Assembly: GCA_003518055.1 (NCBI GenBank)
Contig: DOZJ01000003.1
Coordinates: 2,046-66,045, forward strand
Length of the DNA stretch: 64,000 nucleotides
Origin: Candidatus Falkowbacteria bacterium
GTDB lineage: Bacteria; Patescibacteriota; Patescibacteriia; UBA11705
Direction: 5' to 3'
Below the pieces are notes generated by a model. The model searched no databases. It was not told the origin of the DNA and worked only from the letters and a program-made list of their open reading frames with translations. Positions 1 to 64,000 of this stretch are shown here, one piece after another (the stretch's first letter is position 1; each line of letters starts with the position of its first letter). A program made the position numbers and the translations under genes.

Positions 1-2
1 GC

Positions 3-242
3 GTGGTTCAGGGTGAATTTGGATTAGGGGTAAAAATGGATTTGATTCCGGAGAATGAGGAAGTGGCGATTGGAGATTTGGTTATAACATCTGGGTTGGA
101 GGAAAAAGTGCCAAGAGGATTGGTCATCGGGTTGATTGAAAACGTGTTTGGGTCGGATGAAGATATTTTCAAAACTGCAACCGTTAAGTTGCCTATCGAC
201 TTTACCAAACTGAATATGATCAGCGTAATTATTAAACGTTGA
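3..242 (+). CDS. mreC: Rod shape-determining protein MreC, C-terminal fragment (5' end lies outside the window)
   Basis: The ORF is open from the window edge. The C-terminal sequence (VPRGLVIGLIENV...KLPIDF) resembles MreC. It lies directly upstream of an MreD-like membrane gene and PBP2, the canonical mreCD-mrdA order. Ends in TGA at 240-242. Confidence 0.7.
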   Translation: MVQGEFGLGVKMDLIPENEEVAIGDLVITSGLEEKVPRGLVIGLIENVFGSDEDIFKTATVKLPIDFTKLNMISVIIKR

Positions 243-245
243 TAT

Positions 246-779
246 ATGATGTGGAAGACCTTTAAATATTCGCTTTTGGTGCTGATGATAATCTTGTTCC
301 AGGTTTCAGTTTTGCCCTTGATGGGGGATTGGATTCAATCGGTAAATATTGTTTTATTGGTTTTAATTTTGGTTTATTTGACCAAGGGGCTGCCGCTAAC
401 TTTGATGTTGGCGTTGATCCTCGGACCTATACTTGATTTATACCATATGATATTTTTCCCGGGAGTAACGATTTGTCTTATTTTGGCCCTATTGATTGTG
501 GATGCTTTTTTTTCCAAATTTTTTACCAACAAATCATTTTATTCATTTTTGTCGATGATTTTACTGGCGGTATTCTGTTATGGCACTCTACTGAGGCTGC
601 TGTTTGGTCTGCAAACAATTATTACCGCGGGGCAAAATTATCCGATCAATCAATATTTTACCGCCTTTGGTCAATTCGCAGTTGAAGTTTTGGCGGTGAA
701 TTTTATTTGCGGCACGATATTATTTATGCTTTTCTATTTTTTTAGCGATAATTTTAAGTCAGTCATCTTGCGCGATTAG
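246..779 (+). CDS. mreD: MreD-like polytopic membrane protein
   Basis: 177-aa hydrophobic protein starting 3 nt after the mreC stop and ending 1 nt before the PBP2 ATG. The call rests mainly on position and membrane topology. Confidence 0.5.
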   Translation: MMWKTFKYSLLVLMIILFQVSVLPLMGDWIQSVNIVLLVLILVYLTKGLPLTLMLALILGPILDLYHMIFFPGVTICLILALLIVDAFFSKFFTNKSFYSFLSMILLAVFCYGTLLRLLFGLQTIITAGQNYPINQYFTAFGQFAVEVLAVNFICGTILFMLFYFFSDNFKSVILRD

Positions 780-780
780 T

Positions 781-2787
781 ATGAAAGAACGCGAGTTACA
801 AGAAGAAAGCCGGCCTCAGGAGGAATTGTTTTTCCTTGGGGATTCCGGTGTTAAGCATGGTCATTTGACCTCAAACCATGATGAATATTGGGTTGAAGAA
901 GCTTATTTGCAGGGGCAGGGAGACAATGTCCATTATTTTGGAATTAATTTATCTAAACGCCGGTTGACCTTTTTTTTAATTATATTGTTTTTTGGCGTGT
1001 TTATTCTCTTTACGAGAAGCGCGTATCTTCAAGTGATTAAAGTCGATGAGTATCTGTCCATGGCTGAAAATAATCGAATCAGGGTTTATTATTTGCAGGC
1101 GCCGCGGGGCATTATTTATGATCGAAATCAAATTGCTTTGGTCCGAAATGTAGCTAATTTCTCATTATTCATCACCCCAGTTGATTTTCCTCATGATAAG
1201 GACAAGCAAGATGAGATGAAACAAATTTTAACTCAATATTTCAACAACCCAGTGGTGACTGAAGAATTCGATAAAATACTCAGTCTAACTCCGCAGCGAA
1301 AGGAATACTACCAGCCGCACGCGGTGATCAACTCAATCGATTATGATGACGCGATAAGATTGAGATTGGCGAGTGCGGATATGGCCGGAGTGTCGGTTGG
1401 GGTGACACATCAGCGTGAATATTTGATGGCGAGCGATAATGCGCAGGACTATTGGCATAACAGTTTGGCTCATGTTTTGGGTTATGTCGGCAAGGTAAGT
1501 CAGGATGAATATGATGAATTTGGCGATGATGGTTATCTCTTTAATGATATCATCGGCAAGAGCGGTTTGGAAAAATCCTATGAAACAATTCTGAGGGGGG
1601 TCTATGGCCGGAAACAAATCGAGGTTGATTCAATGGGAAAAGAAAAAAAGATTATCGCCCAAGACGAGATCGTCAAAGGCGAAAATTTGATTTTGTCAGT
1701 TGACTACAATATGCAGACCAAACTTGAAGAATTGATTCGGGCCACATTGATAAAGGAAAATTTAACCACCGGCGTCGGTGTGGTTCAAAATCCTCAAACC
1801 GGGGAAATTTTAGCTTTGGTCTCTTTGCCGAGTTTCAATAATAATGTTTTTGTGGCCGGGATTACGGCGGAAGAATATAATATTTTGCTTCAGGATGAAA
1901 ATAAACCGTTGTTCAATCGAGCGATTAGCGGAGAATATCCGTCGGGGTCAACAATTAAACCGATGATAGCGGCTGCGGCGCTGCAAGAGGGAATAATTAC
2001 CGTGGCTACGTCATTTCTCAGTACGGGCGGAATCAGGATTTATGAATGGTTTTTTCCGGATTGGCGCGCTGGAGGTCATGGAGTAACGGATGTAAAAAAA
2101 GCCTTGGCTGATTCGGTCAATACCTTTTTTTACATTATTGGCGGCGGTTACAATGATTTTGACGGTTTGGGTAATAAAAAAATGAAACAGTATGGCGAAT
2201 TGTTCGGTTTCAATCAAAAAACCGGTATTGATTTGCCGGGAGAAAGATCGGGCTTTTTGCCGGATGAAGATTGGAAACAGCTGGTCAAAAATGAACCGTG
2301 GTACATCGGAGATACTTATCACATGGCGATCGGCCAGGGCGATGTTTTGGCCACGCCGCTGCAAATTGCCAATTACACTTCGGCTATTGCTAACGGGGGA
2401 ACCCTGTACCGGCCGCGATTAATACATTCATTGATGAAAACCGAGACCGGCGATATTCAAGAAGTGCTGCCGCAAATAATCAGAACCGGTTTTATCGATC
2501 AGAAAAATTTGGACATTGTAAAACAAGGAATGCGGCAGTCGGTGATGATCGGCAGTTCGCGTTCTCTGAGCAATTTGCCCATTCCTGCCGCTGGAAAAAC
2601 CGGCACAGCCCAATGGGGTGGGGAAGATGATGTGCCGCACGCCTGGTTTACCTCGTTCGCGCCATATGACAATCCGGAGTTAACAGTGACAATATTAATT
2701 GAAGAAGGAAAAGAAGGCAGCGAAACAGCCGCCCCAATCGCCAGAGACTTTTATTCATGGTATTATAGTGAATATATAAACCGTTAA
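781..2787 (+). CDS. mrdA: Penicillin-binding protein 2 (peptidoglycan D,D-transpeptidase)
   Basis: N-terminal TM helix followed by a transpeptidase module. Motifs seen: SxxK (SGSTIKP), SxN (DSVN) and KTG (GKTGTAQ). Sits in mreCD context. Confidence 0.9.
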   Translation: MKERELQEESRPQEELFFLGDSGVKHGHLTSNHDEYWVEEAYLQGQGDNVHYFGINLSKRRLTFFLIILFFGVFILFTRSAYLQVIKVDEYLSMAENNRIRVYYLQAPRGIIYDRNQIALVRNVANFSLFITPVDFPHDKDKQDEMKQILTQYFNNPVVTEEFDKILSLTPQRKEYYQPHAVINSIDYDDAIRLRLASADMAGVSVGVTHQREYLMASDNAQDYWHNSLAHVLGYVGKVSQDEYDEFGDDGYLFNDIIGKSGLEKSYETILRGVYGRKQIEVDSMGKEKKIIAQDEIVKGENLILSVDYNMQTKLEELIRATLIKENLTTGVGVVQNPQTGEILALVSLPSFNNNVFVAGITAEEYNILLQDENKPLFNRAISGEYPSGSTIKPMIAAAALQEGIITVATSFLSTGGIRIYEWFFPDWRAGGHGVTDVKKALADSVNTFFYIIGGGYNDFDGLGNKKMKQYGELFGFNQKTGIDLPGERSGFLPDEDWKQLVKNEPWYIGDTYHMAIGQGDVLATPLQIANYTSAIANGGTLYRPRLIHSLMKTETGDIQEVLPQIIRTGFIDQKNLDIVKQGMRQSVMIGSSRSLSNLPIPAAGKTGTAQWGGEDDVPHAWFTSFAPYDNPELTVTILIEEGKEGSETAAPIARDFYSWYYSEYINR

Positions 2788-3001
2788 ATTTTGGTGAGAT
2801 TTTTGAAAAATAATAATTAATAGTTATATGCAGTTTGATTTTTTTCAAATAATCAAGTATAATATATCTTGTTATAACCACCTGAAAAGATGTGTGTGAA
2901 CAGGCGGTTTTTTAATTAACTACAAATTACGAATCGGCTACAAATTTACAAGTTTTAATTTGTTGATTGGTAGTGAATCAGATTGTCGTAGAAAATTGTG
3001 T

Positions 3002-3460
3002 ATGAATGGAAAAATTTTGACACCGGAGGGTTTGGAAAAATTAAAAGCTGAACTCAAGGAATTGAAAGAAGTAAAATTGCCGGACATCATCGACAAAATT
3101 GAGAAGGCCAAAGAAATGGGCGATTTGTCCGAAAATGCCGAATACCACGATGCTAAGGACCAACAGGGTTTGATCAATGCCAGAATTGTTGAAATTGAGA
3201 ATATCTTGAAGATGGCAGTGGTGGAGGAAGCCACCAGCGGAGACCGAATCGGTGTCGGGTCAAGATTTACGGCCGAAGATGACCGCGGTAAACGCCAGGA
3301 TTTCACCATTGTCGGCTATAATGAAGCTGATCCGACTGCCGGCAAAATTTCCAATGAATCGCCAATGGGCGACGCGTTTATGGGGCGGCAGGCCGGAGAC
3401 TCGGTTGAGGTTGATGCACCAAAGGGTACCATAACGTTTAAAATTATTGATGTAAAGTAA
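3002..3460 (+). CDS. greA: Transcription elongation factor GreA
   Basis: MNGKILTPEGLEKLKAELKELK..., with the N-terminal coiled coil and C-terminal FKBP-like domain typical of GreA. I prefer the internal ATG at 3002 to the track start at 2960. A terminator follows. Confidence 0.9.
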   Translation: MNGKILTPEGLEKLKAELKELKEVKLPDIIDKIEKAKEMGDLSENAEYHDAKDQQGLINARIVEIENILKMAVVEEATSGDRIGVGSRFTAEDDRGKRQDFTIVGYNEADPTAGKISNESPMGDAFMGRQAGDSVEVDAPKGTITFKIIDVK

Positions 3461-3465
3461 AGAAT

Positions 3466-3493
3466 CGGCCTCACGGCCGGTTTTTTGTTTTTT
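3466..3493 (+). terminator. Rho-independent terminator after greA
   Basis: CGGCC-tcac-GGCCG stem-loop followed by TTTTTTGTTTTTTT. Confidence 0.7.
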
Positions 3494-3543
3494 TGATATT
3501 TTTGTAGTAGGATAATATTATTACCGCCAGATGGAGGTGGGGG

Positions 3544-3819
3544 ATGAAGAACGAAAAAATATTGGATGTTTTGGACCATTATGAACGGTTTTTAACTGAT
3601 AATGATGTTGAGACGCTCAAAGCATCCAAATTAGATTTCTCACAGTCCCGACAATCAACTTTGGGGCATTGTCTTGATCTGATTTTACGAATTCGTCAGC
3701 TATTAACGATAGATAGAGATGAAGCATTGATTAGGTTTGGTTTTTTGCAAGGAGTTTTTTGGATAATGGGCATAAAAACCATTTATCAGCTGCAAGTTGA
3801 CAACGGTCAATTTGACTAG
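3544..3819 (+). CDS. Hypothetical protein (91 aa)
   Basis: ORF preceded by GGAGGTGGGGG and followed by a hairpin terminator (GCCGC-gttaaaa-GCGGC + T-run, 3820-3843). No recognisable motif. Confidence 0.45.
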   Translation: MKNEKILDVLDHYERFLTDNDVETLKASKLDFSQSRQSTLGHCLDLILRIRQLLTIDRDEALIRFGFLQGVFWIMGIKTIYQLQVDNGQFD

Positions 3820-4066
3820 GCCGCGTTAAAAGCGGCTTTTTTGTTAGACTTAATTTATGAGTTGATATGGTTGAGTGATTTTTGACTTTTAGCTCAAAAT
3901 TGAGTAGAATTTACTTATAATATTATAAAAATATGCACGCAGGGATAACGATGAATCAGGCAAGAGAGATAAAGAATGCGAATTGATTGGATTAACGCTT
4001 GATGAATTTATTGAGTTGTCATTGAAGTCTTTAACAGAAATTTCTAATGAGTTGGGGTTATAGTTT

Positions 4067-5500
4067 ATGAAAATATTATTAATTCAGCCGCCCAATCAAT
4101 ACGAGGGACACAGCCGCGGCACCGCTTTCTTCCCAATAGGTCTCGGATATGTAGCCGGAGCGCTGCTCGAAGCTGGCCATGAAGTCCAGATTTTCGATAT
4201 CAATGCGTATGATTATTCTAAAACGGAAGTGCTTAGTCGATTGAATGAATTCCAATTTGACGTGATTGGGATCAGTGCCATGAGCACACAGTACAATTAT
4301 GTAAAATGGCTCGCAGCTGAAATAAAAAAGCAAAGGCCTGATATCAAGATAATTTTAGGCTGGGTTTTGGCCAGCTATAATTATCCGGAGGTTTTGAATC
4401 ACACAGCAGTTGATATCTGCGTTATTGGCGAGGGTGAAAATACCATCAAAGAATTGATGTCCAATTTTGATAACTTGAATATTGTTGACGGTATTGCTTA
4501 TAGAGAAGCCGGTAAAATCACAGTTAATAATAATCGGCGATATATAGAAAATTTAAGCCAAACACCGCGAGTGCCATATGAATTATTTCCTATGGAAATA
4601 TACATTGGGATGATCAATGTGATCGGTGTCAAACAAAAAAAACGGACGATCAATATCAGCACCGGCCGTGGCTGTCCGTTCAACTGTCATTTCTGTTCCA
4701 AATCATTTTCCGGCGTAAGGCTGCGGAGTATTGATGAGGTAATGTCGGAAATTGCCGAATTAAAGCAACAGTATCAAATCGAAGGCGTGTTTTTTACTGA
4801 TGAATGTTTGGTCTTTAGCCGGCCGAGAATTCTTGATTTATGCTCCAAAATTAAACCGCTTAATTTGGTTTGGAGTTGTCAGGGACGGGTAAATTTGGTT
4901 GACAAGGAATTGTTGACTGTAATGAAAGAGGCCGGCTGTCGAGCGGTCGGCTACGGTGTCGAGTCCGGCAGTCAGGAGATCTTGCGGGCCATGAATAAGA
5001 ACACTTTGGTTAAACAGGCGGTCGAAGCGATAAAGATGACCGATGAGGTCGGGCTGGAGCCGATTATTCAAATGATGTTTGGCTACCCGGGTGAAAATGA
5101 AAAAACGTTGCAGGAGACGGTCGATTTCTTTACCGCGATTGACCATCCGGGGACTGAGCTTTGCCCCACGACCCCTTTGCCCGGCACATATCTGTGGCAA
5201 TGGTGCAAGGAAAAGGGCTTGATTACCGATGAGAAAGAAGCATTGGAAAAATTAGAAAGTGGCTATATGCCGGACGCGGTAGATGGGTTTCAGATAAATT
5301 TTACGGATTTTCCGGCGGATAAATTACGAGAGGTAAGGTTAGCGGCTGAGGCGCAAATAAGACGCAATTATATCCGGCGGCACCCAATAAAAAGTACGAT
5401 TATGTTTGTGGATAAGGTATTTCGATTTATCAAGCGATTCGGAATTAAGAAAACCATAAAAAAAATCAGTCAAAAGTTAAAGTTAACGCGAGCTGTCTAG
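4067..5500 (+). CDS. B12-binding-domain radical SAM protein
   Basis: The N-terminal Rossmann-like region (MKILLIQPP...GLGYVAGALLEAGHEV) resembles a cobalamin-binding domain. The CxxxCxxC cluster motif is present (GRGCPFNCHFCS). Confidence 0.85.
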   Translation: MKILLIQPPNQYEGHSRGTAFFPIGLGYVAGALLEAGHEVQIFDINAYDYSKTEVLSRLNEFQFDVIGISAMSTQYNYVKWLAAEIKKQRPDIKIILGWVLASYNYPEVLNHTAVDICVIGEGENTIKELMSNFDNLNIVDGIAYREAGKITVNNNRRYIENLSQTPRVPYELFPMEIYIGMINVIGVKQKKRTINISTGRGCPFNCHFCSKSFSGVRLRSIDEVMSEIAELKQQYQIEGVFFTDECLVFSRPRILDLCSKIKPLNLVWSCQGRVNLVDKELLTVMKEAGCRAVGYGVESGSQEILRAMNKNTLVKQAVEAIKMTDEVGLEPIIQMMFGYPGENEKTLQETVDFFTAIDHPGTELCPTTPLPGTYLWQWCKEKGLITDEKEALEKLESGYMPDAVDGFQINFTDFPADKLREVRLAAEAQIRRNYIRRHPIKSTIMFVDKVFRFIKRFGIKKTIKKISQKLKLTRAV

Positions 5501-5558
5501 GGTGAACGCAGGAAAAATATCTTTTGTTGCGAATATAAATTACAATTCATGAAAATAT

Positions 5559-7040
5559 ATGGCAGACCAAAACAATGATGAAACAATTCGAAGTGAAAAA
5601 ATGAACCGTTTGATTGAGGCTGGAATTCATCCATATCCGGAAAAATTTGATAAACAAAATTTGCTCGCCGAGTGTTCAGCGTTAAAAGAAAGCTCCGGCG
5701 TGAAAACGGCCGGTCGCCTGATTATGTTCCGCGATATGGGCAAGATCACTTTTGGTCATTTGCAGGATGAAAGCGGAAAATTCCAAATAGTGCTCAAAAA
5801 GGACGAGGTTGGTGATGACCAATACAAACTGTTCACCAAAAATATTGATTTGGGTGATTTTGTCGGTGTTGAGGGGGAAATATTTACCACCAAAGCCGGA
5901 GAATTGTCGATCATGGTCAAAAAATGGACATTTTTGGGCAAGGCGCTGTTGCCGCTGCCGGAAAAATGGCACGGATTAAAAGACCGTGGGGTGGCTTATC
6001 GTCAGCGATATTTGGATTTGATCGCTAACCCGGAAACAATGGATCGATTTAAGTTTCGAAGTGATTTTATCAAAGCATTGCGGCAGTTTTATTGGTCCCG
6101 CGGCTTTAGAGAGGTCGAAACTCAGACATTGCTTCATAGCGCCACCGGCGCGCATGCCACACCATACAAAACGCATAATAACGCGCTTGATATTGATGTC
6201 TATTTACGTATTTCGCATGAATTGCCGCTCAAGGAATTAATTGTCGGCGGGTTTGATAAAGTGTTTGAACTCGGCAAGGCGTTTCGTAATGAGGGTCATG
6301 ATCCGTCGCATTTACCGGAGCATACGCATTTGGAGCATTACGCGGCTTATTGGAATTTTGAAGATAATATGAAGTTTACGGAAGATATGATCGACTACCT
6401 GTTTGAAACATTGAAGTTGCCAAGGCAATTAACCATCAGAGACCGAGATGGCCGGGAGAAAAAGGTAGATTTCAGCACCCCATTTGAAAAAATTAATTAC
6501 GTGGAATTGATCAAGAAAGATTCCGGTATTGATATTACCAAAGTTAGAGACCGTGACGAACTGATAAAGGCGATTAAAAAACAAAAGCTGGAGATTGAAG
6601 GTATGGATGAAATGGGATTCGCCAGTTTGGTTGATAATCTCTACAAGAAAATTTCTCGGCCCAAGATTGTTGGCCCGGCGTTTTTGTATTATTATCCGAT
6701 TGAATTGCAGCCTTTGGCGCGGCGGAATGATGGCGATAATAATATTGTCGATCAGTTTCAATTGGTTATCAACGGCTGGGAAATTATCAAGGCATATTCA
6801 GAGTTGGTGGATCCGATTGATCAGGATAATCGGTTCAAAGAACAAGCTGAGCTCAAAGAATCGGGAGATGAGGAAACCATGGAAGGCGATCCGGACTATA
6901 TCACGGCCATGAAACATGGGATGCCGCCGATTTCCGGTTGGGGGATGGGCGTTGACCGTATGCTGACGATTTTGACCGGACAGGAAAATCTTCGCGATGT
7001 GGTGTTGTTTCCATTGATGCGTCCAAAGGATAAAGAATAA
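5559..7040 (+). CDS. lysS: Lysyl-tRNA synthetase, class II
   Basis: N-terminal OB anticodon-binding region plus class II core motifs (FRNEG, GWGMGVDRL). Confidence 0.95.
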   Translation: MADQNNDETIRSEKMNRLIEAGIHPYPEKFDKQNLLAECSALKESSGVKTAGRLIMFRDMGKITFGHLQDESGKFQIVLKKDEVGDDQYKLFTKNIDLGDFVGVEGEIFTTKAGELSIMVKKWTFLGKALLPLPEKWHGLKDRGVAYRQRYLDLIANPETMDRFKFRSDFIKALRQFYWSRGFREVETQTLLHSATGAHATPYKTHNNALDIDVYLRISHELPLKELIVGGFDKVFELGKAFRNEGHDPSHLPEHTHLEHYAAYWNFEDNMKFTEDMIDYLFETLKLPRQLTIRDRDGREKKVDFSTPFEKINYVELIKKDSGIDITKVRDRDELIKAIKKQKLEIEGMDEMGFASLVDNLYKKISRPKIVGPAFLYYYPIELQPLARRNDGDNNIVDQFQLVINGWEIIKAYSELVDPIDQDNRFKEQAELKESGDEETMEGDPDYITAMKHGMPPISGWGMGVDRMLTILTGQENLRDVVLFPLMRPKDKE

Positions 7041-7061
7041 TCTAATTAACATTACTATAAT

Positions 7062-7469
7062 ATGAAAGAAATTTTTGAAACCCCAAAAACCGGCAGTGAA
7101 AAACCAGAACAAGAAAAGCCGGCTTTGATAGAAAGATCAAAGCAAGGGAAGGTGGAAAGAAACGCTGAAGATACCAAAAGGGGGCTCCAAGATATAGAAC
7201 GGCTGCGAGAGGAGCTACTTCAGATAATTGGAACCGATAGCTTGAGACGTAAACAAAATGCAACAAGACATGAGGGACGTGATACGAAACGGGAAAGTAA
7301 ACCGATTGGTTCATTCAAGATGTTGAGAAATTTATGGAAAGTGACGCCGCCGGAGGCCAAGACCATTTTGCTCGGCGAATTTTTGTTTAATCCGAATCGG
7401 TTGCGCGAGAGATATGAAGCGGAAAAGGATTTTCAGCAAAATATGGGCGCCCGGTGGAAAAAAGAATAA
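7062..7469 (+). CDS. Hypothetical basic/acidic protein (135 aa). It is the intact paralog of the decayed copy at 9554..9921
   Basis: ORF with a C-terminal block LWKVTPPEAKTILLGEFLFNPNRLRERYEAEKDFQQNMGARWKKE. That block recurs, disrupted, at 9775-9921. Confidence 0.55.
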   Translation: MKEIFETPKTGSEKPEQEKPALIERSKQGKVERNAEDTKRGLQDIERLREELLQIIGTDSLRRKQNATRHEGRDTKRESKPIGSFKMLRNLWKVTPPEAKTILLGEFLFNPNRLRERYEAEKDFQQNMGARWKKE

Positions 7470-7479
7470 AACTGAAAAT

Positions 7480-7730
7480 AAAGTGTCATACTACCCGCCT
7501 ACGTTACACCCTCAGCATGACAAGAGGGTTATGCTTCCCGCCTACGTTAAAACTCCGGCGGGCAGGCGAGAGCCCTGCCTACCGGCAGGCAGGCTCAGCA
7601 TGACAAGGAATTTGGGATTATGCTTCAAGAGCCTTAGTATGACAAGGAGTTTTGGGATTATATTTTCCGCCTACGTTAAAACTCCGGCGGGCCGGCAGCC
7701 TCGGTATGACAAAACGAGAAACTCCAGATA
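7480..7730. repeat. Composite intergenic repeat cluster
   Basis: A 26-nt exact direct repeat CCGCCTACGTTAAAACTCCGGCGGGC occurs at 7538-7563 and 7667-7692. CATGACAAG(A/G)G-type and TTTGGGATTAT sub-repeats are also present, plus a GC hairpin CCTGCC-taccggca-GGCAGG near 7574-7593. Confidence 0.8.
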
Positions 7731-7811
7731 ACAAAAATCGGAATGATTCAAAAAAAAGGAAAGTAAAAATAAACAAGGTCATTAAACAAAACAAATATCC
7801 CCCAAGAATGG

Positions 7812-9464
7812 TTGGCAACTTCAGACCCAGACAACCAACAAACAGCTGAAAGTCAATCTCCGGAAAAACAAAGAATTGAAGCTCAAAAGCGGGAAGTGAT
7901 AACTCGTGTCGAGCAGTTTTTGGATAAATATTTAACCGGTGAGTGTTCAGAATTTATGGCCGATTCTGATGTTGATTCTATTTTTGATTGCATAGAAGTC
8001 GGGAGTTGGGGTGTCTCATCGAGGGAGTATTATCATTTTGAAAATGATGATGGTGAAGAACAGGAAACTCGGGAAGATGTGGCGCGGCAAAATTTAATCA
8101 AATTGGACAATCTAAGACGAATTGCCAAAAGATTAATCGACGCGGCTGATGATATTGAAATTACGAATGACGGTGTTAATTCTGTTGAATTTAAAATAAC
8201 AATGCCATTCACTGTTTTTGCGTCAAAATATCGTTCTCGTTTGGTGGAGATAAAAGCAGCAACCATCTCGGCCGATAAATTGAAGATCCAGATCAACGGA
8301 GGAAGCGGCGGTAAACTTTATTATAACGATCGTCAAGCTGACAATTGGGATAAAACGGGAAAGGAATGGGTGATAATAGATGATTTGACGGACAAGGTGC
8401 GATCGGGGGAACTCGAGCCGGCGGCGGCTGAAGAATTAGAATCCAACCATTTGTTCATGGATTTGTCACGTTTTGATCGAGAAAAGGTTTACGCGCAGAT
8501 TCTAACTAAATACGCTCAACTTTTGGAGGCGGAAACGAAGCTTACTGATGAATTGTCATCATTACGTAGATTGTATCAGGTGGCGCTTGATTATGGCGCG
8601 AAGTCTTTGGTTAAGGAAGTCTTGGTTCAAGCCACGCAGGGAGATGATGAGTTAATAAAAAATCGGCGGTGGATTCGCCGGTATCACGGCAACAAAACCT
8701 TGGCCCAGTTGAATGAATTTATTAAAGATAAACCAAAAAAATTGACGGAAATGGACGCGGAGCGCTGGCGGCTACACCGTTTCATCGAGCGGTTCGCGTT
8801 TTTATATCAATTTGGCCGGAATAAGATTGATGTGAAATATGATCTGGAAGCGCGATATAATCAGATTCATAATGAATCGATCAATATTGATGGCAAGATT
8901 TATTTGAATATTACAGACGACAGTTATACGATTTATTTTGGCGCCGGCGGATTTACTTCAGTTCGTTGGGATTCTCTAGTTCCAGCGCCGATTCCCGGTT
9001 ATAACAGTTATATCGCGGAGGGAAATTCATTTGACGATGATAAGCAGATTGCTGATGAATGTAGTCAAAAATTACGAGGAAAATTTATTGATACTGATAT
9101 AGTGAATCAGATCGGGGTCCACGGATCCACTCACGAAAAATGGGTGGATAGTGACATTAGAATTGCCAGAAAAGATATTATAAATTGGTGTAAAGAAAAT
9201 GAGCTTGATGAACGTGAAGCGATTGACATGATTGCGGCCATATTCAAAAAGACGGTTGAACAAGCGCGGATCAAGGGGATAACAAAAAGCGTTGCAGCCA
9301 AACAAAATAACTTACAACCACCAATTGAAGAAAAATCGCAATTAGACGAATCGAGCGATGAACCACTGGAAGTTCCTCGATCAAATGAGCCGCGATTTGC
9401 TGCTAGTATTGGAGATTTGATTAAACAAAAAAAACCGCAAAAGTCCGGACAGCAAAAGAAATAA
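7812..9464 (+). CDS. Hypothetical acidic protein (about 550 aa)
   Basis: Long uninterrupted ORF. The start is uncertain: TTG at 7812, with no in-frame ATG until well downstream. No recognisable catalytic motif. Confidence 0.6.
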   Translation: MATSDPDNQQTAESQSPEKQRIEAQKREVITRVEQFLDKYLTGECSEFMADSDVDSIFDCIEVGSWGVSSREYYHFENDDGEEQETREDVARQNLIKLDNLRRIAKRLIDAADDIEITNDGVNSVEFKITMPFTVFASKYRSRLVEIKAATISADKLKIQINGGSGGKLYYNDRQADNWDKTGKEWVIIDDLTDKVRSGELEPAAAEELESNHLFMDLSRFDREKVYAQILTKYAQLLEAETKLTDELSSLRRLYQVALDYGAKSLVKEVLVQATQGDDELIKNRRWIRRYHGNKTLAQLNEFIKDKPKKLTEMDAERWRLHRFIERFAFLYQFGRNKIDVKYDLEARYNQIHNESINIDGKIYLNITDDSYTIYFGAGGFTSVRWDSLVPAPIPGYNSYIAEGNSFDDDKQIADECSQKLRGKFIDTDIVNQIGVHGSTHEKWVDSDIRIARKDIINWCKENELDEREAIDMIAAIFKKTVEQARIKGITKSVAAKQNNLQPPIEEKSQLDESSDEPLEVPRSNEPRFAASIGDLIKQKKPQKSGQQKK

Positions 9465-9553
9465 ATGTTAATCAAACAAATTTTATCCTGAATATTAAAT
9501 AAATTAAATGTATGTGTCCATTTGAGAGACCGGCGTAAAAACCTGAGAGTGCT

Positions 9554-9921
9554 GTGAGTGAAAAAGAAGTGTCTGCGCCAATTGCGGCGGAGATTTCATC
9601 TGAACAGAGTGTTGATCGATCAACTGACAAGGGAATAGAGGATATTGAAGCTCTGAGGGCGGATTTGCATCGTCTTTTCGCCAGTCGCCAAAAAAACGTG
9701 GCTAGAAAGCGACAACTTGCTGCTCAGACGGAATCGACCGCGCGCCGGAACATAAAGAACCGGGTTCATGGCAAATGATACGGTCGCTATGGAAGGTGGC
9801 TCCGCCTGACGCCAAGATGGCTCTGCTTGGTGAATTTTTGTTCAATCCTCGCGCGCTTCGCGAATGATATGAAAATGAACAGAATTTTCAGGAGAAAATG
9901 AAAAGACGGTGGACTGAATAA
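9554..9921 (+). pseudogene. Decayed paralog of the 7062..7469 gene (frameshift plus nonsense codon)
   Basis: Frame A (9554-9778) matches the N-terminal half of the paralog (GIEDIEALRADL vs GLQDIERLREEL). The C-terminal block continues in another frame from about 9775 (MIRSLWKVAPPDAKMALLGEFLFNPRALRE*YENEQNFQEKMKRRWTE*). An in-frame TGA at 9865-9867 sits where the paralog has AGA (Arg). Confidence 0.65.
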
Positions 9922-10000
9922 AATTCAAATGGGGATAACTGCTTGACGAAAATTTCAGATTTGATAAAGTTTATTAGTAATTATTACCAATAGAGATCCT

Positions 10001-10540
10001 ATGAGAAACTTAACTTTGGCGTTTATAATTGCGATTGTTGTTGTAGTACTTGGTTTTGGCGTTTGGTTTTATTTCTCCGATAAATCCGAACTGACAAATA
10101 TGGACAATGATTCAGATATTTCGGAAAATGTTGAAACCAAAGATAATGATTCAGCAAATGAGGCAGCAAAAACCGAACCGGATGATAGTGAGGTCACGAT
10201 CAAAAATGATGACGGTAGTTTTAATATAACAGTTGGCGTCAATGGTAGCGAAGATGGTTTTGGAGACGTAAAAGAATTTAATTTGAAAGGAGTGAATTTT
10301 GCTTTTGATGTTAAAGAAATTAAAGTGAAAAAAGGGGATACGGTCACGATCAATTTTATGAGTGAAGCCGGTTTCCATGATTTTGTCCTTGATGATTTTA
10401 AAGTAAAAACAAAACAGCTTAAAGCCGGTGAGACTGATTCAGTCGAATTTGTGGCGGATAAAACTGGGACATATGAATATTACTGTTCAGTCGGGGAGCA
10501 TAGGCAAATGGGTATGGTTGGCCGGTTGATTGTGGAATAA
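10001..10540 (+). CDS. Membrane-anchored cupredoxin (blue-copper) domain protein
   Basis: N-terminal TM helix and an acidic linker. The C-terminal cupredoxin has ligand-like residues (HDFVLDD ... YEYYCSVGEHRQMGMVGRLIV). Confidence 0.75.
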   Translation: MRNLTLAFIIAIVVVVLGFGVWFYFSDKSELTNMDNDSDISENVETKDNDSANEAAKTEPDDSEVTIKNDDGSFNITVGVNGSEDGFGDVKEFNLKGVNFAFDVKEIKVKKGDTVTINFMSEAGFHDFVLDDFKVKTKQLKAGETDSVEFVADKTGTYEYYCSVGEHRQMGMVGRLIVE

Positions 10541-10560
10541 TTACAATTTACAGAAATATA

Positions 10561-10586
10561 AAAAGAACGCGATTGGGCGTTCTTTT
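10561..10586. terminator. Bidirectional terminator between convergent genes
   Basis: Perfect 10-bp stem AAAAGAACGC / GCGTTCTTTT with a 6-nt loop. A/T runs on both sides. Confidence 0.75.
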
Positions 10587-10590
10587 GATA

Positions 10591-10839
10591 TTAACAGAGG
10601 GTCAATTCATCTCTTCGATAGACACCGGTTCCGTGATCATGAGCGACAAAATACCATTTTCGAACAAGTCCCGGAACGACAGCTGTTACTTTGCCGTTTT
10701 TGATGTTTGCGGTTCTGGTTTCCAAATAGGTTGGTTCAAAAAAATCAAACATTTTGACATCATTTACCTCTTTGGTTGAAAGCGGGCGAATTTCAGCTAC
10801 GTCGACATGATCATCTTCTCGGATTCGGATTAAGCTCAT
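10591..10839 (-). CDS. Hypothetical protein (82 aa)
   Basis: An internal ATG at 10839 is preceded by AAGGAGA. The longer track ORF (to 11058) would overlap the opposite-strand BI-1 gene, so I prefer the short form. Confidence 0.5.
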   Translation of the reverse strand: MSLIRIREDDHVDVAEIRPLSTKEVNDVKMFDFFEPTYLETRTANIKNGKVTAVVPGLVRKWYFVAHDHGTGVYRRDELTLC

Positions 10840-10978
10840 ATTTGTCTCCTTGGGGTAGTTGTGGCTTAATTTTGGTGAATTATAATCATGGAATACAGAT
10901 TTGTCAAGTGTGAGCCCTTTACAAAACCGGAAATTTGTTCTATCATATATATCGGACCCATCAACGGAGGGGGCGAAG

Positions 10979-11665
10979 ATGGAACCATTGACCTTTGATA
11001 AAAGGCTAGAGAATGTTCGCGCCAAGAGTGATGCAATGGCTTTGTTTCCTCGAACCATGCTGGTCTTGACGATTATGACGGCGACGGCCGCTTTTGGCAG
11101 TTATGTCAGTTTTGATCTGGTTTTTAGTAGTTGGACTCAGCCGGTTGGGTTGGTTATTGGGTTGTTCGTCATCCTCGCCTGGGCTAATTATCATAGCAAA
11201 AACGATCAGTTGTTTGCTGTGGTTCCGGGCATGTTGTTTGCGTTTGTGTTGGGCTTGATGATTGGACCAGCGTTGGCTATGTACTTTGAACGGCTTGGCG
11301 CGCAGGTGATGGCGGACGCTTTTTTGATGACCATTGGGCTGACGGCAGTTTTTGGCTTCATTGGCAGTTTCGTGTCATTGCCTTATCGCAAAATCGAAGG
11401 AATTTTGATGGCTGCGCTGTTCGGTTTGATTATTGTGGCCGTGGTGACAATCTTTACGGGAATGCCGTCGCATGAATTCAACACGATTTACAGTATTGTC
11501 GGTTTGGTTATTTTCATCGGGTTTTTTATGGTTGATTTCTGGCGATTGAAGCAAATGGCCAAGCATGGAATGAACGGCTGGGGTAATGCCACGATGATGG
11601 CGCTTGATATTTTCTTGGACATGGCTAACGTGTTTCTCTTCATCTTGGCGCTGGGTGATGATTGA
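10979..11665 (+). CDS. Bax inhibitor-1/YccA family membrane protein
   Basis: Seven predicted TM segments. The C-terminal signature resembles BI-1 (ALDIFLDMANVFLFILALG). ATG at 10979 follows GGAGGGGG. Confidence 0.8.
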   Translation: MEPLTFDKRLENVRAKSDAMALFPRTMLVLTIMTATAAFGSYVSFDLVFSSWTQPVGLVIGLFVILAWANYHSKNDQLFAVVPGMLFAFVLGLMIGPALAMYFERLGAQVMADAFLMTIGLTAVFGFIGSFVSLPYRKIEGILMAALFGLIIVAVVTIFTGMPSHEFNTIYSIVGLVIFIGFFMVDFWRLKQMAKHGMNGWGNATMMALDIFLDMANVFLFILALGDD

Positions 11666-11744
11666 AAGAACTTTATTAAAGTTCTTTTTTGATTAAAAAA
11701 GAACGCTTGTTTCGCGTTCTTGCCTTACTGTTAGTGGAAGGTGA

Positions 11745-12023
11745 TCACTTCGCATCAGGTTGGAATTTCCGGTACTTAAAGTATTGGCCAAACAAGATGA
11801 CGCAGAAGATAATACCAAGGCCGTCCGGAATGATCAAGAACCAGGCTTCGATCACGATTGAGTAGATGATGCGGCTGATATAGACCAAGGGTGGCAGGAT
11901 TGTCATGAAGTAACTCAGACCGGCGCGTTTGTCGTGTTTGTTTTTCCTGATTTGGCTGGGTAGGCCAATAACAATCATAATGATGGCCAAAAGCATGGTT
12001 GAAGTTCCGAAGATTTCCTGCAT
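11745..12023 (-). CDS. Small 3-TM membrane protein, possibly PQ-loop/SemiSWEET-like
   Basis: 92 aa with three hydrophobic helices and an LPSQI (PQ-like) motif in TM1. ATG at 12023 is preceded by AGGAGGA. Confidence 0.4.
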   Translation of the reverse strand: MQEIFGTSTMLLAIIMIVIGLPSQIRKNKHDKRAGLSYFMTILPPLVYISRIIYSIVIEAWFLIIPDGLGIIFCVILFGQYFKYRKFQPDAK

Positions 12024-12192
12024 GGTGTCCTCCTGATTGTGACACATAATTATATCATAATAATTAATATTTGTCAATGTTTTGTTTAGATTTAGCCTAA
12101 TATTTAATAATTATCCGAGTTGACGATAAATTTTTTCTCCAGTAAATTATATTAGCGGAGAGTAACCATAACAATTGGAAAGTGAGAGGGGG

Positions 12193-12525
12193 ATGAAAAT
12201 CGGCCAGAAGAGAATTCCCGCGTCTGGTCTTAAATTCACGATCGAAGAAGCGGGCAAAGAGCTTGCTCGAGCGACGGTGTTTATCATGACGAATGATTTG
12301 CATGAAAGACCGTTTGCTTTACTCGAAGATGTCTTTGTTGAGCCTGATCATCGCGGCCGCGGCTTAGGCAATGAATTGCTCAGGAGAATCTTGGCTCGGG
12401 TGCGTGAATTAGATTGCTATAAAATCATCGCTACCAGCCGTTTTGAACGCGGTTCGGTGCATGAATGGTACAAAAGATTGAGTTTTGTTTGTCATGGTTA
12501 TGAGTTTCGCCTCGATCTTAATTAA
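12193..12525 (+). CDS. GNAT family N-acetyltransferase
   Basis: Acetyl-CoA binding motif A is present (VEPDHRGRGLGNELLRRI). Confidence 0.8.
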   Translation: MKIGQKRIPASGLKFTIEEAGKELARATVFIMTNDLHERPFALLEDVFVEPDHRGRGLGNELLRRILARVRELDCYKIIATSRFERGSVHEWYKRLSFVCHGYEFRLDLN

Positions 12526-12627
12526 AAGGATTGTTTAGACTCGGAATCACGGGTCTTTTCTTGACAAAATGGGGGGGCAAATTATGATTAGAAGTCATCA
12601 GTTAACCACTCAAGAGGAGGTTGGATC

Positions 12628-13431
12628 ATGACGCGTGAAGATGCTTTGACCGTTGTGAATCAATATCAGGCTATTGATCGGCGGATTGCCAGATGGGAAT
12701 CCTTCCGGTTTCTTTCTTTGATAACTATTGTGCCTTGGGTCTTGATGACTTTTTTAGGCGCGTTTATGGCTGGCGTTTTTGAAATCGGTTTTTTCTTTCT
12801 GTTTGGATTTGTTGTGGGAATTATTCTGATTATCGTTGGAATGGAAATTCAGTCACGTGTTTTAAGAAAGCTCAAGTTCAAACTCTCATTGTTAACGGGT
12901 GAAAAATGTTTGGTTAAAATTTCGACCGAGCAGGGGAGTGAACAAGCGATTTATTTGGCGGATTATCAGACCGGAGAAATCTTGTGGTCTTTTGATCAGG
13001 CCGACATTCCATTGACAATGACCACACAGCAATCCATGGTAATCCGGGAGTCGGGCGAGGCGGTCATTGATGAAGAATTTCAAAATGAGAATGGAGATTA
13101 TAGCAAGTTCTCTGTTACGGTAGCTTATACTTTGAATGAATCAAAAGATGAGCCGTTGATCTCAAGGTTATATCCGGTTGGCAGTTCGTTTTGGAAGAAT
13201 TTGAATGAATTGTTTGTCGATAGGTTGTCCGAAATCGTTACGCCGTATTTTGAAGAATATAAAAAGCAAACAGAATTTGGCTTTCAGTTTGAATGGATGC
13301 GGAGGTTGGAAGCGGTTATCCGAGAAGTAATGAGTCGGTATGACTATGTGAGAGTGGTGGAAATTCGCTACTCGAGTGAATTGACGCAAAGGCAAGAAGT
13401 GAAGCTGTTCGGGGGATCGGTTGAATTGTAA
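12628..13431 (+). CDS. Hypothetical membrane protein (267 aa)
   Basis: A TTGACA-N16-TATGAT promoter and an AAGAGGAGG SD lie upstream. Two N-terminal TM helices. Confidence 0.6.
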   Translation: MTREDALTVVNQYQAIDRRIARWESFRFLSLITIVPWVLMTFLGAFMAGVFEIGFFFLFGFVVGIILIIVGMEIQSRVLRKLKFKLSLLTGEKCLVKISTEQGSEQAIYLADYQTGEILWSFDQADIPLTMTTQQSMVIRESGEAVIDEEFQNENGDYSKFSVTVAYTLNESKDEPLISRLYPVGSSFWKNLNELFVDRLSEIVTPYFEEYKKQTEFGFQFEWMRRLEAVIREVMSRYDYVRVVEIRYSSELTQRQEVKLFGGSVEL

Positions 13432-13490
13432 ATAATAAAAGATGTCAAAGACGTCTTTTTTTGATTAAAAAAAACCATCACGTTGGATGG

Positions 13491-13697
13491 TTAGACTCCG
13501 GACTGCGGTTTTGACTGTCTGACGGCCCATTTGACGAGCGGATAGAGGAACCCAAAGATGTGGACCTTGAATTTATCTTCTTCGTGCAGGTGGTCAAAAA
13601 TCTCGGGGTGGTCCTTGATCAATTTATAGCCGCGATAGCCGAAGTACAGATTAATCACGATCAATAAAATGAGTCCAACCGTTGTTTCTGGTGTCAT
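13491..13697 (-). CDS. Small membrane protein (68 aa)
   Basis: ORF with GGAGGAAAAA upstream of the ATG. One clear TM helix. Confidence 0.45.
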   Translation of the reverse strand: MTPETTVGLILLIVINLYFGYRGYKLIKDHPEIFDHLHEEDKFKVHIFGFLYPLVKWAVRQSKPQSGV

Positions 13698-13878
13698 TTT
13701 TTCCTCCGGGCGTTGGTGGACTTGTTTTTTGACCTGATATTTCCTATAATGGGATTAATTGCAATTATACCTGAAAATATGATATCGTCAAGTTGTAAAA
13801 TCTCCCCTTTGGGGGACTAAATAGATAGCTTTAAGGTTTAAGATTGATATTTTGATTTTAATATTTATTAATTGATGT

Positions 13879-15150
13879 ATGTTGGATATAAAATTTATCA
13901 GAGAAAATTTGCCGGCGGTGATTGAAGCGGCAAAAAACAAAAATATTACAGTTGATTTTGACAAACTGCTTCATTTGGATGACCAAAGACGGGATTTAAC
14001 GCAAAAGTCTGAGGAATTTAGAATGCGGAAGAATGACGCGTCGAAAAAAATTCCCACGTTGTCCGGCGCAGACAAACAAACACTGCTTGATGAGATGAAA
14101 TCTTTGTCTGACGCACAAAACAAGATTGAAGATCAGCTAACCAAGGTTAAGCACGAATTCAATGACGTGATGCTTTTGGTGCCGATGGTGCCTAGTCAAG
14201 AAACTCCCATAGGTAAAGATGATCAAGGAAACGTGGAAATAAAAAGGTGGGGAGAACCGCGGCAGTTTGATTTTGAATTCACTGATCATATAAAATTGGG
14301 TCGTGATCTCGATATCGTCGACAATGAACGGGCAGCCAAAATCGCCGGCAGCCGGTCGTATATCATGAAGGGCGACGGCGCCAGATTGGAATACGCTCTG
14401 TTGAAGTACGCCATGGATTTTATTACAAGAAAAAATTATACCATGATGAGTGTTCCGGTCATGGTCAATCGTTTCGCGCTTGAAGGTACGGGTTTTTTCC
14501 CGGGAAATGAGGAAGAAATATATGAACTTGAGCGTGACAACAAATTTTTAGTTGGAACTTCTGAAGTGTCTCTCGGCGGCTACTATTATGATGAAATTTT
14601 GGAAGGTGAAAAATTGCCGGTAAAATTTTCCGGTATTTCGACCTGTTATCGCCGTGAGGCCGGCAGCTATGGCAAAGATACGCAGGGATTGTATCGAGTT
14701 CATCAGTTCAATAAAATCGAACAGTTTATTATTTGTCGCAATGACAATAATGAGAGTCAAAAAATGTTCGATGAACTGTTGTCTAATACGGAATTATTTT
14801 TGCAAAGTTTGGGCTTGGTTTATCGAGTTTTAAATGTCTGCACCGGCGATATGGGTAAGGGTAAATATTACATGAACGATGTTGAGTGCTGGATGCCAAG
14901 CCGCAACGGGTACGGTGAAACTCACTCTTGCTCCAATTTGCATGACTTTCAATCCAGACGGTTGAATTTACGTTACAAAGATCAGGATGGCAAAGTTCAG
15001 TTTTGTCACACGTTGAATAATACGTTGGTGGCGACGCCGCGAATTTTGATTCCAATCCTCGAAAATAATCAAAATCAGGACGGTTCAATCACGATTCCGG
15101 AGGTTTTACGGCCATATATGGATAATCAGGAGCGTATTGAGAGAAGATAA
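13879..15150 (+). CDS. serS: Seryl-tRNA synthetase
   Basis: N-terminal coiled-coil arm (MLDIKFIRENL...) plus class II core motifs (FRREAGS-type, TLNNTLVATPR). Confidence 0.95.
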   Translation: MLDIKFIRENLPAVIEAAKNKNITVDFDKLLHLDDQRRDLTQKSEEFRMRKNDASKKIPTLSGADKQTLLDEMKSLSDAQNKIEDQLTKVKHEFNDVMLLVPMVPSQETPIGKDDQGNVEIKRWGEPRQFDFEFTDHIKLGRDLDIVDNERAAKIAGSRSYIMKGDGARLEYALLKYAMDFITRKNYTMMSVPVMVNRFALEGTGFFPGNEEEIYELERDNKFLVGTSEVSLGGYYYDEILEGEKLPVKFSGISTCYRREAGSYGKDTQGLYRVHQFNKIEQFIICRNDNNESQKMFDELLSNTELFLQSLGLVYRVLNVCTGDMGKGKYYMNDVECWMPSRNGYGETHSCSNLHDFQSRRLNLRYKDQDGKVQFCHTLNNTLVATPRILIPILENNQNQDGSITIPEVLRPYMDNQERIERR

Positions 15151-15245
15151 TATACAGATTGTCACGGATATGGTGATGTTTTTGTCTGGCAGCCAACTTA
15201 TAAAAGATGCGGTTTGAATTTTAAAATTACAAAAACAAATAAATT

Positions 15246-16319
15246 ATGAAGAAACTTAAAGCAAACTTCGGCGATCGGTCGTATGAAGTTTTGTACCAAA
15301 AAGGTTTGATAAATAAAGTTGGGGCGTTGGTGAAAAGGATTAAAACTGATAATCTGGCTGTTATTGTTTCTGATTCTTTTTTAAAGAAAACCTATGGTCA
15401 AAAAATTGAGCGCAGTTTAAAGGCGGCTGGATTTAAATTTACTTGGTTTTTGGTATCGAGTGGCGGCGAAAAAAGTCTAAGTGAAGTGGAGAGATTGTAT
15501 CATCATTTTGTTAAATATAAGTCATCACGACGGTCGGCGGTGATTTCGTTGGGTGGCGGTTTGGTTCAGGATTTGTCATGTTACGCATCCGCGACATACA
15601 AACGCGGGTTGAAATTGGTGCAGATTCCAACTACGTTATTGATTCAGGCGGATACGAATTTGGGTGGCTGCGCTGTGGATTTGCCTGAAGGGAAAAGTTT
15701 AGTGGGTGCATTTTATCAACCGAGCTTGGTGATTCAAGACGTAGAATTGCTGCAAAATTTGCCGGAGGTTATTTATCAGGATGGATTGGCGGAGATTATT
15801 AAATATGCCATAAACGCTGATTTTTTTGATCAATTGGAAAAAGATTTTGATAAATTGCTCAAGAAAAATTTATCAACGGTGGAAAAATATGTTTATTTAT
15901 CCAACAAGATCAAATTAAATTTGACTGAAAGAGATGAACACGACTGCCGCGATATCCGAATTCAAATTGATTTGGGGCATACTTTTTCTCACGCGCTTGA
16001 GACAGTAACCGGCTACCGGTTATCACATGGACAGGCGTTGGCTATTGGTCTTCGTGCGGCGGTAATTATGTCTCAAAAACGCGGGTTGCTCAGCGTCTCA
16101 AAACGAGAAAGAATTGAAAAATTACTTTCTGCGACCAATCTGCCGATGTCTGTACCGAAAACAGTCAGATTTGCCAGTTTGATGTCTCATATCAAGACGG
16201 ATAAAAAATGCTATGATAACAAGTTGGTATTTGTGTTAATCAAGGATTTCGGCCGGTTGATTGTGGTTGATAATGTTACCGTTAATGAGGTTAAAAATGT
16301 CTTAAATCAGCTGAAATAA
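15246..16319 (+). CDS. aroB: 3-dehydroquinate synthase-like sugar phosphate cyclase
   Basis: Motifs seen: GGGLVQDL, VQIPTTLLIQADTNLGG and the metal-site block DLGHTFSHALE. Confidence 0.75.
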   Translation: MKKLKANFGDRSYEVLYQKGLINKVGALVKRIKTDNLAVIVSDSFLKKTYGQKIERSLKAAGFKFTWFLVSSGGEKSLSEVERLYHHFVKYKSSRRSAVISLGGGLVQDLSCYASATYKRGLKLVQIPTTLLIQADTNLGGCAVDLPEGKSLVGAFYQPSLVIQDVELLQNLPEVIYQDGLAEIIKYAINADFFDQLEKDFDKLLKKNLSTVEKYVYLSNKIKLNLTERDEHDCRDIRIQIDLGHTFSHALETVTGYRLSHGQALAIGLRAAVIMSQKRGLLSVSKRERIEKLLSATNLPMSVPKTVRFASLMSHIKTDKKCYDNKLVFVLIKDFGRLIVVDNVTVNEVKNVLNQLK

Positions 16320-16450
16320 TCAGGCTTGACAGATGTCTTGTTATGTTATAATATAATTTACCCCATCACCACACAAGAGGAGGACTGAGCATGCCGGTAT
16401 TTCGTTGAGGTTTTGTCACTTTACGGGCCAATAAACAGCTGACAGAACGG

Positions 16451-16726
16451 TTGATTCGAGTGATGGTTCATTTTGGGCAGGAACTTTTATTTGATCCAAA
16501 TCGAGAATCGGGAGAGTCTGGACAGGTGGAAATTGATTTTCCTCGTGATGGCGAACTGGGTGACATTGCGGGGGTGGTCAAGACCAATGGACGCCATGTG
16601 AATTTGGGCGGGCTGTCAGGACTGCACCTGCAAGCTGAAATTGAATCAGACGAAGGTAATTTCAAGGTCAGTTATATGCTGAGTGGCCGTGAGGTATTTG
16701 GCGGCGCATCTTCGATGATTCATTGA
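16451..16726 (+). CDS. Hypothetical protein. It may be the remnant of a longer ORF that starts at 16391
   Basis: The track ORF starts at TTG. A strong SD-ATG at 16391 is in the same frame but is interrupted by TGA at 16406-16408. Hairpin terminator at 16753-16775. Confidence 0.4.
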   Translation: MIRVMVHFGQELLFDPNRESGESGQVEIDFPRDGELGDIAGVVKTNGRHVNLGGLSGLHLQAEIESDEGNFKVSYMLSGREVFGGASSMIH

Positions 16727-16819
16727 CCGGGTTGGTACAGTTAAGTATTTTTAGAGCCAAGGTTTTGGCTCTTTTATAATAAAAAAAACAGCTATATTAT
16801 AGCTGAGGCGGTGTTTGGA

Positions 16820-17224
16820 TCACCCAAATAAATTCATGATGCGAAAAATCATTGTTTCGCGTTTGCAGTTTGGCGGAAAACAGAATTGAGGAGTCTCGCG
16901 ATGTCTAAATTTAGCCCGATTCCAGCATTTCAGTGAAATAGTCACACCAAAGGATACTGAGACGGTGACATTATTAACTTGTTTTACAACGGTAAAGTCA
17001 CGTCCGGATTCATCTTCAGGTGAATTGTGGGGGTGGCGAGTGAAGTTGATAATTAACCCGTTATCAATAAGACCTTGCATCAAGTATTCGATTTCATCTT
17101 CAAGCTGTAATCCTCGAACAGCCATTCTGATTGATCGTCTTCCGTTTAATCCATTCAAATCATCTCGGCTTCGGTGTGGAAGCTGTTTTCGGCGAGCTTG
17201 CCGTTGGGGGAGGAGTTTTGGCAT
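16820..17224 (-). CDS. Hypothetical basic protein (134 aa)
   Basis: ATG at 17224 is preceded by AAGGAGGG and by a TTGACA-N17-TATTAT promoter on the minus strand. Confidence 0.5.
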   Translation of the reverse strand: MPKLLPQRQARRKQLPHRSRDDLNGLNGRRSIRMAVRGLQLEDEIEYLMQGLIDNGLIINFTRHPHNSPEDESGRDFTVVKQVNNVTVSVSFGVTISLKCWNRAKFRHRETPQFCFPPNCKRETMIFRIMNLFG

Positions 17225-17351
17225 CGGCCCTCCTTTGCGCGGTAATATTTTCAACCTGCATTTTTTATAATAAACGATAGGTTAAATGTTGTCAACCCAA
17301 TGAGAATACCATAGTTGTTGTGTAAAATTTCCAATATGTTAAAATTATTCC

Positions 17352-18494
17352 ATGTTGAATATCAAACCAAAAACTTGGCTTGAGCTGAGCCCAGAAAATG
17401 CAAAGGCTAATGTGGAAAATTTCCGTCGAAGAGTGGGGGATAGGGTTTTGATCATCGGTGTGGTCAAATCAAATGCCTATGGCCACGGAGCGCATCAAGT
17501 AGTTGAAATGATCAGGGACAAAGTTGATTATTTGGCTGTGGATTCAATCGATGAAGCCATGGAAATTAGAAATGAGGCCGGTGATAAACCGATATTGATT
17601 TTGGGTTATACTTTGTTTGATAATTTGGAAGTGGTTGTTGAAAATGGATTTGAACAGGTTGTGGCCAATCTTGAGACTTTGACTCGGTTGTCAGCCATTT
17701 CAAACCGCTTGGGGAAACAAGTAAAAATTCATTTGAAAATTGAGACCGGCACCTCAAGGCAGGGGATATTTAGAACAGAGCTAGGCTCTTATCTAAAGTT
17801 AATTCAAGACAATAATAATCTTGTACTTCGAGGCGTATCGACTCATTTTGCCAACATTGAAGATACAACCGATTCAACATTTGCCATGAAACAATTGACC
17901 GAGTTTCGGCTGGCGGTTGAATTCATCGAGTCGCAGGGTTTCTCCGGTTTTATCAAACATACAGCCAGCAGCGCCGCAGCCATTTTATTTCCGGAAACTC
18001 ATTTTGATGCGGTTCGTGTCGGTATCAGTTTGTATGGGTTGTGGTCGGCACCGCAAACAGTGGTGACTTCCGGACAAATTAACAACGGTTTTACTCTCCA
18101 GCCGGTGTTGACATGGAAAACCGTCGTGGCCCATATCAAAACCCTGCCGGCCGGAACGTATATCAGTTATGGCTGCACCGAAAAGGTGGAAAGACAAACG
18201 AAGGTCGCGGTTTTACCTATTGGTTATCGAGATGGATTTAACCGGAAATTATCTTCAATCGGTGAAGTATTGATTCACGGCAAGCGTTGTCGGGTTCTTG
18301 GCCGGGTCTGCATGAATATGATTGTGGTTAGTGTTGATCATTTGGATCATGTTACGTTGGAAGATGAGGTTGTGGTAATTGGTAAACAAGGATTAGAAAG
18401 AATTACAGCCGAAGAAATGGCAGCTAAAATCGGGACGATTAATTACGAGGTGGTAACGGGGATTAACTGGCAAATTGAGAAATTTATAGTGTGA
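17352..18494 (+). CDS. alr: Alanine racemase
   Basis: PLP-lysine motif VVKSNAYGHG and a conserved C-terminal beta domain. Confidence 0.9.
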   Translation: MLNIKPKTWLELSPENAKANVENFRRRVGDRVLIIGVVKSNAYGHGAHQVVEMIRDKVDYLAVDSIDEAMEIRNEAGDKPILILGYTLFDNLEVVVENGFEQVVANLETLTRLSAISNRLGKQVKIHLKIETGTSRQGIFRTELGSYLKLIQDNNNLVLRGVSTHFANIEDTTDSTFAMKQLTEFRLAVEFIESQGFSGFIKHTASSAAAILFPETHFDAVRVGISLYGLWSAPQTVVTSGQINNGFTLQPVLTWKTVVAHIKTLPAGTYISYGCTEKVERQTKVAVLPIGYRDGFNRKLSSIGEVLIHGKRCRVLGRVCMNMIVVSVDHLDHVTLEDEVVVIGKQGLERITAEEMAAKIGTINYEVVTGINWQIEKFIV

Positions 18495-18835
18495 TCGTGT
18501 TGGTGGGGTAACAATAACTACCGAAGTTTGGCGGTCGGATGTTGGTTTTTTACAAAAATTAGACAGGGGTAACTGGAATGGCGGAAGTAAAGAGTAAAGA
18601 GCGAATAATAAAAATGGCGTAACTGTAACTACGGAATTAACTGTAACTACGGAAGTTTGGCAAGTCGGTTGGGTTTTTTACAAAAGTATGGCAGCAACAA
18701 TAACTACCCACCTACGCTCTTACTGTGTAGAAAGCTACGGCGCCTGCCTGCCGGTAGGCAGGGGCGCGGCGGAAGTTTGGCGGATGGGGAGGCAAAAGTT
18801 TGGCTATAACAATGAAAGTTTGATGATTTTTTGTA
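18495..18835. repeat. Intergenic repeat cluster (GTAACTGTAACTACGGAAGTTTGGC family). Includes a ~130-nt unit duplicated at 45376-45505
   Basis: Multiple copies of (G)TAACTGTAACTACGGAA(G/T)T, TTTTTACAAAA and GGAAGTTTGGCGG. Positions 18651-18728 are identical over 78 nt to 45376-45453. GC hairpin at CCTGCCTGCCGGTAGGCAGG. Confidence 0.85.
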
Positions 18836-18838
18836 TAT

Positions 18839-19657
18839 ATGAGTCAATTTATCAAAAAAGATTATAAAAATTTGGAGCTGGCCAACCCGCGCAAGATTAA
18901 GGAGGCCGGCCAAAAGAAAAAACAGCTGCTCAAAGCGGTTGGCTGGGTTGGTGTCGCGGGGGTGATTTTGTTGGTGTATTGGTTGTTTTTTTCACCGCAA
19001 TTCAAAATTCAGGAAATAAACATTGGCGGCATAAACAAGATTAGTCGAGATAAGTTTGACAAGATCGTGAACGATTACCGGTATAGCCTCAAATGGTTGA
19101 TATTTTCTCGAAATAACACGCTGATTTTTTCCGAGGCCGGATTGAAGCAGCGGGTCGGTCAGAGTTATTTGCTCGAGAATATCGAGGTGGAAAAGGATTT
19201 TCCGGCTTATGTGGAAATCTGGGTCGAAGAAAAGGATTCAAATATTGTTTGGCTAACCGGTTCAATGTGTTTCAATCTCGATCAAGACGGGATGGCGATT
19301 GAAAATTGTGAAAGTGCGGTTAGAGCTAATATTATTCGAATCAAGGATGATGCGGATAACCCGGTGGCGGTGGGGAAGGGAACGGTTTCTCCAGCTACTT
19401 TGGCTCAAATGATAAAAATTCAGGAGCTGTTGGCTGGGATTGTTAAACCCGATATATTTTATTATCATGTTGATGGGCCATATTCGGTTCGAGTGACAAC
19501 CGAGCAAAATTATGAAGTCTATTTTAATCTTGAAGAGGGGATAGAGCTTCAAGTTGAACGGTTGCGGCTGCTTTTGGCTCAGGAAGAAATACAACAAAAG
19601 TTGCCGCAAATAAAGTACTTTGATTTGCGTTTTGGTGAGAAAATTTATTATCAGTAA
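18839..19657 (+). CDS. ftsQ: FtsQ/DivIB-like cell division protein (POTRA domain)
   Basis: Short cytoplasmic tail, one TM helix, then a POTRA-like start (FKIQEINIGGINKISRDKF). Confidence 0.65.
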   Translation: MSQFIKKDYKNLELANPRKIKEAGQKKKQLLKAVGWVGVAGVILLVYWLFFSPQFKIQEINIGGINKISRDKFDKIVNDYRYSLKWLIFSRNNTLIFSEAGLKQRVGQSYLLENIEVEKDFPAYVEIWVEEKDSNIVWLTGSMCFNLDQDGMAIENCESAVRANIIRIKDDADNPVAVGKGTVSPATLAQMIKIQELLAGIVKPDIFYYHVDGPYSVRVTTEQNYEVYFNLEEGIELQVERLRLLLAQEEIQQKLPQIKYFDLRFGEKIYYQ

Positions 19658-19721
19658 TAATTGACAGGTGGTCGTATATTTGTTAAGCTCTTTTGTCCAT
19701 CAACCAAGAGGAGGCGCGGGA

Positions 19722-20201
19722 ATGAAAAGCTCTTTCAAGAAGAGACTGCATATTTTTTTGAGTGAACACACCGACGTTAGGTGCCGGGTTAGAAAAATTT
19801 GGATTATTCATTGCTGTGTTGGAATAATTTGTTTTATTGTCACGGCCGCCCTATTATTGAAACGTTTGGACGAGCCGACGTTTTCAAGCGATGATCCCAA
19901 GGAATTATTTTTGATGGTGATGATGGGTGTTTACGTGGTATACGCGCTTTTGACGTTTATCCTTGCTTTGGTGAGGCGTGAATACACGATTGATCATAAT
20001 CTTGATTTTTCTTTGGTCGATAAGGATGATAATTTTGTTAGCATTAGAAATAATAAGGGACATGAATTGCACATTCCGCGGACGGCGGTGGTTCAAGAGA
20101 ATAATTCTCGATTATCAGAATCATATCTACGGATTTGGTCAGGGGATATTTATGCCAATACTCCGAAGTTATTTATCAAAGACGAGTCGAGTCAAAGGTG
20201 A
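19722..20201 (+). CDS. Hypothetical membrane protein (159 aa)
   Basis: ATG at 19722 follows AAGAGGAGG. Two TM helices. Hairpin terminator at 20251-20277 (AATCACG/CGTGATT + T-run). Confidence 0.5.
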   Translation: MKSSFKKRLHIFLSEHTDVRCRVRKIWIIHCCVGIICFIVTAALLLKRLDEPTFSSDDPKELFLMVMMGVYVVYALLTFILALVRREYTIDHNLDFSLVDKDDNFVSIRNNKGHELHIPRTAVVQENNSRLSESYLRIWSGDIYANTPKLFIKDESSQR

Positions 20202-21050
20202 TTCTCGATGTGTTTGTTTAAGGATTATGAACCGATGATTGGGTTTATGTAATCACGTTTAATGAGCGTGATTTTTTGTCCTCTATTTTACTCCACTATT
20301 ATTTTACGACACATGATTATTTTAAAGTTAATTTTGAGTGGGAGATGAGTGAAGTTGTGATGAACTAATGAACTAATAATACAAAGAGGGGGAGAAGAGT
20401 ATATTCGAAATAAATAAATTTATCTTTGTTAAATTTAAAATTTAGAATTTTTTTGTGGATAACTCATTTAGACTTTTTATCATTTATTTTGTTGTTGAAT
20501 GTGGTTGTTCTGTACTGATATTAGATAAAATAAGGCTCAAAATCGCGCTATAACGCTTGATTCTCCGCGGTTGATGGTTTGTTACCATAAAATAATAATA
20601 AATATTGATGTATAGTTACGTAATAGCACGTATTTTATAGTTAATTTTGAACGCGACACCCCCCTGATATTTTGGCTAGAATTACAATAAAAATGACCCT
20701 CAAAATTGAGTTGTGTGAGGCGATTCATTTCTTTGTGACTAAGTACATGCGGATAGTATGGAATAAAGTGGAATATAACCATTTGATCGAAAATGAGGTG
20801 TAGTGTCGTAAAAGATATATTTGGCGACACTACATCCGATGTGATTTACTGGCAGCGCGGTGCTGGAATTAGTTGAGCCTCACCGAGTAAATTTGATGAG
20901 GTTGAATGCGGTGCATATGTTTCGTCCCCCATTCTTTCGATTTCAGCGGCGTCTAAAATTTACAGAATTGCAATAGATTATATTTATCAACAGTTCCCCG
21001 TGACGCTATTGGTTATAAGTGTTATAATATAGGTGAAAAAAAACAAAAAT

Positions 21051-23210
21051 ATGCCAAAAATAAATAGTTCAACTTTACGGAAAAGGAAAAAAATCGCAAT
21101 AGCGTCACTTCTATTGTTTTTTGTAGTTTTTGCGAGCGCAGCTTGGATTTTTTTACCCAATGATCCGGCTGAGGCCGCGGCTACAGATATTTTAATCAGT
21201 GAAGTAAGAGTTTCACCAGCTCAAGTTAGCCCAAATTTACAGCCAAATCCATCATACGAAACATGGACATCATCCAGTCAGCTAGAGCCATGGTATGATA
21301 TGAATGAAGATGAGGTCGCGGATGTTGATGAATATTGTGATTTTGACAGCAGTGGAACCAGAAATTCCTATGATAAGGAAATTTTTTCCGGAGGATCAAT
21401 TACGTTAACCCCGCTCGACAAAGATTGTGGTTCCGTCACTGAGGAAACGACAGATGTTTATCACGGAACGTCTGCGGTAAAGATTGTTACCGGTGATAAT
21501 GAGATTGCGACGGTTAAATTTGCTGACGGCTCAAGAACGGATATTGAAGCTGCCACACAATACACTGTGTCTTTTTATGCCAAAGGAAGTATTGGAAATG
21601 AAAGTATATATTTAAAACTTGATCATTTTGATGTCGGGTTTGTGGAACACACGTGGGATTTTGATCTGGAAACATTTGGTGTTAATGATACAATACCAGC
21701 ATCCAGCTCTATGGTTCGCGAATCTATTTTGACCACATCCTGGACGAGATACTCTTATACATTCACCACTGGTGATGAAGCTGGTTTTTTAGATGTTCAA
21801 ATTATATCAGGAGGAACAGGTATAATGTTTGACGGAAGCGCTGATCAATCAAATCAAACATTTTATATTGATGCTCTTCAGGTTGAGGCTGCAGCGTCGG
21901 CTACCAGTTTTATGTCGGCTGACGTGACAAGCGCGACTTTTTTTGAGCTATATAATCCAACAGCCGCGGCGATTGATCTGAATAATTACAATCTGGAATA
22001 TAAATTTGATGCCAATGAATGGGCTGATTTGGCGGTGGTCTCGGAGGCAACCAGTTTGGCGGCCGGTAAACATTATTTGATTAAGGCGTCCGGTGGTGAT
22101 AAAGTGATCGCAAATGAGGCGACATTTAATAGCGCGTATACCACCAACTCAATCACAATCAGCGGAATGGCGCTTCGTGTGTGTTCGAATTCAGCAGATT
22201 GCGCGTCGACCATCAAGGATACAGTTGGACTCGGTGATGCCACGGTTTACGAAGGTACGGCTATGAGCACCACCGGCTGGAATACAGCGAAAAGTTTTGA
22301 GCGTAAAGCCTACTCAACGTCAACGTCCGTGACCATGGCGTCTGGCGGTGCGGATGAGGTGGCCGGCAACGGCTATGATTCCGAGGTAAACAATAGCGAT
22401 TTTGTGTTATTGACTACCCCTGTCCCCCAAGCGATGGCAGCGACGGCGGAAATTTATGTGGCGCCCGTAACAGGCGGCAGCGCGTCAAGCCAGCGAGCGG
22501 CGCAGGAAAATTATGATATTTTATTAGGATTAGACTTGGATGATTCAGGGGCTGAAGACACGGGAGAGGTCCCTCCTGATGATACTACTATTACTGAGGA
22601 AGAATTATTGATTGAAGAAGATAATGTTGAACCGGATGATCAGACGGATGGATCTGATACTGAGGTGATTGAGGAATCGCCGGAAGAATCATTGATACCC
22701 GAATCACCGGTAGAAAAAAATATTATCATGGAACTTGAGGCCTTGAAGGATTTTATCGCAATTAACGGCGTATTACCAAATGCGGATGATTGGGCCGTAA
22801 TTCATTTTTTGAGCTATGATTCATCCGGATTTGAAGGTGTGTCTCTAAATGATCGAGTCGGGTTGATTGAAGACTATTATGATTTATACGGAAGAATGCC
22901 GAATGACGAGGCTGACTGGGAGGTTGTCTTGTCCATGTCAACCGGTGAGAAAACTGAAGTTAAGATTAATGAATTTGAAATCCGAGCGTTGAAAGAATTT
23001 ATCAGCGTCTATGGCCGGTTGGTTGATTTTAGCGTGCCGCAGGAAGAGCGATTTGTCCACATGGTCGCCTATCATCTGAGGCCGATGGAAAGAAATTTGG
23101 TTTTGGAGAATGCCGCGTTGATAAAATTTGTAACGACATACAATCAGATACCGGATACGCCACTTTTATGGTCAGTACTGAGAGCAATTGCTTATGCCGG
23201 CGTTGAATAA
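21051..23210 (+). CDS. Secreted/anchored lamin-tail-domain (LTD) protein with an inserted jelly-roll-like domain and a conserved C-terminal repeat module
   Basis: N-terminal signal/TM. LTD signature is split (DILISEV ... FFELYNPTAAAIDLNNYNL ... SFERK ... GNGYDSEVNNSDF). An acidic linker precedes a C-terminal ~175 aa homologous to the C-terminus of the 2317-aa neighbour. I prefer the ATG at 21051 because TATAAT sits at 21023-21028. The track start is GTG at 21033. Confidence 0.8.
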   Translation: MPKINSSTLRKRKKIAIASLLLFFVVFASAAWIFLPNDPAEAAATDILISEVRVSPAQVSPNLQPNPSYETWTSSSQLEPWYDMNEDEVADVDEYCDFDSSGTRNSYDKEIFSGGSITLTPLDKDCGSVTEETTDVYHGTSAVKIVTGDNEIATVKFADGSRTDIEAATQYTVSFYAKGSIGNESIYLKLDHFDVGFVEHTWDFDLETFGVNDTIPASSSMVRESILTTSWTRYSYTFTTGDEAGFLDVQIISGGTGIMFDGSADQSNQTFYIDALQVEAAASATSFMSADVTSATFFELYNPTAAAIDLNNYNLEYKFDANEWADLAVVSEATSLAAGKHYLIKASGGDKVIANEATFNSAYTTNSITISGMALRVCSNSADCASTIKDTVGLGDATVYEGTAMSTTGWNTAKSFERKAYSTSTSVTMASGGADEVAGNGYDSEVNNSDFVLLTTPVPQAMAATAEIYVAPVTGGSASSQRAAQENYDILLGLDLDDSGAEDTGEVPPDDTTITEEELLIEEDNVEPDDQTDGSDTEVIEESPEESLIPESPVEKNIIMELEALKDFIAINGVLPNADDWAVIHFLSYDSSGFEGVSLNDRVGLIEDYYDLYGRMPNDEADWEVVLSMSTGEKTEVKINEFEIRALKEFISVYGRLVDFSVPQEERFVHMVAYHLRPMERNLVLENAALIKFVTTYNQIPDTPLLWSVLRAIAYAGVE

Positions 23211-23224
23211 AAATTTACAAAAAT

Positions 23225-23249
23225 AAAAAGGGGCTCACTCCCCTTTTTT
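23225..23249 (+). terminator. Rho-independent terminator after the first LTD gene
   Basis: AAAAAGGGG-ctcact-CCCCTTTTTT. Confidence 0.7.
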
Positions 23250-23304
23250 GATATGTTTATTCGCGTTATTGTCAATTAAACTATATGACAGCAAAGAATA
23301 ATAA

Positions 23305-23513
23305 TTAAACTCGGAAATATTGGCTGGAATATTGGTCTTTTTTTATTTTAGCGATGTTTTTATCCACTTGATGATAAAACGCCGGATAATGCTGCCTGAC
23401 AATCATGCGGCCGCGGTATTTTTGATAATATGGCGGTTTTTGGATGTGGGCAATTTCATGAGCGAGGGTTCTGAGTAAAGAATTGATGCTTTTTGGTTTG
23501 TTAAATATAATTT
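23305..23513 (-). pseudogene. Truncated 3' fragment of the HExxH (SprT/DUF45-like) gene found intact at 31002..31400
   Basis: About 190 nt (roughly 23312-23500) are near-identical to 31010-31200. The minus-strand frame reads ...NKPKSINSLLRTLAHEIAHIQKPPYYQKYRGRMIVRQHYPAFYHQVDKNIAKIKKDQYSSQYFRV*. There is a stop and no start codon upstream. Confidence 0.7.
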
Positions 23514-23693
23514 TTTCGTTTTATTTATCCACACATTTAGACTGTGATCAATAAAAGTGCTATAATAAATGCATAAACTAATATGGTATATTTTCATAAA
23601 GCTGAACCAGTTAATTGTGACAAAAGATAACCAATCAAAGGGTGTGTGTCACTCTATGATTTTTGTTAAAGATAACAGTTTTTATATAAATAA

Positions 23694-26600
23694 ATGATTC
23701 ATATGAAAAAAACAAACAGGCGATCGCGTTCGAATCATAATTTGTTGATCGCGTTTTTAATGGTTTTTATTCTTGGCACAACAGGGTATCTAACTTTGAT
23801 AAAACCTTTGGCGGTTAAAGCCGGGACATCGCCGCTTCTTATCAGTGAGGTGAAGTTTACGGGTGAAGTTGGCGGGAATTATGTTGAATTGTATAACCGC
23901 TCTGGCAGTGCCCTGTCAACGGAAGAAAATGTAGGCGTTCAATACAAGTTTCCCAGCGGCGAGTGGACTAATTTACACGTGGCATTCAGTAATGAATCAA
24001 TCCCAGCCAGTGGATTTGTTTTGTTTGGAACAGCGGGCGGTGACTTAGCTTTTGCCGATGAGGCCGCGTTTAATACCGCTATGGCCGCGAATAATAATTC
24101 CATTAACGGACTTAGTTTACGTTTGTGCGCTATATTAAGCAGTTGTGTCGATGGTAATTTGCTTGATGTCGTGGGTTTTGGTTCAAGCTCCACCACTGAA
24201 GGAACCGCAATCAGCCTCACAGATTGGGACCCGAGCAAAAGTTTTGAACGTAAGGCGATTTTTGATTCGACGGTTGGCGCTATGATTGCCGGTGGCGAGG
24301 ATGAAACGGCCGGAAATGGTTTTGATTCCGATGATAATAATTGGGATTTTGTGATGCAATCGACGGGCAATCCGCAAAATTTATCCAGCGCGGTTGAATC
24401 TTTGGATAACGCGGTATTTGAAGATGTTGTTCCCTTTATAGATCATGGACAGGTTTTCAGTTATCATGATAATGCGGATTTGTATTTGTTTGCCGCCATC
24501 TATGATGATAGTAATATTGCAACCACAGGAGCAAAAATATTTTATCGTGTCGGGACCAGCGGTGTTTTTACACAGGCTGACTCAACCAAAACCGTTGGGG
24601 CGTATGATCTGACAGGGTCTGCCTGGTATGCTTTTGTTATTCCCCAAGCAAGTTTGCAAAGCGCTGTTTCCGGGGGCGGAGTAGTCCAGTATTATCTTCA
24701 GGTGACCGATGGCGAAAATACAGCAACAATGCCGGATTACAATCCCAGCACCACGCCATTTAATATTGGCGTGACGGATGACTATGCCGGAGTTAAGTCA
24801 TTTTCCGGGGTGATAACCGATAGTCAGTTGAATTTTGTAAGGGCTTTGGTGCTTATAGAGAATTCAGGGTTTTATGCTGTTTCAAGCGCTGAGAATGGGG
24901 CTTACAGTTTCAGCAGTTTGCCAACTTCATATGAACCTGATGGGGCTTATCGGGTGATAATGGTGGCGCCAAATTATAGCTCTGCAATGGTAAGCGGCAT
25001 GAATGGATCTACGACTGTGAACGCGCAACTGCCGTTGTCATATGGGGATTTCGGTGGCGGAGACTTTGTTGGTCCTTATGTCAACTATACCGCTCCGAAC
25101 GCGGAAATGTTTGGAGCCCCGGTGGCGATATGTAATTTAAATACATCCCCGGAATCTCTGCCTGCCGGAGTAAATTTTTGTTCACCTATAATGGTCGGTT
25201 TTTCTGAAGCAATGAATAGCGGTACGGTTAATACGACAAATGTGAAACTGTACAATTTTACGACCAGCGCTTATGTTGACAATTTAGGGATAACAGCTAC
25301 AGCCCAAGATAATGAGTTTCAGGTTTTTTCCACCACTCCCCTGTCCGTCAATACGACATACGCTTTGATTTTAACCACGGATGTTCGAGATCAAGCGGGA
25401 AATGCTTTGGTGGGAAATCGAAGTGACGGTAGTTATGAAATTACTTTTACGACGGGAGGGGCGGCTTTTACCGGTGGTGGTGGTCAAACCTTCGGTTCCG
25501 GTCAGTTCCAGCCACCGTTTGTGCGAACGGTCAGTCCGAATTCAGGATCTTTTAATATCGCCATGAACGCCAATGTGTTGGTTGATTTTACGACGGCCGT
25601 AAACGTTGAAAGCGCCAACTTGGCTCGGGTTAATTTGGTCGATTTGGATTCGTCTGAGGTTGTGAGCTTGACTCGCACCTACAGCAACGATAAAACAAAA
25701 ATTATTTTAAATCCGAATTCAACTTTATCAGCTAATCAAGACTATGAAATTCGAGTTGCGGGCTCTTTTGAAAGTAGTGTCGGAGTGACGTTGGGAGATC
25801 CGCAAAACAGTCAGAATACGGATGACTACGTTTTCTTCCGCTCGTCGTTTACCACCGGTTCAACTTTAGATTCAACCGGACCGAGAGTTTTGGGCACGCT
25901 TCCGGCATCAGCTCAGACTGATGTGGCTGTGGGTTTGGGTTCGATTGAGATTGGCGTAAGCGAATCTCTTGATGCGGCGACAGTTAATACGTCAAATGTC
26001 ACCTTTAAACGAGGGAGCACGAATATTGCCGCCGATATCGAGTACGATGAAGCGTCTAAAACAATTCGATTGTTCCCTTCCAGCGCGTTGACGGCCAATG
26101 CCAGTCATACTGTAGCCGTCAAAACCGATGTGACTGATATCAATGGCAATGCTTTTAACAGTGATAATGACGGTACAAATGGTGAAGTTGATGATATTTA
26201 TACTTTTCAATTCACGACTTCCAGTACAATTGAAACAACCGCTCCGACGGTAACGAATGTCCGGTGCGATGATTATCAGTGTGTCGTGACATACAGTGAA
26301 GCGATGAATCGAGTGACAGTGACAGATACAACCGATTGGGTTGATAGTGTGGGAAAATGGGAAACCAGCGTCTTGAATAGGCTTAATTATAGTATTTCCG
26401 TTGATAAAGGGGCTGGATTGGCTACCGTGGACATAACAGAAGCGACTTTTAAATATGATGGTAATACCAATAGCGTAATTATATCCAATTTAAGGTTATA
26501 TGAAGATGTGGTTGATCTTAACAATCCGGTTCCATTAACTTTGTCGGTTTATAATGCGGCCGGCCCGGCTGATGGCGTGAGAGATATTGTCGGAAATGTC

Positions 26601-29600
26601 ATTGCCGCTTCAATCAGTATTAGCGGTACAGTTGAATCTAGCGCTCAAACCCAAGGTTTCATCGGGCCGGGCGCGACCGGGTTTGGCACGTCAGGCGTGA
26701 GCGATTTTGGAATGCATAGCGCGGCTACCATGGGCGAGAAACCAATTGGAGTTTTTCCGATGAATTCACTGGCCGGTGTAACCTCTCGCTATTTTGTTGA
26801 TTTGCCTGTGACCACGGTTATTCCGAACGGTGGAAAAATTGAATTAACATTCCCCAATGGATTTGATATTACAAATGCGGTGATTGATACCAACAGTCCG
26901 ATGAATAATGATATATCTCGCGGTTCTTCCACCATGACTTTGTCTTGCGTGGGAACTCAAGCAACGAGAACCATTACCTGTACGACTACCGGTGCTTCTG
27001 ATGCCAATGATTATTTATCTTTTGAATTAAAAACTATAATTAATAGTTCTATTCCCAAAGATTTCAACACTTCAGGTTATACGGTTGATGTTAAAACCAA
27101 GTCGGCTGATGGTTTGACTCTGTTGGAATCAATGACGACCATGCCGTTTTTCGTCACCGCGGCCGGATCCAATTCTATCACGGTCAAAGTTTATGCCGGC
27201 GGTCAGCTCGATGCCACCACCGGTACGGATGATATTGATGATGTAACCATGAATTTGTTTGTCGGTTCCCCCATGACCGGTCCCATGGATCAAACGATTA
27301 CTTTTACTAACGGCTATGCGACAACAACGATCAGTAATTTACCCGCCGGCGAATACTTTGTCTTTACCGAGCCATCAATGACAATTGGCGCCAACGAATA
27401 TGTCGGGGTGTCACCGGAGCAATTTTCACTAAATAACAACGTTACCAAGTCATTTTCGTTGAGTAAAATGGATAATTCAACGGCGGCGCCGCTGACAGTC
27501 AAGATTACCGGGGCCTTTGGCGAGACTGAAGATATTGATATTTTCGCCGGTAGTTCCAAGGGCTTTGTGGTCAAAACAATCAGTGATATCGGGACCGTAA
27601 CAAATCAGTCTTATACATTATATTTGCCTTACAACAGCGATTGGAGTATCGGTCTCGGGCCGGCAATGCCGAAAGGCGCAATCAGCGGTCAAGTCGCCAT
27701 GCCCGATTGGATGCCGCCGAAAAATAAAATGGTTCGAGTGACCGGCGTGGGCGAGACAGTCGCTTTGACCAATATGGAAACGCAGGCTGATGTTACCAGT
27801 GCTGGAGTCTCATTTACGGTGGCCTCTGCCGATTATCAAATTAACGGTTCGGTGGTTGACGGCAATGATCAAGGAATCGCTAACGCGGAGCTGTGGGCTT
27901 ACCAACCAATGGGTTTTGGCGGCAGCGGTAATAACACTCGAGCGACAACCGGCGGCAACTTCTCATTGAAGGTAGCGGAGTATGGAACGTACAAAGTAGG
28001 CGCCTTTTTACCTGGTATTCCCCAATCACCGGAATTAACATTGGAGGTAAAAGTTAACACCGGCGCCATTGATGGTAACGCCTCAGCGGATGTTTATCTA
28101 AACGGGACATTGATAACCGCTGGTAGTCCGTTTAAAATAAAATTAAGGAAAGCTGATTACACCATATCGGGTAAAGTGACGGATTCCAGCAACAATCCAA
28201 TGCAATACGCGCCGATTTGGGCCGAGGAATCCACCACGAAACAGACGGTTAACGCCATGACCGATTCCAGCGGAAATTATGTGCTTTATGTCGGTAATGG
28301 TACTTGGGTTGTCAGATCGGCGGTGCCTTTCGGTTCCAATATTTGCGGCAGTCTGACTAAAACGGTGACAATTTCCAGCGCATCCAAATCCGGTCAAAAT
28401 TTGCAACCATCATCAAGCACTTGTTACACTTTGAGCGGAACCGTGACTATTGGCGGATCGGTTGTTACCGGCGCCCCGGTGTTTATCGATGAATGGTCAG
28501 GGACGCTGGCGAGCGGTAATCCAATCGGGGTTTTTAGAGACTCGCGAACAGATTCCGCAGGACAATATTCGACACGAATTTCGAACGGCACATATCGCGT
28601 TGGGACTTGGTCAGAGGATTATGGCGAGCGGGCTATTTTAGTCACGGTTAATGGCCAGGATTCAACGGCAAATCATATCACTGTAGAGGTGGCTGATTTA
28701 AAAACATTGACCGTTAATTTTACCGGTGGCGCCAGCGACATGACTGGTTTCATGGAGGTGCGGAACGCCACAAGCACTGAACGCCGCGGTCGTCCGATCA
28801 ATGATTTATCGAATGCTGAAATTATTCAAGTTAGCGCCGGGACTTATAATGTATTTGTTCATATTGACGGTGTGGGTGACTTTAGCCAAAGCAGCGTTGA
28901 TTTAACCGCTAACGCCGTTATTACATTCAATGTGTCATCAGTGACTCGATTTGGCATTACAGGCACGGTCGAGGATGTTGATGGCAATCCGATCGAAAGC
29001 GCTTGGGTTTGGGTTCATGATCCAAATAGCAATTATAGAACAGGAGCAGCGACCAACTCGTCTGGCGCTTATACTTTGAGTGTAAAGGAAGGTTCAGGGA
29101 TGAAAATCGGTGTTGATAAACCGAATTATGTCTCCCCTGCCCCCAGAACATTAAACGTCACTGAAGCGGCTACGATAGATTTTACCGACGCTGAGAATGC
29201 CGCTTTGACCGCGACGAATTATGTGGTTTCTGGTACGGTGACGGGAACGAATTTGACTGAGGGTTTTGTGTGGGCGGAAACCGCTACGGGTGGTTGGTCA
29301 GGTAGTCCGATTGATTTGGACGGAACCTTTTCATTGCCGGTGACAAACGGAACGTGGACACTCAAAGGTATTGCTCCGCTTCACGCGCAAACGACCTATA
29401 GTGGTTCGATAACGATTAATAATGACAGTGTAACCGGTTTAAGCTTTCCTTTGACGGTTGATGTCACGAAGACAGTCAAAACGGCCATAAATTCGATTAC
29501 TCCTTCTGTCGGTGGTGTCATTCAAGACGATACGGTAGGGGCAAAAGTCGTAGTACCACCGAATGCTTTAGGCAGCGGATCGACGTCAGGAAATATGACA

Positions 29601-30647
29601 ATGCAAAAATCATATACGGCTCCGGCTACTGGCTTATACGCGCCGTTATCAGGTGAGTCAGTCAATATATCAGTTACCGATAACAATGGTCAGCAGATTA
29701 CCAATTTAAACGATGACGTGGAGTTGACTCTAGATTATTTGACTACAAGTTTACCGAGCGGAATTTCCGAAGGCGATTTGATTCCGGCTTATTGGGATAC
29801 TACAACAAATCAATGGATCCCGCTCAGCGGAGTGCAGAATTCGTCAGACAACTCATTTACAGCTCAAACCAATCACTTTACCATTTTTGGTGTGGTTTAT
29901 TCCCCGCTGTCAGTAACGACAGCATCTGGCAGCAGTCGATCCAGCCAGGAGGCGTCACAAGAGCTTGTTGATTCGATAACCGGTGATGGCTCTGGTAGTT
30001 CGACATCGATTCCGGCGACTGAAGAAACGACAGAGCCGGAAACCGCAGAACCGGAGTTAATACCCGATGAGTCAGTAACGGAAACACCTGAGACGTCCGT
30101 GGAAGCTGAAGAAGAGATGGTGAAAACATATACCCCGGATTTACCGGCAGAGCGTGATTTGGATAATGAACGAGACGCCATAAGTCGATATATCAGTTTG
30201 GAGAAAGAATTACCAACTGGTGATGACTGGAAGGTTGTCCAATTCATCAGCTACGGAAGTACGTCTGTGACTGAAGTTTTGACGACTCGGGAGCGTTCTG
30301 GTTTAGTATCTGATTATAAGGATTTGTACGGCCATTTACCGGTGACCGAGACTGATTGGAAGGATATAGATTTGATTGCTCGCGGTGAACAACCGACCCG
30401 GATTTTGACGCTTGAGGCATCAGCTATCAAGGAATTCGTAATGATTTATGGTCGATTGGTCAATTTTCAGACAGCAGCAGATGAGGATTTTATTCATATG
30501 GTGGCTTATCGCTATCGAGTGGAACAACGCGATTTGGCCAGGGAAAATACGGCTTTGGGCATATTTTCTAAGGCTTATGGTCATCTGCCCAATTCAACCC
30601 ACTTTTGGTCGGTATTGAGAGCTATATCCTATGCTAACGTGGAATAA
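23694..30647 (+). CDS. Giant surface protein (2317 aa): LTD, Ig-like modules, carboxypeptidase-regulatory-like beta-sandwich repeats and a conserved C-terminal repeat module
   Basis: N-terminal TM/signal. LTD motifs are present (LLISEVKFTG...NYVELYNRSG...SFERK...GNGFDSDDNNWDF). Four modules carry the pattern xVxFSEAMxxxTVNxxNV. Five or more repeats look like Y(T/V)(I/L)SG(K/T)VTD...G(N/A)Y(V/T)L.V..G.Y. An acidic Thr/Glu/Pro linker precedes a C-terminal domain shared with 21051..23210. Confidence 0.85.
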   Translation: MIHMKKTNRRSRSNHNLLIAFLMVFILGTTGYLTLIKPLAVKAGTSPLLISEVKFTGEVGGNYVELYNRSGSALSTEENVGVQYKFPSGEWTNLHVAFSNESIPASGFVLFGTAGGDLAFADEAAFNTAMAANNNSINGLSLRLCAILSSCVDGNLLDVVGFGSSSTTEGTAISLTDWDPSKSFERKAIFDSTVGAMIAGGEDETAGNGFDSDDNNWDFVMQSTGNPQNLSSAVESLDNAVFEDVVPFIDHGQVFSYHDNADLYLFAAIYDDSNIATTGAKIFYRVGTSGVFTQADSTKTVGAYDLTGSAWYAFVIPQASLQSAVSGGGVVQYYLQVTDGENTATMPDYNPSTTPFNIGVTDDYAGVKSFSGVITDSQLNFVRALVLIENSGFYAVSSAENGAYSFSSLPTSYEPDGAYRVIMVAPNYSSAMVSGMNGSTTVNAQLPLSYGDFGGGDFVGPYVNYTAPNAEMFGAPVAICNLNTSPESLPAGVNFCSPIMVGFSEAMNSGTVNTTNVKLYNFTTSAYVDNLGITATAQDNEFQVFSTTPLSVNTTYALILTTDVRDQAGNALVGNRSDGSYEITFTTGGAAFTGGGGQTFGSGQFQPPFVRTVSPNSGSFNIAMNANVLVDFTTAVNVESANLARVNLVDLDSSEVVSLTRTYSNDKTKIILNPNSTLSANQDYEIRVAGSFESSVGVTLGDPQNSQNTDDYVFFRSSFTTGSTLDSTGPRVLGTLPASAQTDVAVGLGSIEIGVSESLDAATVNTSNVTFKRGSTNIAADIEYDEASKTIRLFPSSALTANASHTVAVKTDVTDINGNAFNSDNDGTNGEVDDIYTFQFTTSSTIETTAPTVTNVRCDDYQCVVTYSEAMNRVTVTDTTDWVDSVGKWETSVLNRLNYSISVDKGAGLATVDITEATFKYDGNTNSVIISNLRLYEDVVDLNNPVPLTLSVYNAAGPADGVRDIVGNVIAASISISGTVESSAQTQGFIGPGATGFGTSGVSDFGMHSAATMGEKPIGVFPMNSLAGVTSRYFVDLPVTTVIPNGGKIELTFPNGFDITNAVIDTNSPMNNDISRGSSTMTLSCVGTQATRTITCTTTGASDANDYLSFELKTIINSSIPKDFNTSGYTVDVKTKSADGLTLLESMTTMPFFVTAAGSNSITVKVYAGGQLDATTGTDDIDDVTMNLFVGSPMTGPMDQTITFTNGYATTTISNLPAGEYFVFTEPSMTIGANEYVGVSPEQFSLNNNVTKSFSLSKMDNSTAAPLTVKITGAFGETEDIDIFAGSSKGFVVKTISDIGTVTNQSYTLYLPYNSDWSIGLGPAMPKGAISGQVAMPDWMPPKNKMVRVTGVGETVALTNMETQADVTSAGVSFTVASADYQINGSVVDGNDQGIANAELWAYQPMGFGGSGNNTRATTGGNFSLKVAEYGTYKVGAFLPGIPQSPELTLEVKVNTGAIDGNASADVYLNGTLITAGSPFKIKLRKADYTISGKVTDSSNNPMQYAPIWAEESTTKQTVNAMTDSSGNYVLYVGNGTWVVRSAVPFGSNICGSLTKTVTISSASKSGQNLQPSSSTCYTLSGTVTIGGSVVTGAPVFIDEWSGTLASGNPIGVFRDSRTDSAGQYSTRISNGTYRVGTWSEDYGERAILVTVNGQDSTANHITVEVADLKTLTVNFTGGASDMTGFMEVRNATSTERRGRPINDLSNAEIIQVSAGTYNVFVHIDGVGDFSQSSVDLTANAVITFNVSSVTRFGITGTVEDVDGNPIESAWVWVHDPNSNYRTGAATNSSGAYTLSVKEGSGMKIGVDKPNYVSPAPRTLNVTEAATIDFTDAENAALTATNYVVSGTVTGTNLTEGFVWAETATGGWSGSPIDLDGTFSLPVTNGTWTLKGIAPLHAQTTYSGSITINNDSVTGLSFPLTVDVTKTVKTAINSITPSVGGVIQDDTVGAKVVVPPNALGSGSTSGNMTMQKSYTAPATGLYAPLSGESVNISVTDNNGQQITNLNDDVELTLDYLTTSLPSGISEGDLIPAYWDTTTNQWIPLSGVQNSSDNSFTAQTNHFTIFGVVYSPLSVTTASGSSRSSQEASQELVDSITGDGSGSSTSIPATEETTEPETAEPELIPDESVTETPETSVEAEEEMVKTYTPDLPAERDLDNERDAISRYISLEKELPTGDDWKVVQFISYGSTSVTEVLTTRERSGLVSDYKDLYGHLPVTETDWKDIDLIARGEQPTRILTLEASAIKEFVMIYGRLVNFQTAADEDFIHMVAYRYRVEQRDLARENTALGIFSKAYGHLPNSTHFWSVLRAISYANVE

Positions 30648-30752
30648 TTAGATAAGAAAAAAAGGGCTCTTGGCTCTCTTTTTTCTTTGTGGTATACTTT
30701 TTTTAGCTAAGTGAGTCGTGATAATCAGTTTATTAAATTTTGTGATGTAAGT

Positions 30753-30986
30753 ATGTCAATTTTAGAAAAAATATTTTCGAGTAAAAAATTGTTTCAGTAT
30801 TTTGTTTTGGTGGTGGTGACCTTGTTTTTGGTCAATTTGATTTTAACGGTAATATTATTGACAAAAGTTACAACGTTAAGAGGCGCCGTTGATACTTACC
30901 AATCAAAGGAATCGCAAATGTTAAATCAAATTTACGGCCGAACGTGGACGATTCAGGGGGCTTTGGAAACGAAGAACAACAATTAG
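30753..30986 (+). CDS. Small single-TM protein (77 aa)
   Basis: ORF with one strong TM helix (YFVLVVVTLFLVNLILTVILL). The start is uncertain (track start 30711). Confidence 0.4.
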   Translation: MSILEKIFSSKKLFQYFVLVVVTLFLVNLILTVILLTKVTTLRGAVDTYQSKESQMLNQIYGRTWTIQGALETKNNN

Positions 30987-31001
30987 ATATTAACAGATCC
31001 G

Positions 31002-31400
31002 TCACGAGCGAAAATATTGGCTGAAGTACGGATCTTTTTTTATTTTGATGATGTTTTTATCGACTTGATGATAAAACGCCGGATAATGCTGTCTGACAAT
31101 CATGCGGCCGCGGTATTTTTGATAATATGGCGGTTTTTGGATGTGGGCAATTTCATGAGCGAGGGTTCTGAGTAAAGTATTAATGCTTTTGGGTTTATTG
31201 GTCTTTGGTGTCAGGACATCAAGCGCGATAGTCTTTTTTTGGAAATTGATATACCCCAAAATTAATCTCTTGCCGGTTGCTGATTGACGGCGGCTGATGA
31301 TTCGTAGTTTGTATTCATCATAGCCAAAAAGTTTTCTCACGATTTGGTGAAAAATCAACTCGACAAATTCAAGGTAGCGGTCATTTTTGTAGGCTGGCAT
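31002..31400 (-). CDS. Putative zinc metalloprotease-like protein (HExxH; SprT/DUF45-like)
   Basis: 132 aa with an LAHEIAHI motif. Its C-terminal half is duplicated as a fragment at 23305-23513. Confidence 0.55.
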   Translation of the reverse strand: MPAYKNDRYLEFVELIFHQIVRKLFGYDEYKLRIISRRQSATGKRLILGYINFQKKTIALDVLTPKTNKPKSINTLLRTLAHEIAHIQKPPYYQKYRGRMIVRQHYPAFYHQVDKNIIKIKKDPYFSQYFRS

Positions 31401-31449
31401 AGATTAAACAGAAATTAGGGGGAAATTAAACCCCGCTCAAGTTGGATCT

Positions 31450-31515
31450 GGCGGGGTAACTCTAACTACAAAAGTTTGGCGGGTTGGGTTAGTTTTTACA
31501 AAAGTTTGGCGAGGT
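31450..31515. repeat. Intergenic repeat copy (GGGGTAACTCTAACTACAAAAGTTTGGCGGG / TTTTTACAAAAGTTTGGCG)
   Basis: Matches the dispersed repeat core by direct reading. Confidence 0.75.
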
Positions 31516-31532
31516 AAGGTTGTAAATTGGAA

Positions 31533-32756
31533 TTATGGAAGATACAGCAGCGGATCGACTGGGATACCATTGAGACGGACTTCAAAGTGAAGGTGCGGTC
31601 CGGTGGTCAGGTTGCCGGCGCCGGGTGTCCCAGGGGCGCCGCCGCTTAGGCCAATAACTTCACCTTTGGATACATATTCATCCACAGAGACATAAAGGGC
31701 GCTGACGTGGCCGTAGACGGTCGAGAGGCCATTGGCATGGATTAGAGCAATATAGCTGTACCCCATTCCGGCATCTCGGGCTTTGAGTACATAACCATCG
31801 GCAGAGGCTCTGATCGGAGTGGATTGGGCTGCTCGGATATCGATGGCCGGATGTTCAAAAATATGACGAAAGGGATAAGATTTGTCGTGAAAATAGGCGG
31901 TTACCGTATTTTTTGTTACTGGCCAAATTAGAGTGCTGTCTGTCAGGGCCGGTTGTTCGGTGTCAGTGGCGGCGTCAATTTGTTCTCGTTTAAGTTTTTC
32001 GAGATTATAAATTTCGTTATTGGCCGCTTCTTGTTCTTGTTTGGCCTGCCAGAAAAGATCGTAAAATTTTTGTTCTGACTCTTTGGTGTCAAACAGCAGA
32101 TCATCTTTATAATTGACTTCGCCCGCGAATTCCGCTTGCTGAATTTTTAATTCTTGTTTTAAATCGGTTAATTGCGTGTGTTTTTTGTCCATGTCGGATT
32201 TCTGGGTTTCAAGCTCCCCTTTTAGCCGTTTGATGCTATCAAGGGATTTTTGAAGGTTGTTGGATAATATTTTGGTGTTTTCAAGATGAATGAAAAAATC
32301 CGAGAGTGAATTGTTTAGAACAAAAATTTCTAGCGCGCCGGTGTCGTTTTGATAATGAAGGTGTTTCAGCGTTTCGCCTAACTCCCCTTTTTTCTTGTCG
32401 ATTTCATTCTCATGAGTCAAAATCTGCAATTCTGTTTGCCGGATTTCCAACTCGTTTTTTTTGACTTCTTGCTCGGTGGTCTCAATTTCGAGCTTGGTTT
32501 GGGCGATTTTATTGGTCAGAACGTCAATTTGATTTTGCAGGGATACGGCTTCTTCTTGTTTCTGCTGGATGTTTTTTTTGTAGATAGCTTGTTGCTTTTC
32601 CAATTCTTGAATTTTTTCTTGCGTAGATTTGATTTGGCTGTCGAGGTCATCAACGGTTTGAGCTATGATTGGGAGTCTCGGCAAAAGAAAAAATATACTT
32701 ATAACCGATAAGCCGCCAATCCATTTGATAGATTGTTTGAAATAGGATTTCATCAC
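31533..32756 (-). CDS. M23 family metallopeptidase with a long N-terminal coiled coil (EnvC-like)
   Basis: Signal/TM, about 250 aa of heptad-rich coiled coil, then a C-terminal M23 domain with HxxxD-type and GPHLHFEV motifs. Confidence 0.85.
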   Translation of the reverse strand: MMKSYFKQSIKWIGGLSVISIFFLLPRLPIIAQTVDDLDSQIKSTQEKIQELEKQQAIYKKNIQQKQEEAVSLQNQIDVLTNKIAQTKLEIETTEQEVKKNELEIRQTELQILTHENEIDKKKGELGETLKHLHYQNDTGALEIFVLNNSLSDFFIHLENTKILSNNLQKSLDSIKRLKGELETQKSDMDKKHTQLTDLKQELKIQQAEFAGEVNYKDDLLFDTKESEQKFYDLFWQAKQEQEAANNEIYNLEKLKREQIDAATDTEQPALTDSTLIWPVTKNTVTAYFHDKSYPFRHIFEHPAIDIRAAQSTPIRASADGYVLKARDAGMGYSYIALIHANGLSTVYGHVSALYVSVDEYVSKGEVIGLSGGAPGTPGAGNLTTGPHLHFEVRLNGIPVDPLLYLP

Positions 32757-32826
32757 AATTATTATAACAGATTTTGTTTAAAATGTGAATTCGGCTGTTG
32801 AAATAAAAAAACAGCCCCATGAGGGG

Positions 32827-34362
32827 CTATTGTTGACTAAGGTTTAATAGAGCGTGTTTTAACCGGTTAAGGCATTTGGTTTTGCCCAGAACTCCGGCGA
32901 TTTCGAATGGTCCGGGTGATTTTTCCCGGCCGGACAGGGCAACCCGAAGCGGCCAAAGCACATCACCATTTTGAAGGTTGTTGTGATCAATCATGTTTCT
33001 GATTTCTTTTTCGAGTTGGTCGGCGGTAAAGTGATCTTCCGGTGTTTTGATGAGTATTTCAAGGAGATATTGCAGGGCTTGGATGGTGGTGTCTTTGTCC
33101 GATTTTTTAAAAATTAACATTGTCGGATCAAGGTCCAGTTTGGCTGGGAAGACAAATTTGATCGCGTCGGAAATTTCGTTCAGGCGGCGGATGCGATTTT
33201 TTTCCAGCGAACAATAACGTTTAATGTCATTAAAGGTAATTTTTTCTTTGGTTAGCCGGTTGGTGTATTTGTTGTCGCTTTCATCGGTAACTAATTCAGC
33301 TGAGATTAAATAAGGTATACATTCGGTTGTGAATTGATCGTCGGATAAGCCTCGGAGATATACGCCATTGATCCAATCCAATTTTTCCAGATCAAAAACC
33401 GCGCCTTTTTTGTGGACATTATCAAGAGAAAATTGTTTGATCATCTCGTCGCGCGTATAAACTTCTTGTTCAGTCCCCGCGTTCCAGCCGAGCAAAGCAA
33501 TGAAATTTATTAAAGCGTCTTTCAAAAAGCCGGCTTGGATAAAGTCTTTGACGGAGACGTCGCCGTCGCGCTTACTCATTTTCTTTTTATTATTGTTGAG
33601 AATTTGGGGTAGGTGCGCGAAAACCGGAGCCTGCCAACCGAAAGATTCATATAACAAAACATGTTTTGGCGTGCTGGCAATCCATTCATCGCCGCGCATG
33701 ATGTGCGTGATTTTCATCAAGTGGTCGTCAATGATGTTGGCAAAGTGATAGGTCGGGAAACCGTCTGTTTTTACTAAGACAAAATCATCCAGATCTTTGG
33801 TGTTGACTTTGATGGCGCCGCGGATCGTGTCTTCAAATACAACCTCTTTTTCCTCAGGCATTTTGAATCGGATGACAAATGGGGCTTTTTGTTTTAACTT
33901 TTGTGTCACTTCGTCTTTTGATAAATGGCGGCACAAACCATCGTATTTGGGCGGCAGATTATCTTTTTTTTGCTGTTCGCGGAGATCGTCCAAGCGTTCT
34001 TTGGAACAGAAACAATAGTAGGCTTTATTTTTGGCCAGTAAAGTTTTTATGTGTTTTTGGTAAATGTCCAGACGTTCAGATTGAACATAGGGTCCATAGT
34101 CCCCTTTTTGATTGATTTTACCGTTGTCCAGATATGGTCCTTCATCATAGTCTAAACCAGCCCACTCCAAGGTCTGAAGCAGGTCTTCGAGGGCGCCCGG
34201 CACAAACCGCGTGCGGTCGGTGTCTTCGATGCGAACAATAAAGGTGCCGTCTTGATGACGAGCGAAAAGATAGTTGTATAAGATAGTGCGCAGATTGCCG
34301 ATGTGGACATAGCCGGTCGGGCTAGGGGCAATACGGACGCGGATGTTGGTGTTGGTGGGCAT
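32827..34362 (-). CDS. gltX: Glutamyl-tRNA synthetase
   Basis: HIGH-type motif (PSPTGYVHIGNLR) and KMSKS motif (KMSKR). Confidence 0.95.
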   Translation of the reverse strand: MPTNTNIRVRIAPSPTGYVHIGNLRTILYNYLFARHQDGTFIVRIEDTDRTRFVPGALEDLLQTLEWAGLDYDEGPYLDNGKINQKGDYGPYVQSERLDIYQKHIKTLLAKNKAYYCFCSKERLDDLREQQKKDNLPPKYDGLCRHLSKDEVTQKLKQKAPFVIRFKMPEEKEVVFEDTIRGAIKVNTKDLDDFVLVKTDGFPTYHFANIIDDHLMKITHIMRGDEWIASTPKHVLLYESFGWQAPVFAHLPQILNNNKKKMSKRDGDVSVKDFIQAGFLKDALINFIALLGWNAGTEQEVYTRDEMIKQFSLDNVHKKGAVFDLEKLDWINGVYLRGLSDDQFTTECIPYLISAELVTDESDNKYTNRLTKEKITFNDIKRYCSLEKNRIRRLNEISDAIKFVFPAKLDLDPTMLIFKKSDKDTTIQALQYLLEILIKTPEDHFTADQLEKEIRNMIDHNNLQNGDVLWPLRVALSGREKSPGPFEIAGVLGKTKCLNRLKHALLNLSQQ

Positions 34363-34365
34363 AAA

Positions 34366-34582
34366 CTACGAAAGTTAGATTGTCAGATGTGAATTAGGGT
34401 GTAACTATAACTACGGAAGTTTGGCGGGGTAACTGTAACGGCGGAAGTTTGGCGGGGTAACTGTAACTACGGAAGTTAGGCGGGTGTAACTGTAACTACG
34501 GAAGTAACTATAACTACGGAAGTTAGGCGGGGGTAACTGTAACTACGGAAGTAACTGTAACTACGGAAGTTAGGCGGGGTAA
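34366..34582. repeat. Tandem array of about 7 units (21-30 nt) of the dispersed repeat GGGGTAACTGTAACTACGGAAGTT(T/A)GGCGG
   Basis: Units abut one another with no unique spacers. Each contains the internal duplication GTAACT-GTAACTA. Confidence 0.9.
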
Positions 34583-34583
34583 G

Positions 34584-34976
34584 TTAAGGTTTATTTAAGT
34601 TTGGATTTATTATACGATAAATGTTAACATTTTTTTGATTAAAGTGAACTAATAAACCAAGTTTTATTCCCGACAATTTTAAATATTCTTTGACTTGATA
34701 AAAATGCTTTTGGGAAATTAGGGATGAGGCTTTAATTTCTATAATAATACAATCTTCAATCAGAAAGTCAATCTTACGATAAGTAATCTCACGACCGTAT
34801 AATTGAAGTGGAATTTTGGATTCTTTTACGTAATTTATTGTTTTTTGTTTGAGTAGTGATTCAAGTAGTTGACAATATGATGCTTCCCTGAGACCGTAAC
34901 CGAGTTGTTTGTATATTTGATAAAATAGTCCGTTCAAGACATATGAAAGATCCTCAAAATAAAAATGAGTCTGCAT
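34584..34976 (-). CDS. GxxExxY family protein (PD-(D/E)XK nuclease fold)
   Basis: 130 aa. Contains GYGLREASY (G-x-x-E-x-x-Y) and a downstream block IDFLIEDCIIIEIKA that resembles the D...(D/E)xK core. Confidence 0.7.
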   Translation of the reverse strand: MQTHFYFEDLSYVLNGLFYQIYKQLGYGLREASYCQLLESLLKQKTINYVKESKIPLQLYGREITYRKIDFLIEDCIIIEIKASSLISQKHFYQVKEYLKLSGIKLGLLVHFNQKNVNIYRIINPNLNKP

Positions 34977-35105
34977 ATGGTTTATTATACCATATGGTGA
35001 TAAGTATGGTAAGATAACGGCTGATAAAATAATTATTGTTTGTGTGCGTTAACAGTTAAAAAATACTTATTTTAGCTAAACTTCCGTAGTTATCGTTATA
35101 CCCTA

Positions 35106-35134
35106 TTGACAAATTATAATAAGTATGATATAAT
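35106..35134 (+). promoter_or_regulatory. Perfect sigma70-type promoter P1 (TTGACA-N17-TGaTATAAT)
   Basis: TTGACA at 35106-35111, a 17-nt spacer, an extended -10 TG, and TATAAT at 35129-35134. Confidence 0.7.
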
Positions 35135-35295
35135 GGCTAATCAAGCTGAGAAATTCATTGGCACATTGGCATTCATATATAAGACATTTGGATCTTTTTG
35201 TTGAGGGGTAACTGTAACTACGGAAGTATTACTACTAACGTTTTTACATTCATATAGTATATCGCTTGTCGTGATATTATATATAAAGACACCTC

Positions 35296-35324
35296 TTGAC
35301 AAAATGATTTAGATGTGATATAAT
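35296..35324 (+). promoter_or_regulatory. Perfect sigma70-type promoter P2 (TTGACA-N17-TGaTATAAT), upstream of the GC-rich CDS
   Basis: TTGACA at 35296-35301, a 17-nt spacer, an extended -10 TG, and TATAAT at 35319-35324. No intervening terminator with a T-run was seen before 35683. Confidence 0.7.
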
Positions 35325-35682
35325 GTTAAGCATGAACTTTGATATAACCATAACTACCAGACTACGCTGAAGCTACGTCTGGCACAGCGAAAGTTTAGCA
35401 GCAGCAAGAAGGCAGCAACTATTATTGAATTTGAGTTTGTGTCAACCTGAACTTGTTTCAGGTTCTACAAAATCAGATTCAATGATGGTTGTGAGATGTC
35501 TCCAACCTGTCCGGTGTAAATGGTCAAGACCAAAGAACTTCTTAAGCTTCACTCTGGTCCCCACATATCAAAACCGGGACCTATGAGCCGATTAGCGGCT
35601 GACAAAAGTGAAGTCGAAGATCAGCGGTCAAGACCAACCAAATCGTTTTTGGGGCACAGCCCCGCTTCATGGAGGAATCCAG

Positions 35683-36768
35683 ATGACCGAGCAGAGCACC
35701 CGCATCTCCACCCTCGTCGACTACGTCAACAACCACGGCACGTCGATCCGGCCCAACGTCATGGTCGAGTCCGATCTCGTCACCGGGCGCCCCTTCCCCG
35801 CGCGTTTCGCGCGGGTGCTGGTGGCGACCCAGCAGCTGTTCAACAACATCGACGTGAAGATGCTGCAGGAGCAGATTTTCAGGCTCAACGGCGAGCAGCG
35901 CGACGCCGGCAAGCCGATGCTCGACGGCAGCCACATCACGCTCAGCGAGGCGCTCGCGAACGCCGCGGCGGTCATCAAGTACCGCGACGCCATCGACCCG
36001 CTCCTGATCAACCGCGACGCGCGACTCACCGGCTTCCAGGTGTCCGAGCTGTCGCTCGACCCGACGGAGCTGGAGAAGCACCTCGCGGCAGGCGCCGGCA
36101 CGATCGACATGACCCGTGTCGCGGCCTGGTCCAAGAAGCAGAGCCTCTACGAGGCCGCGCTCGCGGCCCGCGCGGCGATCTTCGACGACCTGCGCAGCCG
36201 CGACGTCACCCCCGAGGAGCCCAACGGCTGGAGCCTGGCCCAGTGCCAGACGTCCGACTTCTGGGCGGCCTACGAGGAGGCGATCAAGGCCTTCGCGGTC
36301 GAGGTCGGCTTCGAGTGGGACGGCACGCCGACCACGCCGACTCCGCCGGTCTACCCCGTCACGGTCGTCCGCGTGTTCCACCGGGACGACATGTCGACCG
36401 GCTTCCGGTACATCCCCATGGTGGCGGACGGTCGGCACAAGGCGGCCGTGCAGATCCTCTGGGAGCAGCACGTCGAGTGGTCCCAGGAGCGCCAGAAGCC
36501 GCCGACGTTCTACCGCCGGTTCGTGTCGGAGGTCTGCGTCCCCCTGAACCTGCTGCAGGACATGCTCCGCAGCGAGGGCGTCAAGGACGACCGGCCGACG
36601 GTCGAGGCGAAGGTCTCGAGCCTCGCCGCGTCCCTGTCCGCCATTAGGGACAACCGGAACGCCGAGTACGAGGGCGGCCGGCGCAACCGCGACGAGGACA
36701 ACGACCGCCGCGGCAGCCGGGGCAAGCGCGGCAACACCCGCCAGAACCACCCCTACTCCCGCGGCTGA
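35683..36768 (+). CDS. Foreign-composition hypothetical protein (361 aa) with an Arg/Gly/Asn/Asp-rich C-terminal tail
   Basis: ATG at 35683 lies 6 nt after GGAGGA. 58 of the first 60 codons end in G or C, which marks this as the true frame. The overlapping ORFs in other frames are Arg/Ala/Pro/Gly-rich shadows. It has an internal Pro/Thr linker (GTPTTPTPPVYP) and the tail NRNAEYEGGRRNRDEDNDRRGSRGKRGNTRQNHPYSRG. I recognised no catalytic motif. Confidence 0.8.
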   Translation: MTEQSTRISTLVDYVNNHGTSIRPNVMVESDLVTGRPFPARFARVLVATQQLFNNIDVKMLQEQIFRLNGEQRDAGKPMLDGSHITLSEALANAAAVIKYRDAIDPLLINRDARLTGFQVSELSLDPTELEKHLAAGAGTIDMTRVAAWSKKQSLYEAALAARAAIFDDLRSRDVTPEEPNGWSLAQCQTSDFWAAYEEAIKAFAVEVGFEWDGTPTTPTPPVYPVTVVRVFHRDDMSTGFRYIPMVADGRHKAAVQILWEQHVEWSQERQKPPTFYRRFVSEVCVPLNLLQDMLRSEGVKDDRPTVEAKVSSLAASLSAIRDNRNAEYEGGRRNRDEDNDRRGSRGKRGNTRQNHPYSRG

Positions 36769-36842
36769 CCGCAACCAACCCACCTCCCGATCTTTCCGTC
36801 TCGAATCTGAGGCATCACAAGCGAAAAACTCTACGAACATAA

Positions 36843-36874
36843 AGACCTAGCATTGCCTGGGTCTTTTTCGTTTT
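36843..36874 (+). terminator. Rho-independent terminator downstream of the GC-rich CDS
   Basis: AGACCT-agcattgcct-GGGTCT (6 bp including one G-U pair) followed by TTTTCGTTTT. Confidence 0.55.
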
Positions 36875-37051
36875 AAAAGTGTGGGCTGTTTAGTTATCAA
36901 TTCACATCTGTCAGTAGACAATGATATGTTTGCTATTTTTGTAAAGCCGTTAGTTTCTAGTTGTCAGAAATAGTAGGTTGCTTCGTCGTTACTACGTACT
37001 CCTCGCAACATAAAAAGGATCAAAAAAATAAAAAAAGATGTTGGTTGATTC

Positions 37052-37080
37052 TTGACTTAACAATCTGTTTGCAGTATGAT
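37052..37080 (+). promoter_or_regulatory. Sigma70-type promoter (TTGACT-N17-TATGAT) for the 37156 gene
   Basis: Read directly from the sequence. The leader contains a CCCTGC/GCAGGG hairpin and three SD-like GGAGG elements before the ATG. Confidence 0.6.
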
Positions 37081-37155
37081 AAATTTAATACAGTTAATAA
37101 AAGGAGGCATCTATCCCCTGCTCGAGGAGGCGCAGGGAGCCAAGGAGGTGACCTA

Positions 37156-37743
37156 ATGTCAAATAAAGACACGGCTGGTGGTTTTTTCCGGGTCACCGAT
37201 GACTTTTGGGCCAATTTGCTCCTTAGGGAGATGAAGTTTCACGCCGGAGACAACGGTTTTGATGTGGCGGAAATATTCATCGACAGAGATCGCCGGCTGG
37301 TGCTAATGGTGCCGAGATTGCCGTCAGATATCACCAAGTTGAATTTGATGGAGGTTGAGCGACTGATCGCCGAGCCTGATGATTTTGAGGAAATGGATGA
37401 CATGCCGTTTTCTCTTTCCGTTATCCGGTCTGCGGGATTGGTGTATTTCATCAAGTTTAATGTGGGTGAAATAAATGTCTCCGTATTGATGCCGGTTCCA
37501 TATTCTTTGTACAGTCAGGATTTTGACGGCTATGTCGGTTTCGTCAAGGTAAATAATGTAACATGGACTGACGCCAAAAACCTGGACCTAGATTCTTCGA
37601 AGTTTTCGGTTGTTTATCGAGATTATGTTTCGGGCTTCATGGAAATTTGCCTCGCGGTTGGCCGCGATGAACAAAATAAACCGATTCCGGTACTGCCATC
37701 GGTCACGATGAGCACTGACGGACGGAAATTTATAAGAGTATAA
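37156..37743 (+). CDS. Hypothetical protein (195 aa)
   Basis: ATG at 37156 follows AAGGAGGTGA, the full anti-SD complement. Hairpin terminator CAGACT/AGTCTG at 37746-37772. No recognisable motif. Confidence 0.6.
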   Translation: MSNKDTAGGFFRVTDDFWANLLLREMKFHAGDNGFDVAEIFIDRDRRLVLMVPRLPSDITKLNLMEVERLIAEPDDFEEMDDMPFSLSVIRSAGLVYFIKFNVGEINVSVLMPVPYSLYSQDFDGYVGFVKVNNVTWTDAKNLDLDSSKFSVVYRDYVSGFMEICLAVGRDEQNKPIPVLPSVTMSTDGRKFIRV

Positions 37744-37778
37744 AAACAGACTTTAACGAAGTCTGCTTTTGTTTATAT

Positions 37779-37888
37779 ACTGTAACTGCGAAAGTATGGC
37801 CGTGGGGGCTACTTATACAAAATGAGTATAGTTAAAGTAAAAAGTGGAGGGAAAAGTTTTTACAAAAGTTTGGCGGGTGTAGCTGTAA
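37779..37888. repeat. Intergenic repeat copies (ACTGTAACTGCGAAAGTATGGCC ... TTTTTACAAAAGTTTGGCGGGTGTAGCTGTAA)
   Basis: Diverged members of the dispersed repeat family, read directly. Confidence 0.7.
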
Positions 37889-37892
37889 TAAA

Positions 37893-38348
37893 TTATTCAA
37901 TGTATTTCAAAATTATCTCTAGCGACCCATGACGCTGGGTATGGATGTATTTTTTTAGTTCGTCTTTGGTGACCCATTTGAAATCATCGGCTTCGAGTTC
38001 GTCGCTTTGATCAAGATGAAAGTCATTGTCAGTGCCGGAAAAGGTTAAAATAAAAATTGTTTGCTCTTGGCCAATGTAGCCTTCCGCCTCATAGTATTTA
38101 AGCTTCAAAATTTTTTTTGGCCAGTCATAACGATATTGCTCGGGCAGTTTTTCTTTGACAGTTAAAAATTGTGGCTCAACGCCCAATTCTTCCGAGGCTT
38201 CACGCACCACTGCTTGTTCCGGCGTTTCTCCTTGGTCCACTCCCCCTTGAGGAAATTGCCAATGATTAAAACGCGGGTTGTGTTGGATTAAAAATTTGTC
38301 ATTTTGGGTAATAACGGCGATAACATTGGGGCGATATTTGTTTGGCAT
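37893..38348 (-). CDS. NUDIX hydrolase
   Basis: Nudix box GGVDQGETPEQAVVREASEELGV. Confidence 0.85.
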   Translation of the reverse strand: MPNKYRPNVIAVITQNDKFLIQHNPRFNHWQFPQGGVDQGETPEQAVVREASEELGVEPQFLTVKEKLPEQYRYDWPKKILKLKYYEAEGYIGQEQTIFILTFSGTDNDFHLDQSDELEADDFKWVTKDELKKYIHTQRHGSLEIILKYIE

Positions 38349-38349
38349 A

Positions 38350-38448
38350 GAGTTTTTACAAAGTGGTTATAGTTTTTTACAAAAGTATAACAGCAACTAC
38401 GAAAGCTTGACGGTTAGTGGCAGGGTTTTACAAAAGGTTGGCGGGGCG
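38350..38448. repeat. Intergenic repeat copies (TTTTTACAAAGT..., TTTTTTACAAAAGTATAACAGCAACTACGAAAGCTTGAC, TTTTACAAAAGGTTGGCGGGG)
   Basis: Diverged members of the same repeat family, lying between two minus-strand genes. Confidence 0.7.
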
Positions 38449-38449
38449 G

Positions 38450-39199
38450 TTAGGAAGGTTTGCGGTCTTTGTGGGCCAATGAATGTTTCAGGCAGATTAG
38501 GGGAAAAACAATTACAGCTTTGAAAATTCTGTTGATTCGTTTGGGTTGTTTATATAGACGAAAAAGCCACTCTAATCCGAGTCGGCGCATGATTTCGGGG
38601 GCTCTGGTTTGGCGGCCGGTGATAAAGTCAAAGCTGCCGCCGACCCCCAGACCGAGCTTGGCGGTGATGTTGAGGTCGCGAAGCTGATGGAGCAATGATT
38701 CTTGAATTGGCGCGCCATGGGTGGTAAAAATAATATCAGGTTTAGTGTTATTGATATGATCCAATAAATCGTTGGTAATGTCAGCGCTTTTGTACCCATG
38801 AAGTTTGAGATTCGGATAATCGTTTAGCACGGATTTTTTTATTTCGATCAGTGAAGACAAAGAGTCGGGGTGATTGATGATAAATATGGTTAGCCTCCGG
38901 TCGTGTGCCAGCTGCAAAAGATATTTGGTCAAATCCGAACCGGTGTGACGATGCTGGATTTGTTGGCCGGAAAGAAAGGCGCCGATTTTTAACCCAAAGC
39001 CGTCAGGAATGTTCATGTCGCCTTGGTTAAGAACATCTTGGAACTTTTTATTTTGGCGCGCGTGAAGACATATTTCCGGATTGGGCGTAAATAAAAGTTT
39101 TAATTTTGTTTGACGCAAAAAACCGTCAATCTCTTGATAGAGATCGGATTCCGAGCAATCATGAATAACGGTATCGAGGATGGTAATTTTTTGAGTCAT
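38450..39199 (-). CDS. tagA: WecB/TagA/CpsF family glycosyltransferase
   Basis: Motifs typical of the family: FTPNPEI, NIPDGFGL and GVGGSFDFITG. Confidence 0.85.
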   Translation of the reverse strand: MTQKITILDTVIHDCSESDLYQEIDGFLRQTKLKLLFTPNPEICLHARQNKKFQDVLNQGDMNIPDGFGLKIGAFLSGQQIQHRHTGSDLTKYLLQLAHDRRLTIFIINHPDSLSSLIEIKKSVLNDYPNLKLHGYKSADITNDLLDHINNTKPDIIFTTHGAPIQESLLHQLRDLNITAKLGLGVGGSFDFITGRQTRAPEIMRRLGLEWLFRLYKQPKRINRIFKAVIVFPLICLKHSLAHKDRKPS

Positions 39200-39249
39200 A
39201 AGAAAAACAGCAAATTAGCTGTTTTCAGTATATATAAAGTGATTGATTT

Positions 39250-39612
39250 TTACAATTCCGGAAACGGCTCCAACGAATAAATTTTTTGTCTGTCGGATTC
39301 CGAGATTAAATTTTTATCGGATAAAATTTTGACCAAAGTCTTAAATTTTGAGTCTTCTTTGCGAATTAAAACCACCAAATCTCCGCGCAGATCAGCCAGT
39401 TTTTCATCCAAGTAATCCTTGGTGACCATGGTGGCTTCGATACGGTTAATTCTGGATTCAATAACGTCAAAGCGCTGATCAATGGCATTAAAGCGCTGAT
39501 CAATGGCATCAAAACGTCGATCAATTGATTCGAATTTTTGATCAACAACAGTTGAGAATTGGTTGATCGCGGCCAAAATTTCTTGTTTATCCGTATGGTC
39601 CATATTTTTCAT
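39250..39612 (-). CDS. Coiled-coil protein with heptad IDQRF(D/N)A repeats
   Basis: 120 aa. The peptide FESIDRRFDAIDQRFNAIDQRFDVIESRINRIE is encoded by 21-bp tandem units at 39469-39531. Confidence 0.6.
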   Translation of the reverse strand: MKNMDHTDKQEILAAINQFSTVVDQKFESIDRRFDAIDQRFNAIDQRFDVIESRINRIEATMVTKDYLDEKLADLRGDLVVLIRKEDSKFKTLVKILSDKNLISESDRQKIYSLEPFPEL

Positions 39613-39737
39613 TGAATGGATTTATTATATCATGATGACAAATCAACGCAATGTTTCGGATTGTGACCAAATTTGGTATAATTAAATTAGAAATCTGGCA
39701 GTGGTTTCGGATAACCTGAGCCGGAAAGGGGTTTGTC

Positions 39738-39953
39738 ATGCTCAGGGGTGAATATCTGCCGTGCCTCGGGTGCGCCTATTACAAAAATTGCCCATGGGCG
39801 CGAAACCAGAAACTCTGTCCTGGATTCCGGAGTGCGATTTCACCGGAATGCCTTGAGGAGAACCGTCGTGAAGCGGAAAGACGCTTGCGGCGCGATCCCC
39901 GGTCGGCCTTGTCATTGGCCCAGTGGCTGCATTTGGGTCAAGACGCGGCTTAA
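39738..39953 (+). CDS. Possible small Cys-rich protein (71 aa). The same locus could instead be a structured RNA
   Basis: ATG is preceded by GAAAGGGG. Contains CLGC...C...C. A terminator hairpin (AAAGAGC...GCTCTTT) follows the stop. The region is locally GC-richer than its surroundings, and three overlapping ORFs make the coding call weak. Confidence 0.3.
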   Translation: MLRGEYLPCLGCAYYKNCPWARNQKLCPGFRSAISPECLEENRREAERRLRRDPRSALSLAQWLHLGQDAA

Positions 39954-40018
39954 CCAACCCAAAAGAGCTGGCTCACTGAGCGAGCTCTTTGACTTTGTGA
40001 TGCAAAACTTGACATAGT

Positions 40019-40046
40019 AAAATGTTAGGTTATAATAAATTAGCAC
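40019..40046 (+). promoter_or_regulatory. clpB promoter (TTGACA-N16-TATAAT)
   Basis: TTGACA at 40019-40024 and TATAAT at 40041-40046. Confidence 0.65.
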
Positions 40047-40049
40047 TCG

Positions 40050-40076
40050 TTATTATTGACTGCCAACGGGGCTTTA
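40050..40076 (+). promoter_or_regulatory. CIRCE-like inverted repeat (candidate HrcA operator)
   Basis: TTAGCACTC-N9-GACTGCCAA compared with the consensus TTAGCACTC-N9-GAGTGCTAA. The left arm is perfect and the right arm matches 7 of 9. It begins 4 nt after the -10 box. Confidence 0.55.
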
Positions 40077-40169
40077 CTGGATGATTTTAAATAATCTATT
40101 CTATAATAATTTTAGTAATGAGTGATTGGTGTTCAGAATTTACGATTTAGAATTTTAAAATTTAATTTT

Positions 40170-42800
40170 ATGGATATCAATAAATTTACCACAAAAGCTC
40201 AAGAGGCGCTCCAAGCGGCTCAAGCTTTGATGTTTGAACGAAAGCACGCGCAAGTTGATGTGTCTCATTTGTTGTACGCACTATTGGAACAGGAACAAAG
40301 CATTGTCACCACGATTTTGCGTAACAGTGAAGTCGATATGTCCGCGTTGATCACGGAGGTTGAATCTTTGATGCGTCAGATGCCGGAATCATTTACGGAA
40401 AATGTGGCGGACGGACAAGTGATGGTGACTCCGGCGATGAATTTTGTAATAGTCAACTCAGAGAAAATCGCGCGAAAAATGGGTGATGATTATGTCAGCA
40501 CCGAGCATTTGTTTCTGGCGCTGTTAACGGTCAACTCCCCCATCAAACGGGTCTTGGAATATTATCAAATAAACGAGAAAGTGGTTCTCGAGCAGTTGAA
40601 AAATCTTCGCGGCGCGCAGAAGGTTGATTCTCGTGAACCGGAAGCCAAATATCAGGCGTTGGAAAAATACGCGGTTAATTTGACTGAGATGGCGCGGCAG
40701 GAAAAATTGGATCCGATAATCGGTCGAGATGAAGAAATTAGACGAATTTTGCAGGTATTATCACGCCGAACCAAAAATAACCCAGTCTTGATCGGTGAGC
40801 CGGGTACGGGTAAGACCGCGGTGGTGGAAGGTTTGGCTCAAAGAATCGTATCCGGAGATGTGCCGGAAAATTTGAAAAATAAAGAAGTCCTATCGATCGA
40901 TATCAGTTCTTTGATTGCCGGTGCCAAATTTCGGGGCGAATTTGAAGATCGATTAAAGGCAGTGCTGAAAGAAATTAAACAATCAGGAGATAAATATATT
41001 ATTTTTATCGATGAACTTCATACCATCGTCGGTGCCGGAGCGACTGAAGGGTCAATTGACGCCTCCAATATGCTCAAACCGGCGTTGGCGCGCGGTGAAT
41101 TGCGTTGTGTTGGCGCGACCACGACCAAAGAGTATCAAAAATATATTGAAAAGGACGCGGCTTTGGAGCGCCGATTCCAACCGGTTCGAATTGATCAACC
41201 GAGCGTGGATGATACGATCGCGATATTGCGTGGTATCAAGGAAAAATATGAGATTCATCACGGTGTGCGAATAACCGATGATGCTATTGTGGCGGCGGCG
41301 AAATTGTCAAACCGATATATCACGGAACGGTTTTTACCTGATAAAGCCATTGACTTGATTGATGAGGCCACTTCAGCGCTGAGAATCGAATTGAACAGTA
41401 TGCCGATTGAACTGGATCAGGCCAAGCGCCGATTAATGAAATTGGAAATTGAAAAGAGCGCTTTGGAAAAAGAAAAGAGTGCTAAAACCAAAGATCGGCT
41501 GATGGAAATTAAGAAAGAAATGGCTGAAATCAAAGAAAAGACCAAGGAGCTGGAGCTGCATTGGACCAAAGAAAAAGAAATTATTTCGGCGATGCAAGAC
41601 GCGCAAAAGCAGATTGATAAATTGAAACAAGAGGCGGAAATATTGGAACGCCAATCAGAATTCGACAAGGTGGCGGAGATTCGTTACGGCCGGATTCCTG
41701 ATCTGGAAAAGAAAATGAACTCCAGCCGGGAAAAACTGCGCAAGTTGCAGAGTGGTCCGGGCGGCAAACAAATTTTAAAGGAAGAAGTGACGGAAGAAGA
41801 TATTGCCGATGTTTTGTCCAAATGGACCGGCATTCCGGTGATCAAAATGCTGCAAACCGAGGCGGAGAGATTGGTTAGGGCTGAGGAAGTTTTGGCTGAA
41901 CGGGTGGTCGGACAAAAGATGGCGATCAAATCCGTCGCCAACGCGTTGAGGCGGTCACGGGCCGGATTGGCCGAGGAGAACAAACCGATCGGGTCATTTC
42001 TCTTCATGGGGCCGACAGGTGTGGGTAAAACCGAATTGGCCAAAGCGTTGGCTGAATTTATGTTTGATGATGAAGAAGCGATAATCCGGGTTGATATGAG
42101 TGAATATATGGAAAAGCACGCGGTGTCAAAGTTTATCGGTTCACCTCCCGGATATATTGGTTATGAAGAAGGCGGACAGTTGACAGAGCAAGTGCGGCGA
42201 AAACCATATTCAGTTATATTGTTTGACGAGATTGAAAAAGCGCACCCTGAAGTGTTCAATTCTTTGTTACAAATGCTTGACGACGGACAAATGACTGACG
42301 CCAAGGGACGGAAAGTTAATTTCAAGAATACAATTATAATCATGACCAGCAATATCGGCAGTGATTTGATTTTGAGTTCGTCAACCAAAACTTCACTTGG
42401 TTTTGGCGAGGCGGAAACAGAAAGCCAGAAAGCAGATGATTTGCGTGATCGGATCATGAAGCTGCTCCGTGAGCAATTTAAACCGGAATTCCTCAATCGA
42501 ATTGATGAAATTATCATGTTTGAAGCTTTGAGCCGCGACGATATCAGGCAGGTGGTTGACTTGCAGCTGGAGCGGGTTGCCAAACGATTGGTGGAAAAAG
42601 ATTTGGAGTTAGTTTTCACCAGTAATTTGAAAGATATGCTGGCCAAAGAAGGTTATGATCCGGCTTTTGGCGCGAGGCCGCTCAAACGGTTGATCCAAAA
42701 TAAGATTCTCGATCCCCTAGCCCTTCAAATTATCGAAGGTAAAACTAAAAAGAAGATTAAAGTGGATTTTGTCGCCGAGCAGGTGAAGTTCGGGCGGTAA
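40170..42800 (+). CDS. clpB: ATP-dependent chaperone ClpB
   Basis: Clp N-domain, two AAA+ modules ([16 protein letters not shown]) and the long middle coiled coil diagnostic of ClpB. Confidence 0.95.
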
Positions 42801-43004
42801 AGATATTTTAGAATTAATGTCATAAGGACGTAAAATACAAAAGTTGCCGGTTGTGATAACAGTTGGCAATTTTTGTTTAGTTTTGGTTTTTTTGTGGGAT
42901 TTTACGGTTTATTGTTTGTGCTGGTTCGTTAATTACGCTGATCGGATAAATTCAACTACAAATAGTCGCCGAGTTGTGTTATAATGGGATTAAAGAAAAA
43001 AAAT

Positions 43005-44378
43005 ATGCGGAGAAAAATATTTTACACCATCATGGTTTTGATCATAGGTTTGGGGTCTTTTTCGCCGTTCGCGGCGACAGAAGCGATTGAATTTAATCGG
43101 CATCTAGTCATAAGCGATGATCAGATGTTCAATCCGAGTGCTATGACACTGGCTGAAATCCAAAAGTTTTTGGAATTGAAAAATTCGTATTTAGCGACTT
43201 TGACTGTGCCTGACATTGACGGCGCGCAAAAAACAGCGGCGGCCATAATCGACGGCGCGGCTAAACGTCATGGTGTTAATCCAAAATTGATTCTGGTAAT
43301 GCTGCAAAAAGAGCAAAGTTTGGTCGAGGATCCTAATCCCAGTTACAAACAAATCGATTGGGCTATGGGTTATGGCGTGTGTGACAGCTGCAGTCTCAAT
43401 GATCCGTTATTGTTGATTTATAAAGGTTTTGCCAATCAAGTGGATAAGGCAATCGCCCGATTGAGATGGTATAGTGACAATCCAACCGTATTTAAAACAG
43501 TCGGCCAAACATATATTATTGATGGACAAGACGTAACGCCGATGACTCAAGCGACGGCAAATTTATACAGCTACACGCCGCATATTCACGGTAATTATTT
43601 GTTTTGGAAAATATGGCAGCGGTGGTTCAAACAATATTATCCCGATGGATCGCTGTTAAAAACTTATGACGCTCCCACTGTCTGGTTAATTCAATTCGGA
43701 GAAAAAAGAGCCTTTGTCAACATGTCTTCTCTTATATCCCGATATGATCCAAAGCGGATTTTGACCGTCACCACCGAAGAACTTGATAAATATGAAGTCG
43801 GCGCCCCGATCAAATATCCGAATTATTCGCTCTTGAAAGAACCGACTGGATCAATTTATTTACTCGTAGGCGACACATTGAAACATATTGATACTATGGA
43901 CACGTTCAGGTTATTAGGATTTAATCCGCTAGAAATTATCGAGGTGGAGACCGGTGATCTTGACGGCTATAATATTGGTGAGGAAATTACCATGAAAAGT
44001 TCATATCCGCTTGGAGCTTTGCTGCAAAACAAAGACACCGGTGGAGTTTATTACGTTCAGAACGGAGTCAAACATCCATTGATCGCGATTGAGATTATGA
44101 GGATAAATTATCCCGGTTATCGCTTGATTCCGGTAGACGCGGTCGAGCTTGAAAATTTTGATGATGGTGATATGATTGGATATCGTGAAGGAGCGCTGCT
44201 CAAGGGTTCGGATAAACCAACCGTTTATGTCGTGTCAGGCGCTACCCGACGGCCGATCGTGTCAGGCGAGGTCTTTGAACGGCTTGGTTACAAGTGGACT
44301 GATGTTTATACCGTATCCGAAGGATCTTTGGTGGTGCTGCCGCTCGGTCAAAGCGTGGATTTGTCATTTAAAGAATAA
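43005..44378 (+). CDS. Secreted hypothetical protein, possibly cell-wall associated
   Basis: Signal peptide (MRRKIFYTIMVLIIGLGSFSPFAA). The block HGVNPKLILVMLQKEQSLV resembles blocks seen in wall-hydrolase-associated proteins; this is a weak call. The track ATG at 42984 overlaps a TATAAT box, so I prefer 43005. Confidence 0.55.
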   Translation: MRRKIFYTIMVLIIGLGSFSPFAATEAIEFNRHLVISDDQMFNPSAMTLAEIQKFLELKNSYLATLTVPDIDGAQKTAAAIIDGAAKRHGVNPKLILVMLQKEQSLVEDPNPSYKQIDWAMGYGVCDSCSLNDPLLLIYKGFANQVDKAIARLRWYSDNPTVFKTVGQTYIIDGQDVTPMTQATANLYSYTPHIHGNYLFWKIWQRWFKQYYPDGSLLKTYDAPTVWLIQFGEKRAFVNMSSLISRYDPKRILTVTTEELDKYEVGAPIKYPNYSLLKEPTGSIYLLVGDTLKHIDTMDTFRLLGFNPLEIIEVETGDLDGYNIGEEITMKSSYPLGALLQNKDTGGVYYVQNGVKHPLIAIEIMRINYPGYRLIPVDAVELENFDDGDMIGYREGALLKGSDKPTVYVVSGATRRPIVSGEVFERLGYKWTDVYTVSEGSLVVLPLGQSVDLSFKE

Positions 44379-44385
44379 AGTTTGA

Positions 44386-45186
44386 TTGAACGACATTATG
44401 ATTGTATTTGCGGCGGTGGTCCCCCACCCGCCATTAATCATTCCCAGCTTGGGAAAAGATAATACAAAAAAATTGACTAAAACTCAAGAAGCTTTTGAAA
44501 TTTTAAAAAAAGAATTTGAGGCGGCTAAACCTGATACGGTTGTAATATTTTCACCGCATGGAGATATATATCCGGATGCGTTTACCATCAATACTTTGCC
44601 TGAATATGAGTTGAATTTTGAAGATTTCGGCGACTTTGAAACTCGGATGAATTTTGTCGGTGACCTAGGATTGATCAATCGATTCCGGGAACAAGTGGAA
44701 ACTACCCTACCGGTGGTGTTAAAATCAGAGTCGGTGCTTGATTATGGCGTGGGCATTCCATTGTATTCTCTCGCTCAGGCATATAAAAATTTCAAAATAA
44801 TGCCGATAAATTCTTCCTTACTTGACCTCGAACAGCATTTGAATTTTGGCGAGGAATTGAAAGAAGCGATATTTTCAAGTGAAAAAAAGGTGGCGATAAT
44901 CGCCTCAGCTGATTTGAGTCATCGGCTGTCAAAAAATGCTCCAGCCGGGTTTTCACCGAAAGCCAAGGATTTTGATAAAAAAATTATTCAGTATTTGAAA
45001 CAAAAAAAAGTAGATCAGATGATCCAATTCGATTCCCAGCTGCTCAAGGAGGCCGAAGAGTGCGGGTTGAGACCGATTATGATGTTGATGGGAGTGATTA
45101 GGAATATGAATTATGATTTTCAGGTTTTGAGTTATGAGTCGCCTTTTGGGGTGGGATATTTGGTGGGAGAGTGTTTGTTGAAGTAA
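44386..45186 (+). CDS. Class III extradiol dioxygenase (LigB/DODA-like) family protein
   Basis: Motifs seen: AAVVPHPPLIIP, FSPHGD and ASADLSHRL. The start is uncertain (TTG at 44386 or ATG at 44398). Confidence 0.6.
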   Translation: MNDIMIVFAAVVPHPPLIIPSLGKDNTKKLTKTQEAFEILKKEFEAAKPDTVVIFSPHGDIYPDAFTINTLPEYELNFEDFGDFETRMNFVGDLGLINRFREQVETTLPVVLKSESVLDYGVGIPLYSLAQAYKNFKIMPINSSLLDLEQHLNFGEELKEAIFSSEKKVAIIASADLSHRLSKNAPAGFSPKAKDFDKKIIQYLKQKKVDQMIQFDSQLLKEAEECGLRPIMMLMGVIRNMNYDFQVLSYESPFGVGYLVGECLLK

Positions 45187-45545
45187 CTGTAACTACGAAA
45201 GTTTGGCAGCAAGTAGATAGTTTTACGAAAATTAGGCGGGCGTAACTGTAACTACGGAATTAACTGTAACTACCCGCCTACGCTCTTACTTCCACCTACG
45301 CATAACGCTTATGCCTTCGCTAAAGCTATGGCATACAGGTCGGTGGACAGGGTGTAGAGCTACGGCGGGCGCGGCGGAAGTTTGGCAAGTCGGTTGGGTT
45401 TTTTACAAAAGTATGGCAGCAACAATAACTACCCACCTACGCTCTTACTGTGTGAGCTACGGCGCCTGCCTGCCGGTAGGCAGGGGCGCAGCGGAGGTTT
45501 GGCGGGGATTGGTTGCGTAGGGTTAATTCAGGGAAAAGAAAGGCG
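45181..45545. repeat. Intergenic repeat cluster that includes the second copy of the ~130-nt unit
   Basis: GTAACTGTAACTACGAAAGTTTGGCAGCAAG and GCGTAACTGTAACTACGGAATTAACTGTAACTAC (the latter also at 18618-18650). Positions 45376-45505 match 18651-18783. Confidence 0.85.
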
Positions 45546-45594
45546 GATTATGTTCGCTTTTTTTAGTCTGTTAAGGTAAAATAAAGGTGAAACT

Positions 45595-47481
45595 ATGACT
45601 AAAATCGCTCACGTGACGCCATTAAGAAAACTGCCAAGAGAGATGGATTACTTTGATTATATTATTCCCGATAAGCTCGCGGCGGTGGTTAAGGTTGGTT
45701 CACTGGTTGAAATTCCGTTCAAGCAAAGTATGGTTCAAGGGTTGGTCGTGGGGATAGATAAGGAAAGTAAATTCAAAAAATTGAAAATGATTGATGATAT
45801 AATCGACTCTGAGCTGGTCCTGCCGGAATGGCAGATAAATTTTATCAAATGGTTTGCTGATTATTATTTTTATTCATTGTCATCAACTGTTCGGATGTTC
45901 GTGCCGGAAAAACCTAAACTTAAAAGAAAGGCAAAGGAGCCCGCGATTGGTCAAATTAGCGCAACGGTTAAACATAACAAAGAAATTGATAAATTGGGGC
46001 AGCTGTTGATGAAAAAAAGCCAACGTGAGAATTTAATTATTAATCATGATCAGGAAAAGAATAATCAATTGATAATAAATTTGATTGAACAAACGGTTAC
46101 TGCCGGCCGGCAAATCATAATCATGGTGCCGCACGTGGAAAAAATTAAAGACGTGTTGCAAATAATTCCCGAGAAATTTTCGGCCTTGATCGCCGTCGTT
46201 GACAGCGGTCTTTTTCGCCAAAAAAACGCTTGGCATGAGGCTTGGCGGAATATTCGCTTGAATCAAAAACAGATTATTGTCGGTACGCGATCGGCTCTTT
46301 TGACGCCGGTTGATGATTTGGCTTATGTCTACATAAATGAAGCGGAATCGATTGATTACAAGAATTGGGACCAAAATCCGCGATATCATGGAACCACATT
46401 AGCGCGGAAAATGGCTGAACTGACCGGCGCGAAAGTAATTCTCAGTTCCCCGGCGCCGAATATTGAAGATTATTTTGTGATTAAGAAAAACAATCAGCCG
46501 ATTATAACCTTGGGAGCTAACATTAAAACAGATGAATTACAGATCATTGATTTGAATAGTGTCAGGCGAAAAGAATTTACCTATTATAGTCCGCAGTTGC
46601 TTGATAATATCAGGCGGACATTGGCGACAGGAAAGAGGGTTGTTTTGTTTTTGAATAAACGAGGATTCTCCAGTCAAACGAGATGTAATGCCTGCGATTT
46701 TATTGCCAAGTGTCCTAGTTGTGATTTGCCGCTCGTGTCAACGGAAACAGAGTTGGTGTGTTATTCGTGTCAACATCGTGAGCCGGCTTTGACCGTATGC
46801 CCCAAATGTCATCGTGGTCAATTAAAGGATTTGGGGCTGGGAATTGATCAAGCGGCCGCGGATTTGAAGGGTGAATTTGCCGGCGTAAGTATTGCCGATC
46901 CGAAAGCGCGGATTTATTTGACGACAACATTACCCACTGATAAAACCGTATTTAATGATGTTGCTTTTATCGGGGTTATCTCTTGGGACAGTATGTTGTA
47001 TTTGACTGATTTTCGGCTGATGACGCGATTTTTTCAGCAGATATGGACATTGACCGTGCTCAAGAGAATGTGGGCGCCAGAAGCCAAAATTTTGCTTCAA
47101 ACGGCATTGCCGGACACTTTGGCGATAAAATATATATATCAGGATTATAAGCGGTATTTTGATTCAGAATTAGCAAAAAGAGAGATGTTTCATTATCCGC
47201 CCCAAAGCCGACTGATCAGTATTTTTACCCAGAATAAGGATAAAAAGACCGGTCAAGCTGAAGCTAAACAGCTGTACGAACAGCTATATAGGCAGTTTTA
47301 TGCTGACAAAAATTTGCAGATATCTGTCCCCTATCAGCCGCATAGGCAGATGACTCGGGGGCAGTATCGATATTATATTTTGATAAAAATTCTTAATGAT
47401 GACACGGCGATTCGAAGCTGGATTAAAGAGTTTTTGCCGGATTACTGGACCATTGACATTGACCCGATGAATGTAGTATAA
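45595..47481 (+). CDS. priA: Primosomal protein N' (PriA)-like, with degenerate ATPase motifs
   Basis: N-terminal 3'-DNA-binding-like domain. The Cys-rich region CNACDFIAKCPSCDLPLV...CYSCQH...CPKCH is typical of PriA. The Walker A position reads NHDQEKNN and the DExH position reads NEAES. Confidence 0.75.
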   Translation: MTKIAHVTPLRKLPREMDYFDYIIPDKLAAVVKVGSLVEIPFKQSMVQGLVVGIDKESKFKKLKMIDDIIDSELVLPEWQINFIKWFADYYFYSLSSTVRMFVPEKPKLKRKAKEPAIGQISATVKHNKEIDKLGQLLMKKSQRENLIINHDQEKNNQLIINLIEQTVTAGRQIIIMVPHVEKIKDVLQIIPEKFSALIAVVDSGLFRQKNAWHEAWRNIRLNQKQIIVGTRSALLTPVDDLAYVYINEAESIDYKNWDQNPRYHGTTLARKMAELTGAKVILSSPAPNIEDYFVIKKNNQPIITLGANIKTDELQIIDLNSVRRKEFTYYSPQLLDNIRRTLATGKRVVLFLNKRGFSSQTRCNACDFIAKCPSCDLPLVSTETELVCYSCQHREPALTVCPKCHRGQLKDLGLGIDQAAADLKGEFAGVSIADPKARIYLTTTLPTDKTVFNDVAFIGVISWDSMLYLTDFRLMTRFFQQIWTLTVLKRMWAPEAKILLQTALPDTLAIKYIYQDYKRYFDSELAKREMFHYPPQSRLISIFTQNKDKKTGQAEAKQLYEQLYRQFYADKNLQISVPYQPHRQMTRGQYRYYILIKILNDDTAIRSWIKEFLPDYWTIDIDPMNVV

Positions 47482-47550
47482 TATGAGCGTTTTGTATCAG
47501 GGCAATTTGTTAATTAGATAATGCAAATCAATAAATCTAACGGCATATAT

Positions 47551-48042
47551 ATGATTTTACCAATAATTAAATATCCTAATAAAAATCTTCGAAAAAAATC
47601 TCAGGATTTATCCAAAGAACAGATTCTGTCTCCCGAGACTCAAGGATTTATCGTCAATTTGATTGAGACCATGTTTAAGGAAGACGGTTTGGGGTTGGCG
47701 GCGGTACAGGTTGATAAGCATTGGAACATGTTTGCCGTGGCCACCGAGGACGGCCCGATGGTTTTTATCAATCCGAAAATTGTTTATAAATCGTGGCTCA
47801 AAGAAACAGACGAAGAAGGTTGTTTGTCGGTTCCGGGTGTATATGGTTTGGTCAAACGGCCAAAAACCGTCATTATTAAGGCACTGGACCGCAATGGAAA
47901 TAAATTGTCGATGAAAGCCAAAGGGCTTTTTGCCCGAGTGCTGCAGCATGAAGCTGATCACACGCAAGGTGTTTTATTTATTGACAAGACAAATAAAATT
48001 ACCCGAGGTGATGATGTTTTGCGAGAATTAAACACTAAATAA
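47551..48042 (+). CDS. def: Peptide deformylase
   Basis: Motifs GLAAVQV, EGCLSVPG and QHEADH. Confidence 0.9.
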   Translation: MILPIIKYPNKNLRKKSQDLSKEQILSPETQGFIVNLIETMFKEDGLGLAAVQVDKHWNMFAVATEDGPMVFINPKIVYKSWLKETDEEGCLSVPGVYGLVKRPKTVIIKALDRNGNKLSMKAKGLFARVLQHEADHTQGVLFIDKTNKITRGDDVLRELNTK

Positions 48043-48099
48043 TTTTGAATTTTTTTTGAATTAAAGTGGTTGACGGCCAATCAGTTACAAGATAAAAAT

Positions 48100-49074
48100 A
48101 TGGGTGAGAAAAAAAGAAAAATAGTTTTCATGGGTACTTCAGAATTTGCCGTGCCAATATTAACACGGTTAAATCAGTGTCATGAAGTGGTTCTGGTGGT
48201 TGCGTCGCCGGATAAGCCGGCCGGCCGGAAACAGATTCTAACGCCGCCGCCGGTAAAGGTTTTGGCCCAAGAGTTGGGCTTGCCGGTGGAACAGCCGGTA
48301 AAATTGAGGGGAAATGAAAATTTTTTAAATCGATTAAATGAGATCAGTCCGGAATTAATTGTGGTGGTGGCGTATGGAAAAATTTTACCGGCTGAAATAA
48401 TTAATCTGCCTGAGCATGGGTGTGTAAACGTGCACGGTTCCATTCTGCCGAAATATCGAGGTCCGTCGCCGATTCAAACCGCGATCTTGAATGGTGATAA
48501 GGAAACGGGCGTGTCGTTCATCTTGATGGATCTGGGTATGGACACGGGTGATATTATTGAGTCTCATTCACTTGAAATAACCGCTGATGATAATTTTAAT
48601 ACTTTAAGTGGTAAATTATCCACGCTAGCTGCGGACAAAATATGTCCAATTGTAGACGGATATATAAAAGGAGAACTAAATCTTGAAGTTCAAGAAGATG
48701 ATGATGCGACGTATTGCTACAAGATGACTGAGGAGTTGGGAAAAATTCAATGGTCATTGTCGGCTCGAGCGATTGCCAATCGAGTCAGAGCCATCAGCGA
48801 GAAGGTCGGGGTTTATGGATTTTATGATAAAAAACGTTTGAGCATCATTGAAGCTGATTTTATTGATAGTGCCTGTCCTGAAGACAAGGCGGAATTACCT
48901 GTTGGGACGGTTTTAATGGGAATAGAGACTGAAACCAACCAGAAAATCATTTGCGTAAAATGCGGCAAAGGCCGACTGATTTTGAAGAAAGTCCAACTTG
49001 AGGGCCGGCAACCAATGGAAATAAAGGATTTTATCAACGGACAGCAAAAGTTCGTGGGATCAGTGCTAACATAA
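48100..49074 (+). CDS. fmt: Methionyl-tRNA formyltransferase
   Basis: IVFMGTSEFAVP and HGSILPKYRGPSPIQ. Sits in the def-fmt operon order. Confidence 0.9.
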   Translation: MGEKKRKIVFMGTSEFAVPILTRLNQCHEVVLVVASPDKPAGRKQILTPPPVKVLAQELGLPVEQPVKLRGNENFLNRLNEISPELIVVVAYGKILPAEIINLPEHGCVNVHGSILPKYRGPSPIQTAILNGDKETGVSFILMDLGMDTGDIIESHSLEITADDNFNTLSGKLSTLAADKICPIVDGYIKGELNLEVQEDDDATYCYKMTEELGKIQWSLSARAIANRVRAISEKVGVYGFYDKKRLSIIEADFIDSACPEDKAELPVGTVLMGIETETNQKIICVKCGKGRLILKKVQLEGRQPMEIKDFINGQQKFVGSVLT

Positions 49075-49152
49075 TACAAAAGGAGCCATTGGGGCTCTTT
49101 TTTGTCGGAGTTCATTGAATATGCGATAATTCAAGTGTAAAAATCAAAGAAT

Positions 49153-49578
49153 ATGATAATAAAACTTTCAGGTTGCGCCATTGTTAACGAACGGGGGGAA
49201 ATGCTTCTGTTGTGGAAAATAAACCAAGGTCATTATGAGTTTCCCGGCGGCAAGGTTGAGTCCGGAGAGACGCTGGAACAAGCGGCAATTCGTGAATGTC
49301 GGGAGGAATTGGGAGTTGATGTGACGTTGGGTGACTATATTGGAGCGGAAGAATTTGAAACCAAGGGAGGTAAATTTCGGAGTCATAAATTTTTTGGGAT
49401 GATAAAAAAAGGACAAACACCCAAAGTTAATGAACCGGAAAAATTTGAAAAATTATTTTGGCTGCCCATGGATCGTTATACTGAATTTTCCTGCGCTCCA
49501 AATGTAAAAAAAGTCTGTCAAAGATACATTGATGGTGAACTCAAATTACCATTTGAAATTAAAATGAAAATAAGATAA
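49153..49578 (+). CDS. NUDIX hydrolase (MutT-like)
   Basis: Nudix box GGKVESGETLEQAAIRECREELGV. Confidence 0.8.
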   Translation: MIIKLSGCAIVNERGEMLLLWKINQGHYEFPGGKVESGETLEQAAIRECREELGVDVTLGDYIGAEEFETKGGKFRSHKFFGMIKKGQTPKVNEPEKFEKLFWLPMDRYTEFSCAPNVKKVCQRYIDGELKLPFEIKMKIR

Positions 49579-49596
49579 AACGATAAAAAATATTTT

Positions 49597-50367
49597 ATGT
49601 CAGATTACTACTCTATCCCCAGGGCGGCAAATTGGAATTTTGATCCGAAAAAGAAAAATAATTTCAAGCTTAGCCGATCAAAGCTAGATTTATACATGGA
49701 ATGTCCACGGTGTTTTTATTTGGATAATCGTTTGGGGTTGAAACGTCCGTCTGGATTCCCTTTTAACTTGAACAGCGCGGTCGATACGCTGCTGAAAAAA
49801 GAATTTGATATTCATCGAGCTAAAAGACAGGCTCATCCGTTAATGAAAAAATACAAAATTGAAGCTGTGCCAGCTGATCACGAGCAGCTGAATGTGTGGC
49901 GGGAAAATTTTCAGGGAATTACCTATGATCACAAAGAAACCGGTTTGAAGATCACCGGCGCTATTGATGATTTGTGGATTGATAAACAAGGCAAGTATAT
50001 CGTGGTCGATTACAAGGCAACCAGCAAAGATGAAGTCATTAAGGATATCAACAAACCGTGGCAGATCGGTTATAAACGACAAATGGAGGTGTATCAGTGG
50101 CTTTTGCGTCAAAATGGCTACAAAGTAGCCGACACCGGATACTTTGTCTATTGCAATGGTCGGACCGATCTTGAAGCCTTTGATGCCAAACTGGAATTTG
50201 ACATCAGTATTATCCCCTACCTTGGTAATGATTCGTGGGTGGAGCCGGCAATTATAAAGGCTTATAAATGTTTGAAAAGCAATACGCTGCCTAAATCAAG
50301 CAAAAATTGTGATTATTGCCGGTATCGAAGTGTCGTTAGTAAGGTTGAAGGTCATGGTAGCGTTTAA
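49597..50367 (+). CDS. PD-(D/E)XK nuclease superfamily protein (Cas4/RecB-like, Cys-containing)
   Basis: N-terminal CPRCFY, core GAIDDLWIDKQGKYIVVDYKAT (D...D-x-K) and C-terminal CDYCRY. Confidence 0.65.
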   Translation: MSDYYSIPRAANWNFDPKKKNNFKLSRSKLDLYMECPRCFYLDNRLGLKRPSGFPFNLNSAVDTLLKKEFDIHRAKRQAHPLMKKYKIEAVPADHEQLNVWRENFQGITYDHKETGLKITGAIDDLWIDKQGKYIVVDYKATSKDEVIKDINKPWQIGYKRQMEVYQWLLRQNGYKVADTGYFVYCNGRTDLEAFDAKLEFDISIIPYLGNDSWVEPAIIKAYKCLKSNTLPKSSKNCDYCRYRSVVSKVEGHGSV

Positions 50368-50417
50368 ATACGGTAAATTGTGTTGCAATTTAATCAGAAA
50401 GGGTTAAGAAAAATTTT

Positions 50418-50801
50418 ATGAAAAAATTAAACTGTTCATTGCGGCTCCCCTCTTGGGTTTACGGTGGTGTGATTAGTCTGGCAGTATTTTTAATGTTGTA
50501 TTATTTTAATAACATAATTCAAGATTGGAATTTGGCTGGACCGGTGGAGAGTTTTTTGGCCGTAATTGTCAGAGGCGGGCTTTTGGTTGTCATGATTCCA
50601 TTGTATATTTTGTTTAGTTATATTGGGTTTATTCTGGACGCGATTTTCCACACCGGAGTTGGATATGAATCTTTGGGTGTGTTTCCGGCCGGCGTTATGT
50701 TTATGAAAGCGGTAGGGCTGGTTTATTTTTTTACAGTCGGCGCGGTGGCGGTGGTTATTTATCGTAAGGTTTGGCCATCAATTCCCAAGAAATTAAATTA
50801 A
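50418..50801 (+). CDS. Hypothetical membrane protein (127 aa)
   Basis: Four hydrophobic helices. ORF only. Confidence 0.5.
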   Translation: MKKLNCSLRLPSWVYGGVISLAVFLMLYYFNNIIQDWNLAGPVESFLAVIVRGGLLVVMIPLYILFSYIGFILDAIFHTGVGYESLGVFPAGVMFMKAVGLVYFFTVGAVAVVIYRKVWPSIPKKLN

Positions 50802-50984
50802 CTTTTTTGTTGTTTGCGTTGATAGAGTGATAATCTAAAAAGGGATGACAAGCTCTGTGGCTTAATGATGTAATCCAGCGGTTTTCAGGCTGGTGTTTTA
50901 TATATAAACAATGGCGGTTATTGACGTTATGAGTCGCCTATGTTAAGGTGATTTGTTGTAACTTGACAAAATAACGGAGGAAGC

Positions 50985-53078
50985 ATGAGCAACGAACACA
51001 AATATTTTTGGGAAGAAGCAGTGGCCATTTTACGACGATTGCGGATTCGCACCAAACAAAAATATTTTGAACTTTGCAACATTGATAATCGATTTTCTCG
51101 AACCCCGGGATCTTTTTATCGTGACTGCTGGGTGGAAAAGGGTAAATGGCCCGGTTTCTTGGGATTCAAACCGTTTCGGACTGAGAAAACCAGTTACGTC
51201 ACGTGGGAAGAAGCAGCTGTCGCGGCCAGAAAATTGGGGTTTGCTACTGCGGATGATTATAAATTAGACTATGAAACAGATCCCAAATTGCACTCAAGCC
51301 CGCAAAAACTTTATAGATATGTATGGAAGAAAAATGGTGGCTGGCCCGGCTTTTTGGGTACAATCGGCAAAAAGAAACGAAAAAAATTTTACGCTACTTG
51401 GGCTGAAGCGTCAGCCGCTGCTCGGCGGTTAAAATTCAAAACCATTCGAGAGTATGTTAACGGTCGGAAACAAGATCCACGACTTCACTCTAAACCAAAC
51501 AAACTATATGCGGCTGAGTGGAAATCGAATGGCGGTTGGAAAGGATTTCTTGGAAATTCAGGCATAAGAAAACGACAGGATATTTATCCTACGTGGAATC
51601 TCGCTTCAGCTGCAGCCAAAAAACTGGGAATTAAACGAAGTGAAGATTATAGTAAAGTGTATAAAAAAGACCCCAAGCTGCCGGGCAACCCCAATCTCGC
51701 TTATGAGGATGTTTGGCAGAAGAATGGACGCTGGGCCGGATTCTTGGGGACAAGGACAAAACCTAATCCGGATGAAAAATACGCGACTTGGGAAGAAGCA
51801 TCGGCCGCTGCCAAAAAAATTGGGTTTATTTCGACTGATGATTATAACCAGCGATTTGCTGAAACTGATCCGAAATTGCCGGGAAAACCAAGTGACAAGT
51901 ATCGGAGTGTTTGGAAAAAAAACGGCCGTTGGATCGGTTACCTTGGTTTAAAAATGGTTTCACCCATCCGCGGTCATAAATATGTTACTTGGCATGAAGC
52001 ATCTAAGGCCGCTCAAAGATTAGGCATCAAAAATGGAATAGAATACAAACGTCGATACAAAAGTGATCCAAAGCTGCCGCTGAAGCCGGCCCAATTGTAT
52101 AAGATTGAATGGAAGAAGCGCGGCAGCATGGCTGGTTTTCTGGCACGAATATTTTCATATGTCAGATGGGAAGAAGCATCGGCCGCCGCTCGAAAATTGA
52201 ATATTCGGACCATCAAAGAATATCAGAAAAAACATTGTTTGGATCCACGATTGCCAAGCAATCCGGCCCATACTTACAAATCTGTCTGGGTGAAAAAAGG
52301 TCTTTGGCTGGGATTCCTCGGCAAAACTAAGGTGGAAAAATACGCTACTTGGGATGAGGCGGTGAAGGCGGTTAGACGATTAAGAATTACGTCATGCCGC
52401 GATTATCAAAATCGATACCGTTGTGACCCGAAGTTGCCGGTCAGACCATATATAAATTACAGAAACGTTTGGGTTTTGCTCGGTAAGTGGAGTGGTTTTA
52501 TCGGTCGGAAATCTCATTTTTATTCGACTTGGCAGGAAGCGTCAAAGGCCGCGATTGCTTTGGGCATCAAGACTCAAAAAGAGTACAAACAGAATTATTG
52601 GGATGATCCAAAATTACCAAGCACTCCAGATGTGGTTTATCAATCGTTGTGGAAAGTTAATGGCGGTTATTGGGGGTTTTTGGGTAAAACAAAGAAATAT
52701 CAATCTTGGTCAGAAGCGGCAAAAGCGGCGCGCAGTCTAAAAATCAGGAATAATCAAGAGTACAAAATAAAATACAAGTTGAATCCGAAATTACCGGCCT
52801 GTCCGGATCATTATTATAAAAATGATTGGAAAAGAAATGGCTGCTGGAACGGATTCCTCGGATTGACGCCAAAAAAATATTATGACACATGGATTGAAGC
52901 GTCGACTGCGACGATAACATTGGGAATTAAATATCAGCAAGAATATCGTCAACGATACAAACAAGATCCCCGGCTTCCGCCTAGCCCGGATTTAGTTTAC
53001 AAGGATGTCTGGGTTGATAACGGGCGCTGGCTGGGATTTCTCGGCCGGACAAATAGAATATTGAAAGCTCGCAAATAA
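50985..53078 (+). CDS. Tandem-repeat protein: 11 copies of a ~58-aa W-E-E-A...DPKLP...Y...W...G-W-x-G-F-L-G unit
   Basis: Eleven units each end in (W/Y)xGFLG-like sequence. Unit consensus: Y(A/V)TWEEAS(A/K)AA(R/K)KLGIK...EY...Y..DPKLP..P...Y...W..NG.W.GFLG. SD GGAGGAAGC precedes the ATG. Confidence 0.75.
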   Translation: MSNEHKYFWEEAVAILRRLRIRTKQKYFELCNIDNRFSRTPGSFYRDCWVEKGKWPGFLGFKPFRTEKTSYVTWEEAAVAARKLGFATADDYKLDYETDPKLHSSPQKLYRYVWKKNGGWPGFLGTIGKKKRKKFYATWAEASAAARRLKFKTIREYVNGRKQDPRLHSKPNKLYAAEWKSNGGWKGFLGNSGIRKRQDIYPTWNLASAAAKKLGIKRSEDYSKVYKKDPKLPGNPNLAYEDVWQKNGRWAGFLGTRTKPNPDEKYATWEEASAAAKKIGFISTDDYNQRFAETDPKLPGKPSDKYRSVWKKNGRWIGYLGLKMVSPIRGHKYVTWHEASKAAQRLGIKNGIEYKRRYKSDPKLPLKPAQLYKIEWKKRGSMAGFLARIFSYVRWEEASAAARKLNIRTIKEYQKKHCLDPRLPSNPAHTYKSVWVKKGLWLGFLGKTKVEKYATWDEAVKAVRRLRITSCRDYQNRYRCDPKLPVRPYINYRNVWVLLGKWSGFIGRKSHFYSTWQEASKAAIALGIKTQKEYKQNYWDDPKLPSTPDVVYQSLWKVNGGYWGFLGKTKKYQSWSEAAKAARSLKIRNNQEYKIKYKLNPKLPACPDHYYKNDWKRNGCWNGFLGLTPKKYYDTWIEASTATITLGIKYQQEYRQRYKQDPRLPPSPDLVYKDVWVDNGRWLGFLGRTNRILKARK

Positions 53079-53128
53079 ATCTTGCGGGTTTTTTAATCAA
53101 AAAACCGGCGCTAAGCCGGTTGTCTGGG

Positions 53129-53626
53129 TTATCTGGCAATCAGAAATTTACGTTTATTATCGCTCAGATTCATGAAGTCATCGGCGGCCTCAATTAACTT
53201 GGCACTGGTTGATTCTTTGAAGGCGACCACTTCTACGCGGCAGCCGGTGGTGTTCTGAAGATATTCAATCAATGGGACATAATCACCGTCACCCGAAACC
53301 AAAATGATCACATCCAAGCTTTTGGCCAGTTTAATGGCGTCGACGGCAATACCGACGTCCCAATCGGCTTTTTTGCTCCCATCGGGAAATATTTGCAGGT
53401 CTTTGGTTTTGACTTCATAGCCTGATTTGGCCAGAGCGTCAAAAAATTTCCCCTCGGCGCCCTCAAGTGTGGCTATGCCATAAGCAATGGCTCGGATCAG
53501 TTTTCGATTGCCGACCGATTCGGTTAGAATATTACCAAAGCTGACTTTTTTCTTGTATAAGGCTTTGGCGCTGTAATAAAGATTTTGAATGTCGACGAGC
53601 ACGCCGACGCGTTGGTCTTGATACAT
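53129..53626 (-). CDS. NYN domain (LabA-like) protein
   Basis: VGVLVDIQNLYYSA ... ILVSGDGDYVPLIEYLQ, the typical NYN/LabA core. Confidence 0.8.
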   Translation of the reverse strand: MYQDQRVGVLVDIQNLYYSAKALYKKKVSFGNILTESVGNRKLIRAIAYGIATLEGAEGKFFDALAKSGYEVKTKDLQIFPDGSKKADWDVGIAVDAIKLAKSLDVIILVSGDGDYVPLIEYLQNTTGCRVEVVAFKESTSAKLIEAADDFMNLSDNKRKFLIAR

Positions 53627-53711
53627 AGATTTTGATAAACGGTAAGAGTTAAGTTGTGATTATATTTTTAGTAATAGAAATAAAAGTAAAACCGGTACGC
53701 ATAAAGCGTCA

Positions 53712-55220
53712 TTAAGATGATTTTTGGTGTGTCTTTTCGGTTGGAGATTGACTAAATAATTGTAGCACAGCTGTTAGAAATATGATATATCCGATTCCGA
53801 GCGGATGGTTCAGATATGGACTGAATGCGTGGACGGTTGAAAGAAAAATTAAACCAAGCAAAAAACCGTACAATAACCAAGCATTGTCTTGGGTTGATGT
53901 CCGGATCAATGACCAGGTTTTTTTGCCGATTGATATCAATAAACCAAGATAAATGAATAATCCAAAGAGGCCGATTTTCAAGATAATATCAAGATAGCCC
54001 CACTCAAAAGCATAAGTAGTGTATTCGCCGGTGGGATTTTTTTCAAGCACCCGGGGATCAAGACTGGTATAGGTGACGGTTGAGCCAAAACCGGAGCCGA
54101 TAACCGGATGGGTGGTCAAACTTTTAGCTAGGTTCGGTAATTGACTCCACCGGCTGGAAACGGCTGATTCGTTGAGGTTGATTCTATCTTTGAGCATTTC
54201 ACTCGGGTTAATTGCCGGTAGATTGGGCCAAGGAAAATAGATGACGGCCAGAAGCGCGGCCACGCTGACGATCAAGATACCCATAAGGTTTATGATCAGA
54301 CCCGCTCCCCGTTTAATTTTATGTTTATTGAGGTATAAAAAGATAATGAGAAAAATAAACCCGGTTAAAAGTAGTCCAACCCAATTGCTGCGGGAGAGAT
54401 TTAAGATTGAAACCGCTGTAAGCGCGATGATGGCGATATATGGTAACAGGTTGGATTTTGTTGGCCGCAGTTGGCTGTTAATTAAAAACAAGAGCGATAA
54501 AATTATAAAAAAACCAATACCGGTGTAAATGTGGCTTTGAAAAAAAATGCGGTAAAAACTGCCTGACAACAAGGTAATCTCCCCTATTCCTGTGTCCCTA
54601 ACCCAGCGATAGACCGGTTTAATGGCGCTGAAATTATGAGAAAAATAATAAAGCAAGCCCATACTTTTGAGCACGGTCCAGGCAATACCGGCTGAAATAA
54701 CGGAAATCAGCGGTTTTAACGTATCTTTTGATGTCAAACCATCGACGGCAGGCCCAAGATAAAGGAAAAACAACCAAGCATTGAAATCAGAATAAATGTT
54801 GATTAAACCATTATGTCTGATTAAACCAAAAATCAAGCTCCACAGAACGACAAAGCCTAGAATCAGGAACCACTTGAAATTAAAAACAGAAAAAATATTA
54901 GTTCGACGGAAACGAACTAGGCCGACACACCAAGCAAGGATTATCGCACAAAAGATTCCAAGGCGAATGCCAATTTCCTGATTGGCAACGATTAAATTGA
55001 ACAAATGGCCTTGAGAACCGATGGTCAGTTCAGAAAACGCGATCATTAACCCGAGTGGTAGCCGGTATAATGATAAACCAAAGGTGATGAGAACAATTAG
55101 AATGAACAGGGTGTTTCCCAATATGTTGTTGTCATTGGCAATAAAAGAAAACACTTCAAAGATAAAAAAAAGCGGCAGGCACCATAAAAACCATTTTGAC
55201 GAGAAAAAAATATTTTTCAT
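53712..55220 (-). CDS. O-antigen ligase/polymerase-like polytopic membrane protein
   Basis: About 12 TM segments. Lies in a glycosyltransferase cluster. ATG at 55220 overlaps the upstream gene's stop (ATGA). The N-terminal extension in the track ORF is rejected. Confidence 0.55.
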   Translation of the reverse strand: MKNIFFSSKWFLWCLPLFFIFEVFSFIANDNNILGNTLFILIVLITFGLSLYRLPLGLMIAFSELTIGSQGHLFNLIVANQEIGIRLGIFCAIILAWCVGLVRFRRTNIFSVFNFKWFLILGFVVLWSLIFGLIRHNGLINIYSDFNAWLFFLYLGPAVDGLTSKDTLKPLISVISAGIAWTVLKSMGLLYYFSHNFSAIKPVYRWVRDTGIGEITLLSGSFYRIFFQSHIYTGIGFFIILSLLFLINSQLRPTKSNLLPYIAIIALTAVSILNLSRSNWVGLLLTGFIFLIIFLYLNKHKIKRGAGLIINLMGILIVSVAALLAVIYFPWPNLPAINPSEMLKDRINLNESAVSSRWSQLPNLAKSLTTHPVIGSGFGSTVTYTSLDPRVLEKNPTGEYTTYAFEWGYLDIILKIGLFGLFIYLGLLISIGKKTWSLIRTSTQDNAWLLYGFLLGLIFLSTVHAFSPYLNHPLGIGYIIFLTAVLQLFSQSPTEKTHQKSS

Positions 55221-55648
55221 ACTATTTCCGGTAGATAGAGTTTGTACAAGCGGTGATCCAGATCGTCGGACATGAAGTATGTGAATGGTTCGAGGTCGGC
55301 TTGCAGGCTTTTGTCTATGACCGGGTGGTCTTTGACATTCCCCAAAGCGATGTCGATAATTAATTGGTTGTCTTGAAGCCAAAGATGATCAATGTCATGA
55401 TGATAAAAATATCCGGACTGGATGTACAGCCGATGATTAGAGCCTCTGTTTATGTATCGGCGCAAATCATCAAGCAAGCTTTCAAGATTAACAGATATAA
55501 CCAAAGATTCGATCACTCGCCCCCGATGAAATCCCGCGCCGGATTGCTCCAGAAGGAATTCCTCCACCAGATTTTTTAGCCGCATAAAATCAATGGCCGG
55601 CGAAATTACCTTTATTATTGGAGTGATTTTTTTGTGAAGTAATATCAT
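55217..55648 (-). CDS. Hypothetical protein (143 aa), translationally coupled to the downstream membrane protein
   Basis: I prefer the internal ATG at 55648 because the longer track ORF would overlap the GT2 gene. Its stop overlaps the next start as ATGA. Confidence 0.45.
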   Translation of the reverse strand: MILLHKKITPIIKVISPAIDFMRLKNLVEEFLLEQSGAGFHRGRVIESLVISVNLESLLDDLRRYINRGSNHRLYIQSGYFYHHDIDHLWLQDNQLIIDIALGNVKDHPVIDKSLQADLEPFTYFMSDDLDHRLYKLYLPEIV

Positions 55649-55653
55649 ATTGG

Positions 55654-56541
55654 TTACAGTTTTGATTGAGTGCGCGGTTTTATTTTTAATAGTTGAACGA
55701 TATAGGCGAGAAAAAGGCTGATCGGCGACAGTATGAGCAGCAGCAGGTATTGCGGCCATGGGCGGTATTTTTTGAAAAAGATAAGCATGCCGGTGATAAA
55801 TCGTCGTTGTTTCGGCAGAGATGATTTTTGTTCGAAACTTTTGCCTTCAAAGTGAAAGACTTCGGAAAGCGGAACGTAACGAATCTTTTGCCCCTTTATG
55901 GTCAAATTGTAACACAGATCAACATCTTCCCACCAGATGGGATACTCTTCATTCCAACCGTCAAGCAGACGAATAACTTCAGCGCGAATAAAAACAAAGG
56001 CGCCCATAATTTGGTCCACCTCAGATTCTTGCGTATAGTCAAAATCTTTTCTGAGATATTTTTTTAGGCATTTGGGTTGGAATAAATGATGTAGTTTGAG
56101 TAGGATCAAAACTTGATCGCAAATAGTCGGGTTGGTTTTGATATTGGGCTGGGTGGTCCGGTCGCCATAAAGCAGTTTGGTGGTGCAGGCGGCGATGTCG
56201 CGATGGGAATCCATATACTGTTTCAATTTGAAGACGGTATTTTCGGTGAATTCCATGTCGGGATTCATAAATAAAGTATATTCCCCCTTTGCTTCTTTCA
56301 AACCCTGATTATTGGCCTTGGCAAATCCCAGATTTTGGCGATTCTCAATGATAAGCAGTTGGCCGGTTTGAATCTGGGGCTGAAATTGGCGGCGTAAATA
56401 TTCGGTTGAACCGTCGTTTGATGCATTATCCACAATAATCACTTCAAAAGTAATATTTTCCGTAAATTTAAAAATCGTTTCCAAACACTTTAGTAGAAAT
56501 TCCCGAACATTCCAATTTACGATGATAATCGAGACATCCAT
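55654..56541 (-). CDS. Family 2 glycosyltransferase
   Basis: MDVSIIIVNWN...VIIVDNASNDGS and a DxD-type region, typical of GT2. Confidence 0.85.
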   Translation of the reverse strand: MDVSIIIVNWNVREFLLKCLETIFKFTENITFEVIIVDNASNDGSTEYLRRQFQPQIQTGQLLIIENRQNLGFAKANNQGLKEAKGEYTLFMNPDMEFTENTVFKLKQYMDSHRDIAACTTKLLYGDRTTQPNIKTNPTICDQVLILLKLHHLFQPKCLKKYLRKDFDYTQESEVDQIMGAFVFIRAEVIRLLDGWNEEYPIWWEDVDLCYNLTIKGQKIRYVPLSEVFHFEGKSFEQKSSLPKQRRFITGMLIFFKKYRPWPQYLLLLILSPISLFLAYIVQLLKIKPRTQSKL

Positions 56542-56580
56542 AGAATTTGAAACCAGTATCGACTGCCGACAGTGGTGTTT

Positions 56581-57795
56581 TTATGATTTTTCGTTTAAAT
56601 ATGAATCAACCAGACTCATCATTTTATCAACGCGTGCCTGCCAGGTGTGAGACTTGATTAGATTTTGACGGTTTAAGACTTGTTGAGGTGAGTTGTCCTT
56701 GAGCGCCCGGTTGATAAGATCACTAAAGGCGTTAGCATCGGAAGCGGTTTTTATATCATTCGGAAAAAGCTCGGTGCCGGCCACTGGCGTGCTGACAATC
56801 GGTTTGCCGGCAGCCAAATATTCATACAGCTTCATCGGGTTCATAGATTCGACAAACGCTGATTGACGATGCGGCATGATGGCGACATCAAACCGGTGAA
56901 GATAAGCCGGCAGCAAGCGGTAATCAACGCGGCCGGTCAAAATGACATTGGGTAGGTCGGCAATCTTTTTATCCCAAGCTTTTTTGACTGCAGCCCAAAT
57001 CGGACCGCAGACAATGAAAGTTTTTTCCGGATTTAATTTTACAACGGCGGCGAATAGGTCGAGGTCAAAGCGGCCTTCAATGGTACCAACATAACCGATA
57101 AAGGGTCCTTTTTTATTATCGATAATCGTTGGCTGCGATATTAATTTCGGATCAATAAAATGGTCAAAATCAACGCCGTTAGGGACCCAATAAACATGGT
57201 CTGACCGGTCGTTTTGATGGAAAAAATCCTTCATGGCGGATGAAACCGTGAAGATTAAGTCAGCTTTGGCGGCGATGGTTTGATATTTGTCGGTTAACTT
57301 TTTGCGGCTCATCAGCTTTGAATAGGCGGTGTGCTCCAACCAATTGTCAACCGTATCGAAAACAAAAAGTTTTTCATCCAATCGGCCAATAAATTCGGTG
57401 AACATCGGATTATATGACCAAAAAATAATATTATTTAAATTGAGAGATTTTTTGACCCGATTCAATTCTCTAGCGACAATTTTCCAGGAGAAATTATTAT
57501 CAATCGTTGAGTAAACGTAAAGATCAGGTGCTTGGCGGAAGCAGGCGCTGGTCAAGTCGCCGTAGATCATTTCGCCGTTTTTAACACCGGTAAGAATGTT
57601 TTGAATATAATGTTTAACGGTTTTTTTGAGGCCGATGGGGAAAAAATCAACGCTGACAATTCTCTCGACGTTTGGGTGCCGGAGCAAAGCATTTAAAATA
57701 AAATAATTGCGATTGACAATCCCCCGGTGCCAATCTGACATCGTGGACATGTTAAACATGACTATATCGAATTTACTTTGATCGGATTTTAACAT
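56581..57795 (-). CDS. GT-B fold glycosyltransferase (GT4-like)
   Basis: C-terminal nucleotide-sugar binding region (ESMNPMKLYEYLAAGKPIVST), an E-x7-E-like motif. Confidence 0.75.
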   Translation of the reverse strand: MLKSDQSKFDIVMFNMSTMSDWHRGIVNRNYFILNALLRHPNVERIVSVDFFPIGLKKTVKHYIQNILTGVKNGEMIYGDLTSACFRQAPDLYVYSTIDNNFSWKIVARELNRVKKSLNLNNIIFWSYNPMFTEFIGRLDEKLFVFDTVDNWLEHTAYSKLMSRKKLTDKYQTIAAKADLIFTVSSAMKDFFHQNDRSDHVYWVPNGVDFDHFIDPKLISQPTIIDNKKGPFIGYVGTIEGRFDLDLFAAVVKLNPEKTFIVCGPIWAAVKKAWDKKIADLPNVILTGRVDYRLLPAYLHRFDVAIMPHRQSAFVESMNPMKLYEYLAAGKPIVSTPVAGTELFPNDIKTASDANAFSDLINRALKDNSPQQVLNRQNLIKSHTWQARVDKMMSLVDSYLNEKS

Positions 57796-57842
57796 GGGAT
57801 ATGGATATTGGAGAACAGCTTTATAATAAAATACGACCGCGG

Positions 57843-58328
57843 TTAATTATCCGGACCGTCTTGATCAGTCTCAGGGCCGGCCACGTCATCGATTTTTTTG
57901 CTTAAATCCTTGACCCGCTGCATGACCTGAAGAAATTCTTCTTCTTCATCATCAGATAGATTGTCGGGCATGACATGGTAAGCGGATTTGAGCGACGAGA
58001 GAGTATTTTGCATTTTTCCCGTAATGGCCTGCATCATCACTTCTCGTGACGGCATCCGATCCTTGTGCATGACTCTCGGCCCCTTGTAGTAGCCAAGAGA
58101 CTGCATGGTTTCATCGTCTTCATCCGGCCATGGTTCTTGGGTGCTTTGGCTGTTGAGCAAGACGAATCGATCGTCACGATTAAGCAATTCAATCAAATGA
58201 TCCGGTTCAAATTTTAAGTTATTTTTTTCTTCATCCATTAGATCGTATAGCTTTAGAATCGGAATCAAAAATTCGTCTTCTTCGAGTAGAATGGTTTCGG
58301 CGAGTTGCTTGATTTCATCGTCAGTCAT
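57843..58328 (-). CDS. Hypothetical acidic protein (161 aa)
   Basis: ORF only. Strongly acidic. Confidence 0.5.
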   Translation of the reverse strand: MTDDEIKQLAETILLEEDEFLIPILKLYDLMDEEKNNLKFEPDHLIELLNRDDRFVLLNSQSTQEPWPDEDDETMQSLGYYKGPRVMHKDRMPSREVMMQAITGKMQNTLSSLKSAYHVMPDNLSDDEEEEFLQVMQRVKDLSKKIDDVAGPETDQDGPDN

Positions 58329-58378
58329 ATGAATTCATGATAATAATTTTTGAGAATGAAAGTCTTGAACGAGAGAGG

Positions 58379-59395
58379 TTAAAATAAGGTTTGTTTTGTC
58401 CCCTCGGTGTCAGCACCATCGTTTGACGGTGTCAGATTCGGCGCGTATAGACGATTGCCGAGTGCGAATAGGCGGTCGGAAATGTTTTCACCGCGGGTTT
58501 GCAACTCTTCGGTTAGCATATAAGCTAGGTTGGTTTTTGAAGACAACTGATCAAGGTGGTGGAGGGCGAGAGCCTCGGTGGTCATGGGTTTGATCGGACT
58601 GCCGAATTCCAACTCGCCATGGTGGCTGAGAATAACATGCTGGACCTGCAAAGCGGTTTCAGCTGGGAAATCTTTGATGGCGGCAATCAGAGCGGAAATT
58701 TTGTTGCTGATGATTGTAATGTGGCCGAGAAGGTGGCCGGCGGTGGTCCGGGTGGTGGCGGTTTCCGTGTTCAATTCATAAACTTTGCCGGCGTCATGAA
58801 GGATAATCCCGGCGGTCAGAATATCCATGTTTAATTTGGGATAAATATCTTTGAGCGGCCGGCTGAGGAGCAGCATGTCGGTTATATGCTCCATTAAACC
58901 ATGCAAATATGCGTGGTGAATGTATTCGGCGGCGGGGCAAAGCTTGAATTTTTCAATAAAGTTCTTATCTTTGAAAATTTCTTTCAATAATTTTTGGATA
59001 AACGGATCAGCCACTTCGTTGATAGCGTTTTTGATTTGAAGATATAGTTTTTCCGGATCGTGAATAGATGATTTGATATAATCAGATGAATTGACGCTTT
59101 GGCGATCAATGACCATGAGATGTTTGATGGTTAACTGTTTTTGATTTTTAAATTCAGAAACCGTCCCATCGACGCTGACAATGTCACCCGGATTGGCCGG
59201 TTCGCAATCGGCGAGAGCATCCGACCAGATTTTAGCCGGTATGTCGCCGGTTTTATCCTGAAGAATTAAATCCTTGTAGGTCTTCCCAGCGGCGGTGGTT
59301 TTGGTATTTTGATTTTTGAGGGCGAAACTGACACCCTGAATGTCATCATTGGGTTTCAAATCAGCGATATACAGCTGCTTCATAGCGGGAGTCAT
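58379..59395 (-). CDS. yhaM: YhaM-like 3'-5' exoribonuclease (OB-fold + HD domain)
   Basis: N-terminal OB fold followed by an HD domain (HHAYLHGLMEH, IILHDAGK). Confidence 0.8.
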   Translation of the reverse strand: MTPAMKQLYIADLKPNDDIQGVSFALKNQNTKTTAAGKTYKDLILQDKTGDIPAKIWSDALADCEPANPGDIVSVDGTVSEFKNQKQLTIKHLMVIDRQSVNSSDYIKSSIHDPEKLYLQIKNAINEVADPFIQKLLKEIFKDKNFIEKFKLCPAAEYIHHAYLHGLMEHITDMLLLSRPLKDIYPKLNMDILTAGIILHDAGKVYELNTETATTRTTAGHLLGHITIISNKISALIAAIKDFPAETALQVQHVILSHHGELEFGSPIKPMTTEALALHHLDQLSSKTNLAYMLTEELQTRGENISDRLFALGNRLYAPNLTPSNDGADTEGTKQTLF

Positions 59396-59511
59396 TTTAG
59401 ATAATTATAGACTAATTATAGCAGGATTTTTCAGGAGAATAAACATTATTGACACGGTTTGGTATTTGTGGTAATATATCCAATTCGTTAACAACCATGG
59501 AGGAGGGCGCG

Positions 59512-59691
59512 ATGGATTGGTGGATGCATCTGTTGCTGTGGATCTTGGGTCCGGTGCTGATTGCGCCTTTAGCTTATGTTAAATGTCGCGTTGTGGATAA
59601 AGTTGATCATAAATTGGCTTTGGTAGGGGGGGCGATTTATACCGGAGCTTATTATTTAGTCGGACTGGTAATATATTTTTGTTCTATGTAG
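59512..59691 (+). CDS. Small 2-TM membrane protein (59 aa)
   Basis: TTGACA-N17-TAATAT promoter. GGAGGAGGG SD before the ATG at 59512. Confidence 0.4.
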   Translation: MDWWMHLLLWILGPVLIAPLAYVKCRVVDKVDHKLALVGGAIYTGAYYLVGLVIYFCSM

Positions 59692-59727
59692 CAATAAAAA
59701 AACTCAAGTATTACTTGAGATTTTTGT

Positions 59728-60078
59728 TTATATTTGCCGTTCGGCAACTAAATTTTGCAGATCAGTCATTAGAGATAGGCCGTGAGGTTTAACTCTGATC
59801 ATGTCAGCTCTAGGATGAGTCGCTTGATCTCGGGCCGTGTGAAGAGCACAAACCAGATTTGGGTGATTGGCTTTGATGTGATCCAACAGCTCCAAGCCAT
59901 TCATTTTCGGCATATCCAAATCAATAATAGCGGCCTGAATCTTGTGACCCTTACGATGAAGAATGTCGATGGCTTCGGCTCCGTCAGCGGCTTCGTAACT
60001 TTTCATGCGGTTACGAGTAGCCATGTGACGGAGCATGTCTCGAATATCTTCATCATCATCCACGATTAGGACTTTCAT
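59728..60078 (-). CDS. Single-domain response regulator (CheY-like receiver)
   Basis: MKVLIVDDDEDIR ... IIDLDMPKMNGLELL. No output domain and no adjacent histidine kinase. Confidence 0.85.
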   Translation of the reverse strand: MKVLIVDDDEDIRDMLRHMATRNRMKSYEAADGAEAIDILHRKGHKIQAAIIDLDMPKMNGLELLDHIKANHPNLVCALHTARDQATHPRADMIRVKPHGLSLMTDLQNLVAERQI

Positions 60079-60247
60079 CCCTTTAACGCCTCCATGTGGT
60101 CGAACGTAAAAGGAATACTATCAAATACACGTGATTTTGTCAATTGGGTCGGTGGATAGTTTAATTTGGCTAAAATAGGTGTCTTATTGACGAGGTTTGG
60201 AGATTGTGTTATAATTCGATGTTGCAACCCATAACAAGGAGGATGAG

Positions 60248-60781
60248 ATGGATCGGAAGCCGCTATTTATCACTACTTTTCGTGAGTGGGATTTTCATGA
60301 TATTCGTACTGGTCAGACAGTGATGGTTCCGGCGGGACGTTATCAAGTCGCACGAATTGACTGTCCCCGATTTCATTGTGACAAGCTGGTTTTGATGAAT
60401 TATTCACCTGACGCTTGTATCGGGATGGCTGAAGGCGCGGTTCGGCAATGGCACGATGGCCAGATCAGTCCCAAGACGCTGGTTCCAATTTCTTGGGGAG
60501 ATTTTCAAATCAGATTTGAAAATGACGATGCCCCAGAAAGAAATATTGGTTATGATGAAATAAATCCGAGAGCTGATTTTGGTTTTGGTCATGATGGTAA
60601 TATGATTATCCATGAAATCTTTGTGGCGACTCATAACAGTCAGCATATCGATCGTTCAATCAATGCTGTGAATTTTGAACTGGCAGCGGTTCTGGTCGCT
60701 TATTTCCGCGGGTTTGGGTTCGTGGTAGACTGCGATCAGCAGCTAGAAACTATCCGTGTTCGTCATCCCCAGTTGGTGTAA
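60248..60781 (+). CDS. Hypothetical protein (177 aa)
   Basis: TTGACG-N17-TATAAT promoter and AAGGAGG SD. No recognisable motif. Confidence 0.55.
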   Translation: MDRKPLFITTFREWDFHDIRTGQTVMVPAGRYQVARIDCPRFHCDKLVLMNYSPDACIGMAEGAVRQWHDGQISPKTLVPISWGDFQIRFENDDAPERNIGYDEINPRADFGFGHDGNMIIHEIFVATHNSQHIDRSINAVNFELAAVLVAYFRGFGFVVDCDQQLETIRVRHPQLV

Positions 60782-60856
60782 AAAAATAAGCTTACATTCA
60801 GTCGTAACTGATGTAAAAATTATTTTCAACCAAAACCAAAGAATCGGAGGGCTGGC

Positions 60857-61225
60857 ATGAGACAGATTAGAATTGATGATTGTAATTTTCTCGTTCAAGA
60901 AGGTGCGATTGAAACTCAAGCTCTACTTCGCGGCCAGCGGGCTGAAGTTTTCCGGCCGATTATTCGTTTTGAACGTATTCGGGTGATTCCGTTGTATCTG
61001 TTTGAAGCCGGCAGCCATACGATTATCGGATCTGAGGTTTTGGTCGTGGTTGACGACGTAATGTATTATTTTTACGATGAACGTCTTGAAATTGATGAAT
61101 ATCTGCTGATTTGTGACGGAAGGTTGTATCGTCCCACGGAAGAACCGGTAGAGGTAAACTTGCATTTTTCTCTGCGTCAAGTCAAGATTGAACCGGCTGT
61201 GACGACGCAGCTCGAAAAGATTTAA
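60857..61225 (+). CDS. Hypothetical protein (122 aa)
   Basis: SD GGAGGG. Terminator CTCCA-gaaag-TGGAG + T-run at 61230-61253. Confidence 0.55.
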   Translation: MRQIRIDDCNFLVQEGAIETQALLRGQRAEVFRPIIRFERIRVIPLYLFEAGSHTIIGSEVLVVVDDVMYYFYDERLEIDEYLLICDGRLYRPTEEPVEVNLHFSLRQVKIEPAVTTQLEKI

Positions 61226-61295
61226 AAAACTCCAGAAAGTGGAGATTTTTTTATTTACAAGAAAAACCAACGACGAATAGCTGATGTATGCTTTT

Positions 61296-61510
61296 AAAAG
61301 CGTGCCGGTGACAGCAGTGGTCATCCTTCGATCCTGCCGATCGAGAACCTTCCGCCTTCACTATCGTTTCGGCGGACAAGCAGGGTGACAAAATGTTTTA
61401 TGCACGCTTCGACCATTCGACTAGGCTCGGGGCAAGCTTGGCGTCCCGGATAAACCAACGGGGCAGGTATGGTGACATACGTTCCCCGTGTTATGCTGGT
61501 GGTTTTCATT
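61296..61510. ncRNA. Candidate structured non-coding RNA (class and strand unknown)
   Basis: A GC-richer intergenic block lies between a terminator and a convergent gene end. A long-range 8-bp pairing links 61298-61305 (AAGCGTGC) to 61402-61409 (GCACGCTT) and encloses local hairpins. GGTGACA occurs three times (61307, 61384, 61471). The 62-aa track ORF here looks non-coding. Confidence 0.3.
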
Positions 61511-61522
61511 CGGATTAAAATG

Positions 61523-61996
61523 TCATGTGAAAAATTTCAAATAGTAAGCGGCGATGCTGAAAGCGATCGAGACATTGAGGCTTTCCTTTGTTCCGGTCAT
61601 TGGGAGGTGTAGAACGTGGTCACAGCGGTTCAAAAGTTGTGGTGATAACCCTTTGACTTCATTGCCGACCATTAGCGCTAGCTTAGATTTTGGTTTGAAT
61701 CGGCGAATGTCGAGGCTCTCCCCTGTCATCTCTAGGGCAATGATGATATAACCGTTTTGTTTTAATTTTTCAATCACGCGCCAAGTATGGAATTCGTATT
61801 TCCACGGTACGGTATGATGGGCACCAAGAGCGGTTTTGGCGATTTTTTGTTCATTTTTGTCCGGCCGGCCGGAATAGCCGGTCAGATAGATTTTTTCAAT
61901 TCCAACCGCGTCAGCCGTGCGAAAAATCGAGCCGACATTGTATAGACTGCGAATATTGGGTAAAATTACGGTTATTTTCGGGTCTTTAATTGACAT
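61523..61996 (-). CDS. SpoU/TrmH family RNA 2'-O-methyltransferase
   Basis: LYNVGSIFRTADAVG, MVGNEVKGL and SLNVSIAFSIAAY, the three SpoU motifs. Confidence 0.85.
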   Translation of the reverse strand: MSIKDPKITVILPNIRSLYNVGSIFRTADAVGIEKIYLTGYSGRPDKNEQKIAKTALGAHHTVPWKYEFHTWRVIEKLKQNGYIIIALEMTGESLDIRRFKPKSKLALMVGNEVKGLSPQLLNRCDHVLHLPMTGTKESLNVSIAFSIAAYYLKFFT

Positions 61997-62050
61997 AATT
62001 ACTGATAGGTGATATCATAATGAGTTCACCTTACCACAAGGAGGCTGGGA

Positions 62051-62353
62051 ATGAAAAACGAGATTGATAACGAGATCGGTACCCCATACATGTTCATATC
62101 AATCATTTTATTTCTGTTCGGTGTCCTATCCTTTGTGGCTATCTTTTTGCGAGTGTTGATTGTAAACAATGTTATCAGATCCAACACGGTTGAAGGACAG
62201 CAATATTTATTGCAGAATATGCCGTCATACTTGTTTCTCGTGATGGTAGGCGTTCTGAGCTTTGGTCTTGAAATAATCATGATGAAGCTGTTGCAAATCC
62301 AGAATAATCAACAGGTGCTCATGGACGAATTAAGGGAAATCGCTGGTAAGTAA
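62051..62353 (+). CDS. Small membrane protein (100 aa)
   Basis: AAGGAGG SD. Two TM helices. Confidence 0.5.
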   Translation: MKNEIDNEIGTPYMFISIILFLFGVLSFVAIFLRVLIVNNVIRSNTVEGQQYLLQNMPSYLFLVMVGVLSFGLEIIMMKLLQIQNNQQVLMDELREIAGK

Positions 62354-62420
62354 TGAGAATCTACGGATGCTTACATTGAAATTGTGAGATAGTTATAACC
62401 GAGAATAATTCTCGGTTTTT

Positions 62421-63467
62421 TCATTGTAGAAACATCGCGTCGCCAAAACTATAAAAGCGGTATTTTTTTTTGATGGCCAAATTATACAGTTCCAATGTTT
62501 TTTCGCGGCCGATAAAGGCTGAAACCAGCATCAAGAGAGATGATTGAGGCAGATGGAAGTTGGTGATCATGGCGTCAATGACTTTGAACTTGTAGCCGGG
62601 GTAAATAAAAATATTAATTTCTCTCTTTATTGTTCTGGCTGGTTTGGTGGAGATAATATCCGGGGCTAAGGCTTCGAGCGTTCTTACCGACGTGGTACCG
62701 ACAGCAATCACCCGCCCGCCGGTTTTTTTTACCGCGCGGATTTTTTTTATTAAGGCCGATTTAATTTCAATAGCTTCGGCGTGTAGTTGGTGTTTTTCCA
62801 CGTCATCAACCGTAACCGGAGAAAAAGTCCCTAGACCGACGTGCAAAGTAAGAAATCCAACCCCAATCCCCTGCTTTTTTATTTTGGTCAACAATCGGCT
62901 GGTGAAATGTAGGCCGGCGGTCGGCGCGGCGGCGGAGCCTGATTGACGAGCGTATATTGTTTGATAAAAAGATTTAAGTTTAGCGTCCGTGGTTTTGAGT
63001 GAAGGATGAATGTAAGGTGGAATTGGGGTTTCACCGAAACGATTTAAAATCGCTTCGAATTTTTTTTCGGACACATTAAATTTGACGCGCCAGCTCTTGT
63101 CGTCAATTTTTGTGATTAAAACGGCTGATAATAAACTTGGAAAATTGACGCGGCTGCCCGGTTTCAAGTGGTGGCCGCGGATCATTGTTTCCCACTCTCC
63201 ATAGCCTAGATTTTTCAACAGTAAAAATTCAATTTTCCCGCCGGTTTCAGCTTTGAAGCCGTGAAGCCGGGCCGGTCTGACTTTGGTATCATTTAAAATC
63301 AATAAATCGCCCGGCCGCAGATAATCAGGCAGATGATTAAATGTTTGATGCGTGACTTTTTGCTCTTTTGAATCGTAAATGAGAAGTTTGCAGCTATCCC
63401 TTGGTGTTGCCGGGTGGCTGGCAATGAGAGTTGGCGGCAAATGATAATTAAAATCAGAGACTTTCAT
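62421..63467 (-). CDS. queA: S-adenosylmethionine:tRNA ribosyltransferase-isomerase
   Basis: MKVSDFNYHLPPTLIA..., SGSAAAPTAGLHFT and the C-terminal YRFYSFGDAMF. Confidence 0.95.
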   Translation of the reverse strand: MKVSDFNYHLPPTLIASHPATPRDSCKLLIYDSKEQKVTHQTFNHLPDYLRPGDLLILNDTKVRPARLHGFKAETGGKIEFLLLKNLGYGEWETMIRGHHLKPGSRVNFPSLLSAVLITKIDDKSWRVKFNVSEKKFEAILNRFGETPIPPYIHPSLKTTDAKLKSFYQTIYARQSGSAAAPTAGLHFTSRLLTKIKKQGIGVGFLTLHVGLGTFSPVTVDDVEKHQLHAEAIEIKSALIKKIRAVKKTGGRVIAVGTTSVRTLEALAPDIISTKPARTIKREINIFIYPGYKFKVIDAMITNFHLPQSSLLMLVSAFIGREKTLELYNLAIKKKYRFYSFGDAMFLQ

Positions 63468-63900
63468 GTATTTTTTGTTTTAGCATATCAATACTCAGAC
63501 GGTCATCATATTCTTCACCCACGTAGCTGAATAATACGTCGTGTTCTGATGATATTAAGTAAACAGCAGGCTTGGATGTCTTGTGGGTTTTGTAAACAGT
63601 GGTTAAACCAAGATCAGTGATGAGTTTTGTGTCCGGATCGGATAGAATCGGAAAGGGCAGCTTTAGAAACGTTTTCAATAGGCTGGATTTGAGCTGACTG
63701 TCATTGGAAATGGCGACGATCTTGATATTTTTTTGATTGAAGAAGTCTATGTTTTTGGCTAATTCAATTAATTGTTTTTTGCAATAACCGCACCAGGCGC
63801 CGCGAAAAAATATTAAAAGCACCGGATTGTTTTGGCCGTATTCATAAAGATTGAAATTGGAATTGTCAGGTGCCGTCAAGGTAAAATCGTTGAATCGCAT
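63454..63900 (-). CDS. Thioredoxin-fold peroxiredoxin-like protein (AhpC/TSA family)
   Basis: FFRGAWCGYCKKQL active-site region. ATG at 63900. The 3' end overlaps the queA start by 14 nt. Confidence 0.75.
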   Translation of the reverse strand: MRFNDFTLTAPDNSNFNLYEYGQNNPVLLIFFRGAWCGYCKKQLIELAKNIDFFNQKNIKIVAISNDSQLKSSLLKTFLKLPFPILSDPDTKLITDLGLTTVYKTHKTSKPAVYLISSEHDVLFSYVGEEYDDRLSIDMLKQKIHESL

Positions 63901-63905
63901 ATAAA

Positions 63906-64000
63906 TTAACAACAATCGTCGAGATGAAGGTTTTGGCTGATATTTTCGGCTTCAGCTTCATATTTTTTTAGGCAGTCTTCAGAGCAGAATTTCACTCCGT
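63906..64000 (-). CDS. C-terminal fragment of a gene running off the window (FCSEDC zinc-binding-like motif)
   Basis: The minus-strand frame reads ...GVKFCSEDCLKKYEAEAENISQNLHLDDCC*. The ORF is open to the window edge. Confidence 0.35.
   Translation of the reverse strand, partial: GVKFCSEDCLKKYEAEAENISQNLHLDDCC

Follow-up and report, generated by a model that had tools for sequence, protein, structure and literature searches.

How a gene of 69% GC comes to lie between two housekeeping genes of a Candidatus Falkowbacteria genome, and whether it belongs with the genes and repeats around it, are the questions raised by the interval between gltX and a NUDIX hydrolase gene. The window, a 64-kb stretch that was the portion of the genome examined, contains gltX (glutamyl-tRNA synthetase; 32827-34362, minus strand; Pfam tRNA-synt_1c, E=4.6e-107, and Anticodon_2) as the left anchor and the NUDIX gene (37893-38348, minus strand; Pfam NUDIX, E=1.6e-22) as the right anchor. 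A first-pass annotation had described repeats, a GxxExxY gene, the 69% GC gene and a 195-aa gene between them, all of which are real, and had read them as a repeat-bounded variable locus. Our analysis supports a different reading, to which we assign a probability of about 60%: the interval is a composite, formed of an old two-gene module and a recent, lineage-specific nuclease and repeat insertion.

The GC-rich gene (35683-36768, plus strand, 361 aa) starts with an ATG preceded by a Shine-Dalgarno (SD) sequence and has GC1/2/3 values of 0.65/0.45/0.97. The other 52 ORFs of the window have a GC3 of 0.449 +/- 0.063 with a maximum of 0.60, which makes this gene an 8-SD outlier in composition. It is not an assembly artefact, since five other assemblies (L001-L003, L087 and L088), derived from different runs and projects, reproduce the two GC junctions with 100% identity. 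As the analysis covered 64 kb of the genome, further genes of this kind may exist elsewhere in it.

Two predicted promoters precede the gene, each matching the consensus at 12 of 12 positions: P1 (35106-35134, plus strand), of the form TTGACA-17-TATAAT with a TG extension, and P2 (35296-35324, plus strand), which aligns with a promoter in the closest relative, L004. The long 5′ leader (35330-35682, plus strand) has blocks conserved with L004, among them a 17-bp helix (ATTGAATTTG.../...CAAATTCAAT), the hairpins GGTCC/GGACC and GGGG/CCCC, and the SD sequence GGAGGA at 35671-35676. RNAalifold, given these two sequences only, paired 61 positions of the leader, 18 of them with compensatory changes, and the leader had no match in Rfam. 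Downstream, a 10-bp stem followed by a T-run (36841-36876, plus strand) forms a predicted intrinsic terminator, and the gene is thus likely to be a monocistronic unit; the L004 gene likewise ends in an equivalent hairpin and T-run.

Comparison with 12 other distinct genomes (Falkowbacteria, Kuenenbacteria and relatives), in which gltX is at least 59% identical to that of the window (59-75%), revealed a GC-enriched gene in the gltX-NUDIX slot, directly upstream of gltX, in all 12. No GC island was present where gltX identity was 47% or lower. Across the 13 genomes, which are ~40% GC overall, the GC3 of this gene was 0.97/0.85/0.97/0.81/0.85/0.72/0.66/0.95/0.94/0.95/0.97/0.86/0.85 (0.66-0.97 in the relatives), against ~0.25-0.50 in neighbouring genes. 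Total GC content of the copies in this clade of tiny groundwater bacteria was 51-70%, with most at 62-70%. The gene order orf132-M23-gltX-[GC gene, ~200-aa gene]-NUDIX-WecG-ClpB was found in L004, L006, L007, L008, L009, L068 and L084; the NUDIX gene is syntenic in all relatives and in L084 is fused to WecG. The pair of genes is syntenic in every relative with enough sequence, and the two always co-occur. Each copy of the GC-rich gene has a near-consensus TTGACA-17-TATAAT-type promoter and a GGAGG SD sequence. TTGACA-N17 with a TG-extended -10 box was seen in the same seven relatives and in L091, the -10 boxes being mostly TATAAT and some near-consensus (TATTAT, TATACT).

The GC-rich proteins fall into similarity groups (A-E), each of which is monophyletic on the gltX tree, and similarity within subfamilies is nested as in gltX (L007/L084 are 64% identical, followed by L009/L096 at 35-40% and then by L092/L093 at ~25%). 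The window protein is 41% identical to that of L004. Between groups, BLASTP, jackhmmer and hhalign were all non-significant, and the subfamilies are linked only by position and, in groups A, C and D, by the short motif TP..P.VvRrF..G.RY. Because these searches do not support homology across subfamilies, unrelated GC-rich genes could have replaced one another in the slot. A HMMER search of 1.84 billion representative proteins returned only the query and one relative; homologues were found neither in high-GC organisms nor in phages, and phage and viral searches were negative.

Overall, the synteny and the trees indicate that the GC-rich gene and its partner are an old, vertically inherited module, not foreign cargo; the module's arrival in the gltX-NUDIX slot would predate the Falkowbacteria / Kuenenbacteria-like split. 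The gene had been called foreign in the first-pass annotation, a label contradicted by the 65% GC of its L004 copy, the agreement of its groups with the gltX tree and the constraint on its synonymous sites (below). That annotation had also held that three genes syntenic and conserved in all relatives would speak against a variable locus; two of the three are syntenic and conserved.

The GC-rich protein had no matches in Pfam, NCBIfam, PADLOC, PHROG or PDB and, as far as these databases reach, the gene is a member of no known family. The C-terminal tail of the window protein is basic and RG-rich, and basic RG/K tails occur in all members of the set. Proteins of subfamily D also have AKP-rich tracts and weak HhH matches (HHH_5, E=0.0065-0.035; RAD51 N-terminal domain, E=0.15). 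The product is probably a nucleic-acid-binding protein. No signal peptide was detected in it, and AlphaFold models were of low confidence (pLDDT 42 and 58).

The partner gene (37156-37743, plus strand, 195 aa), previously taken for an orphan, belongs to a clade-conserved family of ~200 aa with an N-terminal xFW motif. A ~200-aa gene lies directly 3′ of the GC-rich gene in every genome, with a detectable homologue of the 195-aa protein in 11 of the 13. A local jackhmmer search with the window protein recovered the downstream genes of L004, L006, L068, L098, L007, L084, L009, L096, L092 and L093 and no unrelated ORFs. The downstream gene of L091 was recovered by a search started from L006 (E=2.7e-25), and that of L008 by neither search. 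The protein is 52% identical to its L004 counterpart, and its profile retrieved only 6 proteins from 5.8 billion. The promoter-like site, leader hairpin and SD sequence attributed to this gene were located at 37052-37149 (plus strand): the site at 37052-37080, the hairpin at 37116-37137 (CCCTGC/GCAGGG, covarying in L004 as TCTGC/GCAGA) and the SD sequence, AAGGAGGT, at 37142-37149.

The remaining gene of the interval is a GxxExxY / PD-(D/E)XK-fold gene (34584-34976, minus strand, 130 aa). Its assignment is confirmed by matches to PF13366 (PDDEXK_3, E=6.4e-26) and TIGR04256 (E=7e-26), both over the full model length and well over the curated cut-offs. The gene is AT-rich (GC 0.28, GC3 0.22), so that it deviates in the AT direction, and a promoter scan placed a promoter-like site at 35012-34984 on the minus strand. 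It is enclosed by two inverted-repeat arms, a left arm of 31 nt (34395-34425) that is 90% complementary to a right arm (35075-35105) abutting the -35 box of P1. When the arms are taken as GGGTG...CACCC, TA dinucleotides lie at both outer ends, which is no more than suggestive of a TA target duplication; no transposase was identified. The gene was missing from the slot in 12 of 12 distinct relatives, and tblastn hits were confined to assemblies of the population from which the window comes, with none in any other fetched locus. The nuclease gene and the repeats were inserted recently and in this lineage only: a 0.7-kb AT-rich cassette would have entered between gltX and the conserved promoter P1. 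The first-pass annotation added that GxxExxY genes are usually noted inside 23S rRNA intervening sequences. This one, in an inverted-repeat-bounded cassette, lies outside such a sequence, as had been remarked, there being no rRNA in the 64-kb window.

The repeats themselves form a mosaic family. The element GTAACTGTAACTACGGAAGT has 15 matches in the window at up to 3 mismatches versus 0 in 100 shuffles, and the repeat 20-mer was not present in the relatives' loci. A tandem array (34366-34582) of units GTAACTGTAACTACGGAAGT[TWGGCGGG], with TRF periods of 18/28/47 and scores of 86-227, occupies the entire gap from the PDDEXK_3 stop codon to the gltX start codon; the TRF call itself is 34401-34582, with degenerate units starting from 34363. 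There is an inverted copy at 35080-35099 and a solo copy between P1 and P2 (35205-35239, plus strand; exact 20-mer at 35208-35227), which is a gap in L004 within a region that is otherwise 76% identical. A segment at ~35340-35410, earlier described as a diverged copy (35345-35410), is similar to a different module of the family (compare 18690-18790 and 45420-45500), and at ~35345-35410 it is an insertion relative to L004. Degenerate copies lie at 37779-37896, between the partner-gene terminator (37747-37765) and the NUDIX stop codon; 37779-37800 matches the reference unit at 82% and 37850-37896 at 66%, and their TTTTTACAAAAGTTTGGCGGG module recurs at 31490-31512 and 18676-18695. The family has probably undergone tandem expansion before gltX, with small copies landing in the leader of the GC-rich gene.

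MITE/REP-like elements (REP/BIME, Correia and similar) are short multi-copy intergenic hairpin modules. The window repeats are like them in being short, multi-copy, strictly intergenic and hairpin-bearing, in their tandem and inverted arrangements and in their insertion polymorphism versus a sister species, but the sequence family is new and one arm pair encloses a protein gene. Repeats are present at both ends of the 3.5-kb interval, as first proposed, but the inverted arms enclose the nuclease cassette and not the interval as a unit. Variability applies to the nuclease gene and to the small repeats inserted relative to L004 but not to the syntenic pair, and of the three genes whose co-occurrence was in question only the GC-rich gene and its partner are always found together.

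The manner in which GC-richness is held is visible in the substitutions. Between L007 and L084, dN and dS are 0.04 and 0.88 in gltX and 0.28 and 0.47 in the GC-rich gene (dN/dS about 0.6), and one pair of genomes is 35-39% identical in the GC-rich protein versus 88% in gltX. G<->C exchanges make up 50 of the 77 third-position synonymous differences in the L007-L084 comparison. At 4-fold sites they account for 50/172 in the GC-rich gene versus 2/30 in gltX (Fisher p=0.011), a rise of ~4-fold. Between the window and L004, gltX dS is saturated (3.8) while that of the GC-rich gene is 0.85. These alignments show the synonymous sites of the gene to be constrained to G/C. The GC enrichment is confined to the coding sequence. 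Mean GC stands at 29-33% between -300 and -150, reaches 53% over the initial 50 nt of the gene and 63-69% in its interior, and falls to 55% immediately past the stop codon and to 37-45% farther on. Measured against synonymous-codon shuffles, the mRNA folds more stably, with z-scores of -1.35, -5.6, -3.65, -1.7 and -5.8 versus +0.5 to -1.35 in housekeeping controls; the window gene itself, at -1.35, does not exceed the controls. When L007 and L084 were compared for conservation of a specific mRNA structure, the two directions of the test contradicted each other.

Several other explanations of the locus were weighed. It is highly improbable that the interval is an accessory or defence island at a recombination hotspot, bounded by repeats and carrying three unrelated genes, one of them a recent foreign GC-rich import. 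Like horizontally acquired islands, it has an 8-SD deviation in GC and codon usage and two larger genes almost without database homologues, and it has repeats at both ends and a lineage-specific nuclease gene. However, the slot is orthologous in 13 genomes, with the pair syntenic in 12 of 12 relatives and its first gene GC-rich in each, the phylogeny is congruent with gltX, and synonymous sites show constraint, not a lack of amelioration. No mobility genes, integrase, tRNA genes or att features were found at the locus, nor donor homologues, and the inverted repeats enclose the nuclease cassette only. PADLOC had no match for either member of the pair, which leaves the defence reading unsupported. 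Recurrent replacement, in which the slot would be an integration hotspot for genes of high-GC donors such as episymbiont hosts and each copy a separate recent import, is very unlikely. The lack of detectable similarity among subfamilies A, B, C, D and E is what such imports would leave, and codon usage does resemble that of high-GC bacteria. The known hosts of Patescibacteria are GC-rich, and Patescibacteria take up host nucleic acids (bioRxiv 10.64898/2026.06.21.733656). Against this, nesting within subfamilies is exactly that of gltX, promoter type, SD sequence, orientation and partner gene are alike in all copies, three groups share a motif, and the search of 1.84e9 representative proteins, a set in which genes from high-GC organisms ought to be called reliably, gave no homologue.

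The high GC3 could also preserve an overlapping antisense ORF of 419 aa (35581-36840), real or a second coding sequence, which automatic annotations of the same DNA (L087/L088) do call and which has long counterparts in most relatives. We regard this as the least probable explanation: the frame has a GC1 of 0.91 and a GC3 of 0.64, which mirrors the pattern normal for high-GC coding sequence, it is split into three pieces in L006, and promoter, SD sequence and terminator all face the plus strand. In addition, an open antisense frame would need avoidance of A only, whereas sense third positions are depleted in both A and T (0.01 and 0.02). A regional, non-selective process on a locus under diversifying selection, either GC-biased gene conversion driven by very frequent recombination between alleles or local AT->GC-biased (hyper)mutation, is unlikely but the more serious contender. 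It would fit the dN/dS of 0.59, the divergence relative to gltX, the raised G<->C exchange, the elevation of GC1 and GC2 with its shift in amino-acid composition, and the GC of the partner gene in subfamily D, which is also elevated (0.47-0.57). Effects of GC-biased gene conversion reported in bacteria amount to a few percent of GC3, and the rise seen here, from 45% to 97%, is far above that. The enrichment also has its limits at the start and the stop codon, with a dip over the initial 50 nt of the coding sequence.

The precedent for such a process is the Borrelia vls locus, a conserved locus with cassettes of 49% GC in genomes of 28.6% GC that is tied to rapid protein diversification and for which the authors infer "strong selective pressure" (PMC11499132). 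We found no other precedent, and this one only loosely, for a single gene kept GC-rich. The vls locus has a very strong GC skew (0.52) and G-runs, carries silent cassettes in an array, undergoes segmental gene conversion, encodes a surface lipoprotein and varies within a population. Here, in contrast, a skew of about -0.07 was measured, the 64 kb contain neither silent cassettes nor partial copies, and the protein has no signal peptide. Independent same-population assemblies, from several samples, have identical consensus sequences (0-1 mismatch over 5-13 kb), so that ongoing hypervariation is not seen at the consensus level.

Genes of the Agrobacterium T-DNA are host-adapted genes carried in a bacterial genome. 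By analogy only, the GC-rich gene is likewise a resident gene in the compositional "dialect" of other organisms, in this case GC-rich bacteria, known hosts of Patescibacteria. It differs in showing no sign of transfer, ordinary bacterial expression signals, and neither border repeats nor linkage to a secretion system.

The old module would thus consist of a monocistronic, fast-evolving gene, strongly promoted by its predicted promoters and with its coding sequence kept GC-rich, and a ~200-aa partner. We tentatively favour a reading in which selection on the translated mRNA, or on its codon usage, maintains the high GC; the selected property may be overall mRNA stability or composition, or host-like codon usage. 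The rapid evolution of the pair suggests, from its sequences, that it interacts with a host or a parasite.

The gene X (35683-36768, plus strand; 361 aa), which lies in the slot between gltX (32827-34362, minus strand) and a NUDIX gene (37893-38348, minus strand), is a clade-wide, vertically inherited, fast-evolving gene with 51-70% GC and a GC3 of up to 0.97 in genomes of ~40% GC, and it is always accompanied by the partner gene Y (37156-37743, plus strand; 195 aa) downstream. The first-pass annotation had described the slot as a repeat-bounded variable locus holding three unrelated cargo genes. Its sequence observations were confirmed: the GxxExxY/PDDEXK_3 gene, the 361-aa gene of 69% GC and the 195-aa gene all exist as described, and Y has its own promoter-like site, leader hairpin and Shine-Dalgarno sequence. 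The interpretation as a variable island was only partly supported. The population represented by the window is Candidatus Falkowbacteria (CPR/Patescibacteria); the nearest gltX sequences are those of Falkowbacteria MAGs, and the database entry for the Y protein names it a hypothetical protein of “Candidatus Falkowbacteria bacterium”.

X has the atypical composition expected of a recently acquired foreign gene. Its GC content is 0.69 and its GC3 0.97, compared with 0.449 ± 0.063 in the other 52 ORFs of the window (overall ~43% GC), making it an 8-SD outlier. In five further assemblies, obtained from different runs and projects, both GC junctions were 100% identical, and X is therefore not chimeric; an assembly chimera is also contradicted by equivalent islands in 12 other genomes from unrelated projects.

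Loci of related genomes (L-numbers) were fetched by gltX from species-representative genomes and metagenomes, giving 13 distinct genomes: the window, its closest relative L004, L091/L005, L006, L068, L098, L008, L007/L100, L084, L009, L096, L092, and L093. The order orf132-M23-gltX-[X]-[Y]-NUDIX-WecG-ClpB was retained in every relative with a gltX at least 59% identical and a long enough contig, and in each of these X appeared as a GC island of ~1-1.8 kb (55-76% GC) within a locus of 38-44% GC. No such island was found at gltX in more distant CPR genomes (gltX ≤47% identical). Y is a gene of ~200 aa whose family carries an N-terminal xFW motif. Iterative local search from the window’s Y picked up the Y genes of ten other genomes without any unrelated ORF, and the “orphan” of the first-pass annotation is therefore a member of a clade-conserved family; the Y of L091 was found by a search from L006, while that of L008 was not recovered. 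Aligning the interval across relatives, as had been proposed, showed X and Y to be syntenic, present in 12 of 12 relatives and co-occurring in all 13 genomes, and so they are not variable cargo. Of the contents of the slot, just the PDDEXK_3 cassette and the repeat copies showed presence/absence polymorphism.

Several features of the flanking region were also noted. In the L007/L084 lineage the NUDIX gene and the WecG/TagA glycosyltransferase form a single 394-aa ORF (L084 6675-7859). A 120-aa coiled-coil-like ORF (39250-39612, minus strand), in which a 21-nt tandem repeat (39467-39525) encodes DQRF(N/D)AI heptads, occurs in this population only and, like the PDDEXK_3 gene, is missing from all relatives, here at the WecG-ClpB junction. 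The 500-nt spacer before clpB includes a stretch of locally ~52% GC (39733-40017) with overlapping ORFs on both strands; it had no Rfam match even at E≤1 and may represent either the remnant of a gene or a structured RNA. The largest ORF of the window by far is a single one of 2317 aa (23694-30647, plus strand).

The X reading frame is divergent from gltX in all 13 genomes and shows coding periodicity (GC1 ~0.6-0.67, GC2 ~0.3-0.47, GC3 0.66-0.97), and each genome has a TTGACA-N17-TATAAT-type promoter with a TG extension and a GGAGG Shine-Dalgarno sequence upstream. An intrinsic terminator follows X in the window and in L004. In the identical public contigs L087 and L088, automatic annotation calls an antisense ORF of 400-419 aa (35581-36840, minus strand) rather than X; given the features of the X strand, we consider this antisense gene unlikely to be the real coding sequence. 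The choice of the antisense ORF by gene callers is probably the reason that the X family is nearly absent from protein databases, with searches giving 1-2 matches. This represents an annotation blind spot, in that callers trained on an AT-rich genome take the antisense ORF and leave the family nearly invisible.

By similarity, five groups of X proteins can be distinguished: A (window and L004; 39-41%), B (L091), C (L006, L068, L098), D (L007, L084, L009, L096, L092, L093), and E (L008). Each group is monophyletic on the gltX identity tree, and the nesting of X within group D (64%, then 35-40%, then ~25%) parallels that of gltX (94%, 82%, 72%). Similarity between the groups was non-significant by BLASTP, local jackhmmer and hhalign, with only a short β-hairpin-like motif, TP..P.VvRrF..G.RY, and basic C-terminal tails recurring. 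X genes of different groups are therefore likely, although not proven, to be orthologues, and we refer to them as positional counterparts that share a short motif. HMMER searches of 1.84 billion representative proteins returned no proteins beyond the window’s own and one relative. Among the matches listed in word-indexed searches of 5.8e9 proteins were only the query or a few CPR proteins, one of these searches covering the best 8000 candidates and being hampered by low-complexity Ala-rich words. A phage origin was rejected, as neither tblastn searches of 50,697 phage records nor three scans of IMG/VR gave a phage or viral match. The claim that X is foreign is thus contradicted: relatives carry a GC-rich counterpart at this very position, the X groups follow the gltX tree rather than conflicting with it, and no donor homologue was found. 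Repeated import into the slot is unlikely on the same evidence.

The divergence data indicate that the GC-richness of X is maintained. An unameliorated import would drift at synonymous sites toward genomic composition, and the opposite was observed. Between L007 and L084, dN and dS were 0.04 and 0.88 for gltX and 0.28 and 0.47 for X, and G↔C transversions made up 50 of the 77 third-position synonymous differences in X. Between the window and L004, gltX dS was saturated at 3.8, while X dS was 0.85, with mostly G↔C changes. At 4-fold sites, G↔C differences numbered 50/172 in X versus 2/30 in gltX (p=0.011), and A and T occupy third positions of the window’s X at frequencies of 0.01 and 0.02. A and T are thus kept out of third positions, G and C being interchangeable there. 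The protein itself changes rapidly (dN/dS ~0.6); that of L092 is 35-39% identical to that of L093, for example, compared with 88% for gltX.

The nearest analogue of X is the vls locus of Borrelia, from which it differs in every mechanistic hallmark tested. X resembles a vls-like system in its high GC relative to the genome (69% versus ~43%), but it lacks a strong coding-strand GC skew and abundant G-runs (350 G and 399 C; 10 G-runs and 21 C-runs), and no G-quadruplex runs were found in the window. Neither silent donor cassettes nor partial copies of X were detected within the 64-kb window by blastn and tblastn. A target of a diversity-generating retroelement would have a second copy of part of the gene and a reverse transcriptase nearby, whereas no part of X recurs in the window and the slot’s neighboring ORFs are gltX, M23, NUDIX, WecG, and ClpB. 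Different samples of one population yielded identical assemblies and consensus sequences. With this identity and no partial copies in the window, programmed hypervariation of the vls or retroelement type is not supported. No earlier account of a GC-rich gene conserved among CPR genomes was found by full-text literature search.

Our favored explanation, to which we assign a probability of about 0.4, is that the GC-richness of X is held by selection on bulk properties of its coding mRNA or on codon usage. In each of the five X genes examined, the mRNA was more stable than its synonymous-codon shuffles, strongly so in three (z of -1.35, -5.6, -3.65, -1.7, and -5.8; housekeeping controls +0.5 to -1.35), the z of the window’s X falling inside the control range. 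A permutation test of mRNA-structure conservation between L007 and L084 gave no signal in one direction and P=0.0005 (fewer broken pairs) in the other, and thus the two directions disagree. It is this combination of stability scores, a window value within the control range and an inconsistent structure test that favors a bulk property or codon usage. Next, and appreciably less probable, is a process that acts regionally, for example biased gene conversion. In subfamily D, where Y begins only ~120 nt downstream of X, Y is itself GC-elevated (0.47-0.57, GC3 0.45-0.63); in the window and L004, Y has the composition of the genome (0.41-0.46) and, beyond the terminator, a promoter of its own. Across the 13 X genes, a meta-profile confined GC enrichment to the coding sequence, with mean GC values of 29-33% upstream of it, 53% over its first 50 nt, 63-69% within, 55% immediately past the stop codon and 37-45% beyond.

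The component of the slot that does vary is the nuclease-fold gene. Its membership in the GxxExxY/PDDEXK_3 family is secure, based on full-length matches above curated cut-offs to PF13366 (E=6e-26, 91.4 bits against a cut-off of 22, profile positions 2-114 of 117) and TIGR04256 (E=7e-26, 90.9 bits against 35). GxxExxY genes were described in the first-pass annotation as usually noted inside 23S rRNA intervening sequences; here no Rfam family, rRNA included, reaches threshold anywhere in the window, in agreement with its remark that none is present. The gene is AT-rich (28% GC, GC3 0.22), is missing from every relative and sits between 31-nt inverted-repeat arms (34395-34425 and 35075-35105) that are 90% complementary, the right arm abutting P1, the conserved promoter of X (35106-35134). 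L004 has the empty site, with an ORF-free gltX-P1 spacer of ~320 bp versus 743 bp in the window. This unit is a small cassette bounded by inverted repeats with a nuclease-fold gene inside. TA flanks both arms, although a 2-bp match is weak evidence of a target-site duplication, and the repeat modules are multi-copy, with no second PDDEXK_3 copy in 64 kb. As a smaller point, these observations suggest that GxxExxY genes can travel as small inverted-repeat-bounded cassettes.

The dispersed repeat family reported previously is real, with 15 matches to GTAACTGTAACTACGGAAGT and none in shuffles. Around the slot it comprises a tandem array (34366-34582), an inverted copy (35080-35099), an exact copy (35208-35227) and degenerate copies (37779-37896). 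Relative to L004, a repeat copy (~35205-35239) and a repeat-like block (~35340-35410) are inserted in a leader that is otherwise 76% identical. The repeats are one module of a mosaic intergenic family also present at 18508-18800, 31450-31515 and 45183-45510; other modules are a ~125-nt unit with the hairpin GCGCCTGCCTGCCGGTAGGCAGGGGCGC (18660-18790 and 45385-45505) and TTTTTACAAAAGTWTGGC. A related core, CCTGCCTGCCGGTAGG, occurs upstream of gltX in L004 (9820-9880), and the family is thus older than the split of the two species. Based on the cassette arms, the insertions relative to L004 and the copies elsewhere, the repeats mark small insertions, one of them with the nuclease gene; they are not the borders of a 3.5-kb island, as had been proposed. 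A 15-nt inverted match, TGTCAGATGTGAATT/AATTCACATCTGTCA, was seen between the gltX-proximal end of the array (34363-34394) and a site just past the X terminator (36899-36913); ~0.4 such matches are expected in 3.7 kb, and it could be due to chance.

The suggestion of a defence island was not upheld. Known or candidate defence systems are recognized by a gene matching a model, usually with several clustered, and this was not seen at the slot: X and Y matched no PADLOC families, and the PDDEXK_3 gene resembled a Cas4-like fold only weakly (E about 3e-4). A match to one PADLOC candidate model, PDC-S07 (E=2.3e-15), was obtained for the NUDIX gene, which is nevertheless syntenic and conserved in all relatives. 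X and Y likewise had no match in Pfam, NCBIfam, PHROGs or PDB sequence profiles. The AlphaFold2 model of X (pLDDT 42, from a 3-sequence alignment) was too poor for structure search, and that of Y (pLDDT 58) gave nothing in PDB by Foldseek below E=0.07, with TM below 0.25. Most X members have basic RG/K-rich tails, and group D has weak helix-hairpin-helix matches, a CxxC...CxxH motif and AKP-rich tracts, which together suggest that the X product may bind nucleic acid.

The long 5′ leader of X is common to the window (35330-35682) and L004 (9190-9470, minus strand). A 17-bp helix, ATTGAATTTG/CAAATTCAAT, with a variable hairpin as its cap is accompanied there by additional hairpins, and RNAalifold predicted 61 pairs, 18 of them compensatory, from two sequences only. 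No Rfam match reached the gathering threshold, and those admitted by an E-value threshold were chance-level hits to miRNA and livK. We regard this leader as a candidate cis-regulatory RNA. The Y leader hairpin covaries (CCCTGC/GCAGGG at 37116-37137 in the window versus TCTGC/GCAGA at 7775-7795, minus strand, in L004), and in both its loop presents an SD-like GAGGAGG/GGGAGG immediately 5′ of the real SD.

Deviant GC content and codon usage are a textbook sign of recent horizontal transfer. X challenges that inference, since an 8-SD outlier is here old and vertically inherited, with its synonymous sites held at G/C across several candidate CPR families, and it shows that gene-specific composition can persist for very long periods. 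At this locus, existing metagenomic reads also make it possible to distinguish selection from biased conversion and from mutation bias.

A recent preprint (2026) found that Patescibacteria take up and feed on host RNA, that their known hosts are GC-rich and that parasite codon usage is “complementary” to that of the host (bioRxiv 10.64898/2026.06.21.733656). One could speculate, although we think it improbable, that X is native yet uses the “dialect” of GC-rich bacteria, and is kept so by mRNA selection for a role at the parasite-host interface. X would then be translated with host-derived components or within the host, or its transcript would mimic host RNA or evade the parasite’s own handling of host RNA, or the nucleic-acid-binding product of X would recognize the transcript by composition; Y, itself fast-evolving, would co-evolve with X. 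If this were true, X would represent a new kind of compositional island, one that selection maintains, as well as a counter-example to GC deviation as a marker of horizontal transfer. The host-like composition of X is notable against the background of host-RNA uptake and, together with its strong promoter, fast evolution and conserved partner, may make X a concrete candidate for a function in host interaction.

Follow-up and report, generated by a model that had tools for sequence, protein, structure and literature searches.

A co-oriented mosaic repeat family in intergenic junctions of a Candidatus Falkowbacteria genome

The gltX array and its neighborhood

The window, by which we mean the whole stretch of 64,000 nucleotides that was analyzed, encodes a GluRS that is annotated at NCBI as Candidatus Falkowbacteria. 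It is identical to the groundwater-metagenome contigs ENA ERZ909580 k127_334779 and JGI 3300009031 Ga0103682_10000014, and its coordinates match the end of ENA ERZ5996431 NODE_7 (353,838 bp). The ENA records of the aquifer samples carry the label PRJNA292723. Two minus-strand genes, one for a PD-(D/E)XK (PDDEXK_3) protein and the other gltX, are separated by a 221-bp gap that runs from the stop codon of the first to the start codon of the second and is wholly filled by a tandem repeat array on the plus strand (R3, 34363..34583). The first-pass annotation had described seven units without spacers at this site, and TRF and the sequence itself confirm that the array is real. Seven head-to-tail units, copies of GTAACTRTAAC-TACGGAA, occupy positions 34401-34570; five of the seven end in a GTTWGGCGGG tail that is missing from the other two, and right next to the gltX start codon there is a partial unit (34363-34382). 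The internal GTAACT/GTAACTA duplication reported for the unit is also present in the array. Over 34401-34582, TRF returned scores of 173 at a period of 28, 86 at a period of 18, and 227 at a period of 47. Growth of the array by slipped-strand mispairing or unequal recombination is suggested by this 47-nt higher-order period, which has a 93% match. The PDDEXK_3 gene (34584-34976, minus strand) sits between the array and a divergent promoter region. No homolog of it was found at the same position in the closest relative, a Falkowbacteria genome referred to below as L023, and the gene may have come together with the array.

The units of this family are direct repeats of about 28 to 30 nt, and they fall into two types with a common 16-nt 3' core, TAC-RRAAGT-WTGGCRG. 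Type 1 reads GTAACTGTAAC-TAC-RRAAGT-TTGGCRG and type 2 reads GGTTGGGTTTTT-TAC-AAAAGT-WTGGCRG. Within clusters the two types usually alternate, the first unit is often a GAAAG variant, and truncated units stop at GGAAGT. The units are neither palindromes nor hairpins. The array folded with z scores of +2.0 and +2.3 on the two strands, i.e., worse than shuffled sequences, and a two-unit stretch folded with DNA parameters gave z scores of 0.12 and 0.44, which are close to zero. Since the array folds no better than shuffled sequence, the units are not REP-like, and the initial description of the family as "REP/MITE-like" is not supported: the units are nonpalindromic, do not occur in inverted pairs, and have neither terminal inverted repeats nor target-site duplications. 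With no hairpins, and with an orientation that takes no account of which way transcription runs, the units are unlikely to act at transcript 3' ends or in termination; as terminators they were rejected because they contain no hairpin followed by a T-run. No promoter was found within the array, and a T-box or other gltX leader was discarded as a candidate on the grounds that there was no Rfam match and no structure.

In a CPR genome, tandem units that recur about every 28 nt beside an unannotated orphan protein could be taken for an array of guide RNAs, whether a CRISPR array that has degenerated or one of the TIGR arrays that occur in CPR bacteria and in the phages that infect them. TIGR arrays, which have been reported in CPR, consist of two alternating 8- to 12-nt repeats with 9-nt spacers and box C/D and are accompanied by a Nop-domain Tas protein (PMC12045711). 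The family described here resembles them in forming tandem short-period arrays in a CPR genome (PMC12045711) but has no spacers, edge/loop repeats, box C/D, or Nop-domain protein. For CRISPR, the units abut without spacers and no Cas domains were found in the neighboring proteins; for TIGR, no dual repeats, spacers, or box C/D were present, and the neighbors had no Nop match at an E value of ≤1. The near identity of the units, the lack of variable spacers, and the scattering of the same units singly over many loci make a guide-RNA array hardly credible.

The orphan gene (386 amino acids, 35608-36768, plus strand) is overlooked by annotation pipelines, which call a minus-strand open reading frame instead. 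Its G+C fractions at codon positions 1, 2, and 3 are 0.64, 0.45, and 0.94 (0.52, 0.31, and 0.50 in gltX), and these values confirm the plus-strand frame. It is served by two perfect TTGACA-17-TATAAT promoters (P1, 35106-35134; P2, 35296-35324) and a plus-strand terminator. Some 300 nt of its leader (35100-35607) is conserved with L023, including two promoters and compensatory hairpins. L023 also has a syntenic homolog (8086-9720, minus strand) that is 39% identical and lies where the G+C content is 65%. Three relatives that are more distant (L025, L026, and L028) have an open reading frame of 515 to 573 amino acids with a GC3 of 0.80 to 0.94 in the same slot between NUDIX and gltX and in the same orientation, with no detectable homology to the orphan gene, and weaker G+C enrichment is seen in that slot in L027 and L087. 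The orphan protein had no Pfam or PHROG match and only one relative among 1.84 billion representative proteins, and its single-sequence AlphaFold model (pLDDT 34) was unusable.

This gene had been regarded as foreign and the repeats as marking the borders of the variable locus that holds it, and neither view survives comparison. Because a homolog or a GC3-rich gene occupies the slot across relatives, with a conserved leader in L023, the orphan gene has been kept vertically and was not recently imported; it is extremely GC3 rich, and it may be of more interest than the repeats themselves. Copies of the repeat lie inside the locus (35074-35408) as well as at six loci outside it, at 18.5, 31.4, 38.4, and 45.2 kb in the window and at about -8.3 and +70 kb.

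Extent and strand polarity of the family

The clusters agree base for base among the window, an ENA contig of 66 kb, and a JGI contig of 174 kb, which differ in pipeline and sample. Short Logan and ENA contigs stop exactly within repeats, at 31482, 34474, and 34483, so that independent short-read assemblies break inside the family, as repetition in the genome would have it. Such terminations could also be read as signs of a chimeric or collapsed repeat made by the assembler, but the agreement of the independent assemblies excludes such an artifact with near certainty. No transposition or excision intermediates and no empty-site polymorphism were seen; at the array, which the window, ENA, and JGI assemblies all cross, their sequences are identical.

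The core query GTAACTGTAACTACGGAAGT, with up to three mismatches allowed, gave 15 matches versus 0.00 expected, and ACTACGGAAGTTTGGCGG gave 12 versus 0.02 expected. An nhmmer profile was built from 25 units and used to scan the window and 13 kb of flanking sequence (9.7 kb of contig L103 on the left and 3.4 kb of L108 on the right). These 77 kb yielded 32 unit copies at an E value of <1. About 89% of the window is coding and 11% intergenic, and all 32 copies proved to be intergenic, with none in a coding sequence. The copies are too few and too clumped for DNA-uptake sequences, which were ruled out on these grounds and by the lack of copies in coding sequence.

The motif was present at all nine of the sites first listed. 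On the left, R1 (18505..18804) lies between alr and an ftsQ-like gene and consists of alternating type-1 and type-2 units, and R2 (31453..31514) has one unit of each type between minus-strand M23 peptidase and SprT-like genes. Beyond the array there is an inverted unit (35074..35103; 35075-35099 in the profile scan), the only one of its kind, directly upstream of the -35 box of P1. It is followed by a solitary truncated type-1 unit (35205..35227) between P1 and P2 and, downstream of P2, by a type-1 unit (35344..35408) that is split between CTAC and GAAAGT by a 31-nt hairpin module. R5 (37780..37889) occupies a convergent gap, past a bidirectional terminator at 37747-37765; R6 (38352..38449) has four units, which take up the space from the start of NUDIX to the stop of WecG, two minus-strand genes; and R7 (45183..45507) lies between a ligB-like gene and priA. 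Some details of the original description needed correction. This last cluster, given as 45181-45545, contains the motif and ends at about 45507, and its first unit itself provides the stop codon of the ligB-like gene (45184-45186). The family is not confined to the window: a further site lies to the left at L103 1466-1600 (about -8.3 kb in window coordinates), and another lies to the right at L109 4433-4458 (about +70 kb, provided that the sequence really continues across the L108 junction). The copies are clumped, with none at 1 to 18 kb or 46 to 64 kb of the window and none in 10 kb of L109 beyond the insertion sequence (IS) described below, a pattern that local spread would explain no less well than genome-wide transposition.

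Exact-pattern scans found no match in GTDB species genomes and gave 13 metagenome-contig and 4 viral-contig matches, all of them single and, by a rough estimate, at about the rate expected by chance; the source metagenome is evidently not among the contents of the metagenome collection that was scanned. R7 had no blastn match among phage and plasmid records. Rfam 15 gave no match at the gathering threshold over the whole window, and the matches at an E value of ≤1, which fell in three cluster regions, were at chance level. The profile scan, the array, and the relatives without the family together uphold the original claim of a genome-specific, strictly intergenic family that is both dispersed and tandemly amplified.

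Two other repeats were observed in the region. A 95-bp tandem repeat with the palindromic core GATTCCCGCACTAAAGTGCGGGGAATG lies about 2 kb left of the window start (L103/L104, about 7550-7850). Two assemblies differ there by 95 bp, consistent with one repeat copy, and the difference seems to be a genuine polymorphism in copy number. The repeat is not a CRISPR array, its copies being near identical from end to end. A 191-nt direct repeat with 92% identity is found at 23312-23502 and 31009-31199, with one copy inside the SprT-like gene of 132 amino acids and the other in a 483-bp gap upstream of a gene of 2,317 amino acids. It appears to be a partial gene duplicate.

Units on the plus strand account for 31 of the 32 copies and, by majority, for all nine clusters. 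The genes that flank the clusters are both on the plus strand at three of them, both on the minus strand at four, and in the plus-minus and minus-plus arrangements at one each. Cluster orientation is thus constant in all kinds of gap and independent of gene direction, and the polarity must follow the chromosome strand and not transcription. GC skew is positive over the whole window (about 42% G+C), with no switch inside it, and the window therefore appears to be a single replichore, with the units on its G-rich strand; the L109 copy is also on the locally G-rich strand. The sampled DNA amounts to about 94 kb, probably of one replichore, and within one replichore a polarity linked to replication is inseparable from co-orientation inherited through local copying. 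At about position 10000 of L109 (JGI contig Ga0103682_10000094), the sign of the GC skew switches precisely where the IS copy lies, from about -0.09 to -0.12 on the left to +0.07 to +0.10 on the right, which suggests an IS-mediated inversion, a chimeric join, or a nearby replication landmark. The perfect DnaA-box consensus TTATCCACA occurs five times in the window (5407, 20454, 23525, 56426, and 59592) versus 0.7 expected; the five are dispersed, and two are in long intergenic regions.

This polarity bears directly on a possible role at the RNA level, in which the units would act as a protein-sequestering RNA, an mRNA stabilizer, or a small-RNA gene family. A type-1 unit is able to fold as AACU-ACGGA-AGUU, in which a short stem carries an ANGGA loop resembling CsrA/RsmE sites, and the array contains seven ACGGA motifs, each between AACT and AGTT. 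The clusters belong to probable operon transcripts in which no terminator separates the genes, and there are compensatory differences among the stems of the hairpin modules. Against this, unit orientation ignores transcription, so that a given strand is transcribed in only about half of the clusters (four minus, three plus), and the GGA is not conserved over unit variants, which have GG, GA, or AA. Both of these observations led us to reject a CsrA-type decoy. Unit structure was not above chance, Rfam gave no match, and the array has no promoters of its own. A role in RNA is accordingly improbable.

Insertion into junctions, block copying, and hairpin modules

The nearest GluRS, from Falkowbacteria CG10_big_fil_rev_8_21_14_0_10_39_11 (L023), is just 75% identical, so no strain-level relatives were available. 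Seven syntenic loci with GluRS identities of 60 to 75% (141 kb in total) were compared, and in all of them gene order is preserved as in the window. The profile gave no match at an E value of <1 in these 141 kb, nor did the relatives have a repeat family of their own. The junction between alr and ftsQ measures -11 to 12 bp in the relatives and 344 bp in the window, that between ligB and priA measures 2 to 4 bp and 408 bp, and that between wecG and nudix measures about 6 to 50 bp and 101 bp, the latter consisting entirely of repeats. In alignment, two units (35205-35227 and 35344-35408) stand out as additions within the leader that is otherwise conserved with L023. Because the relatives lack the units, their junctions are short, and the leader is interrupted, the repeats are lineage-specific insertions, several of which lie in operon junctions.

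It is possible that the clusters are instead protein-binding arrays, with the 16-nt core as the putative site of a nucleoid-associated protein, a regulator, or a polarity factor of the FtsK/recombination type; the shared orientation would then matter for function. In favor of this are a core of about 16 nt common to two otherwise different unit types and strict orientation on the G-rich strand independently of transcription. The inverted unit lies right against the -35 box of a promoter with a perfect consensus, and many of the neighbors are envelope or division genes (alr, ftsQ, M23 peptidase, and WecG). However, the syntenic relatives keep these genes and operon junctions without the sites, and hence no conserved regulon depends on them. 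The copies are also clumped in multiunit blocks and a seven-unit array and are not spread like polarity octamers, and near-identical 168-nt blocks point to recent copying and not to conserved operators. We consider binding arrays unlikely, though worth keeping in mind.

The copying is most evident between R1 and R7. Positions 18616-18728 and 45239-45453 are identical over 35 plus 78 nt apart from a 102-nt insertion, and the homology continues to 18783 and 45505 at about 96% identity. In R1, positions 18616-18783 nearly duplicate 45239-45505; this block of four units, about 168 nt long and about 97 to 100% identical, has been copied between loci 26.7 kb apart. Dispersal of such blocks might have occurred by recombination, by gene conversion between clusters, or by transposition.

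The 102-nt insertion (45274-45375) lies in R7 between CTAC and GGAAG and is missing from the otherwise identical R1 copy. It has a closing stem of 5 to 6 bp, no duplication, and a boundary ambiguity of 1 nt, and it contains a nested module. It is one of five hairpin modules, all on the plus strand; the others are a 63-nt module in R1 (18708-18770), a 60-nt module in R7 (45433-45492), the 31-nt module of the split unit (35358-35388, stem CCAGAC/GTCTGG), and one outside the window at about L103 1515-1565. All five are inserted at a single position, between (C/T)TAC and RRAAGT, without target duplication. Those in the window have a common layout of stem-TACGC-loop-GCTAC-stem'-CRCRGC, with three 6-bp stems that differ from each other while each is perfectly complementary (CCCGCC/GGCGGG, CCAGAC/GTCTGG, and TCCACC/GGTGGA). 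They fold modestly better than shuffles, with z scores from -0.9 to -3.5. Strand-specific insertion 3' of a specific tetranucleotide without target duplication, which is the behavior of PATE-like elements, was thus found in five of five cases; homology of the module ends to a resident autonomous IS was not detected by blastn with a word size of 7. The hairpin modules may be small mobile elements that insert strand specifically into single-stranded DNA in the manner of IS200/IS605 (Y1) elements.

An element of that kind is resident nearby. A Y1 transposase of 141 amino acids is encoded at L108 2766-3191, about 200 bp past the window end, within an IS200/IS605-type element on the minus strand (L108 2600-3300, about 64.1-64.8 kb in window coordinates). 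Hairpins that bear no relation to the repeat units, CCACCAGC...GCTGGTGG, flank the transposase. The transposase was found on 17 contigs with two right junctions, to AhpC (L108) and TsaD (L109), and is therefore present in at least two genomic contexts; three assemblies stop within the element. A remnant without tnpA is located at 61246-61510, with sequences resembling the left and right ends at 61246-61302 and 61492-61510 in the opposite orientation. When the IS and its flanks were compared with the window by blastn (word size 7), this remnant was the only match, and nothing was found in the repeat clusters. Because the IS ends resemble neither units nor modules, the link between the transposase and the repeat family is circumstantial.

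These elements could be combined into a replication-polarized system of two layers, in which nonpalindromic units of about 28 nt carrying a YTAC|RR target multiply as landing pads and the resident Y1 transposase inserts hairpins into them on one DNA strand. If true, this would be a CPR analog of the REP-RAYT partnership without palindromic REPs, and the orientation of the units would flip at the replication origin and terminus. We regard the complete scheme as rather doubtful; the more limited proposal that units serve as landing pads for the hairpin modules is part of the reading that we prefer.

Interpretation and relation to known repeats

The reading that we prefer is that the family consists of lineage-specific, noncoding mosaic repeats that invaded intergenic junctions after the split from the nearest relative and that they are most likely selfish or neutral and not of cellular function. 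We assign this a probability of roughly 0.55. The units are co-oriented and nonpalindromic, they are amplified in tandem and copied in blocks, hairpins are inserted in them at a single position, and they are absent from the relatives. As selfish or neutral elements, the units would ride passively in operon transcripts, in either sense.

Close parallels are found among the BIME/REP elements of the enterobacteria, which are associated with RAYT transposases. BIMEs are extragenic, species-specific mosaics of alternating short motifs, and BIME-2 is tandemly amplified. The family described here is likewise strictly extragenic, species specific, and mosaic, alternates motif types, can be amplified, and lies inside operon transcripts, and both have a conserved CTAC/GTAG tetranucleotide and a Y1 (HUH) transposase encoded in the genome. 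However, a REP unit is an imperfect palindrome of 20 to 40 nt that forms a stable hairpin, whereas the units here are nonpalindromic, have one orientation in 31 of 32 cases, and show no inverted pairs. Similarly, RAYT is a single-copy gene flanked by repeats of its family, whereas the Y1 transposase here is flanked by its own IS200-type hairpins and not by the family repeats.

The hairpin modules are more reminiscent of IS200/IS605 elements and PATEs. IS608, of the IS200/IS605 family, inserts 3' of TTAC, and the modules share with these elements a position 3' of a fixed (C/T)TAC, strand specificity, stem-loops, and the absence of duplications and of long terminal inverted repeats; an IS200-type tnpA is also close by. 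The ends of the modules are nevertheless unlike those of the resident IS, and the 28-nt units have no hairpins.

NIMEs in Neisseria, BOX elements in pneumococci, and STAR elements in staphylococci are, like this family, lineage-specific intergenic arrays of a few short modules that vary in number and amplify locally, but the sequences and sizes of their modules are unrelated to those of the units here. Inverted dRS3 repeats mark the limits of NIMEs, the RNA of BOX elements folds into stable structures, and none of the three is known for strict single-strand polarity. Mycobacterial MIRU-VNTR loci also consist of direct tandem repeats in intergenic operon junctions. MIRUs measure 46 to 101 bp, run in the direction of transcription, and include small overlapping reading frames, in contrast to the units of 18 to 30 nt described here, whose orientation is independent of gene strand. 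The family falls into the same general class as BIMEs, NIMEs, BOX, STAR, and MIRU but belongs to none of these families. It is unusual in three respects: its units are not palindromic, they show strict polarity on a single strand, and they carry nested hairpin insertions at a specific site. Bacterial repeats of this kind are known, and the family is a genuine case of them, not a new biological system.

A full-text literature search found no paper describing dispersed repeat families in CPR genomes. The repeats have practical consequences, as they break short-read assemblies and, together with the GC3-rich gene, mislead gene callers, and they could serve as strain markers for the population. 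The combination of polarity and single-position hairpin insertions offers a testable handle on single-strand mobilization of the Y1 type. For the biology of the organism, the family means that a small, tightly packed CPR genome is open to noncoding repeats, with junctions of 2 to 12 bp in its relatives having become junctions of 340 to 410 bp.

Follow-up and report, generated by a model that had tools for sequence, protein, structure and literature searches.

A DNA stretch from an uncultured groundwater bacterium contains what is, on balance, best explained as a conserved, lineage-specific transcription unit, in which strong tandem promoters and a folded leader precede a maintained G+C-rich gene. 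Positions 35073-35682 are very probably the promoter region and the cis-acting 5' untranslated leader of this gene. All positions refer to the window, i.e. the whole stretch of 64,000 nucleotides that was analysed. The predicted unit runs from the promoters P1 and P2 through the leader and a 361-codon coding sequence to a terminator at 36841-36876. What stands out most at the locus is the G+C-rich coding sequence, which the preliminary description of this DNA mentioned in passing. The features are, in order:

35075-35105, minus strand: inverted copy of a dispersed intergenic repeat (GTAACTrTAACTACGGAAGTTTrGC), directly upstream of the -35 element of P1.
35106-35134, plus strand: promoter P1, an exact TTGACA-N14-TGA-TATAAT of the extended -10, sigma-70 type, predicted start at about 35141.
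35166-35329, plus strand: HP0, a predicted long RNA hairpin in the P1 transcript, from fold energy, strand bias and recurrence in the related genome L004.
35296-35324, plus strand: promoter P2, an exact TTGACA-N14-TGA-TATAAT of the extended -10, sigma-70 type, predicted start at about 35331.
35415-35492, plus strand: HP1, a predicted 34-bp hairpin with five G-U pairs, from folding, strand bias and comparison with L004.
35521-35636, plus strand: predicted multi-stem leader domain, from folding, its architecture shared by L004.
35650-35664, plus strand: predicted G+C clamp hairpin, GGGGC-aca-GCCCC; the Shine-Dalgarno sequence follows 7 nt further on.
35671-35676, plus strand: Shine-Dalgarno sequence GGAGGA, 6 nt ahead of the ATG at 35683.
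35683-36768, plus strand: orphan coding sequence of 361 aa, supported by the ribosome binding site, sense-frame conservation and the terminator.
36798-36813, plus strand: putative 3' UTR hairpin GTCTC/GAGGC, read from the sequence; the equivalent in L004 is GCCTC/GAGGC.
36841-36876, plus strand: intrinsic terminator, a 10-bp stem followed by a T-run, from a terminator scan; it closes the transcription unit.

The host is a Candidatus Falkowbacteria, of the ABY1-type candidate phyla radiation (CPR). The position of the gene is syntenic in eight CPR genomes, where it adjoins gltX in divergent orientation, and these eight form our comparison set. The set includes L004, a second Candidatus Falkowbacteria genome with the orthologous locus, L005, a third Falkowbacteria genome, and L006, L007, L009 and L068. 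Seven of the eight genes at the gltX-adjacent position are complete, and one assembly ends within the G+C-rich gene. In the window a GxxExxY gene has been inserted next door, which is missing from L004. A literature search for a precedent of the locus found nothing relevant.

The two perfect tandem extended -10 promoters noticed earlier are exact in the window, each with 12 of 12 hexamer positions, a 17-nt spacer and the TG motif. When up to one mismatch is allowed, the extended -10 pattern has six matches in the 64-kb window, compared with 0.04 expected from shuffles; three of the six are perfect, and two of these three are P1 and P2. In L004 both promoters are perfect again (P1 at 9662-9634, P2 at 9517-9489), while L005 has a single perfect promoter that aligns with P1, P2 being absent or degenerate there. 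In the CPR loci with perfect TTGACA-N14-TGnTATAAT sites, namely L004 (two), L005, L006 and L009, each of these sites lies ahead of this gene. The loci lacking a perfect site have a near-perfect extended -10 promoter, i.e. a perfect or near-perfect promoter is present in all eight.

According to this comparison, P1 would be the ancestral promoter of the mRNA and P2 an additional start inside the 3' arm of HP0. The two promoters point in the same direction, and from the predicted starts and predicted read-through both would yield one mRNA reaching the terminator. The predicted leader is about 540 nt long from P1 and about 350 nt from P2; the latter length had been proposed before for the leader ahead of the GC-rich coding sequence, and it follows from the start predicted at about 35331.

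The 360-nt leader folds with a predicted energy of -119.7 kcal/mol, z = -5.8 compared with dinucleotide shuffles, and the L004 leader has a z of -6.7. Every leader hairpin listed in the preliminary description exists, within 1-3 nt of the position given there. The conservation and covariation of the pairs also speak for the fold: all 63 consensus pairs can form both in the window and in L004, and 18 of them are changed on both sides, compared with 0-2 both-sided changes in slid-alignment controls, in a comparison of two sequences with a structure derived from the same two. The G-U pairs in the leader stems favour the sense strand. The earlier suggestion of a regulatory leader is therefore strengthened by an architecture conserved in L004, by compensatory changes and by a stability specific to the sense strand. 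The leader is stable and contiguous with the coding sequence, and we regard the support for a structured cis-regulatory leader as moderate because two sequences enter the comparison.

HP1 is predicted at -38.5 kcal/mol in the sense and -24.8 kcal/mol in the antisense orientation. Its lower 20-bp stem is conserved in sequence, and its apical stem, AACCTGAA/TTCAGGTT at 35444-35464, has a different but still pairing sequence in L004. Sense-biased leader hairpins of 27-34 bp are found in L004, L005, L006 and L068, those of L007 and L009 are shorter and interrupted, and overall seven of the eight CPR loci have a hairpin leader. The multi-stem domain has the outer stems TGGTC/GACCA and GACC/GGTC and the closing stem GCTTCACT/AGTGAAGT; inside it are GGTCCC/GGGACC at 35556-35581 and AGCCG/CGGCT at 35586-35600. 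Of these, the outer stems and the AGCCG hairpin have both-sided changes in L004. In L004 and L005 an equivalent of the clamp hairpin (GGGG-ttaaat-CCCC and GCGCCG-tat-CGGCGC, respectively) precedes GGAGGA by 6 nt, and the Shine-Dalgarno sequence itself is conserved in L004, L005, L006, L007, L009 and L068. The Rfam search proposed earlier yielded no family: nothing reached the gathering score over the whole window, and at E <= 10 the matches in 35000-36900 are at chance level. Models of microRNA precursors match the long hairpin at 23-26 bits, compared with thresholds of 95-97.

We propose that the leader would set the amount and the lifetime of an mRNA that is predicted to be very abundantly transcribed. 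With 34 bp in HP1 and about 33-35 bp in HP0, the stems have the length of RNase III substrates (at least about 20 bp), and in size and quality they would suit both RNase III cleavage and the protection of a 5' end. The multi-stem domain could plausibly serve as a platform for feedback binding by the encoded basic-tailed protein. Judging from predicted structures, an RNase III or stability mechanism has, in our view, slightly less than an even chance of being correct.

Alternatively, the leader could act as a sensor that switches by refolding, as a riboswitch or as a translational operator responding to a protein, and not as a constitutive stability element. The sequence-invariant junctions TTCACTCTGGTCC and GACAAAnGTGAA of the multi-stem domain, the clamp hairpin adjoining the Shine-Dalgarno sequence and the possibly nucleic-acid-binding basic tail of the protein would all fit such a switch. 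However, the leaders of L005 and the other genera have nothing but a long hairpin in common and lack the multi-stem domain, Rfam gives no match even at the permissive threshold, and we see no conserved alternative pairing that masks the Shine-Dalgarno sequence, only a weak predicted 4-bp TGGA/TCCA stem. A sensor is thus unlikely.

The 70 nt or so downstream of P1 had been described as a possible small RNA cassette. In our folds the supposed small RNA is the 5' arm (35178-35208) of the predicted hairpin HP0 and no separate RNA; the 3' arm (35290-35322) is the P2 sequence, and the apex is a conserved hairpin at 35252-35282. The stem has about 33-35 bp, including seven or eight G-U pairs. HP0 is predicted at -56.4 kcal/mol in sense and -34.1 in antisense in the window, and at -47.0 and -34.0 kcal/mol, respectively, in L004, with z = -5.5 in the window and -6.4 in L004. 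The covariation evidence for HP0 is weak because most of its pairs are invariant, and the 3' arm would be kept regardless of folding because it is also a promoter.

That P1 drives a separate small RNA, about 70 nt long and ending at GGATCTTTTTGTT, is very unlikely. Two observations favour it, namely a T-run at 35194-35199 and the conservation in L004, at about 85% in blocks, of the roughly 60 nt downstream of P1, but the latter is explained by the pairing with the P2 region. We rejected GGATCTTTTTGTT (35190-35202) as a terminator, as no stem precedes it and the terminator scan is negative from 35140 to 35680; none was found between P1 and the coding sequence. The 65-nt unit after P1 is unstructured when folded alone (about -6 kcal/mol, z = +1.4), and in L004 the T-run is broken (GGATCATTTTG). 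The mRNA of L005 has no promoter other than the P1 equivalent, which argues against a separable module. Reading by eye, we found no conserved small ORFs on either strand of the P1-P2 interval. The idea of an independent non-coding RNA partner of the gene is not supported either, since the leader runs uninterrupted into the ribosome binding site and the coding sequence.

The core of the dispersed repeat, ACTACGGAAGT, occurs 15 times in the window compared with 0.5 expected. Both copies that had been reported to bracket P1 in inverted orientation are real, the inverted one at 35075-35105 and a direct one at about 35205-35240. The bracket itself is not conserved, as the downstream copy is an insertion into HP0 that is present in the window alone and absent from L004. 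The upstream copy pairs better with 34395-34425, to which it is complementary at 90% of 31 nt, and so brackets the inserted GxxExxY gene instead. With one copy lacking in L004 and the other having a better partner, the notion of a repeat-associated outward promoter is not supported.

The coding sequence has 69% G+C, compared with 42% for the genome, 42.5% for the window and 26-40% in the flanks. Its GC1/2/3 values are 0.65/0.45/0.97, and its GC3 is about nine standard deviations above that of the 47 other ORFs in the window (0.442 +/- 0.059). The codon usage resembles that of high-G+C bacteria. The other two codon positions and the neighbouring untranslated regions are enriched in G+C as well, and the enrichment stops at the boundaries of the transcription unit. 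GC3 is also high in the relatives, with 0.85 in L004, 0.95 in L007 and L009, 0.80 in L006 and 0.78 in L068, all of them genes at this position in genomes of 39-44% G+C. In L005 the first 19 codons all end in G or C. Among the complete genes at this position, GC3 is 0.78-0.97 in six of seven and 0.64 in one. Comparison with synonymous shuffles gave no consistent sign of selected structure in the mRNA of the coding sequence, with z = -0.5 in the window and -4.0 in L004. The product carries a basic C-terminal tail rich in Arg and Gly; it lacks a signal peptide and belongs to no known family, and the gene evolves fast (dN 0.59, dN/dS about 0.7).

With six of the seven complete genes clearly G+C-rich, the composition looks actively maintained and not like the trace of a recent transfer, and we consider it likely that the lineage itself keeps the gene G+C-rich. 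At the divergence between the window and L004 the synonymous sites should be saturated, so a GC3 of 0.85-0.97 is no leftover.

A recent horizontal gain of the coding sequence from a high-G+C donor, behind a resident promoter and leader unrelated to it, would explain the extreme compositional step and the codon usage, and the inserted GxxExxY gene and the dispersed repeats next to it are suggestive neighbours. However, L004 has an orthologue (41% amino acid identity) that is also G+C-rich and follows the same leader, and in L005, L006, L007, L009 and L068, too, the gene found at this position is G+C-rich. With such genes and promoters at one position across CPR genomes, a recent transfer looks unlikely. 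There is no integrase, tRNA gene or target duplication at the locus, and there are no mobility genes among the neighbours. Of the usual marks of a genomic island, we see the atypical composition and no patchy distribution, donor homologues or mobility signatures.

Nor does a donor appear in the databases searched. We refer to the Falkowbacteria gene as family A and to the G+C-rich genes of the other genomes as families B and C. Word-indexed, exhaustive phmmer and profile searches returned nothing beyond the window protein and the L004 protein, P0002, which is its sole relative among 1.84 billion representative proteins, and no homologue exists elsewhere among about 15 billion proteins. A scan of JGI metagenomes re-found the L004 lineage only. 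Phage records and IMG/VR gave nothing except a 22-residue helix-hairpin-helix match, and megablast found no match to the locus among phage and plasmid records. Families A, B and C all lack a match in phage or viral collections, which for B and C were the scope of the donor search, rather than general protein databases. Searches of Pfam, NCBIfam, PHROGs, PADLOC and PDB sequences with the G+C-rich proteins and the downstream proteins of about 200 aa found nothing significant, the sole hint being that the N-terminus of family B weakly matches a helix-hairpin-helix. Taken together, a recent gain is highly improbable, and we retain a gene whose G+C richness is maintained in place.

Families B and C are weakly linked to each other (P = 0.005; E = 0.024 as the first non-self hit). 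Profile-profile and HMM tests found no significant homology between family A and either of them, and no link was found between the Falkowbacteria downstream gene and the downstream genes of the other genomes. Homology of A to B or C being not demonstrable, the statement that this is the same gene, vertically inherited, is for family A read from its position. AlphaFold2 models are unusable, with a pLDDT of 35 when predicted from one sequence and 39 when an alignment of two was given.

It is possible, though we hold this less firmly than the maintenance as such, that the extreme G+C is actively maintained clade-wide in one transcription unit, as a new kind of compositional island that is due neither to transfer nor to translational codon optimisation. 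One mechanism would be selection on the nucleic acid, for example for an mRNA that escapes an activity against A+U-rich RNA (perhaps exerted by the basic-tailed protein it encodes), or for an mRNA that must work in the high-G+C host cell of a presumed episymbiont. The other would be a localised hot spot of G+C-biased conversion or mutation, which would also drive the fast protein evolution. If either is true, the consensus promoters and the long leader stems would be parts of the same specialised expression system.

That the true gene is instead a 419-aa ORF on the minus strand (35581-36840), with coincidental plus-strand signals, is barely credible: gene callers on long contigs chose the minus-strand ORF (419 or 400 aa), which is longer than the plus-strand one and open also in L004, L007 and L068, but the promoters, the ribosome binding site and the terminator are all oriented for plus-strand expression, at the lower GC3 of L006 the antisense ORF is broken up, and the extreme G+C would fall on the first codon position of this ORF (0.93-0.95), which is atypical. 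In a six-frame comparison of the window with L004 the sense frame is best, with 249 bits compared with at most 133 for other frame pairs, and the codon-aligned antisense pair falls outside the ten best pairs and has 32% identity compared with 41% in sense. The open antisense frame follows from the absence of TTA, CTA and TCA codons at a GC3 of 0.97. The plus-strand gene is also closed in L004 by an equivalent terminator hairpin and T-run of different sequence. At this locus standard gene callers thus often choose the wrong strand, and with the wrong-strand calls and the one broken assembly the gene family is probably under-represented and mis-annotated in public databases.

CPR bacteria are uncultured and, to our knowledge, almost nothing is known of their gene regulation. 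The locus offers a concrete, conserved CPR example of a maximal-strength promoter with a leader that is predicted to be processed or stabilised, and the leader is a new structured RNA element without an Rfam family that can be modelled as more genomes are scanned. A compositional outlier is usually taken for a recent transfer. The present gene, with a GC3 of 0.8-0.97 where the genomes have about 40% G+C, contradicts this reading, since it persists from genus to genus at a single chromosomal site and lacks relatives elsewhere. The locus may be a natural test of whether selection acting on the nucleic acid, or else biased conversion, can drive local G+C in bacteria.

The locus resembles horizontally acquired islands in its sharp local departure in G+C and codon usage and in its orphan hypothetical gene. 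Unlike such islands, it keeps its position in eight genomes, is G+C-rich in six of the seven complete genes, lacks mobility genes and donor homologues, and shows an anomaly that outlasts divergences at which synonymous sites should be saturated. Hot spots of GC-biased gene conversion are described mainly in mammals and birds, and the process has been proposed genome-wide for bacteria; we know of no bacterial single-gene conversion hot spot of such magnitude. The very high local GC3 and the accelerated protein evolution (with the dN and dN/dS given above) are what such a hot spot would show, but the enrichment here ends at the boundaries of the transcription unit.

Hairpins cut by RNase III are found in the leaders or between the cistrons of the phage T7 early mRNAs, in the lambda N leader and in the autoregulatory leaders of E. 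coli rnc and pnp. Our leader has, like these, stems of at least about 20 bp between promoter and ribosome binding site, with a structure that is kept while the sequence drifts; the likeness is one of predicted stem length and position. Tandem promoters with long stabilising 5' leaders are known from the Lactobacillus slpA S-layer genes, E. coli ompA and B. subtilis aprE. The locus shares with these its serial strong promoters, a stable stem-loop in a long leader, an efficient terminator, a strong Shine-Dalgarno sequence and the lack of an evident small-molecule sensor. It differs in a protein without signal peptide or known family and in a stabilising role that is putative here, and its stems are much longer (27-35 bp and nearly perfect), one of them containing a promoter.

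The G+C-rich gene of the window stands at the end of a transcription unit with two tandem extended -10 promoters and a structured leader. The features are the following.

35106-35134, plus strand: promoter P1, exact TTGACA-N14-TGA-TATAAT
35296-35324, plus strand: promoter P2, exact TTGACA-N14-TGA-TATAAT
35166-35329: HP0, long hairpin of the P1 transcript
35415-35492: HP1, leader hairpin, 34 bp with 5 G-U pairs
35683-36768, plus strand: G+C-rich CDS, 361 aa, GC1/2/3 = 0.65/0.45/0.97

The preliminary description called two flawless promoters unusual, and this holds: both match the consensus exactly, and the extended -10 pattern with at most one mismatch occurs six times in the window against 0.04 expected, three of the six being perfect. 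The third perfect site (12049-12077, minus strand) is 87% similar to P1 and drives ORF 11745-12023 (minus strand), a 92-aa hydrophobic protein without a Pfam match, followed by a terminator-like hairpin.

The window has a G+C content of about 42.5% and is a chromosome segment with housekeeping genes, including gltX, clpB, priA and those for a penicillin-binding protein (PBP) and a class II aminoacyl-tRNA synthetase. Short contigs identical to its sequence originate from groundwater metagenomes. Related loci of the candidate phyla radiation (CPR) were gathered by a gltX-anchored scan with one genome per species; the gene order M23 peptidase, gltX, nudix-tagA-clpB is conserved in those long enough to show it.

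Comparator loci and their G+C-rich genes. In the columns: the locus, the genome, the GluRS identity to the window, the CDS length, the GC3, the locus G+C.
Window; Candidatus Falkowbacteria bacterium; -; 361 aa; 0.97; 42.5%
L004; Falkowbacteria CG10_..._39_11; 75% (ClpB 86%); 373 aa; 0.85; 40.5%
L005; Falkowbacteria RIFOXYC2_FULL_36_12; 66%; contig ends in CDS; -; -
L006; Kuenenbacteria; 61%; 569 aa; 0.80; 41.2%
L007; Parcubacteria GW2011_GWA2_40_23; 63%; 504 aa; 0.95; 39.9%
L008; CPR-like MAG; 60-63%; 286 aa; 0.64; 38.6%
L009; CPR-like MAG; 60-63%; 511 aa; 0.95; 39.5%
L068; CPR-like MAG; 60-63%; 316 aa; 0.78; 43.7%

The tandem perfect promoters are conserved in a second species, L004, where the entire unit is flanked by gltX on one side and the downstream genes on the other. 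Its parts are, in order, perfect P1, a conserved block of ~60 nt, a conserved palindromic block, perfect P2, a leader that combines a long hairpin with a multi-stem domain, then a clamp hairpin, GGAGGA, the G+C-rich CDS (P0002, protein 41% identical), a hairpin in the 3' UTR and finally a terminator. L005 has one perfect promoter, which aligns with P1; a ~260-nt leader and the G+C-rich CDS come directly after it, and alignment with the window promoter region gave no P2 equivalent. As this sole promoter feeds leader and CDS directly, P1 would be the ancestral mRNA promoter. Both promoters would give one mRNA. Among the CPR loci, all genes at this position have upstream an extended -10 promoter that is perfect or nearly so, and where a locus has any perfect site, all its perfect sites sit upstream of this gene. 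A candidate divergent minus-strand promoter (~35277-35302; TTGTCA, 15-16 nt, TATAAT) overlaps the P2 -35 and is also kept in L004; if real, its transcript would be antisense to the leader made from P1.

A small RNA cassette of ~70 nt downstream of P1 had been proposed, and this we reject. The proposed end, GGATCTTTTTGTT (35190-35202), lacks a stem 5' of it and is not a terminator, and the 65-nt unit alone does not fold (z = +1.4). In the P1 transcript the conserved 3' part of the unit (35178-35208) pairs with 35290-35322, the P2 promoter sequence, giving HP0 with the conserved hairpin 35252-35282 at its apex. HP0 is more stable in sense than in antisense, at -56.4 vs -34.1 kcal/mol in the window (z = -5.5) and -47.0 vs -34.0 kcal/mol in L004 (z = -6.4). 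Given this pairing and the single promoter of L005, we read the supposed sRNA, from sequence comparison, as the 5' arm of HP0.

The leader structure is conserved and sense-specific. All four hairpins named earlier are present, within 1-3 nt of where they had been placed, and the leader from P2 folds at -119.7 kcal/mol in the window (z = -5.8) and -105.2 kcal/mol in L004 (z = -6.7). The RNAalifold consensus has 63 pairs, 63/63 paired in both species and 18/63 changed on both sides, against 0-2 in controls where the 3' partner was slid by 1-3 columns, a covariation drawn from two sequences only and on a structure derived from those same sequences. HP1 has a sense energy of -38.5 vs -24.8 kcal/mol antisense in the window, and -37.6 vs -30.5 kcal/mol in L004; this much greater predicted sense-strand stability argues for an RNA rather than a DNA structure. 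Sense-biased long leader hairpins are also found in L005 (~32 bp), L006 (~30 bp) and L068 (~27 bp), in L007 and L009 the hairpin is interrupted and ~20 bp long, and the short leader of L008 is unstructured. The leader was searched against Rfam, as the preliminary description proposed, and matched no family. The long stems would be elements for RNase III or for stability; the gene's own product may be bound by the multi-stem domain.

Inverted dispersed-repeat copies had been described as bracketing P1. The copies are real in this genome, but the bracket does not belong to what is conserved of the promoter unit, since comparison with L004 shows the copy at ~35205-35240 to be inserted and the upstream copy (35075-35105) has its best match at 34395-34425 (31 nt, 90%), so that this pair brackets a GxxExxY / PD-(D/E)XK nuclease-fold gene (34584-34976, minus strand). 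This gene is very A+T-rich (GC3 0.22), flanked by the 31-nt inverted copies and missing from the orthologous L004 locus, and looks like an inserted cassette.

The dispersed repeat family (units e.g. GGGGTAACTGTAACTACGGAAGTTTGGC, variants e.g. TTTTTACAAAAGTTTGGCGGG) is arrayed in tandem in several intergenic spacers (34365-34582, 18495-18790, 31443-31511, 37855-37889, 38361-38443, 45170-45510), the periods being 28 and 47 nt and its core occurring 15 times in the window vs 0.5 expected. A near-identical 130-nt repeat (18650-18783 and 45375-45505; a 79-nt segment 100%, a 51-nt segment 96%) contains a G+C-rich palindrome, GCCTGCCTGCCGGTAGGCAGGG, with a third palindrome copy at 7573-7594. One copy of a 191-nt direct repeat (23312-23502 and 31009-31199, 92% identity) overlaps the 3' part of a 132-aa ORF (31002-31400, minus strand), the other lying upstream of a gene (23694-30647, plus strand) whose 2317-aa product has Big_5 and CarboxypepD_reg domains and is probably a giant surface protein. 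A 697-aa protein (50985-53078, plus strand) consists of ten 'integrase repeat unit' (INT_rpt) copies.

The GC3 of the 47 other window ORFs is 0.442 +/- 0.059 and reaches at most 0.58. The plus-strand sense frame is the coding strand of the G+C-rich gene, being the best conserved (249 bits vs at most 133 for all other frame pairs). On long contigs, gene callers annotate an antisense ORF of 419 or 400 aa instead (window 35581-36840, minus strand; L086 2426-3685; L087 2426-3628), which is open because TTA, CTA and TCA codons are absent from the sense CDS. This family is thus probably misannotated or left out in public records, and searches of protein databases recover too few of its members. The 361-aa protein had no match among protein families, phage, defence-system or PDB collections, and its sole relative among 1.84 billion representative proteins is the L004 orthologue; with dN 0.59 and dS 0.85 between the two, the protein is fast-evolving. 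Against synonymous-codon shuffles the L004 CDS (8068-9189, minus strand) has a folding z of -4.0 and the window CDS -0.5, so that this test for selected mRNA structure disagrees between the two species.

Extreme G+C content recurs at this position. A scan of all CPR loci found an island at this place, oriented alike, in L004, L006, L007, L009 and L068; the gene that L008 has there is less strongly enriched. The L005 contig (1-80) stops 57 nt into the CDS, with 19/19 visible codons ending in G or C, which suggests that such islands break assemblies. The proteins form family A (window, L004), B (L007, L009) and C (L006, L068). The B-C link is weak (hhalign P = 0.005; HMM E = 0.024, first non-self hit). 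A ~200-aa gene sits 3' of each complete G+C-rich gene, and those of B and C are clear homologues (1e-28). We found no sequence link of family A or its downstream gene to B or C, so its equivalence is positional and architectural only. The protein of orf195 (37156-37743), a co-conserved neighbouring gene of ~195 aa, matches an NCBI protein from a Candidatus Falkowbacteria MAG at 100% identity. Upstream of orf195 lies a hairpin with a GGAGG-containing loop (37116-37137, plus strand; L004 ~7790-7811) whose changes preserve pairing (window CCCTGC/GCAGGG vs L004 ATCTGC/GCAGAT); possibly it is another small RNA element with a regulatory role.

The G+C richness appears to be actively maintained. The pattern is consistent with a pressure that acts on the transcription unit as nucleic acid, through selection or biased conversion, as codon positions 1 and 2 are also raised and G+C declines across the leader and 3' UTR. 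Recent transfer is unlikely, since lineages with no more than 60-86% identity between their housekeeping proteins share the anomaly and the searches gave no homologue in a donor. Translational optimisation is also unlikely, given exclusive GAG, AAG and CAG and the remaining window genes not being G+C-rich.

The literature searched held no precedent for an orphan gene that stays G+C-rich at one conserved site across a CPR clade, and we know of none for such persistent G+C richness. The promoters and structured leader are genuine, a new cis-regulatory element of a general kind already known.
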